A DNA stretch of 52,258 nt from a virus. Lineage: Duplodnaviria > Caudoviricetes. The stretch spans positions 1-52,258 of IMG/VR virus record IMGVR_UViG_3300018412_000021. The stretch is one strand, 5' to 3'. A program made the position numbers and the translations under genes. Below the pieces are notes generated by a model. That model did no database searches. It saw nothing but the letters and a program-made list of their open reading frames with translations, and had not been told where the DNA came from. Below, piece after piece: positions 1-52,258 of this stretch; position 1 is the stretch's first letter, and each line of letters opens with the position of its first letter.

Positions 1-1
1 C

Positions 2-1117
2 GGTGGAAGTGTAGTACGTTCTTTAGACAATAATGAATTTTCTGTAAGTGGCAGTGTTGCTCTATCCCCCTCACAGTCTGCTGGCATCACTCTGACAGTC
101 TCTGTAGTGGCTAACACAACGCTTTACACCCTAACCTATACCACAGGTATCACAGGTAGCAATACAATTAGCTACACGTCATCTGGAGCTGCTACAGCTA
201 ATGAAATTGTCACTGGTATTAAAGCTATTATTGATTTATCTCACCCACTGCTTTCAGCTTCTTTAGTTGGTGATACTCTTGTAGTTGATCTGACTGATGT
301 GTTTCAATCAAGCACATTCAATGTAAGCAGTAATCTTGCAATCACTAAAGTTAAAAAGATTGGTCAATTGGTTGCTGTAGAAGTTGGTGAAATTAATCAA
401 GATGCTAACACCATCACTGAAATTGTAACCCCTGTTCTTGGTTGGGATAGTGTAACGAATCCGTTAGCAGCCTCTCCGGGTAGACTTGTAGAAACTGACG
501 AAGAGATTCGCTTACGATTTCGTAATACTAAACTAGAACGTAGCTCAAACATCCTAGATAGTCTGTACTCATCTCTACTAAACGTAGATGGTGTACAAGA
601 GGTGGCTATCTACGAGAACGATACTGATATTACAGACTCTAATGGTGTTCTTCCTCACAGCTTTCTCCCTGTAGTTCTTGGCGGCTCCAGTCAGAGTATT
701 GCTCAGACTATTTGGGAAAATAAGCCAATGGGGATCAAGAGTCAAGGCAATACAGTTGTCCCTATCACAGATAGTCAAGGGTTTCTACATAATATTGGAT
801 TTGAAAGACCAACTCCTGTAACGATCTATATTGACATGGTGTTGAGCCTTAATCCTGAAGCCCCTGTACAGTTCTCTGGTGACGGCGCTGATCAGATTAG
901 AGCTGCTATCCAGACTTACGCTTCTGAGAACTTTGGTGTTGGTAAGGATGTAATTTATAGCCGTATGTTTACTCCTATTAACACAATTCCGGGGCATCAG
1001 GTTGATAGTCTGTTTATTGGTACAACACCAAGTCCTGTTGGGACAAGCAACATCACCATTGACTTTGCTGACATTAGTTCATTTGAATCTGTCAATATTT
1101 CGATAACAGTATCTTAA
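2..1117 (+). CDS. Baseplate J-like wedge protein (5' end lies outside the window)
   Basis: The frame is open from position 2. It carries baseplate-J-type motifs GWDSVTNP..GRLVETDEEIRLRF, LLNVDGV and IYENDTD...LPHSF. Confidence 0.85.
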   Translation, partial: GGSVVRSLDNNEFSVSGSVALSPSQSAGITLTVSVVANTTLYTLTYTTGITGSNTISYTSSGAATANEIVTGIKAIIDLSHPLLSASLVGDTLVVDLTDVFQSSTFNVSSNLAITKVKKIGQLVAVEVGEINQDANTITEIVTPVLGWDSVTNPLAASPGRLVETDEEIRLRFRNTKLERSSNILDSLYSSLLNVDGVQEVAIYENDTDITDSNGVLPHSFLPVVLGGSSQSIAQTIWENKPMGIKSQGNTVVPITDSQGFLHNIGFERPTPVTIYIDMVLSLNPEAPVQFSGDGADQIRAAIQTYASENFGVGKDVIYSRMFTPINTIPGHQVDSLFIGTTPSPVGTSNITIDFADISSFESVNISITVS

Positions 1118-1129
1118 GGGGACTTGCAA

Positions 1130-2014
1130 ATGGCTATAGTGCCCTTCACAGAAGCTGAGTATTTAGAAGAAGCAAGAAGTCGTGTTACTCAACAGTTCAC
1201 AGAAAAAGAGGTGTTCGACAAGTACCTCCAGCTTCTAATCGACCAACAAGAAAGTCTTCAGCAAGTATTCAAAGACCTTATTCAGAAAAGAAGTATTGAT
1301 GAGGCCACTGGAGCAACACTAGATATAATTGGTGAGATTGTAGGCCAACCTAGGGAACTTATCTCTGTTGATCTATTTAACTTCTTCGGCTTTCAAGGTG
1401 CTCTTAAGGCAGATACTTTTGGCGACTTTGGTCAGCCTGTTATTGGCTCTAGGTTCTACGACTTTGGCACACCTCTTGGGGGCAACGCACCCCTGGATGA
1501 CGAAACATATCGCCTGTTTATCAAAGCAAAGATTCTGAAGAACAGAACAGCATCCACTCCAGAAGAGTTCTTAGCTTTCGTGAACTTCTTGTTCGGTACG
1601 GAGACTACAGCAATCATCTCTGAAGGTAATGCTGAATACACTGCTTTGTTTGGTAGAGAGCTTTCTACTTTTGAACAAGTATTATTGAACTATGTTTCCA
1701 CAAGTCAAGGTTATCCATCTCGCCTGATTCCTAAAACTGTAGGTGTAAGAATTAACTTTGGTTGGTTCCTTGCTGGCAACTACTTTGGCTTTCAAGGTGC
1801 AACTGGAGCTTTAGGTTTTGGTGATTTAACTGGGACAGTTGGGTATGGTCTGGGGTACGGGTTAGAATATGGAGATAGTAATTTTGGTCTTGGGACACCC
1901 GAGTGGAGCTTTACTTATGATGGCAGTGAACTCTATGATGGGGGTTCTACTTACTTCTCTACACCGACATATCCAGGCGGAATCGTTGGGGGTACTTTTG
2001 CTACACTATTTTAA
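1130..2014 (+). CDS. Baseplate protein (DUF2612-like)
   Basis: It follows the baseplate J gene and has ATGATLDIIGEIVGQPR and DDETYRLFIKAKILKN motifs. ATG at 1130 follows an AAGGGG RBS. Confidence 0.75.
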   Translation: MAIVPFTEAEYLEEARSRVTQQFTEKEVFDKYLQLLIDQQESLQQVFKDLIQKRSIDEATGATLDIIGEIVGQPRELISVDLFNFFGFQGALKADTFGDFGQPVIGSRFYDFGTPLGGNAPLDDETYRLFIKAKILKNRTASTPEEFLAFVNFLFGTETTAIISEGNAEYTALFGRELSTFEQVLLNYVSTSQGYPSRLIPKTVGVRINFGWFLAGNYFGFQGATGALGFGDLTGTVGYGLGYGLEYGDSNFGLGTPEWSFTYDGSELYDGGSTYFSTPTYPGGIVGGTFATLF

Positions 2015-2022
2015 GGAGTCTT

Positions 2023-3048
2023 ATGACTAATCTTACAGAGAGTTCGATATATGAAGCCGGTATCTATCAGCTAGAGACCAAAGACCCAGCTCTAGGTGGG
2101 CCTCCCGGGTTTGATGCAGGTATACCAGTTACCGGGCACGCTAACGTCCAAGCACAGCAACTGGCTAATCGTACAGCCTACTTGAACGCAAACAAACAGC
2201 CGTTATCTAATAATTTAACAAGTCTTGCATCCTTAACAGGAGCCGCTGATAGCCTGCCGTACTTCACTGGTGCCGGTGCGCTTAGCTTGACCACGTTGAC
2301 TGAATTGGCTAGGAATTTGCTGGATGATACTACCCAGTCAGGGATGCAAAGCACGCTAGGCTTGGTTAAGCAGACAAGCGCAACAGACACTACTGCTGGA
2401 GCTCTAATGACTGTTGGTGCATTTGGTTTGGGCACGGACAATCAGCCCACCAACATAGACCCAAACACTGTCAGGTATGGCTCAGTCATGGTGCCGGTTT
2501 CACAGCCTAATGCGCCTTCTACTGAGTGCGTTATGTGGTCTGGTGGTCAATCTGCCGGTGCCAGAAGTTCGCAGCTTGCTATTGATCACGGCGCGCCTAC
2601 TAGGGCGTGGATACGGGGATACAACAGTGGGCGCGTAGGCGCTGAATGGGCTCCGTGGACTGAGCTATGGACATCTGTTAGCGCCAACTCCATCACCGTA
2701 GATACCGGCTCTTTCGGCTACGGCACAGGCTCAGGCGGCACGGTAACGCAGGCGACGAGCAAATCAACAGGGGTCACTCTAAACAAGCCATCCGGGCAGA
2801 TCACGACCGCCAGTGATGCAATAGCCGCTAACTCGGCAGTCAGCTTCACGCTGACCAACGACAAGATCGCAGCCAACGATATTCCATCAATCGTAATTAA
2901 GAGCGGCGCAACGGCTGGTGCGTACGTTGTGCAAGTGGACGCAGTTGCCGCTGGCTCGTGCCGTGTCTCGATCCGCAACATGACGGCGGGGTCGTTGTCA
3001 GAAACACTCGTCTTGCAATTCAGCAACGGAAAAGGAGCAATCGCATGA
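2023..3048 (+). CDS. Tail fibre protein 1
   Basis: The N-terminus GIYQLET.DP.LGG...QAQQLANRT.YL is a fibre anchor. Fibre motifs LTGAADSLPYFTG and GALMTVGAFGLG are present. AAGGAG RBS. Confidence 0.75.
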   Translation: MTNLTESSIYEAGIYQLETKDPALGGPPGFDAGIPVTGHANVQAQQLANRTAYLNANKQPLSNNLTSLASLTGAADSLPYFTGAGALSLTTLTELARNLLDDTTQSGMQSTLGLVKQTSATDTTAGALMTVGAFGLGTDNQPTNIDPNTVRYGSVMVPVSQPNAPSTECVMWSGGQSAGARSSQLAIDHGAPTRAWIRGYNSGRVGAEWAPWTELWTSVSANSITVDTGSFGYGTGSGGTVTQATSKSTGVTLNKPSGQITTASDAIAANSAVSFTLTNDKIAANDIPSIVIKSGATAGAYVVQVDAVAAGSCRVSIRNMTAGSLSETLVLQFSNGKGAIA

Positions 3049-3242
3049 TCCTCTCAAGCGTAACGCACTACCTCGACAGCAATACCTTAGAAGCTGTTTG
3101 GCTTGAAGAAATCCTAGACTCAGACGGCCAGCCTATACGATTTGATAGGGTGAAGTGCCAGAGCTACTCAAGCGAGCAGCGAGCGGAGTTCGTGGCTGAT
3201 ACAGGAGCGCCTCAGTACGCTGATTTGGCGGGTTGGGTGTAA
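3045..3242 (+). CDS. Small protein, probable tail fibre chaperone/assembly factor
   Basis: ATGA overlap with the fibre stop and an AAGGAG RBS; 65 aa beginning MILSSVTHYLDS. Confidence 0.5.
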   Translation: MILSSVTHYLDSNTLEAVWLEEILDSDGQPIRFDRVKCQSYSSEQRAEFVADTGAPQYADLAGWV

Positions 3243-3266
3243 TGGGTACTAAGGTTTACATGAAAC

Positions 3267-3752
3267 ATGTCAGTTAAAAATAAACTCTTAGCTTTGGGGT
3301 TGTCTTCTGCACTTGCAACATCTGGTATGTTCATTGCAAAACATGAAGGATTAGTGCTTGGAACTTACCCTGACCCTGTTGGTATTGTCACATCTTGCTA
3401 TGGTCATACTGGCCCTGAGTTGAAACTAGGATAGAAGTTCTCTGAAGATGAATGTCTAGAGCAATTAGCTAAAGACCTCTCCAAACATAACAACGAGATG
3501 AGTAGATATATCAAAGTTCCATTGTCTGCTGAAGAACACGCTGCTTATTTATCGTTCACCTATAACGTAGGTGTGGGTAATTTTAAGCCTTCTACTTTGT
3601 TAAAACTTCTCAATAAAGGTCAGAGAGTAGAGGCTTGTGAACAACTTACTCGATGGGTATTTGCAAAAGGTAAAAAACTTCAAGGCCTAGTCAATAGACG
3701 TAATGATGAGAAAGCCCTATGCCTCTCTGGTATAAACAATTTTAAGGAATAA
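3267..3752 (+). pseudogene. SAR-type lysozyme (GH24 endolysin) interrupted by in-frame TAG at 3432-3434
   Basis: The reading is MSVKNKLLALGLSSALATSGMFIAKHEGLVLGTYPDPVGIVTSCYGHTGPELKLG*KFSEDEC, continuing in frame into ORF 3498-3752 (SFTYNVGVGNF..STLLKLLN, GLVNRR). The E-x8-D-x5-T catalytic triad is intact. Confidence 0.85.
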
Positions 3753-3756
3753 ATAA

Positions 3757-4656
3757 ATGCCACAAATTCTAAAACCCTCAAACCTTAGTTTGACTTGGGC
3801 ATCTGCCGGAGATGTACTAAACCCCGGTGATACTAAATATGCAACAGGTTGGCAAGTTGAGATTCCTCCTCGCCAATGGTTCAACTACCTAGATAATCGT
3901 CAAGACACTGCTCTCGCACACATCAACCAACATGGTGTTGTTGTTTGGGATGCTTTGACAGAGTACCAAGCTAATAAGAGTTATGTTCAAGGTCCTACTA
4001 CTGGGGCAGTATATCGTAGTAAACAAACTCACACTAATCAAAACCCCGATTTAGATGTTGGTGAAGTTTACTGGGAGTTTGCATTCGCATCTCCTGGTGA
4101 CTTTTACACTAAGACCCAAGCTGATGCACTGTACTTAGCAAAAGCAAGTAATCTTGCTGACCTACCTAATGCCGCGACAGCCCGTACAAACCTCGGTGTT
4201 TACTCTCAAGCGCAGACTTACACTAAAACTGAGGTTGATGCTAAGACTACTGTAGCTTCTACTGCACAGGCACAGGGGCTTGCTTCCAACACCACATTGA
4301 TTACCCCATTGCGCGTCAAAGAGGCATTTAACGCTAGCGGATCAGCGCCATTTTTTGCAGTAAGAGCTTGGGCAAATTTCGATGGTATTACTACTGCGAC
4401 TGTCAGAGCTTCTGGTAATATAGCATCAGTAGTCAGAACAGGTGCTGGGCTTTATACAGTGACATTTTCAGTGGCAATGCCTGATGCGAACTATGCGGTT
4501 ACTGGCACAGCCACTCAATCACCAACAGGGCCTGAGCTTCTTGCAGATGCGTTCACTTACTTTAATAGGTCTGTTTCGGGGTTTGATATACAAACCTTTA
4601 CTACCGAAAACACATTAAATGATTGTGGCGAAATTTCTTTTACGGTGGTACGATAA
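3757..4656 (+). CDS. Tail fibre protein 2
   Basis: The N-terminus WASAGD...KYATGW..EIPPRQWFN is typical of myovirus fibres. It has a NLADL...ARTNLGV repeat and a C-terminal RAWANFDG...YTVTF..AMPDANY domain. Confidence 0.8.
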   Translation: MPQILKPSNLSLTWASAGDVLNPGDTKYATGWQVEIPPRQWFNYLDNRQDTALAHINQHGVVVWDALTEYQANKSYVQGPTTGAVYRSKQTHTNQNPDLDVGEVYWEFAFASPGDFYTKTQADALYLAKASNLADLPNAATARTNLGVYSQAQTYTKTEVDAKTTVASTAQAQGLASNTTLITPLRVKEAFNASGSAPFFAVRAWANFDGITTATVRASGNIASVVRTGAGLYTVTFSVAMPDANYAVTGTATQSPTGPELLADAFTYFNRSVSGFDIQTFTTENTLNDCGEISFTVVR

Positions 4657-4657
4657 T

Positions 4658-7279
4658 ATGGCACAGCAACAATCCCCCTTTTTAGAAGCAGCTTACGGGT
4701 GGAATTTCGGTGAAGGTGGTTGGAATTCAGGAATGGATCAAAACCTTCTCAAATTCTCCTTCATGTTTGACCGCAATGTGGATAGTATTGTAGCGTCCTT
4801 GCCAGCAGCAGTAAACGGACAAGCGCACTACCTTACAACAGATAACCGCCTATACTTTGCGGTAGGGTCAACATACTTCAGCACCCCAGTACCTAAATGG
4901 TTTACGGTGTTTGTACGTTCTACGGGGCAAACACATCAATATAACGGAACATCCCTTGTTCAGATTGATAGTCCTGCACAACTAGATTCCCGTCTTGATG
5001 CTGTAGAACTTACCGTAGCAAACCTGGGTACAGCAGCTTTTCAAAGTGTTGAATTCTTTGCTACACAAGCTGAACTGGACGTAGTTTCCGCAAGTGCATC
5101 CAACTATACTGATGCTTTGAGGGGTGATCTTGCAGATCCGGCGAAGGGTTCGGCGATGGTTGCGTTCGGGCAGGGCAATGTTTCAACCGCACTCAGCTCC
5201 CGTGTTGTTCAGGTAGCCACCATCGCAGACCTTCGCAACCTAGAGCCTGCGTTTGATGGGCAGCAGGTTGAGTTGTTGGGACATACTGCTTCAGGGATCG
5301 GAGGTGGTATATTCTACGCCGACTACAATAGTGTCGCAGCTGATGATAACGGCGTTACGGTTGTCACTGTTGGCGGTAAGAGGTGGTTGCGGAGACTGGA
5401 CGGATTTGTTTCTCCCACGATGTTCGGTGCTATCGGTGATGGTGTTGTTGATGACACCGCACCTGTTCAGTCTTCCGTAATTTCTGGTAAGTCAGTTTTA
5501 ATCCCAACGGGTGACATCTACCGACTCACTGGGATGGTTGATGTTCCTGATGACGTGGAGATTTACGGAGCAGGTGAGATATATGTGGATCAGAACCCAT
5601 ATATAAGAGCGTTGAATTTACGCGCGGGATGCAGGGTTGACGGTGTTAAATTCCGTGGTCGTAGCTCCGCTACTGCAATGTCTGAGGGAATAGGTGGAGG
5701 ATACAGGGGCGTAGCTATATCTGCGTCCAATTGCGATGACGTGCGGGTAACTAACTGCAAATTTTACAGTTTTGTGTCCAACGCAATTAATGTTGGAGCG
5801 GGCATTGTTGGGTTTGGCTACTCAAATAATATGGCTGTTACAGACTGTTACTTTGATGACAGTAATGATGGGTTCTTCGATATTGAATCCAGCTACTTTA
5901 CTGGAGATTGCGTATTTAGCAGAAACATTAGCTATTCCAACAGCGATGTTTTTATCGGTATATCGTCAGTAGGCTCTACGACTAATGCGCCAGAAACCGA
6001 AATAAGCGCGGTATCACATCACGTCATCTCTGACAACATCCACATAAAGCGAAGAGGTAAATCCTTACCATCTGGTAGAATGATGGGCCGACATGCCATA
6101 TCTATTCACTATACAGAGGGTAAATCTTACGCAACTATCACCGGCAATATCTTTGGAGTGTGCAGCAGGCATGGCGTATACATGCGAGGAAATGAGCCCG
6201 TTGACCCCAAGCCCCCGATTGGGCCAAATATCGTTGCAAACAACTTTCTCATTTACTGTGGAAATGCTTTAGACGACCCTAGTAATTATCATAGCGGTAT
6301 AATGCTCGAAGTGAACACTCACACTGTCGTCACCGGGAACCACTTTTTCAAATCAGGATATACTCCTACTGGCAACCCAGCAGCGGCTGATGCTTACGAC
6401 ATATCAACTACCCGTGGGACTCAATATGTAACTATTACAAACAACATGATGCGTGGGGCAAAAAATGGCGCTATTTATCTGAATATGTCAGTTCCTGGCT
6501 ATACCAGTAGGCAAATTATAATCAGTGAAAATCAAATTGCCTCTAATGGTTTTGGTATCTTCGTTGGAGTGCATACCGGCGCTGTCGATTGCAGGGACAT
6601 AAAAATAACAGGCAACATTATTCAGCTACTTAGCACAACGGCTATGGGCTTTTCTAATTTCAACTTTGGCATTGGTTTTGAATTACAAATCGGTCAATCT
6701 AACTCTTTAGAAATCACAGGCAACACTGTCACTGGTTTAGGTAAAACTAACGGACAGTATGGTTTGTGTTTGAGAGGAAGTGCTCCCGGCTCTATGGAGT
6801 CAACTGCAAAAGTTCATGGGAATACTTTTATAAACCTTTACCGAGGATTTGCGAGCTGGAGGGTGACTAGCGGGCCTTCAGGAATTGAGTATGTTTACCA
6901 CAAAGCATGGGGCGTTGATACGCGAGTAAAAGATAACACATTCCAGAACTGCGCTGAAGCACTCTTCGCTGCAAAAAATGCAAATAACGCTCTGGCGTTC
7001 GTTGAGCCAAGCAACAAGTTTATCGGGTGTGACTCAACGTCAATATCAACAGTTGTTGACGTAAACTCGACCGTTGTAATTGGTGAAGTGTCGGGTGTTA
7101 ATGCGTCCGGTGTAGCAAACGTAAACCTAAGGGTAACAGCACCCCCATCATCCGAAGCATATTCTGCCGGGGATAGTATAGTTAACCCAGCGCCAACAGC
7201 TGGTGGATATATGGGCTCTGTTTGTGTTACCGCAGGCAGTCCCGGCGTCTGGAAAAGTTATGGCAGCATTAGCGTCTAA
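4658..7279 (+). CDS. Tailspike / putative polysaccharide depolymerase (right-handed beta-helix)
   Basis: FGAIGDGVVDDT pectate-lyase-like start, many I.GN repeats and a C-terminal GYMGSVCVTAGSPGVWKSYG. ATG at 4658. Confidence 0.8.
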   Translation: MAQQQSPFLEAAYGWNFGEGGWNSGMDQNLLKFSFMFDRNVDSIVASLPAAVNGQAHYLTTDNRLYFAVGSTYFSTPVPKWFTVFVRSTGQTHQYNGTSLVQIDSPAQLDSRLDAVELTVANLGTAAFQSVEFFATQAELDVVSASASNYTDALRGDLADPAKGSAMVAFGQGNVSTALSSRVVQVATIADLRNLEPAFDGQQVELLGHTASGIGGGIFYADYNSVAADDNGVTVVTVGGKRWLRRLDGFVSPTMFGAIGDGVVDDTAPVQSSVISGKSVLIPTGDIYRLTGMVDVPDDVEIYGAGEIYVDQNPYIRALNLRAGCRVDGVKFRGRSSATAMSEGIGGGYRGVAISASNCDDVRVTNCKFYSFVSNAINVGAGIVGFGYSNNMAVTDCYFDDSNDGFFDIESSYFTGDCVFSRNISYSNSDVFIGISSVGSTTNAPETEISAVSHHVISDNIHIKRRGKSLPSGRMMGRHAISIHYTEGKSYATITGNIFGVCSRHGVYMRGNEPVDPKPPIGPNIVANNFLIYCGNALDDPSNYHSGIMLEVNTHTVVTGNHFFKSGYTPTGNPAAADAYDISTTRGTQYVTITNNMMRGAKNGAIYLNMSVPGYTSRQIIISENQIASNGFGIFVGVHTGAVDCRDIKITGNIIQLLSTTAMGFSNFNFGIGFELQIGQSNSLEITGNTVTGLGKTNGQYGLCLRGSAPGSMESTAKVHGNTFINLYRGFASWRVTSGPSGIEYVYHKAWGVDTRVKDNTFQNCAEALFAAKNANNALAFVEPSNKFIGCDSTSISTVVDVNSTVVIGEVSGVNASGVANVNLRVTAPPSSEAYSAGDSIVNPAPTAGGYMGSVCVTAGSPGVWKSYGSISV

Positions 7280-7336
7280 TTCTGTATTGTCCGCGACACG
7301 TCATCCAGCCAGTTGGGGCTTCTTTCTTACTGATAG

Positions 7337-7798
7337 GAACCTCAGTACCTTTATCCTTGGGGTAATGCCAGAGACGGGTTCTATGGAGATAAGAGAGGTT
7401 GGTGGTCTAACGAAAGAAAGGGCAATCATAAGTCTTTCTGGTCACAGTATCTTTGGTCGGCTGTCCGTAACCCCTGCAACAACTTACGTTTCATGCCTCT
7501 ATCTTCTGTCAATGTTAGAGATGCTAAGTCTGTTGAACTGTTGGCAGGACAAGAATATGTCCGAGACAGGGTTGGAGATGAAGGATGGCAGTTTGTAAGA
7601 GTTGTGGATAAGAATAGCATTCCCTATTATGGACTCTACTTTGTAAAAGTTAAGAAGAATGGAAAGGGTGTTGTTATTCGTCTTGGGTTCAAGATAGAAC
7701 CAAAACATGCTTATGAGTATGCTGGAACAGAAGATGAAGATAATGCTTCTTATAATAAAGGCATGACTTTCAAGATTTCGTTCAACAAGACATTATGA
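7337..7798 (+). pseudogene. 5'-truncated phage gene (the annotated ORF 7493-7798 is its distal part)
   Basis: The frame is open from 7337 (PWGNARDGFYGDKRGWW...WSAVRNPCNNLRF) directly after TGA TAG, with no start codon before 7493. Confidence 0.5.
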
Positions 7799-7808
7799 CA
7801 GGTGAGAT

Positions 7809-8444
7809 ATGTTCTCCAAGATTATGAAAAGATTTTGTAAGGGTGCATCCGAAGTGTATCCCCAGAAAGAAGTATTAGAAGAAGATTTACCAGCTATGGA
7901 GAACAGTCTCGTGCAAAAGAAATCACTATTTATCTCTGCTGGACATTCTGACACAGACCCCGGAGCCAAGGGGAACGGCTATAGTGAAGCCGACATTGTG
8001 CTAGAATTTAGGGATATGTTGGCAACAGAGTTAGAGGTATTAGGTGTTTCATTTGGTAGGGATGGAAGTGCAGGTTCCAACCTCCCCCTAAGAGATGCTA
8101 TCAACCTAGCTAAATCATACGATCTAGCAATAGAATTTCACTGTAATGCCTTCCACCTACCCTCTGCTACAGGGGTTGAGACTTTAAGCCGTTCTCACCA
8201 CCACAGCCTTACTAACAAGTTAAATGCTCTCATCTCTTCCACTCTTGGTATCAACAACAGGGGTAGTAAAGGTGAGAGTAGTGGTCAACACAGCAGGCTT
8301 GGGTTTATCTCTCAAGCTGATGGTATTATTGTAGAACTCTTCTTTATCTCTAACCCCGAAGATGTTAGGAAATACCAAGAGAATAAGAACGTATTGGCTA
8401 AGAGAGTAGCTGAACTCTTAAAGGAAGAAGTGTATGCCGATTAA
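7809..8444 (+). CDS. N-acetylmuramoyl-L-alanine amidase (Amidase_3) endolysin
   Basis: Zn-amidase motifs SAGHS..DPGA...EA, EFHCNA and VELFFISN; it heads the lysis cassette. Confidence 0.9.
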   Translation: MFSKIMKRFCKGASEVYPQKEVLEEDLPAMENSLVQKKSLFISAGHSDTDPGAKGNGYSEADIVLEFRDMLATELEVLGVSFGRDGSAGSNLPLRDAINLAKSYDLAIEFHCNAFHLPSATGVETLSRSHHHSLTNKLNALISSTLGINNRGSKGESSGQHSRLGFISQADGIIVELFFISNPEDVRKYQENKNVLAKRVAELLKEEVYAD

Positions 8445-8700
8445 GAAAGTGAAGTGTCTCTTAGATAAACTCTTTAACGAACAGAAGTTCTTTAGGCGTG
8501 TTATCCTCTTGTGGGCTATCACCCTTATTACAGTGTTTGTTCTGTTTCTGATGAATGTTGAACTACTGATTGGTATTGGTGCAGCAGGGGCTACAGTAGC
8601 TACAGGTGTTATTGGTATTCTGGCTACGATTGTTTCTTTCTACCAATGGCATAGGAAGTTGGATGATGAAGAGAAGAATGGGGGTGAGGGAGGTGATTAA
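8434..8700 (+). CDS. Putative holin
   Basis: 88 aa with two hydrophobic helices and a charged C-terminus, between the endolysin and the spanins. Confidence 0.65.
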   Translation: MPIKKVKCLLDKLFNEQKFFRRVILLWAITLITVFVLFLMNVELLIGIGAAGATVATGVIGILATIVSFYQWHRKLDDEEKNGGEGGD

Positions 8701-9112
8701 ATTCCTGACCCCATTAAAGAAGTATGTGATTGTAGGGTTGGTATCCACCTCCATCCTCCTCCTTTACCTTCTACACTCAGCTAACAATGAAATCTCTGAT
8801 TTGAGAAGCACCTCCTTTTCACTAGAGACTGCCAACAGAAATAATCAAACAACTATCAAACAACTGCAAGAAGACCTCTTATTTTGTGAAGATAGTGGGG
8901 CTAGGCTGGTAGAGAATCAACGATCTACCACTACCCTATACGATGGTATAGGTGGAGAGTTATCTCGCCTAATTGACCAGAGAACACCGAGGAAAGAGCG
9001 TAATGAAGACACTATCAGTGTTGATACTGGCCTTGACCTGTCTCCTGAGTTTAGGTTGCTCTTCCAAGCAGCCTGTAGTGCAGACAGAGATTGTGTACAG
9101 AACACTCCCTAA
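8693..9112 (+). CDS. i-spanin (Rz-like)
   Basis: GTG at 8693 after a GAGG-rich RBS; N-terminal TM segment followed by a coiled coil; overlaps the lipoprotein gene. Confidence 0.7.
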   Translation: MIKFLTPLKKYVIVGLVSTSILLLYLLHSANNEISDLRSTSFSLETANRNNQTTIKQLQEDLLFCEDSGARLVENQRSTTTLYDGIGGELSRLIDQRTPRKERNEDTISVDTGLDLSPEFRLLFQAACSADRDCVQNTP

Positions 9113-9293
9113 CCACCTACTAGAAGACTGTAAACCTGAGTATGTTATTGTAGAGGACGATACAGCTAATTCTTATAGACTGTCCTTCTATGCTGTGTCT
9201 CAGGCTTACATTGGAACTATGAGGAACATTGCTTTGTGCAATAATAGGTATCAGGAAGCAAGGGAATACAATAAGAGGTTTTCTAATGAGTAA
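9003..9293 (+). CDS. o-spanin (Rz1-like lipoprotein)
   Basis: MKTLSVLILALTCLLSLGC signal peptide and lipobox; starts inside the i-spanin gene in another frame. Confidence 0.8.
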   Translation: MKTLSVLILALTCLLSLGCSSKQPVVQTEIVYRTLPNHLLEDCKPEYVIVEDDTANSYRLSFYAVSQAYIGTMRNIALCNNRYQEAREYNKRFSNE

Positions 9294-9597
9294 TCAACAA
9301 AATAAACCCGTGCAAGGGGCTATGGTTCTGTATGAACAAGCGGCTACGAAAATCCTCATCCCTCTGCTCTTTGTTCTTATGACTGGTCTTCTTACATGGA
9401 TGACAAAAGTTGAGGATAGGCAGTATGCCCTTCAACGAGAAGCTGTGACAGAGGCCAAACTAGAAGCAACAGAGAGACGAATCACTGCCTACATGGATGT
9501 TCGCCTCAAAGATTTGGATAACAAGATGCAACTGGTCATTCGTCAGTTGGAGTTGCTGCATATACAGCAACAGAGACAAATAGAGAGGTCGCAGTGA
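9286..9597 (+). CDS. Membrane-anchored coiled-coil protein
   Basis: ATG at 9286 with a GAGG RBS; one TM segment then a coiled coil. Confidence 0.6.
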   Translation: MSNQQNKPVQGAMVLYEQAATKILIPLLFVLMTGLLTWMTKVEDRQYALQREAVTEAKLEATERRITAYMDVRLKDLDNKMQLVIRQLELLHIQQQRQIERSQ

Positions 9598-9920
9598 CAC
9601 ATGAGAGCACACCCCATAGGCGGTTTTCTGATATAGTACATGCTGTTCTAATAATGTTTTTGTTGATACTCCTGTTAGTTGTTGGGAGTTTGTCTATCGG
9701 GTATATGGTGGAGAGTGCTCAGAACAATACCAAATATGAGCTTTTAAGGAACGAGAATCAACAACTGATGAACGTATTGGAAGTGAATATTTTGGAAGGA
9801 GTGGACAGGGAGTTGTCTGCACTAGAGAGAAGGATTTTTACTGCGGAAAAAAGAATACAAGCTCTTGAATCTAAAGTTCAAGATATGGAACAACAAGAAG
9901 AAAGAACCTACCACCCGTAG
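9594..9920 (+). CDS. Membrane-anchored coiled-coil protein
   Basis: GTGA overlap with the upstream gene; long TM segment then a coiled coil. Confidence 0.6.
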   Translation: MTHESTPHRRFSDIVHAVLIMFLLILLLVVGSLSIGYMVESAQNNTKYELLRNENQQLMNVLEVNILEGVDRELSALERRIFTAEKRIQALESKVQDMEQQEERTYHP

Positions 9921-9970
9921 AGGTAAGGTTCTCGTTTACATTCGAGAGAATGTTCCTCGTTAATATAATA

Positions 9971-10016
9971 AGAAGAAAGCCCCTTCACCCGTTAAAAGGT
10001 GTTGGGGCTATTTTTA
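9971..10016. terminator. Probable bidirectional intrinsic terminator
   Basis: AGCCCC..CACC/GGTG..GGGGCT hairpin flanked by A-rich and T-rich tracts between convergent gene blocks. Confidence 0.7.
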
Positions 10017-10026
10017 TGTCTGTGAT

Positions 10027-10461
10027 TTATTCAGACACCTCCCCATTCAAAGCATTATCCAAACTAGCCTCAAGACGAGTGATCTTCTCTTTCAGAAATT
10101 CATTCTCTTTCTTGATTGAGTTATTAGTGTCATTCAACTTCTTCATTTGATCTTTGACAGAAGTATACTGTGTCATAGGCAGACATTCATAGTTCTGAAG
10201 GATAGCATCACTCTCACCAGCAGAGATAATCAAATCTGGGATAGGGTCGCTGTATCCACCATCACGGCCCGTAAAAGTGGTGTGCTTACCCACAGAGATA
10301 GTGGACTCAAGTTCCACAACCTTGTTATCACTATAACAGCTATTCACAGCCACTACGTTAGTTTCAAACATCCGAAGCATATCCTGAACATACTCGATAT
10401 TCTCTGTTGTCAGGTTGATGATAAGGTCTGTAGCACCATTAGTTTTAACTTGCATTAGCAT
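10027..10461 (-). CDS. Hypothetical protein with C-terminal coiled coil
   Basis: ORF with a GAGGAG RBS before ATG 10461. Confidence 0.6.
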   Translation of the reverse strand: MLMQVKTNGATDLIINLTTENIEYVQDMLRMFETNVVAVNSCYSDNKVVELESTISVGKHTTFTGRDGGYSDPIPDLIISAGESDAILQNYECLPMTQYTSVKDQMKKLNDTNNSIKKENEFLKEKITRLEASLDNALNGEVSE

Positions 10462-10651
10462 TTTCGTTCTCCTCTTTTTCAAAAACAACAATAAAGTGGG
10501 CTGGTAGTGAAACAGATCGACCGCTCTTCCCTACTAGGTTGATTCTACCACTCTCGTGGATTTCTGTGTAGGTAACAGAGTTATACGTCACCAACTTGGT
10601 TTGGAAATCTACATCCTCATACACAGATACTTTATAAAAACACTCCTCCAT
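10445..10651 (-). CDS. Hypothetical protein
   Basis: ORF with a GAGGAGG RBS. Confidence 0.6.
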   Translation of the reverse strand: MEECFYKVSVYEDVDFQTKLVTYNSVTYTEIHESGRINLVGKSGRSVSLPAHFIVVFEKEENENANAS

Positions 10652-10688
10652 AACCCCTCCTCTTAATTTGTGTAACCACTATAACACA

Positions 10689-11327
10689 TCAACTCCACCA
10701 AGACAACACTTTTCTTTCAAACAGTTTTGCAGCTAGTTGCAGATCATTCTTCTGAACACCAAGCCTCATCTTATAGAAAGACCTAGCCTTCTGATTAGGA
10801 AGAGTGTTAGGTTTTTGTACAAACTTCATCCCACAAACACCCTTCTCTCCCGGTTCACAGTCTACTACATCTACCATGCCCAGTATGTAATCATCCTCTC
10901 GTACACGCTTCAATAGTTCAGCAAATACTAGGAGTTCTTTAGAGGTCTCTTCATTGCGAACATGAAGACCGTGCTCTTTGTGTGAGTGGCTCATATCTCT
11001 TGCACAGGTCTCCATGAACTGAAGCATCCCACCATAGTCCCAACTACGGTAATTCCAAAGACATTTACGGAACAACCAGACGTTGCGGAAGAACTTCCAG
11101 ATTGTAGCATTCTTGAAGTCTTTGGCCTTGTCTGGTATATAGTAGACAATACCTTGCAGAAGATCAACCCCTGTGTCTGTCAACCAATGGATAACAGGAT
11201 GTGCTTCTTTATACATCTTTTCAAGCTCATCCCACTCCTCCCATGTAGCGTACCGTGGCTTCTCAAGGCCATAATGTCTGCGAATACGCTTAATCCACTT
11301 AGCTTCACTCCAATAACGTAGTCTCAT
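10689..11327 (-). CDS. Hypothetical protein
   Basis: 212-aa ORF with an AGGAGG RBS. Confidence 0.7.
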   Translation of the reverse strand: MRLRYWSEAKWIKRIRRHYGLEKPRYATWEEWDELEKMYKEAHPVIHWLTDTGVDLLQGIVYYIPDKAKDFKNATIWKFFRNVWLFRKCLWNYRSWDYGGMLQFMETCARDMSHSHKEHGLHVRNEETSKELLVFAELLKRVREDDYILGMVDVVDCEPGEKGVCGMKFVQKPNTLPNQKARSFYKMRLGVQKNDLQLAAKLFERKVLSWWS

Positions 11328-11351
11328 AACCCCTCCTAAACAAGTGTAGCC

Positions 11352-11576
11352 TTAAACAGGCTTGGCAACAAAAGCATCTAAAGCAGCAAATGCTTTTTCT
11401 TTTGTGTCGTAGGCAGCGTAGTCAAAGGCGTGTTTTTTACTGGGCCACCAATAACCATCATCAATCCCTTGATAAGCCCTGAGAACAAAACACTGCCTTT
11501 TAGTGACAAAGAACTCCCCATTCATCTCAACTACACATTTCATTCCCAACCAATACTTCACTTTATTCCAGTTCAT
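11352..11576 (-). CDS. Hypothetical protein
   Basis: ORF with a GAGGAGG RBS. Confidence 0.65.
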   Translation of the reverse strand: MNWNKVKYWLGMKCVVEMNGEFFVTKRQCFVLRAYQGIDDGYWWPSKKHAFDYAAYDTKEKAFAALDAFVAKPV

Positions 11577-11621
11577 AACCCCTCCTCAGTTAAGATAGAA
11601 CTTTTCCCTTACTATCCCACA

Positions 11622-11661
11622 TAAAGAAAATCCCCACTAGCCTTTGACAGCCAATGGGGAT
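11622..11661 (-). terminator. Intrinsic terminator after nrdA
   Basis: The minus strand reads ATCCCCATTGGC-loop-GCTAGTGGGGAT followed by TTTCTTT. Confidence 0.75.
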
Positions 11662-11690
11662 AGTCTAGGTCATCTAAATTGTGTTGTCAA
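11662..11690 (-). promoter_or_regulatory. sigma70-like promoter
   Basis: TTGACA-N17-TAGACT on the minus strand. Confidence 0.6.
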
Positions 11691-11694
11691 GCAA

Positions 11695-12585
11695 TTATTC
11701 ACAAGCAACACAATTATCTTTACTTGCTTGGATTCCAGCCTTTGAGTAGATGTAGTACAGACCGAGAATCTTCTCACTACGAATAGCATACTCATGCACC
11801 TTGGCAATGTACCCTTCGTCTTCTCCAGCAGAAAAGAAAAGGTTGAGCGATTGCCATTGGTCTAGGTAGTCACCTCTGGCCTCAGCTTGCCGTAGAACAG
11901 CAAACTGGTCAATCTCAAATGCTGTCTTGAACCAAGTCTTCTCTTCGTCTGTAAGCCAAGAAACCCCTTGAACACTCCCCATAGCGTCACGAACTTCTTC
12001 GATGTTCTTCTTACTGTACACACCCTTCTCTTTCATCAGAGAGAGCAAGTGTGGGTTTACACGATCAACTTCACCCCCTGCACTACGTTGTGTATACACC
12101 ATAGCAACATCTGGGCTGATACCTTCAGACACACCACCCATAATGAGGGAGCTTGATTTCGTGGGAGCTACGGCCATTGTGTGGCTGTTAGCCCTACCAT
12201 ACCCTTTACACCACTCAGGTTCACCCCACTGTTCAGCACTCCACTTAGTAGCCTTCTCAGCCTCTTCTCGGATGTGTTTGAAGATAGTCCGGTTTAGTGT
12301 GTAAGCCTCCAACCCCTCGAACGGAATACGTTTACGTTGGTACAAAGAGGCAAGACCACACACACCAAGTCCCAAAGCCCTACTCTTCCTCGTAAATGCT
12401 ACAGCTTTCTCAAGACCGTGAATGTTCTTAGCTCGTTCAATAAATTCTTGAGCCACACAATCCAAGAACACCGTAGCTACAAACACAGCATCCGTATCCT
12501 TCCACTCATCCCAAAGGTCTACATTCATACTGCTCAATACACAAGTGTATGTGTAATCTTTACTAGAGTGTAGTGTAATTTCGTT
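11695..12585 (-). CDS. nrdA: Ribonucleotide reductase alpha subunit, exon 2
   Basis: It begins NEITLHSSKDYTYTCVLSSMN and contains RALGLG, AVAPTKSSS, DQWQSLN, LYY and the C-terminal CVACE. Confidence 0.92.
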   Translation of the reverse strand, partial: NEITLHSSKDYTYTCVLSSMNVDLWDEWKDTDAVFVATVFLDCVAQEFIERAKNIHGLEKAVAFTRKSRALGLGVCGLASLYQRKRIPFEGLEAYTLNRTIFKHIREEAEKATKWSAEQWGEPEWCKGYGRANSHTMAVAPTKSSSLIMGGVSEGISPDVAMVYTQRSAGGEVDRVNPHLLSLMKEKGVYSKKNIEEVRDAMGSVQGVSWLTDEEKTWFKTAFEIDQFAVLRQAEARGDYLDQWQSLNLFFSAGEDEGYIAKVHEYAIRSEKILGLYYIYSKAGIQASKDNCVACE

Positions 12586-12817
12586 CAGTTGTGTTCAATA
12601 CAGCTCGCTACACTATACCAGTTCTCTTATGAACTTCTGCATGTCCCCATGCAGCTCAGACTATATCATCACCAGTTGGTGCTCACCGCTTCCACTCGCT
12701 TGAGTGTACTCCCTTTCGGGATAGTCGTTACACGTTCCTAATAAACCAGGCTTCGCACGGGATTAACTGTTCTAGTCTTCCCCCGTTTTCAATGAGTTTT
12801 AATTGTGCTGGCACTTA
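12586..12817 (-). ncRNA. Group I self-splicing intron (232 nt, no ORF) in nrdA
   Basis: P1 is AATTGTGT/GCACAATT with a U.G pair at the 5' splice site. P/Q/R/S-like elements are AAAACGGGGGAAG, AATCCCGTGCGAAG, GTAACGACTA and GATATAGTCT, and the intron ends in G. Removal restores the frame AQLC|NEI. Confidence 0.92.
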
Positions 12818-13615
12818 ACACAATTGGGCTGCTTTCACATCAAGGTTATGGTCTACATACCATTGAGGACGTTTACGGTTTGCCTTATCTGGAAAGAAGA
12901 GATAACCCTTCCCTGTAATCATCTTCACTTTGTTCATCTTCTGGAATCGCTTCAGGGCATCTTCATCTCCAGAATCCATCTTCTCTGTATCAGAGTCGTG
13001 CCAGTTCCAACCGATGTTATTACCGTCAGGGTGTTGCTCAAGATGATTAGCCACTTCGTAGAAGTCTCCGTGAGAGATTGGTAAGTATCCTGCCCAACTA
13101 CCTCTTCGACTTGTCCCCTGTACAACATACTCCATGTCCTTCTGCACCCCTTGGATGATAGGAAGGACACCGCTACTCTTACCACCATCACTAATTGGTG
13201 TACCACGAGGGCGAATATCACCGAGATATCCTGCTGTACCAAAACCATACTTGGTCAAGATAGCCGTTTCATGCTTGCTTGTATAAATCCCATCAATCGA
13301 ATCAGGGAAGTACGATCCAGCGCAACTGACGGGCAAACCACGAGACGTTCCAGCATTCGCTAAGATGGGGGTTGATAAGCTCAACCATCCTTTCCACATA
13401 ATGTCAAAGAAACGGTCTTTCCATACAGCAGGGTCTGGTGTGTGTGCAGCCATAGTAGCAGCAATGCGTTGATACTGTTCTTTCGGGTTACTCGCTTGGT
13501 AAAGGTACTTCTCCTTAAACAACTGCCAACTGCCTGTACTCCAATGGAGGGGCATCAACCCCTCAGCTTGTAGTTTCTTTCGCTCTTCACTAAGTTTGTC
13601 GTAAACACTGCTCAT
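12818..13615 (-). CDS. nrdA: Ribonucleotide reductase alpha subunit, exon 1
   Basis: STPILANAG..RGLPVSC and QGTSRRGS motifs; ends AQLC. ATG at 13615 overlaps the nrdB stop. Confidence 0.92.
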
Positions 13616-14607
13616 TCTTCTAAATTCCCCCAAGTAAACCCATTAGCATCCCAATTACGAACATACTGATTACCTTGACTATTAAAGAAGTCTTGTGCAG
13701 CATATCCGTTAATACCTTTATAAAACCAAACAGCTACAGGGTTGTAGTCAACTTTATACAGGTCTTCATAACCCATATTGCGAAGACACAAGTTAATACG
13801 ACTTTGTGCAAAATGCTCAAGTTGGGTGTCAGTAATCCCTTCAATACGCCCCTTCTCAAAGATTTTACGAATAATTACTTGCTCGTGTTCAAATACCTTG
13901 TGGGCTGCTTTGTAAACATCTTCTTTCAGCTTTTCTTTGTAGTCCTCATCAACCTCACCCACTTGTTCTTTCTCTGCAAGAAGTGTACGGAACAACCAAG
14001 CCGCTGCCTCAGAGTGAAGAGCCTCGTCTCGGCTTGAGAAGTTGATACCACTCACTACGTTCAACAGCTTATTCTTCCCTTGTTGCTGGAAGTGCTTCAA
14101 GAAAGCAAACGATGAATAGAGGACAGCCCCCTCACCAAACACAAAACCACCTAAAGCTCTCAAATCATCGTCTTGATCTAGCACAGACTCTAGGTAGTCA
14201 ATACGCTGTTTCAACTCAGGGTCGTTGATATAACTATCGTAGAACTCATCTGTTGCAATACCAAGCTCTTCGTTCAAAGTCTTGTAGAAGAATAGGTGAC
14301 TAGCAAACTCAACTGCACCAAACAAAGCAGCCATTGGTTGAATATCGGCAGGTCGGGGGAACTTCTTCATTACAAAGTTCAACCAAAACTCATCGCCAAT
14401 AATCTGTTCGTATTTGGAAAACAGCTTTAATGTGGTGATAACACCATGACTCTCTGCTTCAGTCATATTCACCAACATATCTTGCTTATCCTTAGCCACC
14501 TTAACTTCAAAGTGGGGCCAGAACACCTCAAGCTGCTTATTCATGTAATCAACAGCTTCGGGGTAGTCCACTGTAAATGTTGTTTTGGGTGTTTGGATGC
14601 GTACCAT
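13612..14607 (-). CDS. nrdB: Ribonucleotide reductase beta subunit
   Basis: Diiron motifs EFASH..FY, EGAVLYSSF and RDEALH; C-terminal DFF. Confidence 0.92.
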   Translation of the reverse strand: MVRIQTPKTTFTVDYPEAVDYMNKQLEVFWPHFEVKVAKDKQDMLVNMTEAESHGVITTLKLFSKYEQIIGDEFWLNFVMKKFPRPADIQPMAALFGAVEFASHLFFYKTLNEELGIATDEFYDSYINDPELKQRIDYLESVLDQDDDLRALGGFVFGEGAVLYSSFAFLKHFQQQGKNKLLNVVSGINFSSRDEALHSEAAAWLFRTLLAEKEQVGEVDEDYKEKLKEDVYKAAHKVFEHEQVIIRKIFEKGRIEGITDTQLEHFAQSRINLCLRNMGYEDLYKVDYNPVAVWFYKGINGYAAQDFFNSQGNQYVRNWDANGFTWGNLEE

Positions 14608-15002
14608 CAGTATTCCTTATTCTTTTCTTGTTTTAATACAGCTTTAGCAGTTTCTTCATTCTGCCATGTTTTATCAGCACACCCTGTACGACCAATCTGT
14701 GCAAGTTCTGCTCGTAGTTCAGGGTCTTTAATACAACTGCGTTTGTTCTCCCAAGAACATAGCTCACTCTTCAGCCAGTCAGAATCTACACGTTCCACAC
14801 CTTGCACTAATGGGCCTGTAAAGACAAAAGGTTTGTCTTCATAAGGACGATGAGATACAGTTTCTACATCATAGGGAAGAGAAGTATCAATCCCAGCATC
14901 ATAGATAATCTTTTCAAATGTTTCTTTGTCATTCTCTTCCACAGCTTTCTTGAAGGGTGGATATTTCATTAGGATATAAAAAGAGATGTTTTTATTTATC
15001 AT
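14607..15002 (-). CDS. Hypothetical protein
   Basis: Coupled between thyX and nrdB by overlapping start and stop codons. Confidence 0.65.
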   Translation of the reverse strand: MINKNISFYILMKYPPFKKAVEENDKETFEKIIYDAGIDTSLPYDVETVSHRPYEDKPFVFTGPLVQGVERVDSDWLKSELCSWENKRSCIKDPELRAELAQIGRTGCADKTWQNEETAKAVLKQEKNKEY

Positions 15003-16642
15003 TGTTGTTCCTCATTCATAAGTTCTTCTAAGAATAAGAAGTGTTCCATCAAAGCTGGTTTAACTTGCCGTGCAAGATACACATGCTCTTTCTGAGTAAC
15101 ACCTTCATCGTCACGCACCATCAACCAAGTAATCCAACTACGAAGTGTACCGTTTGCATACATATAGCTCATTGTGTTACCTTCAGGAAGGATGACACGA
15201 GCACACTCTTTAGCAATGCCCACGTCTTTGCTAACAGCCCAACTATAGTGTTCGGTAACTAGGTCAATCACTTCTTGTTGACGACGATCCCATTCTGCTT
15301 GTAGTTCTTCGTCATCAACGTCAATACTATTCTGACGGTTCTTGTAGTCTTGGAGTCGAGCTTCACGGAGCATAAACTCCTGAGCCACGGCATACCGTTG
15401 ACTGTTGTGGGTGACAATCCCATTAGCCACGTAATTGTGACTGTTGTGGTCAACCTCCAAATCATAGGTTTGCATCGGCCCACAACTAACAATCGACACG
15501 ACTCTAGAATAATTTGGCGACTCAATAAACTCAGACGCAGTTTTACTCTGATGACACTCTTTACACAAAACTTGGAGGTTGTCTAGGTCAAAAGCAGCAT
15601 CTGGGTGAGATTTTACAGGCAATATGTGGTCAATCTCCAAACTGTCATCAGCGCAGCATTCGACACATTGATTGCCAAATCGCTTAAGGATCAGGTTTCG
15701 GTATTTGTGTTGCCAATCCCATACAGTCTGCCGGAAGCACCGACCTTTACCCCCTGCCCACAAGTCAGAATCTTCCCCCTTTCTGGAAGATTCTCTCATT
15801 TTTTCTCTAGTACCCTCCGCATGATGTTTGTTGAACATCGGTTGTTGGTCGCTAGGAAGCCCTTTGTTCCATATCTGCGTGTACTGCGCCACTTCCTTTT
15901 TGGAAAATTGCAATCCGTGGATTCTCAACCATTTCCTAATAGTATGCGTGGTTACTCCAGCGAGTGTTGCAATCCCCTTTAACCCACGTCCGTCTTCAAT
16001 GCACTGATTTTTTGCGGCAGCAAGCCATTCCTTGTGTTGATAACACGGAACACCGTTGATTCCAACCTCATCCCCAACAGAAATCTCTGCTAGTCGCTTA
16101 AACCCGTCCCTTGTTAAAAACTTATGCTCACTCGTGGCTTTTATCTTCCGACCGGACGCCAGTTTGATTTCATACACAGGTTTACCCCCTGTGTCAAAAA
16201 CCTCAACTATCGGTGCGTACTTAAATTGCCTAGTGTCTTCATCATACACTTTGACATTCGGCAGTGCTTCCCCCGCCACGTATGCTGAATACAAATCCTC
16301 TATAGTCACAAGACCGCTGTCGGTTTTTACAACTGAGTCCCCTGCAATACAGAACTCTTGGAACTTCATGCTAGAATGTCGTAACACTTGACGTGCAATG
16401 TCGCGTGGAACTTCAATCTCAACCACTACGTTCACCATATCGAACACAGACCAGTGAGAGTGTTTCATGCAATACTTCAGAAGACCGGCTGCTGTATCAA
16501 AATTAGTTTGGTTCTGTGGTGAAGACACTCGTGCTGCGTAAGAAACGATACCTTCGCTATCAGGGATGAAGTCTACACTAGGGGTTGTAACACCAATCAC
16601 ACGAGCTTTGATCTGATTAAAATACTTCTCATTAAACTCCAC
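14999..16642 (-). CDS. thyX: Flavin-dependent thymidylate synthase precursor containing an intein
   Basis: ThyX motifs YAARVS, HWSVF, RQVLRH..MKFQEF|SQRY, KECARVILP, GTLRSW and TQKEH. Confidence 0.92.
   Translation of the reverse strand: MEFNEKYFNQIKARVIGVTTPSVDFIPDSEGIVSYAARVSSPQNQTNFDTAAGLLKYCMKHSHWSVFDMVNVVVEIEVPRDIARQVLRHSSMKFQEFCIAGDSVVKTDSGLVTIEDLYSAYVAGEALPNVKVYDEDTRQFKYAPIVEVFDTGGKPVYEIKLASGRKIKATSEHKFLTRDGFKRLAEISVGDEVGINGVPCYQHKEWLAAAKNQCIEDGRGLKGIATLAGVTTHTIRKWLRIHGLQFSKKEVAQYTQIWNKGLPSDQQPMFNKHHAEGTREKMRESSRKGEDSDLWAGGKGRCFRQTVWDWQHKYRNLILKRFGNQCVECCADDSLEIDHILPVKSHPDAAFDLDNLQVLCKECHQSKTASEFIESPNYSRVVSIVSCGPMQTYDLEVDHNSHNYVANGIVTHNSQRYAVAQEFMLREARLQDYKNRQNSIDVDDEELQAEWDRRQQEVIDLVTEHYSWAVSKDVGIAKECARVILPEGNTMSYMYANGTLRSWITWLMVRDDEGVTQKEHVYLARQVKPALMEHFLFLEELMNEEQQ
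15404..16351 (-). mobile_element. Intein (316 aa) with HNH homing endonuclease
   Basis: It starts CIAGDSVV, has block B ATSEHKFLT and ends YDLEV..HNYVANGIVTHN before Ser+1. The interior has CxxC..IDH...NLQVLCKECH (HNH) and a NUMOD3-like HHAEGTREKMRES. Confidence 0.92.
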
Positions 16643-16892
16643 TCAGCATCTCCTTAATATCACTGATAACCCTGGGTGATTGACTACCGACATATTTATG
16701 TTCTACATGTCCATCTTCCATAACCAATGTTGTGGGGAGAGAGCGTACTGAGTGTTTTGTAGCTAGAACAGTCCCTTCATCTGTATCAATGTCCACTTCT
16801 GTGTAGACAACACCTGCTGTATCTAACATCTTTTTCCAAACTTTACAAGAGCTACACCACACACCGCCAAATACAATAATCTCTTTACTCAT
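16632..16892 (-). CDS. Glutaredoxin/thioredoxin-like protein
   Basis: WCSSC CxxC motif and SVRSLPT cis-Pro motif; lies next to the RNR and thyX genes. Confidence 0.8.
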   Translation of the reverse strand: MSKEIIVFGGVWCSSCKVWKKMLDTAGVVYTEVDIDTDEGTVLATKHSVRSLPTTLVMEDGHVEHKYVGSQSPRVISDIKEMLSGV

Positions 16893-17088
16893 CAATAATT
16901 CCTTCTTCAATTAAAATCTTCTTAGCTTCAGTCCAAGTGAGGGGCAGGGGAGGATGGTTGAAGATTGTCCAAGCCAACCCACTCCCCACAGCCAGATCGT
17001 AGGCGTCTTTAGTCAGTAAGTGTTTACGCCAATCAGTGTAATGATCTTTAGCTGGTACAGCACCTATTGTAACATGGTCATCACTCAT
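16885..17088 (-). CDS. Hypothetical protein
   Basis: ORF overlapping both neighbours in the operon. Confidence 0.6.
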   Translation of the reverse strand: MSDDHVTIGAVPAKDHYTDWRKHLLTKDAYDLAVGSGLAWTIFNHPPLPLTWTEAKKILIEEGIIDE

Positions 17089-17276
17089 TCACCATACCTC
17101 TCTGTAAGTTTGTAGAGGATGTTAGCAAGACTGTCCATCAACTCTCGCACTTCACCCTCTTGTTCCAATAAGTCCTCATTCACTTGCAAACCACTTCCTC
17201 GTACACCTCTAAGGTTGGTGTAGTCATACTGCTTTCCTTCGATGTTGATCATCCCATTCTTCACTGTAATATGCAA
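17085..17276 (-). CDS. Hypothetical protein
   Basis: TTG start after a GAGGAG RBS. Confidence 0.55.
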   Translation of the reverse strand: MHITVKNGMINIEGKQYDYTNLRGVRGSGLQVNEDLLEQEGEVRELMDSLANILYKLTERYGE

Positions 17277-17310
17277 GCTATTCTCCTCTCAAAACCAATT
17301 GTTTGCCGTG

Positions 17311-17790
17311 CTACAGCGGGTGATTAGGCAGAAACTCCTCTAAGCTAGGGGATACATGGTGTTTGAGTTTACGCACCTTATTCTCTGCTGTATCCTTAAC
17401 ACAATACCACAACTCTCCCTCAAACACCACTTCTTCTACGTAACAATCAACGCCTTGTTCCTCAAGAGCCTCTTTACTCTCCGCTGCATAGGTATAGGAT
17501 TGTGTGAACTTGGTGTTGTTATTATCGCAGACAGATTGCCATACACCTTTAGTATTCACTCCGTAGGCTTGTAGTAAGTCTTCAACATACTCGTTGGTGT
17601 ACATTACGTCAGCCCAGCCATCGACCACCCCATTCAAGTCCTCTTCCTGAGCAGCTTCATACATCTCTTTAGCTTCTTCATAGACACGGCTAATTTGATG
17701 CTTCAGTTGCGTCCAATATTCAGCTTCAGTTCCCATAGAGGGGTTGTTACCTGTTAAGTGGTTGAACTTGGTCACGTCACGCTTACTCAC
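17311..17790 (-). CDS. MazG-like NTP pyrophosphohydrolase
   Basis: EEAKE...DGWADVMY and V..NN.TK motifs of the all-alpha NTP-PPase superfamily. Confidence 0.7.
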   Translation of the reverse strand: MSKRDVTKFNHLTGNNPSMGTEAEYWTQLKHQISRVYEEAKEMYEAAQEEDLNGVVDGWADVMYTNEYVEDLLQAYGVNTKGVWQSVCDNNNTKFTQSYTYAAESKEALEEQGVDCYVEEVVFEGELWYCVKDTAENKVRKLKHHVSPSLEEFLPNHPL

Positions 17791-18047
17791 ACATTCTCCT
17801 TACTTTCGTTATACATTTGTTTTGCCCGATCAAGACAACATTGAAGTTCCTCTAACAGTTCTTCTTCAGTATGGCCTTTCTCAGTTCCTCGTAGAGTCTT
17901 CTTCATAATGTGTTCTCGCCAACCACCAATACCATACACATCACTGATACGGTATGGGTCTAGGTTGACTGTAACGTACCCGTTCGCAGCATCTTCTAGT
18001 GTCAGGTTAAGCCGGAAAGAATGTCGATAGTGTTTACCTTTATCCAT
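17787..18047 (-). CDS. Hypothetical protein
   Basis: Operonic ORF with an LDPYRI...KKTLRG motif. Confidence 0.6.
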   Translation of the reverse strand: MDKGKHYRHSFRLNLTLEDAANGYVTVNLDPYRISDVYGIGGWREHIMKKTLRGTEKGHTEEELLEELQCCLDRAKQMYNESKENV

Positions 18048-18810
18048 ATTTCCTCTTCAAATAGTTCAGCGATACCGGCATAGGAAGACCAAACCCATCC
18101 TCAACTTCGTGCAACATAACAACACCCCTGAAGTGGTTATTGCCTGTATAACCCTTATAGTCTTCAAGGTGCTCATAACACGCCCCGTTCACTACACCAA
18201 TTTGATGCTTACCATCAATAGTAGGACGAATTGCAATGTCCAACACTTGCTTATGGCCAACAACAAAGCTACGGCCTACAGTCTTCAACACGTTCATGGC
18301 TGTACCACCATAAGGTTTACCGCTCATAGGGTTGGCTAGGTAGTGAACAAAGAATATGCCATCAATCTCTACAGGTTGCAAGAATGGGTACACTTCCCAA
18401 CCATACTTCTCCAAGTCAAGAGTGTCCATGCCAACAAAACCTTCAAGTTCCGGCATGTCACTAGCTACACGATCAAACCGATGCTCGTGGTTTCCTGTAC
18501 AGAACACCATACGGGGACTGTAAACTCGCTTCTTGAATCTACGTTGTTGTCGTTGCAGTTCCCAAAGTGGTTTAATCAGATTCTCAAGTCCTTTGTTACC
18601 AGCCTCAATATCAGCTTTTAGACGACGACCTTCAAATGAGAGTTTACCACGATCATAAACACTGAGAGATTCAAAATCATAATTATCTCCAATATGCACT
18701 ACAACATCAGGGCGCTTATCTACAATATACTTACCAATCCATGTCATATAGTCGAGACTAATGTGAGGTTTACATTGCGTATCACCCACAACTAAGATTT
18801 TCTTACTCAA
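18040..18810 (-). CDS. Calcineurin-like metallophosphoesterase
   Basis: GDTQ, HIGD, GNHE and GHKQ motifs; TTG at 18810 after GGGAGG. Confidence 0.8.
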   Translation of the reverse strand: MSKKILVVGDTQCKPHISLDYMTWIGKYIVDKRPDVVVHIGDNYDFESLSVYDRGKLSFEGRRLKADIEAGNKGLENLIKPLWELQRQQRRFKKRVYSPRMVFCTGNHEHRFDRVASDMPELEGFVGMDTLDLEKYGWEVYPFLQPVEIDGIFFVHYLANPMSGKPYGGTAMNVLKTVGRSFVVGHKQVLDIAIRPTIDGKHQIGVVNGACYEHLEDYKGYTGNNHFRGVVMLHEVEDGFGLPMPVSLNYLKRKYG

Positions 18811-18811
18811 A

Positions 18812-18919
18812 TTAAACCCTCCCAATAATTTCCATAAGACACACTGCCCCATACAACAACACTTCAAAGTATGTAGCAATCCACCAATTCACAAAGAATG
18901 GTTCTTGAATATTACTCAT
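18812..18919 (-). CDS. Small hydrophobic peptide (35 aa)
   Basis: MSNIQEPFFVNWWIATYFEVLLYGAVCLMEIIGRV with an AAGGAG RBS; below the ORF-track cutoff. Confidence 0.45.
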   Translation of the reverse strand: MSNIQEPFFVNWWIATYFEVLLYGAVCLMEIIGRV

Positions 18920-18986
18920 TAGCTAGTATCTCCTTAATCTGTGCCCTACGTTTAGCAAATTCCTTAATGTCTACTATCTTATCCAT
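18912..18986 (-). CDS. Very small protein (24 aa)
   Basis: MDKIVDIKEFAKRRAQIKEILANE, with a TAATG overlap with the upstream stop. Confidence 0.35.
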   Translation of the reverse strand: MDKIVDIKEFAKRRAQIKEILANE

Positions 18987-19882
18987 TACATCACCCAATT
19001 AGGTTTGAATGGCGTCTGCTTGTACTTGGTGATAGTGTGAGCAGGAATAACTTGTTCTGGAACTACCTCTTCGTATTCCTCAACTTTCTCGTAAGTGATT
19101 TCATCCCACTCAGTACCCCAACTATCGTCCCAAGTACCGTTCATGGTGACTAGCACATTCAAGAAATCAGAAGCATCCACACCCTCATCTCTCAAATCTA
19201 CAATATCTTGTGCAGTGATTGTGTGGCTCACCCAGCAAAAGAACGATGAATATTTGCGATGCTCTTTCTCAAACTCACCTACTTCTGATACATAATCTTT
19301 CAGGGCTTCTTCAGTAATCTTTTCCATTCTGTTCTCCTTAGATAGAAATTGTTTTATTTGTTCTCTACGTTTTTTGGCATTACTAGCTGGAACAACACCA
19401 CGTTCATTTAACCACACCCTATCTTTCTTGGAGTTGAGTATCGCAATAGCTTGCTTGTCAATAATCGCTTCTTCAAGAGTCATCCCATTACGTTCGCCGT
19501 GGGTCTTAGCCTTGTGGCAAGGTTTACAGGACAGTACCCACTCTTCTCCAATACCACCCCCACAATACCACAGAAAGGCTTCAGCGGTTTCTTTTGATGT
19601 ACACCCCTCAGATGAAATCTTGTGGTCACACTCAAGTTTAGAGCCAGCGAACCATTGGTTACAATAGTAACATTGCCCTACATTTTTCGTTGAAGGATGA
19701 AACAGTTTCTGTTCTTTCTCTTCGTTTGTCACAGGGCGTAGTTGTCTTGATTTCCACTCTTTACGAAGGGGGTAGTCAGCCCATAAACGTCTAAGTGCTC
19801 CTCTCAACCAACCCCAATACGCTGCTTCAGTCTTCCACACCTTTCGTCCTTCTGGAGTCAACCAAGGCTCTTTGTCACTCAT
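18986..19882 (-). CDS. HNH-type nuclease fused in frame to a second protein
   Basis: CYYC...ECDH...SCKPCH motif; internal AAGGAG-N6-ATG at 19327. Confidence 0.7.
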   Translation of the reverse strand: MSDKEPWLTPEGRKVWKTEAAYWGWLRGALRRLWADYPLRKEWKSRQLRPVTNEEKEQKLFHPSTKNVGQCYYCNQWFAGSKLECDHKISSEGCTSKETAEAFLWYCGGGIGEEWVLSCKPCHKAKTHGERNGMTLEEAIIDKQAIAILNSKKDRVWLNERGVVPASNAKKRREQIKQFLSKENRMEKITEEALKDYVSEVGEFEKEHRKYSSFFCWVSHTITAQDIVDLRDEGVDASDFLNVLVTMNGTWDDSWGTEWDEITYEKVEEYEEVVPEQVIPAHTITKYKQTPFKPNWVM

Positions 19883-20873
19883 AATCCACGCCCAGTTTAT
19901 CCAGCGTATCCAGAAACTCCACTTTATTCTCAAGCTCTGCCATACTTCTCAACATTCTCGCCATGTGCCAGTTCTCAGAAGCAACATATTTCCAATCAAT
20001 CTCAAACTCATCTCCACGCCAACCTGTAATGATCTTAGGTTCTGGATACAACGTCTTGTAGATATTGACAACAGCTTCAAGAGCCTCTTTATCATTCTTA
20101 CAATCTACCAGAGCTTTATAAGCAGACTTCTCACCCCACTTCTTGTCTGAAAAGCAATTGGCTTTGTAGTTGTCGATTTTATCCGCAAAGGCTACTTGGA
20201 AATACAAGAACAATCTACCAATACCTTTCACTTCGCCTTTCTCATTCAACCACAATTGACCAAACCCACTACAGTCAACAATACCCTTACTTGGGTTGTT
20301 GGGGTTGTACCAGTTTACACTATTGCCTCCCGTATCTTTGTCCACTGCTATGACAACACGGTTCTTTTTACCATGAGCTTCCATGATACAAGCATCATCG
20401 GCTTCAATGTTTTCAACAACATTCACTTTGTACTTTTTAACCAAGTATTCTGTGACTTCATCCATCAACAATGGTTTGGTGAGGTCGTTTCTATTTCCCT
20501 TGTACTCTAGCAGAGTTGAGAGTTCTTTACGGAAACTATCTCCTTTACCGAAGAATGCAATATAGCTTGAACAACCAGCTTGTTTGTATGAGTTCTCAAA
20601 CATAAGTTTAGCAGAGTGTAAGACATTCTCAATTGGTTCTGGTGTCTGCACATCCTCAATCTCAAACTCATCCCAAGTGAAGGGACTTGTTCGTCCTTCA
20701 TTGATTGTAGCCAGATAACCACCATCTTTGGTTCGCCAATTCCCCCAAAACTCGGTACGAGTGGCAAACTCTTTCTGCCTACCACTTGTTTTGTGTGTAG
20801 CTAAGATACTACGCTTCTCTCCTGCTGAAGCAACAGCATACTTAATATAGTCAGCATCAATAACAGCCTTCAT
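19875..20873 (-). CDS. 5'-3' exonuclease (T7 gp6/T5 D15-like)
   Basis: AVIDAD, YKGNR...KP, EADD, DKD and D..DN motifs. Confidence 0.85.
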   Translation of the reverse strand: MKAVIDADYIKYAVASAGEKRSILATHKTSGRQKEFATRTEFWGNWRTKDGGYLATINEGRTSPFTWDEFEIEDVQTPEPIENVLHSAKLMFENSYKQAGCSSYIAFFGKGDSFRKELSTLLEYKGNRNDLTKPLLMDEVTEYLVKKYKVNVVENIEADDACIMEAHGKKNRVVIAVDKDTGGNSVNWYNPNNPSKGIVDCSGFGQLWLNEKGEVKGIGRLFLYFQVAFADKIDNYKANCFSDKKWGEKSAYKALVDCKNDKEALEAVVNIYKTLYPEPKIITGWRGDEFEIDWKYVASENWHMARMLRSMAELENKVEFLDTLDKLGVDYE

Positions 20874-21088
20874 CCCTTCCACCCCTCTTTAACCTGATCG
20901 ACAATATCCAACACATCTTGTCTAGATGGAAATGGTAGTTCTGTGTAGCTGGTGAATTGCAATACAAACCCTCTCAAACCTCTCAGAATGGCTCGTGTGA
21001 GCCATTCCAGAGGGCGTAGTACGAAGAGCAGGGTAAACACTGCAAACACCTTCAGGACGATTATAGCTCGTTTCAGATAGATGTTCAT
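20870..21088 (-). CDS. Hypothetical membrane protein
   Basis: GAGGAG RBS; hydrophobic N-terminal half. Confidence 0.55.
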   Translation of the reverse strand: MNIYLKRAIIVLKVFAVFTLLFVLRPLEWLTRAILRGLRGFVLQFTSYTELPFPSRQDVLDIVDQVKEGWKG

Positions 21089-21106
21089 GGTGACTCCTCT
21101 TCTTGT

Positions 21107-21358
21107 TTAGGAGAACTCTTCTACTGTGCGATCAATCTCTTGCATCTCTTCAATCTTTTCTTTCAAATTCACTTGCTTTGCATGAACTTTGGCTGCTTTG
21201 GTAATACGAACCACTTCATCTTTAGCAAGACCTTGTGGGTTGCTATCTTCTTCATAAGTGAAGTCTTTCTTCAACTCTTTCAACAGCTCTTGTGCATCCA
21301 ATACTTCAGTTTCAAGATTAAACGCCCGTTCAAACAACTCTTTTCCATTCATGCTCAT
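21107..21358 (-). CDS. Small helical protein, possibly dsDNA-binding (T4 DsbA-like)
   Basis: All-helical 83 aa in the replication cluster; the family call is a pattern impression only. Confidence 0.4.
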   Translation of the reverse strand: MSMNGKELFERAFNLETEVLDAQELLKELKKDFTYEEDSNPQGLAKDEVVRITKAAKVHAKQVNLKEKIEEMQEIDRTVEEFS

Positions 21359-21612
21359 TAAAACTTCTCCTCTTGTTTAATACGAATAAGACGATCTTCA
21401 CCAGTGAGTGGGTTCTCATCCACAAACTCGACAAGATCATAGGCAGTTTCAAAAGGGTCAACAGTGAAGCCTGTTGCTCCCAGTTTACCCAGAACACTAT
21501 ACACTTGCCGATCACCAGCTACACAACCAAGCAGCAAATCTAGTGTGTACACTTCATCTTCTGTCAACTCAATAGAGACAGTTGTTCGTTTATCATCAGG
21601 CTTCTTAGCCAT
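21358..21612 (-). CDS. Hypothetical protein
   Basis: AGGAG RBS. Confidence 0.6.
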   Translation of the reverse strand: MAKKPDDKRTTVSIELTEDEVYTLDLLLGCVAGDRQVYSVLGKLGATGFTVDPFETAYDLVEFVDENPLTGEDRLIRIKQEEKF

Positions 21613-21630
21613 AGTCTTCTCTCCTATATG

Positions 21631-21672
21631 AAATAAAAAGCCGGTTATATCAAAATTCTCAACACAACCGGC
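21631..21672 (-). terminator. Intrinsic terminator after the ssb-like gene
   Basis: The minus strand reads GCCGGTTGTGTTG...GATATAACCGGC followed by TTTTTATTT. Confidence 0.7.
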
Positions 21673-21685
21673 ACTATAATTTGGG

Positions 21686-22408
21686 TTAGATCATGTGAAG
21701 GAAGCTACGACCTTCTTGGAGACCAATCGGAGCAAAAGGAATGTCGTCCTCAGTACCCCCAAAGTCTTCAGTAGGCTCTTCTACTTTCGGAGAAGACTTC
21801 TTACGAGGGGTTTTAGCTTCAGGCTCTTCCTCTCGTTGAGCTTTCTGAACCTCACTCATTTCCCGTTCAGGAACGTCTGAGAAGTCACTAGCCAAAGTAC
21901 CAACTTCACCCAACTCATCAAAGGACGCACCACCCTCTTTCTTATACTCAATCAACTCATCAACACGGATAGCTTTAAGCTGGGCAAAACGGCCAAACGA
22001 GTTCTCAACAGTATCAAAAGATACGACACCTTTACTGCCATTCGCTACTAGAATGTCTTTAGTAACGTCTTGAAGTTTACCATCACTGCCCGGTACAAAC
22101 ACACGAGGACGGTAGGCGTCTGGTGTTGGGTGCATTTCTTCACCCTTGAAGTATTGAGCATTCTTCTTCAGCTTGATGACGTACTGCTCATCCCCAGCGT
22201 AAGGTGGTGAGATTTTGAAGATTTTCTCAAAATCGTCACTGTCAATTTCCTTAGCTTTCTGCTTAGGAAACTCTTTGTTCCACTTCTTAGCTGTGGCTTT
22301 ATCTACAACACAATCAACACTCCACTCTTTCTCAGTCTTGGACTGGTACTTGAAGTCTGCCTGAGCCAGCTTTGTATAACAAAAAACTACGTCATTGATT
22401 ACAGCCAT
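21686..22408 (-). CDS. Single-stranded DNA-binding protein (putative)
   Basis: T7 gp2.5-like layout with a VANGSKG motif, an acidic tail and DDIPF. Confidence 0.65.
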   Translation of the reverse strand: MAVINDVVFCYTKLAQADFKYQSKTEKEWSVDCVVDKATAKKWNKEFPKQKAKEIDSDDFEKIFKISPPYAGDEQYVIKLKKNAQYFKGEEMHPTPDAYRPRVFVPGSDGKLQDVTKDILVANGSKGVVSFDTVENSFGRFAQLKAIRVDELIEYKKEGGASFDELGEVGTLASDFSDVPEREMSEVQKAQREEEPEAKTPRKKSSPKVEEPTEDFGGTEDDIPFAPIGLQEGRSFLHMI

Positions 22409-22471
22409 GTTTTATTACCTCTTTCAGATAGATGTTAGCCCGAAGGCTGGTTTGGTACTACTCTCTTTTAT

Positions 22472-22690
22472 TTAAGCAGAGTGCTTAAATTCTTTCTTCA
22501 AATTGCGATAAATCTTCTTCTCACAATCTTTCAGGCACGCAGTGTACACCATAAAGGATATAGCCTTTCCTGTCAAGTCATAATACACTTTACGATATTC
22601 TTTAAACTCGTAATTTTCATAAGGGAGCATTTGTGTCACTGCTTCCAGTTTAGCCAACTTACGAAGTTTCTTGCTTTGTTTACCGTTCAT
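22472..22690 (-). CDS. Hypothetical basic protein
   Basis: MNGKQSKKLRK start; GAGGAG RBS. Confidence 0.6.
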   Translation of the reverse strand: MNGKQSKKLRKLAKLEAVTQMLPYENYEFKEYRKVYYDLTGKAISFMVYTACLKDCEKKIYRNLKKEFKHSA

Positions 22691-22700
22691 TCTTTTCTCC

Positions 22701-22991
22701 TCACATCAAAGTAAATGCAATAAAACCAAACAACAGGGCTAGAACATTTAGAACCACACCCATTGTCATGGTGGATAGTCCTGCATCCAAACCAGACTTC
22801 TCTCCCAACCCCCGAGTACCCATTAAGATGCTAAACAGCAAAGTAACACCGTAGGCGTGAGCCAGTCCAATAGACTGTACGCCAAGAGGGACTAAGAACC
22901 AACCCCACAATGTACTCACTGTGAACGCTGAGAAAAGAATCAAGGTGAAGCACAGAACAACTAAACCAACCACACCTGATAAGAATTTCAC
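22701..22991 (-). CDS. Hypothetical membrane protein (three TM segments)
   Basis: Hydrophobic, with an LWGWFLVPLG motif; GTG start. Confidence 0.65.
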   Translation of the reverse strand: MKFLSGVVGLVVLCFTLILFSAFTVSTLWGWFLVPLGVQSIGLAHAYGVTLLFSILMGTRGLGEKSGLDAGLSTMTMGVVLNVLALLFGFIAFTLM

Positions 22992-23975
22992 CGTACCACC
23001 ACCTCAACAGTCTTCTGTTGTACAATCTGCACATCTGGATACTGCTTCTTCAACATCTGCTTTGTTATTCATTTGCAAACCTCCTCTCATCTATATCTAC
23101 TGTCCAAACCATCAGTTGCTCATAGGAGCTTTTGTCTAAAGCGTCTTTCCACTTCTGAGCGAGAAATTTTGCTTCGCTTTCTTTTGCTTTCTTATACAAG
23201 AAGAACATTTCAATAGGATCATTCGACATTCCTAGAAATCTCTGATTCCTGCCAGAGAATCTATCTTTTATTTGAGCTTTATATAGGCATTCCTTAACAG
23301 CGTAATGCACTCCGGGTGGACAACCATTATCTTTGCGTTTATAAGCTAAAAATGTGTTTATTTCTGCTGGTAGTAAACAACATGTATCCATAGAGTAGCA
23401 TTTATTATCCTTTACTAGCAAATCTTTGTCAAGGCTCCATCCTGCGTTAGCTTGTTTTTGACAAGAAAACCAAGAGCAGAAGTTTTGAAAGTTAAACCAA
23501 TCCTCTCGCACATAACAGTCAACGTATGTTGGATTTTTAACTAACTTTCTTTCACCATAACATCTCCAAAACATGCCACTCCAAGCAACATACTCAGGAG
23601 TATTTTTACGCCCATTCTTTATACGAAATGTGCCGTCTCCAATAAACCCTCTATTGAAAAGTGTAGCCCCATAGGGATTTTTAAGTGTTCCATTAACTAT
23701 CTGAGACTTTTCACACCATGTAGTAAATCCATGTGAATCTTGAAATTCGACAAGGACTTTAGACTTGTTCTCGTATTCTAATACCTTGACGCTTTGATTC
23801 TTTCTTAGCGTGTATACTGCGCCCACATCCAGAGGTCTTCTTTGAGATTCTGCCATTAATCTTACCTTACAAACTCTGTAAAAATTAGATTTGCATCTTC
23901 ACGGGTGAATTGTTCATCCAAGATGACAGGCTTACCGTTGTAGTTGCTTACCAGCTTGTAGAAATAATGTTTCAT
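22988..23975 (-). pseudogene. 55-aa gene split by an 820-bp HNH insertion (halves 23891-23975 and 22988-23070)
   Basis: Joining the halves gives MKHYFYKLVSNYNGKPVILDEQFTREDA-R-ITKQMLKKQYPDVQIVQQKTVEVVVR*, whose stop overlaps the next GTG. Confidence 0.6.
23065..23856 (-). CDS. Free-standing HNH-family homing endonuclease
   Basis: YVAWSGM..RCY, W.NFQNF..W and LDKDLL..NK.YS.DTCCLLP.EIN motifs. Confidence 0.8.
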   Translation of the reverse strand: MAESQRRPLDVGAVYTLRKNQSVKVLEYENKSKVLVEFQDSHGFTTWCEKSQIVNGTLKNPYGATLFNRGFIGDGTFRIKNGRKNTPEYVAWSGMFWRCYGERKLVKNPTYVDCYVREDWFNFQNFCSWFSCQKQANAGWSLDKDLLVKDNKCYSMDTCCLLPAEINTFLAYKRKDNGCPPGVHYAVKECLYKAQIKDRFSGRNQRFLGMSNDPIEMFFLYKKAKESEAKFLAQKWKDALDKSSYEQLMVWTVDIDERRFANE

Positions 23976-24005
23976 TTCAGTTCCTCCTCTCACTTAAGAG
24001 ACTAT

Positions 24006-24034
24006 ATTATCTCACACTTTAGGGGTTGTGTCAA
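24006..24034 (-). promoter_or_regulatory. sigma70-like promoter
   Basis: TTGACA-N17-GATAAT. Confidence 0.65.
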
Positions 24035-24053
24035 GGGATTTAGTGAATAAAAA

Positions 24054-26168
24054 TCAATGCACCTCGCACCAACTCTTACCAACCAAACCTTCTCCCGCTA
24101 ATTCTACTTTCAATTGTAGGAACTGTCCAGCCTTTTCAATAGCCTTTTCAATCATTTTAGCCACTTCAGGGGCGATGACTTCATCACACTCGTATTCCAA
24201 CTCATCGTGCATGTAGCCAATCCTCCGCACTACAAAACCTTTATAGGTGTAGTATGGTTTACGATCTTTCCAGTGCAAACCTCCGAGCCACAAGTCCATG
24301 AAGCAACCAGCATAGTCCATTACAATACCGCCACAACTCTGGAAGATTGTATTCAACAAAGCACTCTTCTTCCGAGTACGCAGAATACGACCATCAATAG
24401 CTGGCAAGAACTTCCCTTGTCCTTTTGTCTCCCAATACTTCTCCAGACTGTCCCTCAATCCCTTAACAGCGGGGTTGGCTTCCCAGAAAGCGTTCAGCTT
24501 GTCATTACCCATCTTCTCCGGTAGTCCGAGAGTGCTTGCTACTTTAGGGCCACCAGCCCCATACAAAATGGCGTAAAATCCGTTCTTACTGCGGTCACGG
24601 TAGGGCTTGAACACAGGATCATCCTTGCTAAACGCTGGGTCAGACAGGTCAAACTGCTCAACTTCTTTCAGATGCCCAAAGAAAGCAATGGCATTCTTGG
24701 AGTGTGGGTCGCCATTCAAGAGTTCGTCAGCGGTAACACCATTGTCATATCGGTAACTGTAGTGTCCCATCACACGCCCCTCCAGAGCAGCAGCGTCACC
24801 AGCGGCAATAAGCATCCCATCTTCCGAAGTCCAGAGACTCCGAAACTCTTTCCCCAACAAAACCTTCTCTGAAGCCTTGGGCACGTTCACAACTGTTTTG
24901 TGTTTCTGTCTGTGCGTACTAGCAATCCCTGTACGTCCAGCACCGATGCGTCCGTCCTTTTGTAGTCGTGGATTATCCAACCAGCCTTGTAGCACAGATA
25001 GTCGGTTACGCAGACTCAGCCACTTGACTACTAGCTTCACAATATCCCCCTCCATCCTCATCAAGTTTGGACATATCTTGCCTGTGTCCTGAATCTTTGG
25101 GGATGTTTCAACCAATTTCCGTGTCTTCGGGTCACGCATAGGCTTCCCATCGGGGCCACGTTGGAAGTTATAGAATGTCGGCTTCCAACCCTGTGAGAGA
25201 AACCAGTCTTTCATCTGGTCTTGGTTAGCCATCTCCATTGGCAGCTTAACATCTAACATACTGCCAGCAGCAACAGGATACTGTTTCCCGTAGAACTCCC
25301 ACAGCCCACTTTTCTCATCCAAAACACCACTGTGTTTTTCAACAAACTTTTCCCAAGCAGATGAATATGTGCCATCTTTCTTGAAAGGTTTTGCAGGCAT
25401 TGTGTAGAACTTCTCTTCTGACTTCTTCAATGCCCTTGGTGGTAGTTGTGGCTCTACTTCTGCACGAATTTCCTCCATCATGCCTATGATACGGTCTTTG
25501 AGTGCCAGTGCTGCATCAATATCAAACTTCCAACCAGTGAGTTCTTGGCAAGACATTAGATAGAAAGATTTCTGTCCACACTTGAATGCTTGTGTAGCCT
25601 CAAATGGCTTCCCATACATCTCTTTCCACTCTTTCTCAAGGTAGCGCAAAATCAAGATATTGACTTCGACATCACGTTCACAATATGTGTCCATCTTCGG
25701 GTGGTACTGCATGAACTCTGCACCCTTAGGGCTGTTCTTATCAATCAGTCCAAGGTCAATACACTCTTGACGCCAATCAATCTTCTCCAGTCCAAGAATC
25801 TCACCAAAATAGGCAACACTATGTCCAGCCCTATCTGGATTCAAGAACATAGATAGGTAGAACGTATCAATATACTGAACAGGCTTACCACAAAGTTTAT
25901 CAGGCCCAACAGCGAAATCAATATCCATGAGATTGAGGAGAACAAAAATGTCGTACCCAAGGCCGTTGTGGAAGACAACATTCGGATTATCGTAACCAGC
26001 AACCCACTTAATGAACTTCTGTTTTGCTTCTCTGTCTTTGAAAGGGTTTAATTTCAACCGCTTTGTTTCATCATCTAGGTCAATCAGACACAAAGACCAA
26101 ATCTTTGTTGACTCGAAGACAAAACCATCTGCTTCCAAGTCAAGAGTAAATCCGTTGCCAACGCTCAT
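24054..26168 (-). CDS. DNA polymerase, family A (T7-like), with 3'-5' exonuclease
   Basis: Exonuclease motifs DLEAD, HNG..YD and YC.RD; polymerase motif A DAAALEGR, motif B R..SKNGFYAILYG and motif C HDE. Confidence 0.95.
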   Translation of the reverse strand: MSVGNGFTLDLEADGFVFESTKIWSLCLIDLDDETKRLKLNPFKDREAKQKFIKWVAGYDNPNVVFHNGLGYDIFVLLNLMDIDFAVGPDKLCGKPVQYIDTFYLSMFLNPDRAGHSVAYFGEILGLEKIDWRQECIDLGLIDKNSPKGAEFMQYHPKMDTYCERDVEVNILILRYLEKEWKEMYGKPFEATQAFKCGQKSFYLMSCQELTGWKFDIDAALALKDRIIGMMEEIRAEVEPQLPPRALKKSEEKFYTMPAKPFKKDGTYSSAWEKFVEKHSGVLDEKSGLWEFYGKQYPVAAGSMLDVKLPMEMANQDQMKDWFLSQGWKPTFYNFQRGPDGKPMRDPKTRKLVETSPKIQDTGKICPNLMRMEGDIVKLVVKWLSLRNRLSVLQGWLDNPRLQKDGRIGAGRTGIASTHRQKHKTVVNVPKASEKVLLGKEFRSLWTSEDGMLIAAGDAAALEGRVMGHYSYRYDNGVTADELLNGDPHSKNAIAFFGHLKEVEQFDLSDPAFSKDDPVFKPYRDRSKNGFYAILYGAGGPKVASTLGLPEKMGNDKLNAFWEANPAVKGLRDSLEKYWETKGQGKFLPAIDGRILRTRKKSALLNTIFQSCGGIVMDYAGCFMDLWLGGLHWKDRKPYYTYKGFVVRRIGYMHDELEYECDEVIAPEVAKMIEKAIEKAGQFLQLKVELAGEGLVGKSWCEVH

Positions 26169-26179
26169 CTTCTCTCCTC

Positions 26180-27814
26180 TTAAAAATCTACGTCATTGAA
26201 CTCATCCTCAGATAGTAGCACTTCCCAACTCTCATCGTCAATCTTGAATGTGTCAGCTACACCTAAATAAGACCAAGGACGGTTCTTCAACACTGTAAGG
26301 CGTACACGCCCACGGCTCCTGTCAGGTAAAATCTCCGGCTCCAGACCGATAATAACAAAACTCAATTGTTCCAGAGCCGCACTACCTCTCATCATCTCCT
26401 TTGAGACTTGCACCCAATACGGCTTTGGCTCTTCCCCCTCTTTCACTCTAGGAGCTTTGAATTGTTCTGCTGCACTGCGGTTAATGTGGCTAACTGCAAT
26501 GATGCAAACATCGTTGGCAGCACAAAAAGCAGCAAGCTCTGTCATAACCATGTCTAGCTCTTTACGCTCGTCTTTTACTGCACTACCAGAAATCACAAGG
26601 CTTAGGTGGTCTAGAATGATAAAATTACACCCCTCAACCAAGTGCATGTGTTTAATCTTCGCCATTAACTCACTAATGGGAAGACTGCCGAAGTGGCCCA
26701 ACATAACAAGCTGGTCGTTATCCACAATCTCTTTGTACGCCTTTTCAATAGCTTCTCGACTAGCCACACCTAGAGGGTTATTCTTAAACTCAAGGTAGTT
26801 TACTTTCAGTTTAGATGCTATCAAGCGTTGAATAGTTTCTTTATTAGTTTCTTCTAGGTAAATCATACCTAGCTTTTCATTCGCTTCCATAAACGCTGAA
26901 GCAAAGATAGAACAGACTGTACTCTTACCAACACCACTAGGGCTGGTCAATAGAACTAGCTCGCGTGTACGAAAACCATGTAGCTTGGCCATCAGTTTTG
27001 GGAAACTGTTTACATAAATACCCTCTGGCCGAGGTTCAAGCAAGTAATCTAAGTCTAAGTCAGCAGCCTTTACAATCTTCTCAGAAGAATATGGTCTACG
27101 TCCGAACTGCACCAGTTTAGCTAAGTCTTGAGAACGACCAGCTTGCATATAATCAGAGGCGTCTTTAAAACCCTCGTCTGGTGTTACCGTAAAGAGGGAC
27201 ATACCACTACCTACAAGTGCGTTAGCCACTGCCTCACGCGCCTCATGCCCTTTGACAATCTTTTTCGCCGCCTCTGCTGGCGTACAGTGGTCGTCATCGA
27301 AGTAAATTGTCAAAGCATCGTGACTTGTTACATAGGCTTCGTTGTGAAGGATTGACTCTACAGCATTAGCAGTGCCCATAGGAATAGAAGCAACTAGCGG
27401 CTCGATACCCTCATACTTTGTTCCTTTTACACTATCAACACCAGCTTGCCAGACTGAAAGCATATCCCATTGGCCTTCTGTGATGGTCAGGTTATTACGC
27501 TTACGATTCTGAGTTTCTGCTACATTCTGCCCGAACAGCTTATTCCCAATGGTAACACTGCCCACTGTTGTCCAGTGATAATCTTCTTCTTTTGCTTTAG
27601 TCAAGTCTTGTTTAGAGTAACCAGTGACTTTTCCCTTTTGGTTGTAAGAAGGGAAGTAAATGGCTTCAGGTGTTTTACCGTCTTGTTGGGATACAGCCAC
27701 CTTAACACCAAAACGCTCTAGGGTTTCTTTACGAATACCTCGCTCCGGTACATCAACACTTTTAAGTGATTGCACGTCCGCTAGTGTTTCTTTTGGAACA
27801 TATTTCTCTGACAT
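26180..27814 (-). CDS. Primase-helicase (TOPRIM plus SF4 helicase)
   Basis: TEGQWD, FDDD and KDASD TOPRIM motifs; helicase motifs SGVGKS, ILDHL, RGS..LEQ and KNR. The start may lie a few codons upstream. Confidence 0.92.
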   Translation of the reverse strand: MSEKYVPKETLADVQSLKSVDVPERGIRKETLERFGVKVAVSQQDGKTPEAIYFPSYNQKGKVTGYSKQDLTKAKEEDYHWTTVGSVTIGNKLFGQNVAETQNRKRNNLTITEGQWDMLSVWQAGVDSVKGTKYEGIEPLVASIPMGTANAVESILHNEAYVTSHDALTIYFDDDHCTPAEAAKKIVKGHEAREAVANALVGSGMSLFTVTPDEGFKDASDYMQAGRSQDLAKLVQFGRRPYSSEKIVKAADLDLDYLLEPRPEGIYVNSFPKLMAKLHGFRTRELVLLTSPSGVGKSTVCSIFASAFMEANEKLGMIYLEETNKETIQRLIASKLKVNYLEFKNNPLGVASREAIEKAYKEIVDNDQLVMLGHFGSLPISELMAKIKHMHLVEGCNFIILDHLSLVISGSAVKDERKELDMVMTELAAFCAANDVCIIAVSHINRSAAEQFKAPRVKEGEEPKPYWVQVSKEMMRGSAALEQLSFVIIGLEPEILPDRSRGRVRLTVLKNRPWSYLGVADTFKIDDESWEVLLSEDEFNDVDF

Positions 27815-27848
27815 ATCTTCTCCTCGCTTCTCCTTGAAATACCCCACC

Positions 27849-28031
27849 TCAATCCTCCACACTAATCATAGAACATCCTGTGTCCGGTAAGTGAAATTCT
27901 TCATACGGATTACCAATATAACACAATTCACTCTCTTTGTCTATAGTCTTTTCTTTAAGAAATTGTTTCTTATCTTCTTCCACTTTGTTTTTGTTGGATT
28001 TTTGAAAATTCTTAGCTACCTGATTTTTCAT
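27849..28031 (-). CDS. Hypothetical protein
   Basis: MKNQVAKNF start with an AGGAGG RBS and ATGA overlap. Confidence 0.55.
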   Translation of the reverse strand: MKNQVAKNFQKSNKNKVEEDKKQFLKEKTIDKESELCYIGNPYEEFHLPDTGCSMISVED

Positions 28032-28207
28032 TCGCCACCCTCCTTTCCACAATAAATACATTTAGCCCAAGAATCTCCAGAACCATCCCAACCATACACC
28101 TTCCACTTATGGCCATCCTCTTCACATTCATGTGGAGGGGTGGTTTTCCAAACATCATAACCCGGAAGGCTAGATGTTGGTGTTTGTTCAGATAGATTGT
28201 GTTTCAC
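28028..28207 (-). CDS. Small putative Zn-binding protein (59 aa)
   Basis: GTG start; LPGYDVWKTTPPHEC....H.W...CIYCG; below the ORF-track cutoff. Confidence 0.55.
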   Translation of the reverse strand: MKHNLSEQTPTSSLPGYDVWKTTPPHECEEDGHKWKVYGWDGSGDSWAKCIYCGKEGGE

Positions 28208-28568
28208 CTGCTTCTCCAGATAAGGCGTTAATCTTAGCTTGCACGTCGTCTACCCATTGCTGGCAATCCTTTAGTGCTTGAATCTCTGCTTCTTTCAGTG
28301 CTTCCAACACTTCTGGGTAAACTTTATACCAATTCTTGACAAGCCACTCAAGGACAGCTTTATTCAAGGCTTCAGGACTCTCCCAATAGTTTTTACCCCC
28401 GTGTGACTGCTGCCCACACCGTTGAAACTTAGGTGCAACACTGTGTACTAGTGAGATTCTGAATGAATCGTTTTGGTATCTCGGCCCTTTGATGAGATTG
28501 TTCCAAGACTCCACATCTTCCACAACACGCTTCTTGTTCTCCCACGTTTTCAGTAAATCATTAGTCAT
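28188..28568 (-). CDS. Hypothetical protein
   Basis: 126-aa ORF with RBS. Confidence 0.65.
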   Translation of the reverse strand: MTNDLLKTWENKKRVVEDVESWNNLIKGPRYQNDSFRISLVHSVAPKFQRCGQQSHGGKNYWESPEALNKAVLEWLVKNWYKVYPEVLEALKEAEIQALKDCQQWVDDVQAKINALSGEAGETQSI

Positions 28569-28664
28569 AAATAATCCCCTTAAAATCGTTTAACCTCGCA
28601 CCCTGTGGGGTAGGGTGCTTGCCACCCTTAAAGCACGTTTTACCCCTTTATTTCCCTACTATCT

Positions 28665-28919
28665 CTAGTTTTCGTCTCGTTCCTGTAGCCACTCCCGAAT
28701 CATCTCCTCGTCAATGATGTCCAGTTGCACAAGTTTACCAACAATCTCGTGTCTGTGCAACCCATCAAAAGCTATATCTTCAAGAAACTTCACAGCAATA
28801 TCTTCCGCTTCTTTTTGTGTCAGATACTCTTCAGAGATAGAGGCACTATTTGTTTCCACACAAACATCAATGTATTTATTGTGTTGTCCGCATGTCCTTA
28901 CATTGATTTCCATAATCAT
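28665..28919 (-). CDS. Hypothetical acidic protein
   Basis: Operonic ORF. Confidence 0.6.
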   Translation of the reverse strand: MIMEINVRTCGQHNKYIDVCVETNSASISEEYLTQKEAEDIAVKFLEDIAFDGLHRHEIVGKLVQLDIIDEEMIREWLQERDEN

Positions 28920-29290
28920 TTCCCCTCTGGACGTTTAGTAAGGGTCTGATCCCAATGCTTCACATCTGGTTTCTTGAGGATCAAGAAACCAGATGTGGCA
29001 GTGTCGCCACCGGCTAGACCCCAATAATTTGTACGCAACTCAGGCCGCCCTGTATAGAGATAGACAACCCCACCCGACCACATAGCAGCATATTTCCACT
29101 CATCTTCGATCAGTTCCCAAGGAATGTTAAGAGAGTAGTCTTGCTCTTTGATGCGGTAATCCATGAGCATCCAGTCCCAATTCGGTTCACCACCCTTAGG
29201 TAGGGTAATCCACCCATAACCGTTATTAAACTCAATCTCTTCACCATCCAAATAAGCCTGCATCACCTTAATCTTATCTGCTGTGTTCAT
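28916..29290 (-). CDS. Hypothetical phage protein
   Basis: IKVMQAYLDGEEIE...PNWDW..DYRIK motif. Confidence 0.7.
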   Translation of the reverse strand: MNTADKIKVMQAYLDGEEIEFNNGYGWITLPKGGEPNWDWMLMDYRIKEQDYSLNIPWELIEDEWKYAAMWSGGVVYLYTGRPELRTNYWGLAGGDTATSGFLILKKPDVKHWDQTLTKRPEGK

Positions 29291-29293
29291 GTA

Positions 29294-29623
29294 TCATCCC
29301 CTTAGATTGGATAAATCATATTGTTCACGATTAATCCAGTTTACACCATGTTCGGTGTCACTGTGGAGGCGTTCAAGCCGTTCAATCTCTTTTTCCACCT
29401 CCATTTTGTTATACAAAGGAGGAGAATCCTTCCATACGAAGTGCAAGAAGTATCCCACATTGTAGGGTTCATTATCCTCTAGCCACTCAAGGTTGTCAAT
29501 CCCATGTGCATAGGCTACACGATAGGTGGTGGTGCCGTGAGGGAGCTTGTTGTATAAATACTTACCTTCACGGTGAAACTTATCTGTTGTCACTAGAACG
29601 TATATGCCATTGTCAGCACTCAT
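29294..29623 (-). CDS. Hypothetical phage protein
   Basis: MSADNGIYVL start; AAGGAG RBS. Confidence 0.7.
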   Translation of the reverse strand: MSADNGIYVLVTTDKFHREGKYLYNKLPHGTTTYRVAYAHGIDNLEWLEDNEPYNVGYFLHFVWKDSPPLYNKMEVEKEIERLERLHSDTEHGVNWINREQYDLSNLRG

Positions 29624-29624
29624 C

Positions 29625-29831
29625 TTAATTCTCCTTTAGCTCTTTCTCAATCTGGTACATTTCTTTACCCTTCAACTCTACCACCACCCAAGTGTTGTTG
29701 TCAAGCAGCTTCTCAACGATGTAGTTCTTAGGGTTGTTGCCAAAGGCTACGAGGCGAACGGATACGTCTACAGGATGTTTGTGTAGAGTGGTCTTTCCTG
29801 TCTTTTTGTTCGTGATCCTGTAGCGTTTCAT
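29625..29831 (-). CDS. Hypothetical protein
   Basis: Operonic ORF. Confidence 0.55.
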   Translation of the reverse strand: MKRYRITNKKTGKTTLHKHPVDVSVRLVAFGNNPKNYIVEKLLDNNTWVVVELKGKEMYQIEKELKEN

Positions 29832-29833
29832 AA

Positions 29834-30367
29834 TCAACTTCCCCTCAATTGGTTTTCTGTTGGTATGACTCCCCGACTAGCGAAGATTTCTTTAATGTCA
29901 CCCAGCACAATTGGTTTGTAATTAACATTCTCACAGCTTACACTGAAATAGTGAGGGTTGTCAACATTATTTGAATGCGTGTGGCCGTGTACGGATAAAG
30001 CCCTGTAAAGCTCATGCGGATGGATAGGCGCATGAGACAACCAAAACCCCCAACGCTTTGTGATGCCATAGAATTGAACATTATCGAACTGTTGACAATA
30101 AGGCACCAGAGTCTTGTGGTCGTGATTACCTAAACAAATCACCACTTGGTTGAAGTATTTAGAATACACATCAATTCTCCAGAGAGCTTCGGGTCCGAGG
30201 ATAATATCACCAAGCAACCAGATGTTATCTCGTTTACTCTTACCACTTAGAATATTCTGGTGGATGGTTTCGTTATGCTCTTCTAGCGAAGAGAACTCAG
30301 TTCTAAATTTCTCATGGATACCGCGATGGTCGAAATGTGTATCACCAATAAACCATACTTTACTCAT
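29834..30367 (-). CDS. Calcineurin-like phosphoesterase
   Basis: GDTHFDH, LLGD, GNHD, SHAP and HGHTH motifs. Confidence 0.85.
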   Translation of the reverse strand: MSKVWFIGDTHFDHRGIHEKFRTEFSSLEEHNETIHQNILSGKSKRDNIWLLGDIILGPEALWRIDVYSKYFNQVVICLGNHDHKTLVPYCQQFDNVQFYGITKRWGFWLSHAPIHPHELYRALSVHGHTHSNNVDNPHYFSVSCENVNYKPIVLGDIKEIFASRGVIPTENQLRGS

Positions 30368-30399
30368 TTAACTTACCTCCTCACATTTGATTTTCAAAC

Positions 30400-30429
30400 A
30401 CTATACCACGTTTAATCCAAGCCTGTCAA
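30400..30429 (-). promoter_or_regulatory. sigma70-like promoter for the leftward replication operon
   Basis: TTGACA-N18-TATAGT with a TG extension. Confidence 0.7.
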
Positions 30430-30462
30430 TGCCTAACCCGAACAACCTGTTTTACAACCTAC

Positions 30463-30491
30463 TTGACTTTTCAGGTTCTATTTGATACAAT
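30463..30491 (+). promoter_or_regulatory. sigma70-like promoter upstream of the structured RNA
   Basis: TTGACT-N17-TACAAT with TG immediately upstream of the -10 box. Confidence 0.75.
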
Positions 30492-30497
30492 ACTAAA

Positions 30498-30936
30498 GTA
30501 AATCCCAATCTCTAACCGTAAGGACATTGGTTGGGTGAGCACAGAGTTTGTCGGGACTACTACGTTTGGCTCTGTGTGATTTGTGTAAAAGGAATGGTAC
30601 TAGACACAACCGTAGCTCGAAATCTGAAATCGGTGTACTGGCACTCGTGTAAGGAGTGAATGACAGATAGGAACAGCAGCTTACCATGATCTGTTCCCCA
30701 CCCAAGAAGAATCCTACAACTTCTTGGGAGTCCTGTAAAGGATAATCTAACCTCGTCTGAATTGGGATGGCAGAAATGCTTCTGTAGGTCAGTCAGTGGG
30801 AAGATTGGATATGAGCCTATATTCTCTCGAAGCAGTGTTGGCCGCAGGGTTGACAGGGGTAGATTCATAGTCTATCTTATACTGTATGGGAGGGTATAGG
30901 GTAGCTCTATCCAAATCTTCCTGAACTGATTGGGAT
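30498..30936 (+). ncRNA. Putative large structured non-coding RNA (about 440 nt), family not recognised
   Basis: The ends pair (ATCCCAATC 30502-30510 with GATTGGGAT 30928-30936). There are more than ten internal stems with G.U pairs valid on the + strand, a dedicated promoter and no + strand ORF. Confidence 0.7.
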
Positions 30937-30975
30937 GATTATACTTATAAGTAATATTTATTAGGAGAGGTAGAA

Positions 30976-31509
30976 GTGAAATTATATGAATACATGATAA
31001 TGAGAAATGGTGTAGGTAAGAACGGAGGTATAAAGTCCTCATTGTCATCAAAAGAGTTTCAACTTTTAGGAATCAACAATTCCAAAGGTTGGGCTAGGAA
31101 GAATAAGAATCTAGAGATTTCTGATACTCTGTTAAAGCAACTTCTTGTGTTTGCAAATAACAACAAAATTCAAAATAGCAAATCATTACAACGATTACAG
31201 ACTAATTTTAGTTCAGCGGATAATAAATTCTTGTATCTTATGTATAATGACACCAATAAAATCCATAAAATAGGGATAAGTGTTGATCCTCAAAAGAGAT
31301 CAAGGGCGCTATCTTCTTCCAGCGGTTTAAGGGTCACGTTGAAGGCTATGTGGAAAGTCGATCTGTATGCAAGGGATGTTGAAAGGTCTTTACATCACAG
31401 CCTTAAGGATTTCCGCACACTTGGAGAATGGTTTGACTTGACTTCTATTGAGACTGTAGTACCCTTAGTAGAAAGTCTCATACCTTGTCAGTTTAAGAGG
31501 ATAGTCTAA
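30976..31509 (+). CDS. GIY-YIG superfamily (T5orf172-like) nuclease domain protein
   Basis: FLYLM...KIGIS.DP.KR...L...VE..LH...GEWF; AGGAGAGG RBS and GTG start. Confidence 0.8.
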   Translation: MKLYEYMIMRNGVGKNGGIKSSLSSKEFQLLGINNSKGWARKNKNLEISDTLLKQLLVFANNNKIQNSKSLQRLQTNFSSADNKFLYLMYNDTNKIHKIGISVDPQKRSRALSSSSGLRVTLKAMWKVDLYARDVERSLHHSLKDFRTLGEWFDLTSIETVVPLVESLIPCQFKRIV

Positions 31510-31571
31510 GGAGGTTGCTACCCAGAATTTACTCACCAAAGGATAGGATAATATAAATACTATAATACCTA

Positions 31572-31600
31572 TTGACATAACACCCACTTACTAATACCAT
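31572..31600 (+). promoter_or_regulatory. sigma70-like promoter
   Basis: TTGACA-N17-TACCAT. Confidence 0.65.
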
Positions 31601-31629
31601 CTCTACATTACTTACCAAAGGAGGTGCTT

Positions 31630-33249
31630 ATGCAATTCAAACCAACAGAAGAACAGGTTGCAATCGTAGAGCTTGCAAAGCAAGGGAAGGATGTGGTTAT
31701 CAACGCCTATGCGGGGTGTACTAAAACCACCACTTGTGCTTTGGTAGCTCAAGCTATTGTAAAACCATCACTCTATCTCGCATTCAACAAAGCAATGGCT
31801 GAAGAGGCTAAACAGAAAATGCCACCCCATGTGGAGTGTCGTACATGGCACAGCATTGCTTATCAGGAAGTGGGGTTAGACTATCAACACAAACTCACAC
31901 GTCCTCGTGGTGCCTATCGTAATCTGGCAGGCACTGGTGGTGAGATTGCCCGATACTTCAAGATTCCCCCTATGGAGTTGTCTAAAGATCAAGGATATGT
32001 TGGTAGTGTCATGTTTGGTATCGCTGTCAAGAAAACTCTTACACGGTTTGAGTATTCAGATTGTGTTGAGATTACCAAAGATCACATAGACCACTCTGTA
32101 CTGAAGAAATACAATGGCGCTGTAACCACCAAAGACAAGAAAAAGTTTGATAACGTGGTTTTGCACTACGCCAAGAAGCTGTGGGAACTGCGTACTGACA
32201 TGAACAGTCCTGTGTTGATTACACACGACACCTACTTGAAGATGTACCAATTGAGTAATCCAAGGATTGAAGGTTATTCAGTCATATATGCTGACGAGCA
32301 TCAAGACACCAGTATGACAATGAATGATGTGTTGAAGAAACAGAAAGCACAGAAGATTGTGGTTGGAGACATATTCCAGAAGATTTACGGGTTTAGGGGT
32401 AGTGTAGACGGAATGAGTATGTCTGATGGTAAACTGATGACTCTGAGTAAGTCTTTCCGGTTTGGTGATGAAGTGGCTAAAGTAGCTAATAGTATCATTG
32501 GTGAAGGACGTGTAAGGGGTTGTGATGTAAACAGTGAGGTCTGTACAGAGCATCCTGAAAGCTACAAAGGAAAGACGTTGCTGTTTCGTACCAACGCAGC
32601 TTTGTTCTCTAAGCTGACTGTGTTGTTATCAGAAGGGTATACAGTGAATGCTGAAGCAGATACAACGGAGTTTCGTCGTCTGCTGGAGAGTTGTCTATAC
32701 TTGAAGCGTGGTGAGAAACGTAAAGTGAAGCATGAAGATATTCTTCCTTATGAGGGTTGGAAAGAACTGAAGTTGTCGATTAAGAATGGTATAGTGGATG
32801 GGAATATTGCTATTGTTTGTACACTGATTGAATCTGGTGAGTATCTGGCTGTGTTGGGTGCTATGGATGATATTACCAAGTCGGACAATGCCGATGTGCT
32901 GCTGACAACGGCACACAAAGCCAAAGGACGTGAGTGGTCAGAAGTTGTAGTTGAGAACGATTTCCCTGACTACACGAAAGAAGGGGTGAATCCTGAAGAA
33001 CGTAATTTGTTTTATGTAGCCTGTACACGAGCTATTGACAAACTGTACTACACACCGATTGAGGAAAATTATGGTGATGAGATGATCGCATTCAACTGTG
33101 ATGTTCAAGATGGGAAGACGTATATTCAGAACCAAGACCACTTCCGCGACATTCTGAGGGGCGAAGTCAAGAGGATGGGACTACACCTCACAGACTATGA
33201 ACTGGATGATTTTGAAGCTGGAGAGTATCACCAAAACAAGATGTATTGA
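31630..33249 (+). CDS. UvrD/Rep-like SF1 helicase
   Basis: AYAGCTKTT, YLAFNK, DEHQD, VGD..QKIYGFRG, LSKSFRFG, TAHKAKGREW and YVACTRA motifs. Confidence 0.9.
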   Translation: MQFKPTEEQVAIVELAKQGKDVVINAYAGCTKTTTCALVAQAIVKPSLYLAFNKAMAEEAKQKMPPHVECRTWHSIAYQEVGLDYQHKLTRPRGAYRNLAGTGGEIARYFKIPPMELSKDQGYVGSVMFGIAVKKTLTRFEYSDCVEITKDHIDHSVLKKYNGAVTTKDKKKFDNVVLHYAKKLWELRTDMNSPVLITHDTYLKMYQLSNPRIEGYSVIYADEHQDTSMTMNDVLKKQKAQKIVVGDIFQKIYGFRGSVDGMSMSDGKLMTLSKSFRFGDEVAKVANSIIGEGRVRGCDVNSEVCTEHPESYKGKTLLFRTNAALFSKLTVLLSEGYTVNAEADTTEFRRLLESCLYLKRGEKRKVKHEDILPYEGWKELKLSIKNGIVDGNIAIVCTLIESGEYLAVLGAMDDITKSDNADVLLTTAHKAKGREWSEVVVENDFPDYTKEGVNPEERNLFYVACTRAIDKLYYTPIEENYGDEMIAFNCDVQDGKTYIQNQDHFRDILRGEVKRMGLHLTDYELDDFEAGEYHQNKMY

Positions 33250-33274
33250 CACCTACACCAAACCAGTGTACAGT
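33246..33274 (+). promoter_or_regulatory. sigma70-like promoter
   Basis: TTGACA-N17-TACAGT. Confidence 0.6.
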
Positions 33275-33304
33275 GTGTCTAAATCAATGAGAGGAGGAAC
33301 TGAA

Positions 33305-33682
33305 ATGAAAGATATTAGTTATTATGAATGTGAAGACCTTGAGTACCCCATTCGTCCAAAGAAACCTTTCTTGTCTTCCAACCCAACCAAGGAACAGGCT
33401 CTTTCTTATGCTGAAGCCCTTGGTGAGTATGAGGAAAACTTCAAGAAATATGAAGCACTTCGGAAGGAGTACCAACAACTTAACAGTGATCGCCTTGATG
33501 AGTTTAAGAAAGACCTTGCGGAAGAATATGGTTACTCTTGGATGAACGAGAGTATTATTGATGTAATTTACAACAAAGCGTGGGATGACCAACACCACTG
33601 CGGTCTTAGTGCTGTAGCAAGTGAGTTTGAGGATTTGTGTGGGTTTGTATCAGAAGTCAGCATCGCCAGAGGAGGGTTTTAA
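33305..33682 (+). CDS. Hypothetical phage protein
   Basis: GAGGAGG RBS; YP..P.KP and AWDDQH..G motifs. Confidence 0.7.
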   Translation: MKDISYYECEDLEYPIRPKKPFLSSNPTKEQALSYAEALGEYEENFKKYEALRKEYQQLNSDRLDEFKKDLAEEYGYSWMNESIIDVIYNKAWDDQHHCGLSAVASEFEDLCGFVSEVSIARGGF

Positions 33683-33683
33683 G

Positions 33684-34058
33684 ATGAAACAAACAACTCT
33701 TGAACTACTTGAGAACAACGGCTACAAACTCTGGGAAGAGAATCGGGAGCCTGACTACCACCGTATGCTATTCCAGAAACGTATTCGGGATGCCGAGAAA
33801 TTAGGAATCCCTTTGTGCCTGTGTAATGGTAAAGTGTTGGTGAACATTGACTACGGCAGCATCACATTCCGTAACTCTGGTTATGAGCCTGTAACAAGTG
33901 AATCATTTCATATTAGTTTGTGTCACGAGCGTCCAAATGATGAGTGGTGTGATTTTATGATTTACACCTTGACAGAAGATCAGATAGTCAGTAAGCTACA
34001 GAAGTACGAGAAAGACATTCTGGCTACCTGGAAACTATTTTATGAACAAGGAGAATAA
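33684..34058 (+). CDS. Hypothetical protein
   Basis: GGAGG RBS. Confidence 0.65.
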   Translation: MKQTTLELLENNGYKLWEENREPDYHRMLFQKRIRDAEKLGIPLCLCNGKVLVNIDYGSITFRNSGYEPVTSESFHISLCHERPNDEWCDFMIYTLTEDQIVSKLQKYEKDILATWKLFYEQGE

Positions 34059-34059
34059 C

Positions 34060-34515
34060 ATGCGTGAGGGGGATGTTTACCGTTGGTATTACAAGAACGA
34101 TGACGAATACCGTAGGAATCATTCAGGGTCTAATACAGCCTACTGGTGCGTGGATAATCAGTGTGTTGTGAAAGACGGGAAACTGTATGACACATATTGG
34201 TGCTACAACCTTGATACGTTTGGGTCTAGTTGTCGTGAGGTGAATCCAGAAGATGTAGATTTAACTTTCATCTGCAATCTACACGATATAAACTTCATAC
34301 ACTACACTGACGTTGATGAGTATGAGAAAGTGTACAATCTTTCTTACCATAAACAGCACAAGAGGTTGTTTGCTGTTGACAAAGGGGTGACGAAGAGTAA
34401 TAATGCGATTAAAGCAAAGCTAGTCAAGGAGATTGAGAAAGCAGAACATAAAATAAGCTATCTTCAACACATAATTCAATGGAATCGTGAGAAGATAGAC
34501 ACTCTGGGTGAGTGA
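34060..34515 (+). CDS. Hypothetical protein
   Basis: AAGGAG RBS. Confidence 0.65.
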   Translation: MREGDVYRWYYKNDDEYRRNHSGSNTAYWCVDNQCVVKDGKLYDTYWCYNLDTFGSSCREVNPEDVDLTFICNLHDINFIHYTDVDEYEKVYNLSYHKQHKRLFAVDKGVTKSNNAIKAKLVKEIEKAEHKISYLQHIIQWNREKIDTLGE

Positions 34516-34551
34516 ATTAGGTAAACGATAAACACAAATAGGAGAAATAAC

Positions 34552-34761
34552 ATGGAATACAAGAAAACTACACACTGGGGTCACTTGATTATGACCCTGC
34601 TAATATTTCCTTGGTTTCTTGTATGGATTGCTTGTGCAGCCAGTGATGCCAGTCACAACAAGAAAGTGGATCGTTGGAAAGAGGATCAAGAACGTAAAAA
34701 GCGAGATGAAGAGCTTGACTATCTACGCCGAATCGTTGATAACACCGGAAGGCGGGGTTGA
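34552..34761 (+). CDS. Small membrane protein
   Basis: HWGHLIMTLLIFPWFLVWI hydrophobic segment; AGGAG RBS. Confidence 0.6.
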   Translation: MEYKKTTHWGHLIMTLLIFPWFLVWIACAASDASHNKKVDRWKEDQERKKRDEELDYLRRIVDNTGRRG

Positions 34762-34809
34762 AGTGGCCTAAGTTGCCTGAAATATATCCCTTAAAACGAC
34801 GATAAGGGG

Positions 34810-34838
34810 TTGACATAGGCTACCCTATTGCCTACCAT
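34810..34838 (+). promoter_or_regulatory. sigma70-like promoter containing the GCTACCCTA motif
   Basis: TTGACA-N17-TACCAT. Confidence 0.65.
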
Positions 34839-34872
34839 CTTTTCATCGAATCTAGTTGCTGGAGGACGTAGA

Positions 34873-35073
34873 ATGACATTTGGACAGTGGGTGGCAGACT
34901 GGAGTAAGAACCGTCCTCACGAGCGTATTGGACAGGCGTTTGTTAACGACTTTATCAAACAAGCATTTCCTGAGTTGTATTATTGCGAAGATACAGCTAA
35001 GTGTTTTGATATGATTTATGAGTGGTTATCACTACACGGTTATGATTATCACAACATGCCGGAAAATATTTGA
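34873..35073 (+). CDS. Hypothetical phage protein
   Basis: GGAGG RBS; RIGQAFVN...PELYY motif. Confidence 0.65.
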   Translation: MTFGQWVADWSKNRPHERIGQAFVNDFIKQAFPELYYCEDTAKCFDMIYEWLSLHGYDYHNMPENI

Positions 35074-35082
35074 AAATAGGTG

Positions 35083-35111
35083 TTGACAGCTACAGGAACA
35101 GATTGTATAGT
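35083..35111 (+). promoter_or_regulatory. sigma70-like promoter
   Basis: TTGACA-N17-TATAGT. Confidence 0.75.
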
Positions 35112-35144
35112 GTACCCATCTTAACCGAAAAGAGGAAACAACAC

Positions 35145-35471
35145 ATGAAAACATATATGGGTTGGGTTGGTAGTAATGCGACATATGGAATACCACACCC
35201 GCAAACAGGACTTTGTTCGGTGTGGGGTGAGTTGTACATTTTTCGTACCAAGAAAGAGCGTGACCAGTTTTGTGATACATGGTGTAATCGTTACAATAGT
35301 TATCCTGTGCCAACAAATAAAAAAGAGGCGAAAAGTAAATACTTTGCAGGCTTGTCTAAGTTTGCATATGACAATATGATAGATAGTCAAGAGTTTGAGA
35401 CTTGTGTGCTCGAGTGCATAGAAGAGTTAAACTACATTGCACAAGAAGTTGAATACTATAATTCGATTTAA
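35145..35471 (+). CDS. Hypothetical early protein
   Basis: GAGG RBS after the promoter. Confidence 0.6.
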   Translation: MKTYMGWVGSNATYGIPHPQTGLCSVWGELYIFRTKKERDQFCDTWCNRYNSYPVPTNKKEAKSKYFAGLSKFAYDNMIDSQEFETCVLECIEELNYIAQEVEYYNSI

Positions 35472-35474
35472 GGG

Positions 35475-35503
35475 TTGACAGCAGGTTCTAATTCTGTTTT
35501 AAT
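35475..35503 (+). promoter_or_regulatory. sigma70-like promoter
   Basis: TTGACA-N17-TTTAAT. Confidence 0.55.
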
Positions 35504-35534
35504 CATCTCAATTCGATTGCAAAGGTGATATGTT

Positions 35535-36173
35535 ATGGTGTGGTCTGGTAAAGGTCGATCTGGTGTTGGTGACACTTCCATTCAGGGAACATGGGAAGAT
35601 TGGGATGGGCTTAGTCCTAATGGCAGACAATACAAAAACAAAGTTACACAAGAGACTAGAAACTTGTCTGGTGCCGATTACTGGCACACTAGAAAAGCAG
35701 ACTATCCACGACAACTGCCAGATGAATCTAAGATGTTTCTAGCTAATGGAAAGGCTAATCTGGCTATGTTTGCAGAAGACGACACACCAACAAAGAAAAA
35801 GACAACCAGAAAAACCCTAACAGCCTATGATAAAGTGATGCAGGCTGATAGAGCCTTTGATAAACTGGAAGAATTATCAGAGCAACTAGATACTCAGTAC
35901 CTTAATCTTGAAATTGACGATGAAGAATATAGTATTGCTAGGGATATACTTGATGACAAGATGGTAAGAGCTTGGCATAAAGTGTGTAAAGTGAAAGGTT
36001 GGGATAAAGAACCAGAAGAAGATTACCAACCAATAGAGCCTGCCTATCAACAAACAAATCATAATAAGAACATTCAATTGGAGAAGCCTGATAGTTTCTT
36101 GTATGATGTATTCAACGGATTGGATGACACCAATTTGTTCAAACAAATGTATTGTAAATTGAAAGGAATTTGA
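35535..36173 (+). CDS. Hypothetical early protein
   Basis: 212-aa ORF with an AAGGTG RBS. Confidence 0.65.
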   Translation: MVWSGKGRSGVGDTSIQGTWEDWDGLSPNGRQYKNKVTQETRNLSGADYWHTRKADYPRQLPDESKMFLANGKANLAMFAEDDTPTKKKTTRKTLTAYDKVMQADRAFDKLEELSEQLDTQYLNLEIDDEEYSIARDILDDKMVRAWHKVCKVKGWDKEPEEDYQPIEPAYQQTNHNKNIQLEKPDSFLYDVFNGLDDTNLFKQMYCKLKGI

Positions 36174-36175
36174 TA

Positions 36176-36337
36176 ATGGCTAAAATCAAAGACTCTCGCT
36201 GGTATAAAGTGGTTGACAACAATCTGGTTGAAGTGTATGATTCACCTTATGTTGAATTGGCTACTTTTGTTTCTGTTGTTGACAAAGCTGATTTAACCTA
36301 TTATCGTAAGACTTTCAATCTGAGAAAGGTGGTTTGA
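36176..36337 (+). CDS. Small hypothetical protein (53 aa)
   Basis: MAKIKDSRWYKVVDNNL with an AAGGA RBS; it contains an internal TTGACA-N17-TATGAT (36213-36241). Confidence 0.5.
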   Translation: MAKIKDSRWYKVVDNNLVEVYDSPYVELATFVSVVDKADLTYYRKTFNLRKVV

Positions 36338-36339
36338 TT

Positions 36340-36522
36340 ATGAAATACAAAATTGTAGTTGAATACTATGCGAACACAAAAGACTTGGAAGCCAACAATC
36401 CAATCAAGGTGGCAGATAGTGGATTTACAAAAGACTTATCATTGTTAGAGGCTCAAATACTGAAGTCTAAAATGAATGACGACAATCCTTTAAGAGTGAA
36501 CCGAATTGTCAAGGCCGATTAA
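36340..36522 (+). CDS. Hypothetical protein
   Basis: Operonic ORF. Confidence 0.55.
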   Translation: MKYKIVVEYYANTKDLEANNPIKVADSGFTKDLSLLEAQILKSKMNDDNPLRVNRIVKAD

Positions 36523-37131
36523 ATGAAACATACAAATAAAGTATTCGGATTAGTTGGTATTATTGCTGGTATTGTCATTGGTCAGAATGTTGCAGAATAC
36601 AGACAGGAACATTATACTGTTCCTGTTGACAATGTATCTGTTACATATAACATGGATAATTGGACAATTATAGAATGGGATAAAATAGACAAAGACGTTC
36701 CTGAATTGTTTGAATTAACAGACAAAGAAAAACAACAACAATGCAGACACTCGAAAGAGTGCCAAAGACTAGCGGAAGCCATTGTGTTTGAGGCTAGGTC
36801 AGAGTCTAGGCAAGGCATGAGGGCTGTTGCCAGTGTGATAATGAATAGAGTGGAGTCCAGACGCTTCCCGAATACAATTAATGGTGTGGTGACACAGCCC
36901 TATCAATTTAGTTATGTTGGTTTTGAGCACCTGCAACAACAGCCCAGTGAACAGGATTGGAACACAGCCTATATTGTAGCTTATAATATTAAACACAATA
37001 TTGTTGAGCGTGTTACAGAATCAGACCATTACTTAAACCCTGACAAACTGGTTAGACTTCCACGTTGGGCAACAGTGTATAAAGAAACAGAAACGATAGG
37101 TAGCCATGTATTCTATAGCTCTGGTCGATAG
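36523..37131 (+). CDS. SleB-like cell wall hydrolase (Hydrolase_2) with N-terminal anchor
   Basis: LAEAIVFEARSE...AVASVIMNRV...FPNTI.GVV.QPYQFS and IGSHVFY motifs. Confidence 0.85.
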   Translation: MKHTNKVFGLVGIIAGIVIGQNVAEYRQEHYTVPVDNVSVTYNMDNWTIIEWDKIDKDVPELFELTDKEKQQQCRHSKECQRLAEAIVFEARSESRQGMRAVASVIMNRVESRRFPNTINGVVTQPYQFSYVGFEHLQQQPSEQDWNTAYIVAYNIKHNIVERVTESDHYLNPDKLVRLPRWATVYKETETIGSHVFYSSGR

Positions 37132-37153
37132 AAAATTTCAATGAATAAAAATG

Positions 37154-37182
37154 TTGACCTGTTGGGCTAATAGGTTTATAGT
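37154..37182 (+). promoter_or_regulatory. sigma70-like promoter
   Basis: TTGACC-N17-TATAGT with an A-rich UP region. Confidence 0.65.
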
Positions 37183-37215
37183 GTGCCTATATTCAATCAA
37201 AAGCAGGTTAAGAAC

Positions 37216-37404
37216 ATGGAAATTTATCACTTGCAAACATACCAATATTCTAGTTATAGTTATGACGGATTAGCGCCAAGTGAAAGCTATTTCTTTACAA
37301 CAGAAGAGAAAGCCAGAGCGTTTGCAAAAGCCAATAACTGGACTATTGTTGAATATGGTGATAACGACAATCAGGCCACTCTTGAAAAAGTAATTGTCCG
37401 TTGA
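37216..37404 (+). CDS. Hypothetical early protein
   Basis: ORF after the promoter. Confidence 0.55.
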   Translation: MEIYHLQTYQYSSYSYDGLAPSESYFFTTEEKARAFAKANNWTIVEYGDNDNQATLEKVIVR

Positions 37405-37416
37405 CAGGTGAATCAA

Positions 37417-37641
37417 ATGTCATATAAAGAATCTGATATTGTACATGAAAACTTAGATTGTTTTGTTCTGAAGGAAAAAGATTGTTATACTGTCTTTGTC
37501 AGTGGTGTTACACATTCAAAGTCAGACAGTAGTTATGCAAAAGACGAGGACGGTTTGTCTCTGGCTACTATCCGCTGCAACTACCTTGCTGATAGTAAAA
37601 CAGCCTATAGACATTTTCGATTGCCTAAATATCTTCAATAG
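37417..37641 (+). CDS. Hypothetical phage protein
   Basis: YKESDIVHEN...GVTHS.SDSSY...DGLSLA motif. Confidence 0.6.
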   Translation: MSYKESDIVHENLDCFVLKEKDCYTVFVSGVTHSKSDSSYAKDEDGLSLATIRCNYLADSKTAYRHFRLPKYLQ

Positions 37642-37663
37642 AAACAATCAATCAGAATAAATC

Positions 37664-37691
37664 TTGACACACGTAGCAGAGTGGCTATAAT
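37664..37691 (+). promoter_or_regulatory. sigma70-like promoter
   Basis: TTGACA-N16-TATAAT. Confidence 0.65.
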
Positions 37692-37740
37692 GGGAACCAA
37701 GCCTAGCAGAAAAGCTGCCAGGCAAACCAAGGTGGATAAA

Positions 37741-38028
37741 ATGTCATACTCAAGCAAGCTGAAAATTAAGAAAGAACATTTCGACCACATTGCCGAAAAG
37801 ATTGCAAAAACTTTAGAAAATAATCTGGAAGTGGTTGCAGCATACGAAAGTGGCAACTTCCGAAACAGCGATAAAGTCAAATGCTTACAAACTCGGTTCA
37901 ATTATGATATGCTCAATTATAGTGTGGACAGCAAGTGGATTTGTGATAACCTGTACCCATATATGGACGACAGCCACCTAAAAGCGGCATTGTTACGGAT
38001 CGCACCTAAAATAGAAAAGAAATATTAA
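37741..38028 (+). CDS. Hypothetical phage protein
   Basis: WICDNLYPYMDDSHL..AL motif; AAGGTGG RBS. Confidence 0.65.
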   Translation: MSYSSKLKIKKEHFDHIAEKIAKTLENNLEVVAAYESGNFRNSDKVKCLQTRFNYDMLNYSVDSKWICDNLYPYMDDSHLKAALLRIAPKIEKKY

Positions 38029-38036
38029 AATAAATC

Positions 38037-38065
38037 TTGACAATGGCAACAGGCTAGACAATAAT
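38037..38065 (+). promoter_or_regulatory. sigma70-like promoter
   Basis: TTGACA-N17-AATAAT. Confidence 0.55.
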
Positions 38066-38121
38066 GATCACAACAGGGTAGCAATGGCGCTGCTCTGAAT
38101 ATCAAAATAGGAATACAGAAC

Positions 38122-38445
38122 ATGAAAAAGACAATCGACTCTCAAGACTTTATTCAGGCTTTCCGTGATTACAACCGCCAAGACAATTTCAGCATTGATG
38201 GGCTGAAAGCATTGTTTGAGATGTTTGAAGAGATTGATTCAGATATGGAATTGGATGTTATCGCAATCTGTTGCGATTATTCCGAAAGTGATGCACAGGA
38301 TATTGCAGACAATCACGGTATTGATTTGTCAGATTGTGCGGACGATGAAGAGCGTTTTAATACTGTTGTCGAATACCTACAAGAGGAAACGCAAGTAGTA
38401 TATTCTGATTGTGACGATGATGTTATTGTTTACGCTAATTTTTAA
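38122..38445 (+). CDS. Highly acidic early protein
   Basis: About 30 D/E in 107 aa; R.DNFS..GL.ALF and ELDVIAICCDY motifs. Confidence 0.7.
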   Translation: MKKTIDSQDFIQAFRDYNRQDNFSIDGLKALFEMFEEIDSDMELDVIAICCDYSESDAQDIADNHGIDLSDCADDEERFNTVVEYLQEETQVVYSDCDDDVIVYANF

Positions 38446-38461
38446 GTTTGAAGGTGATAAG

Positions 38462-38662
38462 ATGATCAAGAACAAAAAAGATTTATACGCCTTTTGTATA
38501 AGAAACATAGACGACGGATATGGGAAAAATTTTTATAACTGGGATAAACAAAGTCAAGAGGATTTTGTAAATGACGCTTTTATCGAATACCAAAAAAGCT
38601 CTATTGTGGTTTTCAGAGACAAATATACACGTGTTGACGCAGACCAAAGGATTTTCAAATAA
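38462..38662 (+). CDS. Hypothetical protein
   Basis: AAGGTG RBS. Confidence 0.55.
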   Translation: MIKNKKDLYAFCIRNIDDGYGKNFYNWDKQSQEDFVNDAFIEYQKSSIVVFRDKYTRVDADQRIFK

Positions 38663-38674
38663 TTTAAATACCTA

Positions 38675-38703
38675 TTGACAAGCTGAAAACAAGGTATTAG
38701 AAT
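38675..38703 (+). promoter_or_regulatory. sigma70-like promoter
   Basis: TTGACA-N17-TAGAAT. Confidence 0.7.
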
Positions 38704-38760
38704 TGATCACAAGGCTAGGGAATTAGCTCTAGCCTATAAAAATTGAATAGGAATACAATC

Positions 38761-39045
38761 ATGCGTAAGATTGAAAAAGAAATGATTGAGGCTGCAAAAT
38801 CTGGTAAAAATTGGTCGAAAGATAATACAAGTGTCATTGCCATTGTTGGCGGCATGTTAGTGCAGCTGCATGGCAATGATATTGGCGTCTATGAGGACCA
38901 AGGTGGCGGGCATTTTGGATTCACTGTGGATGTTGGCACTCTGAAAAAGTGGCCTACAAATACAACAAAAAGCCGTATTCGTGCTTTTGGTGTCGATCTG
39001 GTACAAAAGAAAAACAAAATGTATATTGACGGAAAGGAAGTGTAA
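38761..39045 (+). CDS. Hypothetical phage protein
   Basis: MRKIEKEM..A...KNWSKDNTSV...LHGN.I...W.TNTTKSR motif. Confidence 0.7.
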   Translation: MRKIEKEMIEAAKSGKNWSKDNTSVIAIVGGMLVQLHGNDIGVYEDQGGGHFGFTVDVGTLKKWPTNTTKSRIRAFGVDLVQKKNKMYIDGKEV

Positions 39046-39048
39046 CCA

Positions 39049-39183
39049 ATGAAAAAGACTATTAAAATTGCAGCAATGAATGACTGGCAATATATTAGCG
39101 AAAAGAAACAACAAAAGAAACAACACAAGCAATTCCGTGACAACAGAAAACAATGCAAGACATTCTGGCAAAGTGTCGATTGA
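39049..39183 (+). CDS. Small basic protein (44 aa)
   Basis: MKKTIKIAAMNDWQYISEKKQQKKQHKQFRDNRK; AAGGA RBS. Confidence 0.45.
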   Translation: MKKTIKIAAMNDWQYISEKKQQKKQHKQFRDNRKQCKTFWQSVD

Positions 39184-39287
39184 TAAAATAAATTGAAGAA
39201 AGGTTATTTGATAGAAACATTCAATTAGTACATTCTGATAAGAACAGATATGATTATCAAACATTCAAAGTAAAGCGGGAAATACAT

Positions 39288-39575
39288 ATGTGTTACATTG
39301 ATATCATAAAAGAGAATGAGGATTTGATAGTTTTTGAGTTTATGACCATCATCGATAACAAGACGATGGGAATAACTTACAGTATATGCACTAATTTTCA
39401 CCTAGACTATGGTATTTGTGATAGTGAACTGTTTACCCACTATCATGGCACAAGCAAAAGAGAGTACAGGAAAAGACTACAAGCGTATAAAAAGGCCGGC
39501 AATTTAAAGTTAAAACTGTATAGGACAAACAACGATGAAGAACGCACCAGAATTGTATACAGATTAGCGAAGTAA
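39288..39575 (+). CDS. Hypothetical protein
   Basis: ORF in the early region. Confidence 0.55.
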   Translation: MCYIDIIKENEDLIVFEFMTIIDNKTMGITYSICTNFHLDYGICDSELFTHYHGTSKREYRKRLQAYKKAGNLKLKLYRTNNDEERTRIVYRLAK

Positions 39576-39644
39576 ACAAAAGATTTGACGCCGAACCGTT
39601 TTACTATAGAATGAAGCCATAAACGCAGCCAATCAAAAGAGAGT

Positions 39645-39896
39645 ATGGACATGAAAACTTTCAACGTATATATCACCGATCTGTTTTCTGGCGAATTGAA
39701 TTACAGCCATGTCACAAAATTTGTTGTGGCCGCAAATACAGAACGCGGTGCTGTTTGCAAAGTATCAAAAGAAACGGGGTTGAATTTCAGAAAACAATAT
39801 GATGAAATTTACCACTCTACAAGTAAACTGACAGCTCTGGTAATTGACGATAGTGATGATCCATCTTATGACTATGAAAATGCTTTTAGCATTTAA
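39645..39896 (+). CDS. Hypothetical phage protein
   Basis: ITDLFSGELNYSHV motif; follows TTGACG-N16-TAGAAT (39585-39612). Confidence 0.65.
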   Translation: MDMKTFNVYITDLFSGELNYSHVTKFVVAANTERGAVCKVSKETGLNFRKQYDEIYHSTSKLTALVIDDSDDPSYDYENAFSI

Positions 39897-40064
39897 TTAA
39901 CAAATTCTATCAAAGCCCGCAATGCGACAGAAACATTTAATTTGCGGGTTTTGGTATGTTCTCTTATAGTGTGAAACATGCAAAAGCAATGGCGCATTGC
40001 AGACAACTGAAAATGGGTGACTTATGAATCGCAAAATGCAAACACTTAAAACTTTATCCGAACA

Positions 40065-40367
40065 ATGGAAAAACAGAAAAACACCGTAGACTGTTTTGAG
40101 TGGCAGACTTCCGGCGGTGAATTTATAATTGTGTGGATTGACTGTAATTTTGAGCCTTATAATCGCGGAGTGTTTTTTAGCATTGAAGGGCTTGATGATC
40201 ACAATGTATTCTCTTTTTCTGGACAAGTAAAAAAGAGAAACGGGAGTTTCTTTTTGCCTTTCGATTTAGAATTTGGGCCTGATCGAATAGAATGCTATCT
40301 TCAAGAGGTTCATTCTGAAATTATGGAAGGTTACATTATACCGAATGGAATTGAGCTAATAGATTAA
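40065..40367 (+). CDS. Hypothetical protein (true start possibly 40024 or 40036 via frameshift)
   Basis: Acidic 100-aa ORF; ATG 40065 lacks an RBS. Confidence 0.55.
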   Translation: MEKQKNTVDCFEWQTSGGEFIIVWIDCNFEPYNRGVFFSIEGLDDHNVFSFSGQVKKRNGSFFLPFDLEFGPDRIECYLQEVHSEIMEGYIIPNGIELID

Positions 40368-40466
40368 ATCTATTGGGTGTGTTTCTGTTATAGGAACAAT
40401 CAATTGTACAAGTAGGCTTTTCTTTTCTATAGTGTGTTCAAGTTAAACGAAACAGGAATCAAAACA

Positions 40467-40673
40467 ATGCAATCATTTACCCGCTTTACTATGTCTTTGG
40501 TGTCCAAAACTATCTGCGCTATGTCTGATACGCAGACAGAACGCTTTACACAACTGGCAAAAGCAAAGCATAAGATAAACAAGATCAATAGACAGTCTGC
40601 TAGCTATGCTTTCCGATTGGGTGCTATCCAAGCTGTCAGCCAGAGTACAGCAAAAGAGTATACATTTTATTGA
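40467..40673 (+). CDS. Hypothetical protein
   Basis: AGGA RBS after a TATAGT box. Confidence 0.55.
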   Translation: MQSFTRFTMSLVSKTICAMSDTQTERFTQLAKAKHKINKINRQSASYAFRLGAIQAVSQSTAKEYTFY

Positions 40674-40681
40674 AAATAACC

Positions 40682-40709
40682 TTGACGTAGCGCCGAAAGG
40701 CGCTATGCT
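40682..40709 (+). promoter_or_regulatory. sigma70-like promoter with palindromic spacer
   Basis: TTGACG-N16-TATGCT overlapping TAGCGCC-GAAA-GGCGCTA. Confidence 0.55.
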
Positions 40710-40761
40710 AGACCACAACAGCCAGCCACTACCGGCAAGGCAAAACCAGAAAGGTGACACC

Positions 40762-41025
40762 ATGCAAGCAATTACAACCAAGTTTTTCGGCCCAACTAAT
40801 ACCCTCGGCAGCCGGATCAAGGCAACATGCTGGCTGACCAGTATTATAGTATCTTTCGACCATAGTGCCAATACTGAAGAGAACCATACAGCGGCAATCG
40901 AAGCTCTTGTGTGCAAGCTCAACAATGATCGGATTGTCAAAGGTGGTAGCGGATTGTGGAACATTGCAGCCAATGGCGAAAGTGTCGATGGTAAAGGGAA
41001 AACAGCAATTATAGAACTAGTTTAA
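40762..41025 (+). CDS. Hypothetical phage protein
   Basis: MQAITTKFFGPTNTLGSRIKAT...ENH.AA motif; AAGGTG RBS. Confidence 0.7.
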   Translation: MQAITTKFFGPTNTLGSRIKATCWLTSIIVSFDHSANTEENHTAAIEALVCKLNNDRIVKGGSGLWNIAANGESVDGKGKTAIIELV

Positions 41026-41167
41026 ATAAGGCTTGACTAACACATGCCGGACTATGCCCTGATAGGTGGATTCTATCGGGGTATCCTTGTTGATAGGAAT
41101 ATACAATTACCCTTCTCTGCCAGGTCTGCTATAGTGTCCCTACATTCATTGATACAAGGTACTAAAC

Positions 41168-41404
41168 ATGAAAACACACACCATCACCATCAGCAACATA
41201 CATTGCAACAATCATCACTATTTGAATGACTGTGTTGGCATTGCGGGTATGTCTGGCGCTTTTAAGCCTATCAACGAGTGTGCAGCTGTTGCTATTATTA
41301 CTGACGAGCTGTTGTCATTGTGTGACATACCGTGGTCAGATGTGCAACAAATGCTAGGCGCTTTTGTTTGCCGTGGCTTTACTGTAAAAATTGAAAGTAT
41401 TTAA
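41168..41404 (+). CDS. Hypothetical protein
   Basis: AAGGT RBS. Confidence 0.55.
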   Translation: MKTHTITISNIHCNNHHYLNDCVGIAGMSGAFKPINECAAVAIITDELLSLCDIPWSDVQQMLGAFVCRGFTVKIESI

Positions 41405-41434
41405 GTTATTAAACAACAGGTAAGGCGCTACATT

Positions 41435-41638
41435 ATGAAAGCTAAGAAAATAGATATGTCTGATTTAATCCCTCACTTTGCCACAATGGGGAGTGTATCT
41501 AAGTACACCCTGGAGCATGGTATTGCGCGGACGAAAATTAGAAGCAATGCACTAGATTCACTGCTGAGCGCTGGAGTTGAGTATGCCGAGGCTGCCACTA
41601 TTGCCGATAAAGTAGTTATAGAAACATATGGCGAATAA
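41435..41638 (+). CDS. Hypothetical protein
   Basis: Last rightward ORF before the terminator. Confidence 0.55.
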   Translation: MKAKKIDMSDLIPHFATMGSVSKYTLEHGIARTKIRSNALDSLLSAGVEYAEAATIADKVVIETYGE

Positions 41639-41659
41639 TAAACAATAATGCTACACAAC

Positions 41660-41683
41660 AGGCCCGCTATATGCGGGCTTTTT
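41660..41683 (+). terminator. Intrinsic terminator ending the early region
   Basis: GGCCCGC-TATAT-GCGGGC followed by TTTTT. Confidence 0.85.
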
Positions 41684-42130
41684 ACTGCCTGTTATTTAAT
41701 CTTCTAAGTATATAAACAGTGCTCACTAATACACTTTAAACAATCAATAAACTTGCCAGCGTATAAGTCACAAGTACCGGCACACCTGATACAGCACACT
41801 ATAAGTACCTGTATACATACACCAGTCTATTGTCTGCTATGTTGTCTGTTGTTTACCTGTTGTGTTTATTGTTTTGTCGCTGTTGTGTGTCTTATATGTC
41901 AAGCCCTACACTCTTTAACTATCACCCATAACAACCCACAATAAACTCCCTCAACTCACTACCACCTCTTAATCCCTTCTCTGGTGCTCCCTCACATTCG
42001 TTCCACACTCAACTAATAGGTGACCATCGATTAACTCTTATCATTGCTTGTGAGTGACCACAGGCTCGCTGGTAGGTGTTGGATATTTTTGAATTGTAGC
42101 AGTAGTGGGAAGGTTGGCGTGGGGGTTGCT

Positions 42131-42230
42131 AAGACCCTTAGATATAGAGATGGGAATCTCAAGGATTAGCAAGACACTCTGATATAGAGCTGGTAATCTC
42201 AAAGGTTTAAGAGAAGACCCTCGGATATAG
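42131..42230. repeat. Three imperfect direct repeats at about 40-bp period
   Basis: AAGACCCTTAGATATAGAGATGGGAATCTCAA (42131), AAGACACTCTGATATAGAGCTGGTAATCTCAA (42171; 27/32 identical) and AAGACCCTCGGATATAG (42214). Confidence 0.8.
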
Positions 42231-42441
42231 GTGTGATATTTTCTGAATAAACCTGTAATATCTTAATAGGAATACCAACTCTGAGAATAGGGGGTTGGGT
42301 ATAATCTCCTCACAGAAAGAACATATCGTCCTTGACATATCCTATTCTGTATACCGGATTATTTCTATTAAGGGCAATGCCCTACAAGTCACGGATTCCG
42401 TGGCCTCCAGAATATTTTGTCAACACAGTGTTGATAACTGT

Positions 42442-43728
42442 CTACGGGAAGTCTCCAGATAACCAACGAATGAGTAACTTTTCCATACGGAGTGGAAGGA
42501 TATACACATCAATAGGTAGGTCATTTCTGATACGACTCCGCCAAATCCACTGAATCATTTCTGATAAAGCAAACTGGTCATCATCTGGTACTGCGTCTAG
42601 GTCAACTCCATAGTCTTGTAAGTATGCTTTCACAATAGTGTTTACATACCGATTATAAGCATGTACAACAGTTGTTTTGTGTGAGTAGTCATTGGTAGCT
42701 CTAGCTCCACAGAATAGGAATACCTCGTCTGGGTTCACTTCTTTAGGGATAACCAGTCTTTTGTTCTTTCTGTTCTCAACTTCTTTCAACACGGACTCTT
42801 TTGGCAGAGTGATAAGTAAATCTTCTCTTCCAACCTTCCTGTATACAGCCCTGATAGCACCTCCCACTTTCTTTAATTGTTCAGGGGTTGCATTCTTTGT
42901 GTACCAAGTGTGGGTCATACCATAGTTTCTGACGTTGTTTGTACTAGGGAGTTTACATAATTGGATCAAATCTCTGGCTTGATCGAGTACAACGGATGTA
43001 TCTTTCATTAAAGTTACTTCTGTGAAGTCAGATATTTCCACACCTTTGAGTTTAAGAAAAGATTCCATTACACTCCCTTTGAAGAGGTAGGAAAGTATTA
43101 CTGTTCTTGCACTACATTGTATTAAGGCAACTGGTAATTGAGTAACCATCATATCTCTGCTTCTCTTAGAGCAATACAACATCTCCATCTCACACAACTT
43201 TTTCAATCCTGAGTATTGAGTGTATTCAGTCATGTCTTCCCATAACCACTCCACTCTCCCTAGTTGGTCTTCATGTACCACCACATGCCCTGCTCTTTCG
43301 AGGGCTACAATATCTCCCTTCTTGTACTTACCGCTGTAAGGTTCAATCAGGCTTACCTCTTCATCGATAACCATCACATACTCTTGTTCCCGTATCACTT
43401 CTAAGTGTCTCTTGGATAGGTCTGTAAACAAGCTGTGTGTGAAGGAAACATTACACCCTTCTTTCAATAACTCCAGTAAGTGTTCTGATTTAGTCCTATA
43501 GTCTTGTGTAGTTGGGAATGTGAACTCTAAAGATTCACAGGCTTTTGGTATTCGTTCTTCCACTTCTGTTAGCATTGGAGATATATATAGGTATCTTTGG
43601 TTTGGGTTGTCTAACATCCATTTTATAACCCCCTGTGTCTTTCCCGATCCCATAATTGCGTCTAGCACTTCCACGGAAGGACATACTTCAACGGAGGTGC
43701 TTTCTTTTTCTTGTTTATCCAAATTCAT
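42442..43728 (-). CDS. SF2/DEAD-like helicase-fold protein (possible origin-binding protein)
   Basis: DAIMGSGKT Walker A, VIDEE Walker B and QWIWRSRIR motif VI-like sequence. Confidence 0.75.
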   Translation of the reverse strand: MNLDKQEKESTSVEVCPSVEVLDAIMGSGKTQGVIKWMLDNPNQRYLYISPMLTEVEERIPKACESLEFTFPTTQDYRTKSEHLLELLKEGCNVSFTHSLFTDLSKRHLEVIREQEYVMVIDEEVSLIEPYSGKYKKGDIVALERAGHVVVHEDQLGRVEWLWEDMTEYTQYSGLKKLCEMEMLYCSKRSRDMMVTQLPVALIQCSARTVILSYLFKGSVMESFLKLKGVEISDFTEVTLMKDTSVVLDQARDLIQLCKLPSTNNVRNYGMTHTWYTKNATPEQLKKVGGAIRAVYRKVGREDLLITLPKESVLKEVENRKNKRLVIPKEVNPDEVFLFCGARATNDYSHKTTVVHAYNRYVNTIVKAYLQDYGVDLDAVPDDDQFALSEMIQWIWRSRIRNDLPIDVYILPLRMEKLLIRWLSGDFP

Positions 43729-44030
43729 TGCCTCATCACAGTTATTCTAATCCCTGAGCCATCATCTTCACATGCAGATTTAACACCCTCAGCCTCCTCT
43801 AAACTTAAATCTTGCCCTAAGCTGAATGAGAAGTTGCAACCTACATCCTCAGCTAAAACCCAATAGTTGCAGTCTTCTAGTTTACCCATACTTTCACTGT
43901 ATTCAGGGTCATTGTAGTAGTCAATTATAGGAAACCAGCCTTCATCCTCTGCTGTACAGCCAGATGAGTTGTAGTCCTCTGGGAAGAAACACTGTTTCCC
44001 GTAGTTGATAGAACAATCACATATAGTCAT
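43725..44030 (-). CDS. Hypothetical acidic Cys-rich protein
   Basis: GGAGG RBS. Confidence 0.55.
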   Translation of the reverse strand: MTICDCSINYGKQCFFPEDYNSSGCTAEDEGWFPIIDYYNDPEYSESMGKLEDCNYWVLAEDVGCNFSFSLGQDLSLEEAEGVKSACEDDGSGIRITVMRQ

Positions 44031-44218
44031 CACTCCTCCCAATCGTCCACATAATAATCTTCTTGGAGTTGTTCTGTAACAGACTTAGGTTTGTCATACA
44101 GGTGTATATCTGTATATACCTCTGTGTATACCCTGCTTTCCTTAAACTCTTCTGGTAGCTCTTCATCCCATTTTCTCAATTTGTCATTGAGTTTATCAAT
44201 TTCTGTGTCTTGAGCCAT
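44030..44218 (-). CDS. Hypothetical acidic protein
   Basis: GGAGG RBS before ATG 44218. Confidence 0.5.
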   Translation of the reverse strand: MAQDTEIDKLNDKLRKWDEELPEEFKESRVYTEVYTDIHLYDKPKSVTEQLQEDYYVDDWEE

Positions 44219-44258
44219 TACTATTCCTCCCAAGGATATTCCCCTATCTGTATTTGAA

Positions 44259-44552
44259 TCAACTACCACTCTCCTCTGGATATTTAATAAACCAAACACG
44301 TTTACCCTGTTTCTTCTGTATCAGTCGTTTTTCATCTTTAATTCTACACTCCTTCCACCATTCAATACAATTATCAATACGCCACTCAGCTTCTATTTGA
44401 GTGAGCAAGTAGGTTGAATCATCAATATTACCCTTGGCAGGATGCCACCCCCACCAAAGGTGAGGGATAATCACCTGTTTGTATTCAGGATAGTAGCGAG
44501 TGTCTTTATACTGTTCCACTACTTTGATTCTCGTTTCAGGGATTGGTTTCAT
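44259..44552 (-). CDS. Hypothetical protein (apparent paralog of 46257-46559)
   Basis: TRIK..RY.P..W.W..ID..IKYP pattern. Confidence 0.6.
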   Translation of the reverse strand: MKPIPETRIKVVEQYKDTRYYPEYKQVIIPHLWWGWHPAKGNIDDSTYLLTQIEAEWRIDNCIEWWKECRIKDEKRLIQKKQGKRVWFIKYPEESGS

Positions 44553-44830
44553 AGTGACCACCGGATCGTAGCTGTAATATCAACACGACAATGGGGGTCA
44601 TTCCCTTTCAACTCATCTAGTATGTTTTCAATCCACTCATAGACTACAAAACCATCTTCTGAGATGCTTAAATCGAAGTAGTTGGGGTAGTAGTCTTTGT
44701 ATGCAGGAGGAGCATAAACGGAAAGGCGGTACTCTCGGGCTTTCAGGGCATCGTCTATCAACTTCATCGCAGACGCTATACTATCTTTTCGTGTACTGAT
44801 TACACCTTCTATTTGTGTCCAAACACCCAT
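44549..44830 (-). CDS. Hypothetical protein
   Basis: AAGGAG RBS. Confidence 0.6.
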   Translation of the reverse strand: MGVWTQIEGVISTRKDSIASAMKLIDDALKAREYRLSVYAPPAYKDYYPNYFDLSISEDGFVVYEWIENILDELKGNDPHCRVDITATIRWSL

Positions 44831-44874
44831 TTAATTATATCTCCTTTGTTAATTTGCAATAGAGGGAGAAGGGG

Positions 44875-45106
44875 TTACATTCCCCATTCTTGAACACCAC
44901 AGCTACAACAACCTAGAGGTTTACCATACACCATGTGATATATCACCATGTGATATATTTCCCTCTTCCTCACAAGTATTGCAAAGAGTTGTTTTCCTCA
45001 CTTCATAGTCATCACTCTTCCATTCAGGAGGAGTGTCATATTGTTCGCCGTCTGGGTAGACATATACGCTGTAATAGTAATCTTCACAATGTTTCAGTTC
45101 ATTCAT
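44875..45106 (-). pseudogene. Small Zn-ribbon-like gene with a frameshift and a 15-bp duplication
   Basis: The first frame ends CNTCEEE. The shifted frame continues EIYHMVIYHMVYGKPLGCCSCGVQEWGM*. Confidence 0.45.
44929..44958. repeat. Perfect 15-bp tandem duplication
   Basis: CACCATGTGATATAT occurs twice in tandem. Confidence 0.95.
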
Positions 45107-45443
45107 AATCCACCTCATTGATGATATAACAAACCTCTTCATCCCATACACTCCACGATTTTCCGGGATTGTCCTTTAATAACTTCTGACCGAACAAAGC
45201 CATCTTCTCTTCTATCTCACACTCAGCAGAATCTGACCCTTCTTCACCAACAATCTCGGAATACAAGCGATCATACTCCTTATCCCACTCTTCTTCAAGT
45301 TCTGGGCAATACACTCTTTGATGTCTCGTCACCTGTTCAACCCATTGCTCTGCTTTCTCTTTAGATTGGAATACAACAGCAGGATATGTCTGGTAATCGT
45401 CATACACCCCGACACAAGCCGTAACAACATAACAAGTGGTCAT
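45099..45443 (-). CDS. Hypothetical protein
   Basis: Operonic ORF. Confidence 0.6.
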   Translation of the reverse strand: MTTCYVVTACVGVYDDYQTYPAVVFQSKEKAEQWVEQVTRHQRVYCPELEEEWDKEYDRLYSEIVGEEGSDSAECEIEEKMALFGQKLLKDNPGKSWSVWDEEVCYIINEVDYE

Positions 45444-45448
45444 TTATC

Positions 45449-45736
45449 TCATTCCTCCTCTTCGATGATTTCAACAATGATACCAAGGTTTTCGGTAATC
45501 TGCAACAGAGATTTACGATCAAGGCAACTAATTGCATCCTCAAGCTCGTCAGAGATATCTGTGCGTCCCATAGCTGTGATCAGGGCTTGTTGGTAACAAT
45601 GTCCTTCTGATGAAGCTGTGCCTAATGATGGGTCTGTATCATCACTGTTGTAATAGACCATCTCTGTTGATTCACAACAGCTACAGCCAATTGAAGCCCA
45701 CTCAACCCCCTGTACAAACGTGTATCTAGTCTTCAC
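45449..45736 (-). CDS. Hypothetical protein
   Basis: GCSCCE motif. Confidence 0.6.
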   Translation of the reverse strand: MKTRYTFVQGVEWASIGCSCCESTEMVYYNSDDTDPSLGTASSEGHCYQQALITAMGRTDISDELEDAISCLDRKSLLQITENLGIIVEIIEEEE

Positions 45737-46067
45737 TCTTCTTCTCCAGTTCCACTAATTCGTAGTTACATTTATGATCGAAATCGCCCCAATAACCACC
45801 ATCCTCATCGTAACCTTCTTCGTCTACATCATCTGGACGTTCTTCTCGATTTGTTTGCTCACAAGTGTGGCTGATTTCCCCTGCTACGATCTGTTCCACA
45901 TCCTCATTCCAACCATCATCAAGGTACATAGAAATAACCTCACTGGCCACGTAGTCCCTGTCTTCTGCGGATTTATAGAAAATAAACCCATCACCGCAGG
46001 GGTCGTAAATAAAGAAACGAAATTCACTTGTCGGTTTCCAACTAAACTTAATCTTTTTATCAGTCAT
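45726..46067 (-). CDS. Hypothetical acidic phage protein
   Basis: YLDDGWNEDVEQI motif; AAGGAG RBS. Confidence 0.65.
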   Translation of the reverse strand: MTDKKIKFSWKPTSEFRFFIYDPCGDGFIFYKSAEDRDYVASEVISMYLDDGWNEDVEQIVAGEISHTCEQTNREERPDDVDEEGYDEDGGYWGDFDHKCNYELVELEKKSED

Positions 46068-46249
46068 TTTCTTCTCCTTTCATCCACATAGCAACCTCTG
46101 GTATCCATGTTGTAAATCCACTCACTCCATTCTCCAGTATCAAGCATGTAGCGATACCAACCAACACCATCTATCACTTCCGTTTGTGTCTTGATTGTAA
46201 TTGAGATTGTCTTAGGCTTAGGTTTGAATTGCAATACTTCACCCATCAT
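46064..46249 (-). CDS. Hypothetical protein
   Basis: MGEVLQFKPK start; AGGAGG RBS. Confidence 0.55.
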   Translation of the reverse strand: MMGEVLQFKPKPKTISITIKTQTEVIDGVGWYRYMLDTGEWSEWIYNMDTRGCYVDERRRK

Positions 46250-46256
46250 TTCCCTC

Positions 46257-46559
46257 CTACGGGTATTTAATGTACTCCGTCTCAACCACCCGTTTTGAGC
46301 TAGGCTCAAAAGACTTGATATATTCGTCAATGATAGACATTGCCCAGAAAATGTCAGTGGAGTCCCCTTCTACTTCCGTGTAGCGTATTGTTATGAGGGG
46401 TTCTTTACTGCGAAGAATACTTAAACCACCCCAGTCGCTGAAATTGTACCACTCTCCCCAACAACGGTGCTGGGGGATATAGCGAACTCCTCCGTCAGCT
46501 TGGGTAATTTTCTTAATTCGTGTCTTAGCTGGACAATTGACTCCTAAAAGTTTAATCAC
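46257..46559 (-). CDS. Hypothetical protein (apparent paralog of 44259-44552)
   Basis: GTG start after GGAGG; ends IKYP. Confidence 0.6.
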   Translation of the reverse strand: MIKLLGVNCPAKTRIKKITQADGGVRYIPQHRCWGEWYNFSDWGGLSILRSKEPLITIRYTEVEGDSTDIFWAMSIIDEYIKSFEPSSKRVVETEYIKYP

Positions 46560-46743
46560 TCTCGTTTCCCTCCACATAACTGTCATGGTCTGTCCCAAGT
46601 TTGAAGTAATGTAGCTCTCCCGTGTCCGGGTTTACCACTTCAACAAAATAGGCACTGTCAATGTAGTTTTCTGTCTTTTCGTGTTGATAGCGTTTGTATT
46701 CAGACGGTTTGTATAGTTTTACAACATTACTCGGTACAAGCAT
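46552..46743 (-). CDS. Hypothetical protein
   Basis: GAGG RBS. Confidence 0.55.
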   Translation of the reverse strand: MLVPSNVVKLYKPSEYKRYQHEKTENYIDSAYFVEVVNPDTGELHYFKLGTDHDSYVEGNESD

Positions 46744-46744
46744 A

Positions 46745-46939
46745 TCAACCCCTCTTACCTAGTTCATCACAAAGATCAGGCAAATGATCCATGTTTGTGA
46801 GAATCAATATGTCATCAGGATAGGCAATCTTTGTTATCTCAATGTGACGCAGTGGTGTTCCGCTGTCAATATTAGTGATCACACCCAAGGGACATTCACT
46901 TAGCCATTTATCCAGCTTCCTCTTTTCTGTCTTATTCAT
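46745..46939 (-). CDS. Hypothetical protein
   Basis: Operonic ORF. Confidence 0.55.
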   Translation of the reverse strand: MNKTEKRKLDKWLSECPLGVITNIDSGTPLRHIEITKIAYPDDILILTNMDHLPDLCDELGKRG

Positions 46940-47486
46940 CTTTCATCCCACCTATCTCGAAACTATTGAAGCTGTATTCACCCTCAACAACAACCCACTC
47001 CAAAGTGAACACCTTGCTGTTGAACAACACTTTCTGTGTTACATAGGTAATCTCCCTGCATCCAGATGCCGCCTTACTGCCTGTCATTTTTAATGACTCT
47101 TGATCTGTTGACAGTAATGTACACCACCCCTGCTTTATTGCAACTTGAAAATAACCCCAATCTTGAAAAGGAAAACAATTTTCATCCAAAACAGGGAGGT
47201 ATTCGTGTTCGTAAGTCCACTTCACACCATCATACAACTCACCTCCATCAATACCTACAGGAATAGCCATTTCGTCTTCTGAATACTGTAGTGTGATATA
47301 CCCACCAAGAGTCAAGGCTTCCTCAAGGCTGTCTGCTATATCTCCGTAAAGATACTCAACATACCCAGCTTGTGTGAAATGCTGGTCGAACATACCGAAC
47401 GAACTGATACTGTCAAAGAATACAATAGAGGCCCCTTCTTCTGGTAAATCTTCCATACTTAGTGTGTGAATTGGTATGTATTGCAT
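46932..47486 (-). CDS. Hypothetical protein
   Basis: 184-aa ORF with a TAATG overlap. Confidence 0.6.
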   Translation of the reverse strand: MQYIPIHTLSMEDLPEEGASIVFFDSISSFGMFDQHFTQAGYVEYLYGDIADSLEEALTLGGYITLQYSEDEMAIPVGIDGGELYDGVKWTYEHEYLPVLDENCFPFQDWGYFQVAIKQGWCTLLSTDQESLKMTGSKAASGCREITYVTQKVLFNSKVFTLEWVVVEGEYSFNSFEIGGMKDE

Positions 47487-48073
47487 TACTCCCCCTCCTT
47501 CCGATTCTGGTGGTGTATCGAAAACTCCCCGTGCATTTCTATAGACGCTGCGATGTATGCTGACTCCGCCTCATCTCTCGTGCCGAACGAGCCAAGGTAT
47601 TTATATTCACCATTAACCGTTATCTGAGCTCTCCATTTGCTCCTTCTTTTTTCCCAACTTACTCCCTTTATGCCAGACGAATTTCTTTTCCCCGGCAGTT
47701 TATTCATTTCATTCTCGCTCCGAGTTGCCTCCCTCAGATTCTCGGGCCTGTTATCCAAGGTATCTCCATTTATATGGTCGATCTCCATCTCCGGCCACCT
47801 CCCGTGAGTCATCGCCCAGATTACCGTGTGGGCGCACAGCGAGTGATATAGAACACTTCCGGCTCGATATCCATGCACGTTTATTGACGCTAGAGCTTCT
47901 TTTCCAGAGAATCCGGCGTTCCAGCTCCTGCATACGTCAACCCTGCTTACTTTTGAGCTATCTTTAAAATGCTCTGGCTTCCTAGGCTTCCAGAAAAGCC
48001 TTCCGGTGGCGGAATCGAGGCGGAGGAGATCATTAAGCTGATCACAGCTAGGCCAGTTTTTATTTTTCCCCAT
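47486..48073 (-). CDS. HNH homing endonuclease with C-terminal AP2 DNA-binding domain
   Basis: AH.VIWAM.HG.WP..EIDHING..LDNR.ENLRE; SGIKGVSW...KWRAQI...YLGSF. Confidence 0.9.
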   Translation of the reverse strand: MGKNKNWPSCDQLNDLLRLDSATGRLFWKPRKPEHFKDSSKVSRVDVCRSWNAGFSGKEALASINVHGYRAGSVLYHSLCAHTVIWAMTHGRWPEMEIDHINGDTLDNRPENLREATRSENEMNKLPGKRNSSGIKGVSWEKRRSKWRAQITVNGEYKYLGSFGTRDEAESAYIAASIEMHGEFSIHHQNRKEGE

Positions 48074-48347
48074 CGTTACCCATCCATGCGGCGAGGGCGT
48101 CACGGGCAATCAGGTGAGGTATGCGGGTCAGCGCGATCAGGTCGTTTTGAGTTGTCACCATAAGCTCCAACGCCTCCACCAGACCACTAACGTCAGGGGC
48201 GGGCTGGGCTGCATCCATAGCGGATTTGATGACTCGCTCCAGTTCGTCGGCTTCAAGGTGATAGCTGCCGTCTTCAAGGCCGCCCAGCTCAAACGCAAGC
48301 TGCATCGCTTCGACCGGCTCCGCCACCCATTCTTCTTTCTTATCCAT
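48060..48347 (-). CDS. Hypothetical protein of GC-rich origin
   Basis: GGAGG RBS; AAQPAPDVSGLVEALE motif. Confidence 0.6.
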   Translation of the reverse strand: MDKKEEWVAEPVEAMQLAFELGGLEDGSYHLEADELERVIKSAMDAAQPAPDVSGLVEALELMVTTQNDLIALTRIPHLIARDALAAWMGNDGEK

Positions 48348-48429
48348 CTCACTACCTCCACTAATATCAATTAAAACTGATTGTTCGTTTACCTACAGCA
48401 TGTAATTAGCTGCTTTAACCACCCACCAT

Positions 48430-48458
48430 AGGCTACCCTACTAGGTAGGTGTTGTCAA
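48430..48458 (-). promoter_or_regulatory. sigma70-like promoter overlapped by the GCTACCCTA motif
   Basis: TTGACA-N17-TAGCCT. Confidence 0.5.
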
Positions 48459-48463
48459 CAGTT

Positions 48464-48850
48464 TTAAGCCTTGTTTTTAGCACTCTTTTGTTCCTCTACT
48501 AACTCGTCTATGTATTCTAAGGCTAGTCCTACTACAGCTTTTGCATTGTATTCAGGGTTTAAGGACACCAATTCATTCAAAGATTTACACCCCATAGCCT
48601 CTACATACTCCTTAACGTCCATTCCCATTGTTTTGAATAGCCGTTTGATGTGTTTGGTTTCTGTAGCTGGAGCATACCAGACAGGCAGGCGTATGTTGTA
48701 CTTAGAAGCTAAATATTGCCAATGAGGTTCATCGGGGTATGAAGTACGTAGATTGTCTTCAGCCCACTTCTTCTTTCGTTCTCTGCTCTCTGCTGCTTGT
48801 TGCTGCATTCGTTCTCTGTCTTCAGCAGACAGAGTTGGTAAGTTGTTCAT
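48464..48850 (-). CDS. Hypothetical protein
   Basis: AAGGAGG RBS; ATGA overlap. Confidence 0.65.
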   Translation of the reverse strand: MNNLPTLSAEDRERMQQQAAESRERKKKWAEDNLRTSYPDEPHWQYLASKYNIRLPVWYAPATETKHIKRLFKTMGMDVKEYVEAMGCKSLNELVSLNPEYNAKAVVGLALEYIDELVEEQKSAKNKA

Positions 48851-49044
48851 CCTTCCTCCTTTACAATCACTTCGTAACAAGTGGGGTGGTTGCAACGGTA
48901 TTGATCCCATTTGTCTATAAATTCAATATCTGTACAAACGCCACTATTACAGTTCTCAGACATAACCACAAACATACCATAGTCTTCTGCTGGAATCAAG
49001 TACCAATGGCAGTCGTCGTCTTGTACAAACCGTTTAGTGTTCAT
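48847..49044 (-). CDS. Hypothetical protein
   Basis: RFVQDDDCHWYLIP motif. Confidence 0.6.
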   Translation of the reverse strand: MNTKRFVQDDDCHWYLIPAEDYGMFVVMSENCNSGVCTDIEFIDKWDQYRCNHPTCYEVIVKEEG

Positions 49045-49322
49045 GGCTGTAAATCCCTCTTCATAATATCTAATGTTTGTTTGTGCCGTTCACAAAAGCT
49101 GTAAGTAGTGTAAGCCTCTTCCTCCCCGCAAAGTTCACAAGGAGCTTCCCACTCTCCTACACTTTGATAGAGTTGAGCAAGAGTAGATCGAGCTTTGCTT
49201 ATTAGTTTCTGGTGTTTCTTCTCTTGTATACCCGGATGATCAACAAGCAGTACGCTAATCATCTCTTGGATTGAATGTATCCGGTCTAGTGCCTCGTGTT
49301 GATACCAAATTGATTGTGTCAT
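49041..49322 (-). CDS. Hypothetical protein with C-terminal CxxC..CxxH
   Basis: HEALDR motif and Zn-finger-like tail. Confidence 0.6.
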   Translation of the reverse strand: MTQSIWYQHEALDRIHSIQEMISVLLVDHPGIQEKKHQKLISKARSTLAQLYQSVGEWEAPCELCGEEEAYTTYSFCERHKQTLDIMKRDLQP

Positions 49323-49585
49323 TTGTACTTCACTCCTGCTTTGTCAAGGACTTGTCGCATATTATCCGGATGGATTACTTCGTAAAACTGACCGGAAAAC
49401 TCATCAAAGTATTCATCAACTAGCAACTCCAAACATAACAACTCACGAGAACATTTAAACGCCTCGTAAGAGTGTGCCCTATACATCATAGCTGATTGTT
49501 CACCATTCTGGGCATCCCTCCATGTGTTTGGAAACCTGTTCTTAAACCACTCCTCAAACTCAGTCTGTACAAACTTCTTAAACAT
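49319..49585 (-). CDS. Hypothetical protein
   Basis: GGAGG RBS. Confidence 0.6.
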   Translation of the reverse strand: MFKKFVQTEFEEWFKNRFPNTWRDAQNGEQSAMMYRAHSYEAFKCSRELLCLELLVDEYFDEFSGQFYEVIHPDNMRQVLDKAGVKYK

Positions 49586-49988
49586 TAAATTCCTCCGTCA
49601 GTATCTCTTCACAATTACTAAAGCGACTGTAGCAATTTAACCGTCCTACATCAACATATGCCTCACCCCATGAGTAGAAATCCCTCTCTCTTACAGTCTC
49701 AGGAATCTCGAATATTTCTCCTGTAGATTGACACCTGAAGCGTTTCCCAACCCACTCACACTTGAATTTATACTGGTGCTTCCATGTGTGTTTGCTTTCA
49801 TCGAGAGGAAACCCCCACAGACTCTGTAGTTGGTACTCATACTCCTCAATTGCATCATGTACGGACTGATTAAACACACCAAGATTAGCCCGAGACATCA
49901 AATCGTGTAATCGTTCGTGAATACGATCAATCTCAACTCGTTCTTCTTGGCTAATACCCAATTCGTCAGCTAGTTGTTTGTTGTGCAT
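49578..49988 (-). CDS. Hypothetical phage protein
   Basis: EYQLQSLWGFPLDESKHTW motif. Confidence 0.65.
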   Translation of the reverse strand: MHNKQLADELGISQEERVEIDRIHERLHDLMSRANLGVFNQSVHDAIEEYEYQLQSLWGFPLDESKHTWKHQYKFKCEWVGKRFRCQSTGEIFEIPETVRERDFYSWGEAYVDVGRLNCYSRFSNCEEILTEEFNV

Positions 49989-50188
49989 TCAATCCTCCCA
50001 CACAACATCGTAACTGTAAAGTATTTCAGACAGCTTATAGACAGACCAACCTTCCCACCCTCTACCTACAATTTCAAAAAATACACCATCTTTGTTCATT
50101 GCTAACATACCCCTCGGTTTGTATTCTGTACCCGCCTTTGATTGGTCACGGTAGTCTTTTGGTAAAACACCTTAAACTTTTTACGCAT
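49989..50188 (-). pseudogene. Small gene needing a -1 frameshift near 50160
   Basis: MRKKFKVFY in frame 0, then KDYRDQSKAGTEYKPRGMLAMNKDGVFF...YDVVWED* in the -1 frame; GAGGAGG RBS. Confidence 0.5.
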
Positions 50189-50258
50189 TCTTAACAGCCT
50201 CCTCAAGAGCTTCTCCGAAACTACAACCTCCATCATAGTATTTCAGGAGGAACTCACG

Positions 50259-50534
50259 TCAAGGAATCTCCTTTTTAAGATTAAAGAACATTGTGACTGT
50301 GTTTCCACACCCGTCGTTTGCGTTTGGTACAACTAAATATCCGTCCCACTCTTCTGTACCGTGATAGTATTCTACAGAATATGTTTCCCCGTCGCGATCA
50401 TCTAGGTCTTCTACACAGTTGCCCGTATTCCAACGGATTTCATTTTGCGTCCTGAACCAAAAGTGGTCAATCACCTCAACATTCATTTCCACAGGACATG
50501 ATTCAATCACCTCTTTCAGTTTAGCTACACTCAT
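50259..50534 (-). CDS. Hypothetical acidic protein
   Basis: AAGGAGG RBS before ATG 50534. Confidence 0.6.
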   Translation of the reverse strand: MSVAKLKEVIESCPVEMNVEVIDHFWFRTQNEIRWNTGNCVEDLDDRDGETYSVEYYHGTEEWDGYLVVPNANDGCGNTVTMFFNLKKEIP

Positions 50535-50691
50535 TCTCGTCCTCCTTATAAACGCAATCGGGGTGGTGGGCTGTCCAAGAACAGTTGTTATCACAAAACT
50601 CATCTTCTGGGTAGATCAGTTTATAGTCTTCACCATCATCTTTCTTCTCCAACACTTTGACATTTGGTGTTGCTTCATGGTCAACTTTCAT
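50521..50691 (-). CDS. Small Cys/His protein (56 aa)
   Basis: FCDNNCSWTAHHPDC motif; AAGGAG RBS; below the ORF-track cutoff. Confidence 0.5.
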   Translation of the reverse strand: MKVDHEATPNVKVLEKKDDGEDYKLIYPEDEFCDNNCSWTAHHPDCVYKEDENECS

Positions 50692-51022
50692 AGATTCTCT
50701 CCTTGATAGTGTCTAGTGTACAACTGGGAACACGATACCCCATCTCCTTCAACTCCAGCAAAGTGAAGTACATCTCTTCGTGTGTACCAGAGAACGTCTT
50801 CCCATCACAGGGGAGGTTGATTGGTACATATTTAGCTTGTACATCATAGAAGTTTTTATGAGCCTCATAAGTAAGTTCAAACTGTTCCAGCGAAGAATAA
50901 TCAATCGGAGGAGGTGGCATAGTTAGACGTTGCTCATTTACATGAACCACCACCATGTCATCAAGCCCATCTGCTTCATAGGCATAAACATCACTCTCAT
51001 AACCCCATCGTGCGTAAGACAT
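50681..51022 (-). CDS. Hypothetical phage protein
   Basis: MSYARW..SDVYAY...L.EL..MGYRVP motif. Confidence 0.7.
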   Translation of the reverse strand: MSYARWGYESDVYAYEADGLDDMVVVHVNEQRLTMPPPPIDYSSLEQFELTYEAHKNFYDVQAKYVPINLPCDGKTFSGTHEEMYFTLLELKEMGYRVPSCTLDTIKERIYES

Positions 51023-51034
51023 TACGTCCTCCTA

Positions 51035-51907
51035 TCAAAACTCTACATTTTGGTCTGCAACAGCAATTACATTCTGAATACCGAGATCATTCCACATACG
51101 AACAACACTAGGACGATCATCAATCACTGCCACCACGTTCCAGTTTTCAGCGATATGGTCCCAGAAAATTTCTTCTTTCACAACAGTGTCTTTACGAAAA
51201 TCATCTGGTTGCCGCATGAATAAAGCATCGAAGGAGACCCCGTTTCTGGTTAACCAGTGTTCAGTTTCATCATAACAAATCCCATCTCGTCCGCTGACGA
51301 TGATAATTTGATAACCAGACCAATTCAAACCGTCAACCATATCCGCAACAACCTCACTCAGACCATCTTCCCCAACACGCTCCCAATCGAAAGGACTACG
51401 ACTTGACATTGCTGCTAGAGTACCATCTACATCCACGATAACAGCTTTTGGTTGTGATGTATCAGGAGTGTACGTTCTACGACCAACAAAGTCAAGCCAT
51501 TGCTTCCACTGTTTGTAAATAACATCCCGTCCCACACCGTTAGGACGTGCTGTGTCACGCTTCCAAGCCTCTTCCAAGGTTACAGGAAACGGCATCACTT
51601 CTACAGAGTAACCAAGGTCTTTTAGAAACTCCACCCACTTATTACGAGTCTTGGAGTTCAGGTTGGTGTCTGAGATAATTACATTCTTTCCGTCTTCAGC
51701 AGCAGACAAAACAATAACCTCTTGTTCTGAAGTAACATCGTTCTCACGCTTTTTAGTGAACTTGTAAGTGCTCCAGTCTGCCCCCGGACAAACCACATTA
51801 AAACGAATCCAATCCCTATTTGCTTCAACCCAACCTTGCTGGACAAGTTCTTGTGCATAAGTGGACTTACCTGATGCGCTAATGCCAACAGTAATAATTG
51901 CTTTCAA
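51035..51907 (-). CDS. pseT: Polynucleotide 5'-kinase/3'-phosphatase (T4 PseT-like)
   Basis: P-loop GISASGKST, NRD, SDTNL; HAD motifs DVDGTL, SGR and DDRP.V. Confidence 0.9.
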   Translation of the reverse strand: MKAIITVGISASGKSTYAQELVQQGWVEANRDWIRFNVVCPGADWSTYKFTKKRENDVTSEQEVIVLSAAEDGKNVIISDTNLNSKTRNKWVEFLKDLGYSVEVMPFPVTLEEAWKRDTARPNGVGRDVIYKQWKQWLDFVGRRTYTPDTSQPKAVIVDVDGTLAAMSSRSPFDWERVGEDGLSEVVADMVDGLNWSGYQIIIVSGRDGICYDETEHWLTRNGVSFDALFMRQPDDFRKDTVVKEEIFWDHIAENWNVVAVIDDRPSVVRMWNDLGIQNVIAVADQNVEF

Positions 51908-52257
51908 TTGATTGTCTCCTCATCAACAGCTTCACAAATCCCCTCCATCACACGGAAGGCGTAAGATTTACTCTTGTAGAATGTTGGTGTTGTCTTACCA
52001 TCATCCACTCTAACAATGATCCCCTCACTCACTTGGCTTGGGGAAATATAATCTTCAGTCAGTACGTCTGGGCGTTCTGTGAGATTTTCAACTAGGTTAC
52101 GAAGTGCTTCTACATCTCCATCATACACCACTTGCGGGTGTACTTCAACAGTACACAAAATATCTCGTTGATTACACCACTCCTCCATTTGTTTTTGGGT
52201 CATATCTACGTTCTTACCAGCATGGTTTAGGTAAGTGATGCGGTATACATGGAAACG
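51904..52257 (-). CDS. RNA ligase, C-terminal part (runs out of the window)
   Basis: Nucleotidyltransferase motif IV EGIIVR and motif V FYKSK; adjacent to PNK; the frame is open to the window end. Confidence 0.65.
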   Translation of the reverse strand, partial: RFHVYRITYLNHAGKNVDMTQKQMEEWCNQRDILCTVEVHPQVVYDGDVEALRNLVENLTERPDVLTEDYISPSQVSEGIIVRVDDGKTTPTFYKSKSYAFRVMEGICEAVDEETIN

Positions 52258-52258
52258 A

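What the first reader, a model, noticed from the sequence alone, without database searches (positions are those of the whole stretch)
30498..30936. Candidate novel structured ncRNA of about 440 nt at the transcriptional divergence point
Seen: a near-consensus promoter (30463-30491) is followed by ORF-free sequence that is largely paired. The closing helix is 30502-30510/30928-30936. Hairpins include GCACAGAGT/GCTCTGTGT (30539/30569), TTGTGT/ACACAA, CACTC/GAGTG, GGAACAG/CTGTTCC, CCCAAGAAG/CTTCTTGGG (30701/30720), TCCT-GTAA-AGGA (GNRA loop) and GCAGAA/TTCTGT. A long 3' domain has GGAAGATTGGATA/TATCCAAATCTTCC (30799/30908) enclosing CCTATATTCTC/GAGGGTATAGG and further hairpins. Non-Watson-Crick positions are repeatedly G.U on the + strand, which favours RNA over DNA cruciforms. 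I do not recognise it as tRNA, tmRNA, RNase P or an intron. Hypotheses (inference only): a ColE1 RNA II-like pre-primer or R-loop RNA for an origin, since a G-rich 3' tract is followed by an AT-rich stretch at 30937-30962; a protein scaffold or anti-defence decoy; or a new ribozyme.
Basis: partly seen in the sequence, partly recalled or inferred. Interest (0 to 1): 0.9.

Follow-up and report, generated by a model that had tools for sequence, protein, structure and literature searches.

The report
New structured RNA in aquatic phages
The flagged stretch is a real RNA gene of about 430 bases with an intricate, evolutionarily conserved fold, found in a small group of phages of roughly 50 to 90 kb, matching no catalogued RNA family and of unknown function.

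Summary
Window 30498-30938 (+) folds far better than shuffles on the + strand only (z -5.4 against -1.5). It follows a near-consensus sigma70 promoter.

Pattern scans found 8 more loci, 7 of them distinct sequences, in phage and metagenome contigs. They are 71-85% identical in DNA, while the primase-helicase of the same genomes is only 23-26% identical.

On 8 distinct sequences, 96.2% of cells pair and 59 of 117 pairs carry changes on both sides. Shuffles gave 28.3 and slid controls 11-17. The fold includes a 6-bp pseudoknot and a 4-bp kissing-loop contact.

No Rfam 15 family matches, even at E up to 10.

The RNA lies 1.5-4 kb from the primase-helicase gene and is transcribed away from it. In 6 of 9 loci an endonuclease-type ORF or its remnant follows directly.

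Two 12-13-nt direct repeats flank the 3' domain. They share a variable hexamer in all 9 loci (5 variants); this is unexplained.

Function is unknown. My best guess is an early, self-contained RNA that acts in trans. Rivals are an operon-wide leader and a ColE1-like primer.

The parts
30463..30491 (+). sigma70-type promoter of the RNA (TTGACT, 17 nt, TACAAT, with TG before the -10). The start near 30498 is predicted only.
   Evidence: A sigma70-like hexamer pair scoring 8 to 11 of 12 lies upstream of all 8 distinct homologues. In 6 of 8 the -10 ends 50-63 nt before the conserved UUUGUCGGGA. The -35 often reads AAAGCTTG.
30400..30429 (-). Divergent promoter (TTGACA, 18 nt, TATAGT) for the leftward operon that starts with the metallophosphatase gene (29834-30367).
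30498..30938 (+). The RNA. Conserved sequence runs from UCUAAC (30511) to CUGAUUGGGAUG (30937).
   Evidence: Alignments A1-A3. Fold z -5.43. 96.2% of cells paired and 59 of 117 pairs with changes on both sides.
30504..30535 (+). 5' hairpin P1. Stem 30504-10/30529-35, a 5x5 internal loop UCUAA/ACAUU, then a 2-bp stem capped by GUAA.
   Evidence: The same shape appears in the MFE of 5 of 8 homologues, with different stem sequences and GNRA caps GUAA, GCAA, GCAA and GAGA in four of them.
30539..30577 (+). Hairpin Pa, with a conserved apical sequence UUUGUCGGGACUAC.
   Evidence: 13 pairs, 6 with changes on both sides, 100% paired (helix 1).
30583..30634 (+). Hairpins Pb (30583-86/30604-07) and Pc (30609-12/30631-34 plus 30617-19/30625-27). 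This is the most conserved block.
   Evidence: helices 2-4. The 22-mer 30613-30634 is identical in window, L039, L040, L041 and L042. No other letters were reported in 30607-30642 in contigs of runs X5, X6 and X22.
30642..30697 (+). Hairpins Pe (30642-46/30654-58) and Pf (30670-78/30687-97). Their loops pair: UAAG 30650-53 with CUUA 30680-83.
   Evidence: Pe has 3 of 5 pairs with changes on both sides and Pf 6 of 9. The loop-loop helix has 4 of 4 and is 100% paired, in the versions UAAG/CUUA, CAAG/CUUG and GGU/ACC.
30701..30788 (+). Pseudoknotted centre. Hairpin Px 30701-09/30720-28 has the loop CCUACA (30713-18), which pairs with UGUAGG (30783-88). Between them lie hairpin Ph 30730-43, repeat R1 and hairpin Pi 30769-80.
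   Evidence: The pseudoknot has 6 pairs, 5 with changes on both sides, 100% paired, in four sequence versions. Px, Ph and Pi form in the single-sequence folds of 8 of 8 homologues.
30743..30771 (+). Repeat R1: AAUCUAACC, 8 nt, then CUGAAUU and the hexamer GGGAUG (30764-69).
30798..30921 (+). 3' domain. A long irregular arm (30798-811/30908-921, 30816-28/30888-900, 30832-36/30881-85) with two hairpins at the tip (30836-55, 30855-80).
   Evidence: helices 13-18. Helix 14 has 7 of 12 pairs with changes on both sides. The outermost GGAAG/CUUCC pairs never vary.
30912..30938 (+). Repeat R2: AAAUCUUCC, 7 nt, then CUGAUU and the hexamer GGGAUG (30932-37). It marks the 3' end of conservation.
   Evidence: The hexamer equals that of R1 in 9 of 9 loci. 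The five versions are GGGAUG, GGAAUG, GGGAAG, AGGAAG and UAGGAG.
30939..30975 (+). A+T-rich spacer with the ribosome-binding site of the next ORF. No terminator.
   Evidence: 0 terminator-like sites in 30300-31700. The 40 nt after R2 are 72-90% A+T in 8 of 8 homologues, against 56-63% for their loci.
30976..31509 (+). T5orf172/MUG113 (GIY-YIG-like) endonuclease-type ORF, probably a free-standing homing endonuclease. It is a neighbour, not shown to be part of the RNA's function.
   Evidence: Pfam MUG113 4e-11 and T5orf172 6.7e-7. PHROG homing endonuclease.

Best explanation
SHOWN. This is a gene for a structured RNA of about 430 nt that belongs to no catalogued family.

INFERRED FROM SEQUENCE. 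Host RNA polymerase transcribes it rightward from its own sigma70-type promoter, as the first product of the rightward gene cluster rich in sigma70-type promoters.

SHOWN. The RNA has two domains. The 5' domain of about 260 nt is a string of hairpins tied together by a loop-loop contact and a pseudoknot, and it contains long invariant unpaired stretches. The 3' domain of about 125 nt is a long branched arm. The 3' domain is bracketed by two copies of CUGA(A)UU plus a purine-rich hexamer, and the hexamer is always the same in both copies.

INFERRED. The RNA works as RNA in its own right, either as a ribozyme or as a binder or decoy of a conserved host machine. It does not act as a switch for the next gene. 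It may be released from the long early transcript by cuts at or near the two identical repeats. The partner is more likely a host component than a phage protein.
For: Fold and strand. The + strand gives z -5.43 and the - strand -1.49. Six base pairs are G-U in all 8 sequences and would be A-C on the other strand.

Covariation. 96.2% of cells are paired, against 84.0% in shuffles (0 of 500 reach it) and 35-45% when partners are slid. 59 pairs have changes on both sides, against 28.3 in shuffles and 11-17 slid. A contig of run X22 adds four more such changes.

Conservation beyond proteins. The RNA is 71-85% identical in DNA, while the primase-helicase is 23-26% identical and most other shared proteins 25-75%.

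Own promoter. A sigma70-like hexamer pair lies upstream in 8 of 8 homologues, including loci where the upstream genes run the same way.

Against a gene-specific switch. The next ORF differs between loci. In 6 of 9 loci it is an endonuclease-type gene or a remnant of one: T5orf172, a CapR-domain protein, a GIY-YIG-like protein plus its remnant in two loci, and an endonuclease VII/HNH-like protein. This is the pattern expected of selfish endonucleases settling beside a very conserved target.

No phage partner. No ORF is shared by all RNA-bearing genomes and absent from 4 relatives without the RNA, apart from the antisense pseudo-frame inside the RNA itself.

No known family. No Rfam match at E up to 10 in four homologues.
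Against: No discrete transcript has been seen. The only RNA-library evidence is one 206-nt contig of run X22, which may be DNA carry-over.

No terminator follows the RNA, and the next ORF starts 38 nt later. It could therefore simply be a 5' leader.

Processing at the repeats is pure inference. No cleavage motif was recognised.

The RNA is dispensable for the wider lineage. It is absent by BLAST from 21 of 22 related virus records, including 6 complete ones.

The family is small, at 8 distinct sequences in three clades, so the counts lean on few independent events.
Confidence: 0.5

Rival explanations
1. An operon-wide cis-acting leader. The RNA stays on the nascent early transcript and acts on the transcribing polymerase or on transcript fate, through processive antitermination or stabilisation. 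It might toggle between alternative pairings of its repeated segments.
For: It always lies directly behind a promoter and points the same way as the downstream genes. No terminator follows it. The downstream region carries many sigma70-type promoters. Alternative pairings exist: GGGAAGAU (30798-805) can pair with AAUCU..CC of either R1 or R2. Two consensus folds of nearly the same data chose different partners. An operon-wide action would tolerate endonuclease genes inserted behind the RNA.
Against: As I recall, known antiterminator RNAs are far smaller; that is not checked here. The downstream promoters (31572, 33246, 34376 and so on) make one upstream leader less necessary. None of the alternative helices shows changes on both sides (helices 11 and 19: 0 of 7 and 0 of 8).
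Confidence: 0.22
2. A ColE1 RNA II-like pre-primer. The transcript folds, and its upstream copy R1 pairs with the template DNA at the identical downstream copy R2. That would nucleate a persistent RNA-DNA hybrid at the A+T-rich stretch, which the phage PolA-type polymerase would extend.
For: R1 and R2 are identical in 9 of 9 loci through 5 hexamer versions. Two RNA segments that must match one DNA strand would behave exactly this way; the ColE1 mechanism is recalled, not read here. The 40 nt after R2 are 72-90% A+T. In 5 of 5 genomes the RNA lies 1.5-4 kb from the primase-helicase gene and points away from it. The window encodes PolA and a DnaB-type primase-helicase.
Against: Cumulative GC-skew extremes lie elsewhere in 4 of 5 genomes; only G004 comes within 1.7 kb. 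A+T-rich spacers before genes are ordinary. A primer would not need about 200 invariant or covarying core positions, a pseudoknot and a kissing loop. Complete relatives with a similar primase-helicase lack the RNA, so it cannot be their origin.
Confidence: 0.12
3. A P4 CI- or P1 c4-type antisense circuit. A piece processed from the leader pairs with two similar target sites, R1 and R2, on the same transcript and thereby controls termination or translation downstream.
For: Two direct repeats flank a structured segment. In P4, the CI RNA is processed from an untranslated transcript and pairs with seqA and seqC, which lie upstream and downstream of it (passage read in PMC4825925). Pyrimidine tracts complementary to the hexamers exist: the leader AUCCCAAU in the window at -14.3 kcal/mol, UCCCAA in G002, and CUUCC next to R2.
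Against: No internal or genome-wide complement tracks the hexamer versions. Cognate leader-R2 duplexes are best in only 2 of 8 lineages. The best internal sites differ between lineages. Complements of 10 nt or more turn up in 2 of 5 genomes, at unrelated places. These phages look lytic; that rests on no call, because I searched for no integrase or repressor. No Rfam match to any antisense family.
Confidence: 0.07
4. A degenerate or unusual self-splicing intron, or another ribozyme that travels with homing endonuclease genes.
For: Endonuclease-type ORFs follow it in 6 of 9 loci. It has a pseudoknotted core with GNRA loops. The same window holds a canonical group I intron.
Against: It interrupts no gene. 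It starts about 7 nt after a promoter, and the downstream helicase ORF is complete, with its Walker A motif near residue 30. The Rfam group I model finds the nrdA intron at 64.3 bits but nothing here at E up to 10. The endonuclease families differ, and 3 loci have none directly behind the RNA.
Confidence: 0.04
5. Not an RNA gene. Either a protein gene on the minus strand, or a DNA-level element such as iterons, operators or a cruciform.
For: Antisense frames of 70-114 aa occur in 5 of 8 distinct loci. The direct repeats could be binding sites for a lineage-specific DNA-binding protein.
Against: The frames are absent in 3 of 8 loci and broken by 1-2-nt indels. Changes come as complementary pairs. 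Invariant G-U pairs and the fold asymmetry point to the + strand as RNA.
Confidence: 0.03

Closest known systems
GOLLD and ROOL (large ornate RNAs of phages and bacteria, function unknown)
   Same: A large, intricately folded, phage-borne non-coding RNA with pseudoknots, conserved unpaired blocks and no known function.
   Different: No Rfam match at E up to 10. It is smaller; the sizes of those families are recalled. No tRNA gene lies beside it in 5 of 5 genomes, whereas those RNAs are, as I recall, often next to tRNAs.
ColE1 RNA II (plasmid replication pre-primer)
   Same: A promoter, then a folded RNA of several hundred nt. An upstream G-rich segment repeats the origin-proximal one. An A+T-rich stretch follows, and a PolA-type polymerase is at hand.
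   Different: Much stronger sequence and tertiary-structure conservation than a primer needs. No origin signal in GC skew. No antisense regulator identified. The ColE1 details are recalled, not read.
P4 CI RNA with seqA/seqC (and P1/P7 c4 RNA)
   Same: A structured RNA in a phage leader, flanked by two similar sites on the same transcript (PMC4825925, passage read).
   Different: No complementary 'seqB' was found that tracks the repeats. The RNA is several times larger. The P1/P7 c4 comparison is recalled.
Group I introns with homing endonuclease genes, and the lariat-capping ribozyme upstream of an endonuclease ORF
   Same: A structured, pseudoknotted RNA next to homing-endonuclease-type genes.
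   Different: It sits in no exon context, behind its own promoter. No match to the Rfam group I model, which does detect the window's real intron. The lariat-capping comparison is recalled.
HEARO / omega RNAs (endonuclease-associated guide RNAs)
   Same: An RNA adjacent to a nuclease gene, with a short variable segment next to constant sequence.
   Different: The neighbouring ORFs are of at least three unrelated endonuclease types and are absent directly behind the RNA in 3 of 9 loci. None hit an IscB or TnpB family at Pfam E up to 0.001-0.01. No Rfam match.

Membership tests
Any Rfam 15 family (4227 models, including group I/II introns, RNase P, tmRNA, 6S, GOLLD, ROOL, HEARO, OLE, raiA and phage pRNA, as I recall the list) | Covariance-model match at or near the gathering score | tested here: not met
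   Window at gathering score: the only hit is the intron at 12637-12848. Window 30350-31050 at E up to 10: one chance lncRNA hit, 15.5 bits against a gathering score of 80. L039, L045 and L066 at E up to 10: no hit inside the RNA.
Group I intron | Interrupts a gene (protein or RNA) whose exons join into an intact product | tested here: not met
   The RNA starts right after a promoter. The upstream neighbour is on the other strand. The downstream helicase and T5orf172 ORFs are complete.
Group I intron | Conserved P3-P9 core recognised by the family model | tested here: not met
   RF00028 scores 64.3 bits on the nrdA intron of this window and gives nothing here.
ColE1 RNA II-type primer | An upstream RNA segment able to pair with template DNA near the 3' end (two like G-rich segments) | tested here: met
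   R1 and R2 share CUGA(A)UU plus the hexamer in 9 of 9 loci. This shows a resemblance of design only.
ColE1 RNA II-type primer | Lies at a functional replication origin | tested here: inconclusive
   GC-skew extremes are not at the locus in 4 of 5 genomes, but skew in phages follows transcription. Needs wet-lab mapping.
P4 CI / P1 c4 antisense immunity RNA | An internal sequence complementary to both flanking repeats, changing with them | tested here: not met
   Searches found no site at a homologous position that tracks the five hexamer versions.
GOLLD / ROOL | Family model match; frequent tRNA neighbourhood | tested here: not met
   No Rfam match. No tRNA within the window, or near the RNA in G001, G002, G004 and G005.
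Reverse-transcriptase-linked RNAs (retron, DRT-type template RNAs with repeated template ends) | A reverse transcriptase gene in the same genome | tested here: not met
   PF00078 in 0 of 5 RNA-bearing genomes; the controls responded.

The most novel reading that the evidence does not exclude
This is a new class of catalytic or ligand/host-factor-binding RNA that phages make first on infection. One version is a self-processing ribozyme whose active site takes the two identical repeats as its two substrates, releasing or circularising the 3' domain. Another is an RNA decoy or sponge aimed at a conserved host machine or defence signal.
Probability: 0.2. Interest if true: 0.92.

Novelty: categorically new. 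Interest (0 to 1): 0.78.

Why it matters
Large RNAs with this much conserved tertiary structure are rare. Every such class solved so far, as I recall, turned out to be a ribozyme, a riboswitch, a ribonucleoprotein core or a self-assembling particle.

This one is phage-specific and is probably the first thing transcribed from its gene cluster. It is better conserved than the phages' replication proteins, and homing endonucleases repeatedly settle beside it. All of this points to a strongly selected function.

The repeats that change together give a concrete handle for experiments. At about 140 kDa the RNA is large enough for cryo-EM.

Caveat on novelty. A published catalogue of 8495 short candidate RNAs (29-151 nt) from IMG/VR (PMC10690425, passages read) could contain fragments of it.

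Tried and rejected
Searches that found nothing:
- blastn of 30380-30980 against 50,697 phage records: no match.
- nhmmer and blastn against 11 phosphatase loci and 26 primase-helicase loci: nothing.
- The search for related loci with the UvrD-type helicase: no relatives.
- Two pattern scans of genome contigs: 0 hits.
- A scan for the 3' domain alone: only loci already held.
- Covariance model R1 (5' core, 167 positions) over 36 related loci: no hit, only the window itself.
- BLAST over 22 related virus records: 1 hit, a locus already known.

Sequencing runs. 23 rows hold part of the stretch. Most have small shares (0.05-0.16) that I did not lay, so they say nothing about habitat or spread. The uncovered parts prove nothing either.

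Explaining the repeats:
- Leader against R2 duplex matrix: no cognate preference except in the window and G002.
- Search for alignment columns complementary to the hexamer: none consistent.
- Best internal complements: different places in different lineages.
- Genome-wide complements or extra copies: sporadic and near chance. This includes window 35598-35607 and L042 oriented position 6651, both inside coding sequence.

Partner genes. No reverse transcriptase or RtcB in any of 5 genomes. No protein is specific to the RNA-bearing genomes.

Origin. GC skew is not informative.

Analogous gaps in relatives without the RNA. tRNAs lie in L027. L022:7608-8080 and L038:7326-7787 fold somewhat better than shuffles (z -3.3 to -4.2) but were not pursued.

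Weaker long-range pairings were not adopted. These are AAAGGA 30588-93 with UCUUAU 30875-80, and UUUGUC with GAUAGG.

Literature. Two searches for a prior description listed nothing that describes this RNA (listings only). I therefore claim only that I found no description in those two searches and in Rfam 15.

Full report
THE OBSERVATION

The window is a 52-kb virus record, estimated 57% complete. At 30400-30491 two near-consensus sigma70 promoters stand back to back. The leftward one serves a metallophosphatase operon.

The rightward one (TTGACT, 17 nt, TACAAT, with an extended -10) is followed by the flagged stretch. As RNA, the + strand of 30498-30936 folds to -158.3 kcal/mol. That is z -5.43 against dinucleotide shuffles, with 0 of 100 shuffles as good. 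The reverse complement reaches only -110.7 kcal/mol, z -1.49.

RELATIVES

Standard routes failed. Blastn against 50,697 phage records found nothing. Neighbouring-gene loci also lacked the sequence.

The lead came from laying contigs of four public runs on the stretch. Contigs from three other runs (X5, X6, X22) matched only a core, 30539/30547 to 30722/30795, and had unlike flanks. The X22 contig carried four changes on both sides of predicted pairs:
- 30643 A>T with 30657 T>A
- 30646 C>G with 30654 G>C
- 30584 T>C with 30606 A>G
- 30586 T>C with 30604 A>G

Scanning the collections with invariant blocks then gave L039-L046: six loci in viral contigs and two in metagenome contigs. There were none in 185,579 prokaryote genomes.

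With the window this makes 9 loci and 8 distinct sequences, because L044 and L046 have the same RNA. Each genome searched holds one copy. DNA identity to the window is 71-85%.

The same genomes' primase-helicases are 23-26% identical in protein. Most other shared proteins are 25-75% identical.

STRUCTURE

RNAalifold on the alignments gave a consistent set of helices. A scan for further complementary column stacks found two tertiary pairings. With those added, the counts on alignment A3 were as follows:
- 117 pairs, with 96.2% of cells forming standard pairs.
- Shuffles gave 84.0% (0 of 500 reach the observed value); slid partners gave 35-45%.
- 59 pairs have changes on both sides, against 28.3 in shuffles and 11-17 when slid.

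The first tertiary pairing joins the loop of hairpin 30701-30728 (CCUACA, 30713-18) to UGUAGG (30783-88). It occurs in four sequence versions, and 5 of its 6 pairs change on both sides.

The second joins the loops of two adjacent hairpins, UAAG (30650-53) and CUUA (30680-83). All 4 pairs change on both sides.

Six pairs are G-U in all 8 sequences. They would be A-C mismatches on the other strand. Together with the fold asymmetry and the promoter, this fixes the + strand as the RNA.

The variable hairpins form in the single-sequence folds of 8 of 8 homologues.

At the 5' end, 5 of 8 homologues fold into the same small hairpin. It has a covarying stem, a 5x5 internal loop UCUAA/ACAUU, and a GNRA cap in four of the five. 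That closing helix is therefore specific to this window.

Protein coding is unlikely. Antisense frames of 70 aa or more are absent in 3 of 8 distinct loci, and the alignment has many 1-2-nt indels.

NOT A KNOWN FAMILY

Rfam 15 detects the window's true group I intron, which splits the ribonucleotide reductase large-subunit gene. It finds nothing in the RNA at E up to 10, either here or in three homologues.

CONTEXT

In five genomes (G000, G001, G002, G004, G005) the RNA lies 1.5-4 kb from the primase-helicase gene and is transcribed away from it. It usually sits at or near the strand switch.

A sigma70-like hexamer pair precedes it in 8 of 8 homologues. No terminator follows it. The cluster to its right in the window is dense with TTGACA-17-TAnnnT promoters, which suggests an early region.

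The ORF directly behind the RNA is endonuclease-like in 6 of 9 loci:
- T5orf172 in the window.
- A CapR-domain protein in L039.
- A GIY-YIG-like homing endonuclease in L043, and its remnant in L044 and L046.
- An endonuclease VII/HNH-like protein in L045.

The other three loci have none directly behind it; in G002 an HNH gene is the third ORF. Different selfish endonucleases beside one very conserved sequence is the pattern known for free-standing homing endonucleases. It argues that the RNA does not regulate the next gene specifically.

The RNA is not universal in the lineage. 21 of 22 related virus records, 6 of them complete, lack it by BLAST. A covariance model of the core finds nothing in 36 related loci.

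THE REPEATS

The 3' domain is bracketed by R1 (30743-30771) and R2 (30912-30938). Each consists of AAUCU..CC, then 7-8 nt, then CUGA(A)UU, then a purine-rich hexamer.

The hexamer reads GGGAUG, GGAAUG, GGGAAG, AGGAAG or UAGGAG in different lineages. It is the same in R1 and R2 in 9 of 9 loci. At least four changes have therefore been mirrored, which chance does not explain.

I tested several explanations:
- A shared 5' leader partner fits only the window and G002.
- No internal complement tracks the versions.
- No trans complement recurs in five genomes.
- None of the five genomes has a reverse transcriptase or an RtcB ligase.

GGGAAGAU (30798-805) can pair with the AAUCU..CC part of either repeat, and two consensus folds chose differently. 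The sequences involved barely vary, so nothing decides between them.

The repeats remain unexplained. Four readings are compatible:
- Two substrates or processing sites for one recognition element.
- Two sites for one lineage-specific binding factor.
- A conformational toggle.
- A ColE1-like design, in which the upstream RNA copy pairs with the template DNA at the downstream copy.

WEIGHING

That this is a real, selected, structured RNA of a new family I hold at about 0.9. Its function is inferred.

I favour a self-contained RNA acting in trans, as a ribozyme or a binder of a host machine, for four reasons:
- The core is conserved like a catalytic or binding core.
- No phage protein co-occurs with it.
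- Inserted endonuclease genes are tolerated behind it.
- No tRNA or other known partner lies nearby.

An operon-wide leader is the main rival, because there is no terminator and no transcript evidence.

The ColE1-like primer explains the repeats neatly. It is not supported by GC skew, and it does not explain the elaborate conserved fold or the absence of the RNA from close relatives.

CAVEATS

- The family has only eight distinct sequences in about three clades.
- There is no expression evidence beyond one contig from an RNA library.
- The host is unknown. The nearest cultured phages by primase-helicase infect Pseudaeromonas and Pseudomonas, and no match to the RNA was found in the phage collection that holds their records.
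- Supplements of PMC10690425, which might list fragments of this RNA among its short candidates, could not be read.

Noticed in passing
window 12637-12848 (-): A canonical group I intron (Rfam RF00028, 64.3 bits) splits the ribonucleotide reductase large-subunit gene into ORFs 12815-13633 and 11695-12537. Both match one 577-aa ORF in G001.
   Followed up: partly
window 14999-16642 (-): A thymidylate synthase ThyX gene carries an intein with an HNH endonuclease domain (Pfam Thy1, Intein_splicing, HNH). Homologues in G004 and G005 are about 220 aa, apparently without the intein.
   Followed up: no
window 31500-39700 (+): A dense series of near-consensus TTGACA-17-TAnnnT promoters before many small ORFs (31572, 33246, 34376, 34810, 35083, 36213, 36279, 36626, 37154, 37664, 38037, 38675 and others). 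It looks like an early region read by host polymerase.
   Followed up: no
upstream of the RNA in L042, L041, L046, L043, L045, L066: The -35 region of the RNA's promoter is preceded by a shared AAAGC or AATGC, reading AAAGCTTGNNN. This may be a promoter signature of the lineage.
   Followed up: no
L022:7608-8080 and L038:7326-7787: Relatives that lack the RNA have ORF-free stretches of 460-470 nt upstream of the primase-helicase gene. They fold better than shuffles (z -4.2/-3.3 and -1.3/-3.6 on the two strands). They have no Rfam match at gathering score and no match to the model of this RNA.
   Followed up: partly
L041, about 60-50 nt upstream of UCUAAC: The L041 leader carries a further direct near-copy (AUUGGGAAA) of its own R1/R2 segment (AUUGGGAAG).
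   Followed up: no
window 35598-35607 (+): A third exact copy of GATTGGGATG, the R2 core, lies inside a coding region 4.7 kb downstream. About 0.3 such 10-mers are expected by chance. L042 has a similar third copy of its own version, but the contexts share nothing.
   Followed up: partly
L027:2846-3025 (-): In one relative without the RNA, two tRNA genes lie about 7 kb upstream of the primase-helicase gene and point away from it, in the upstream region where the RNA-bearing genomes carry the RNA at 1.5-4 kb.
   Followed up: no
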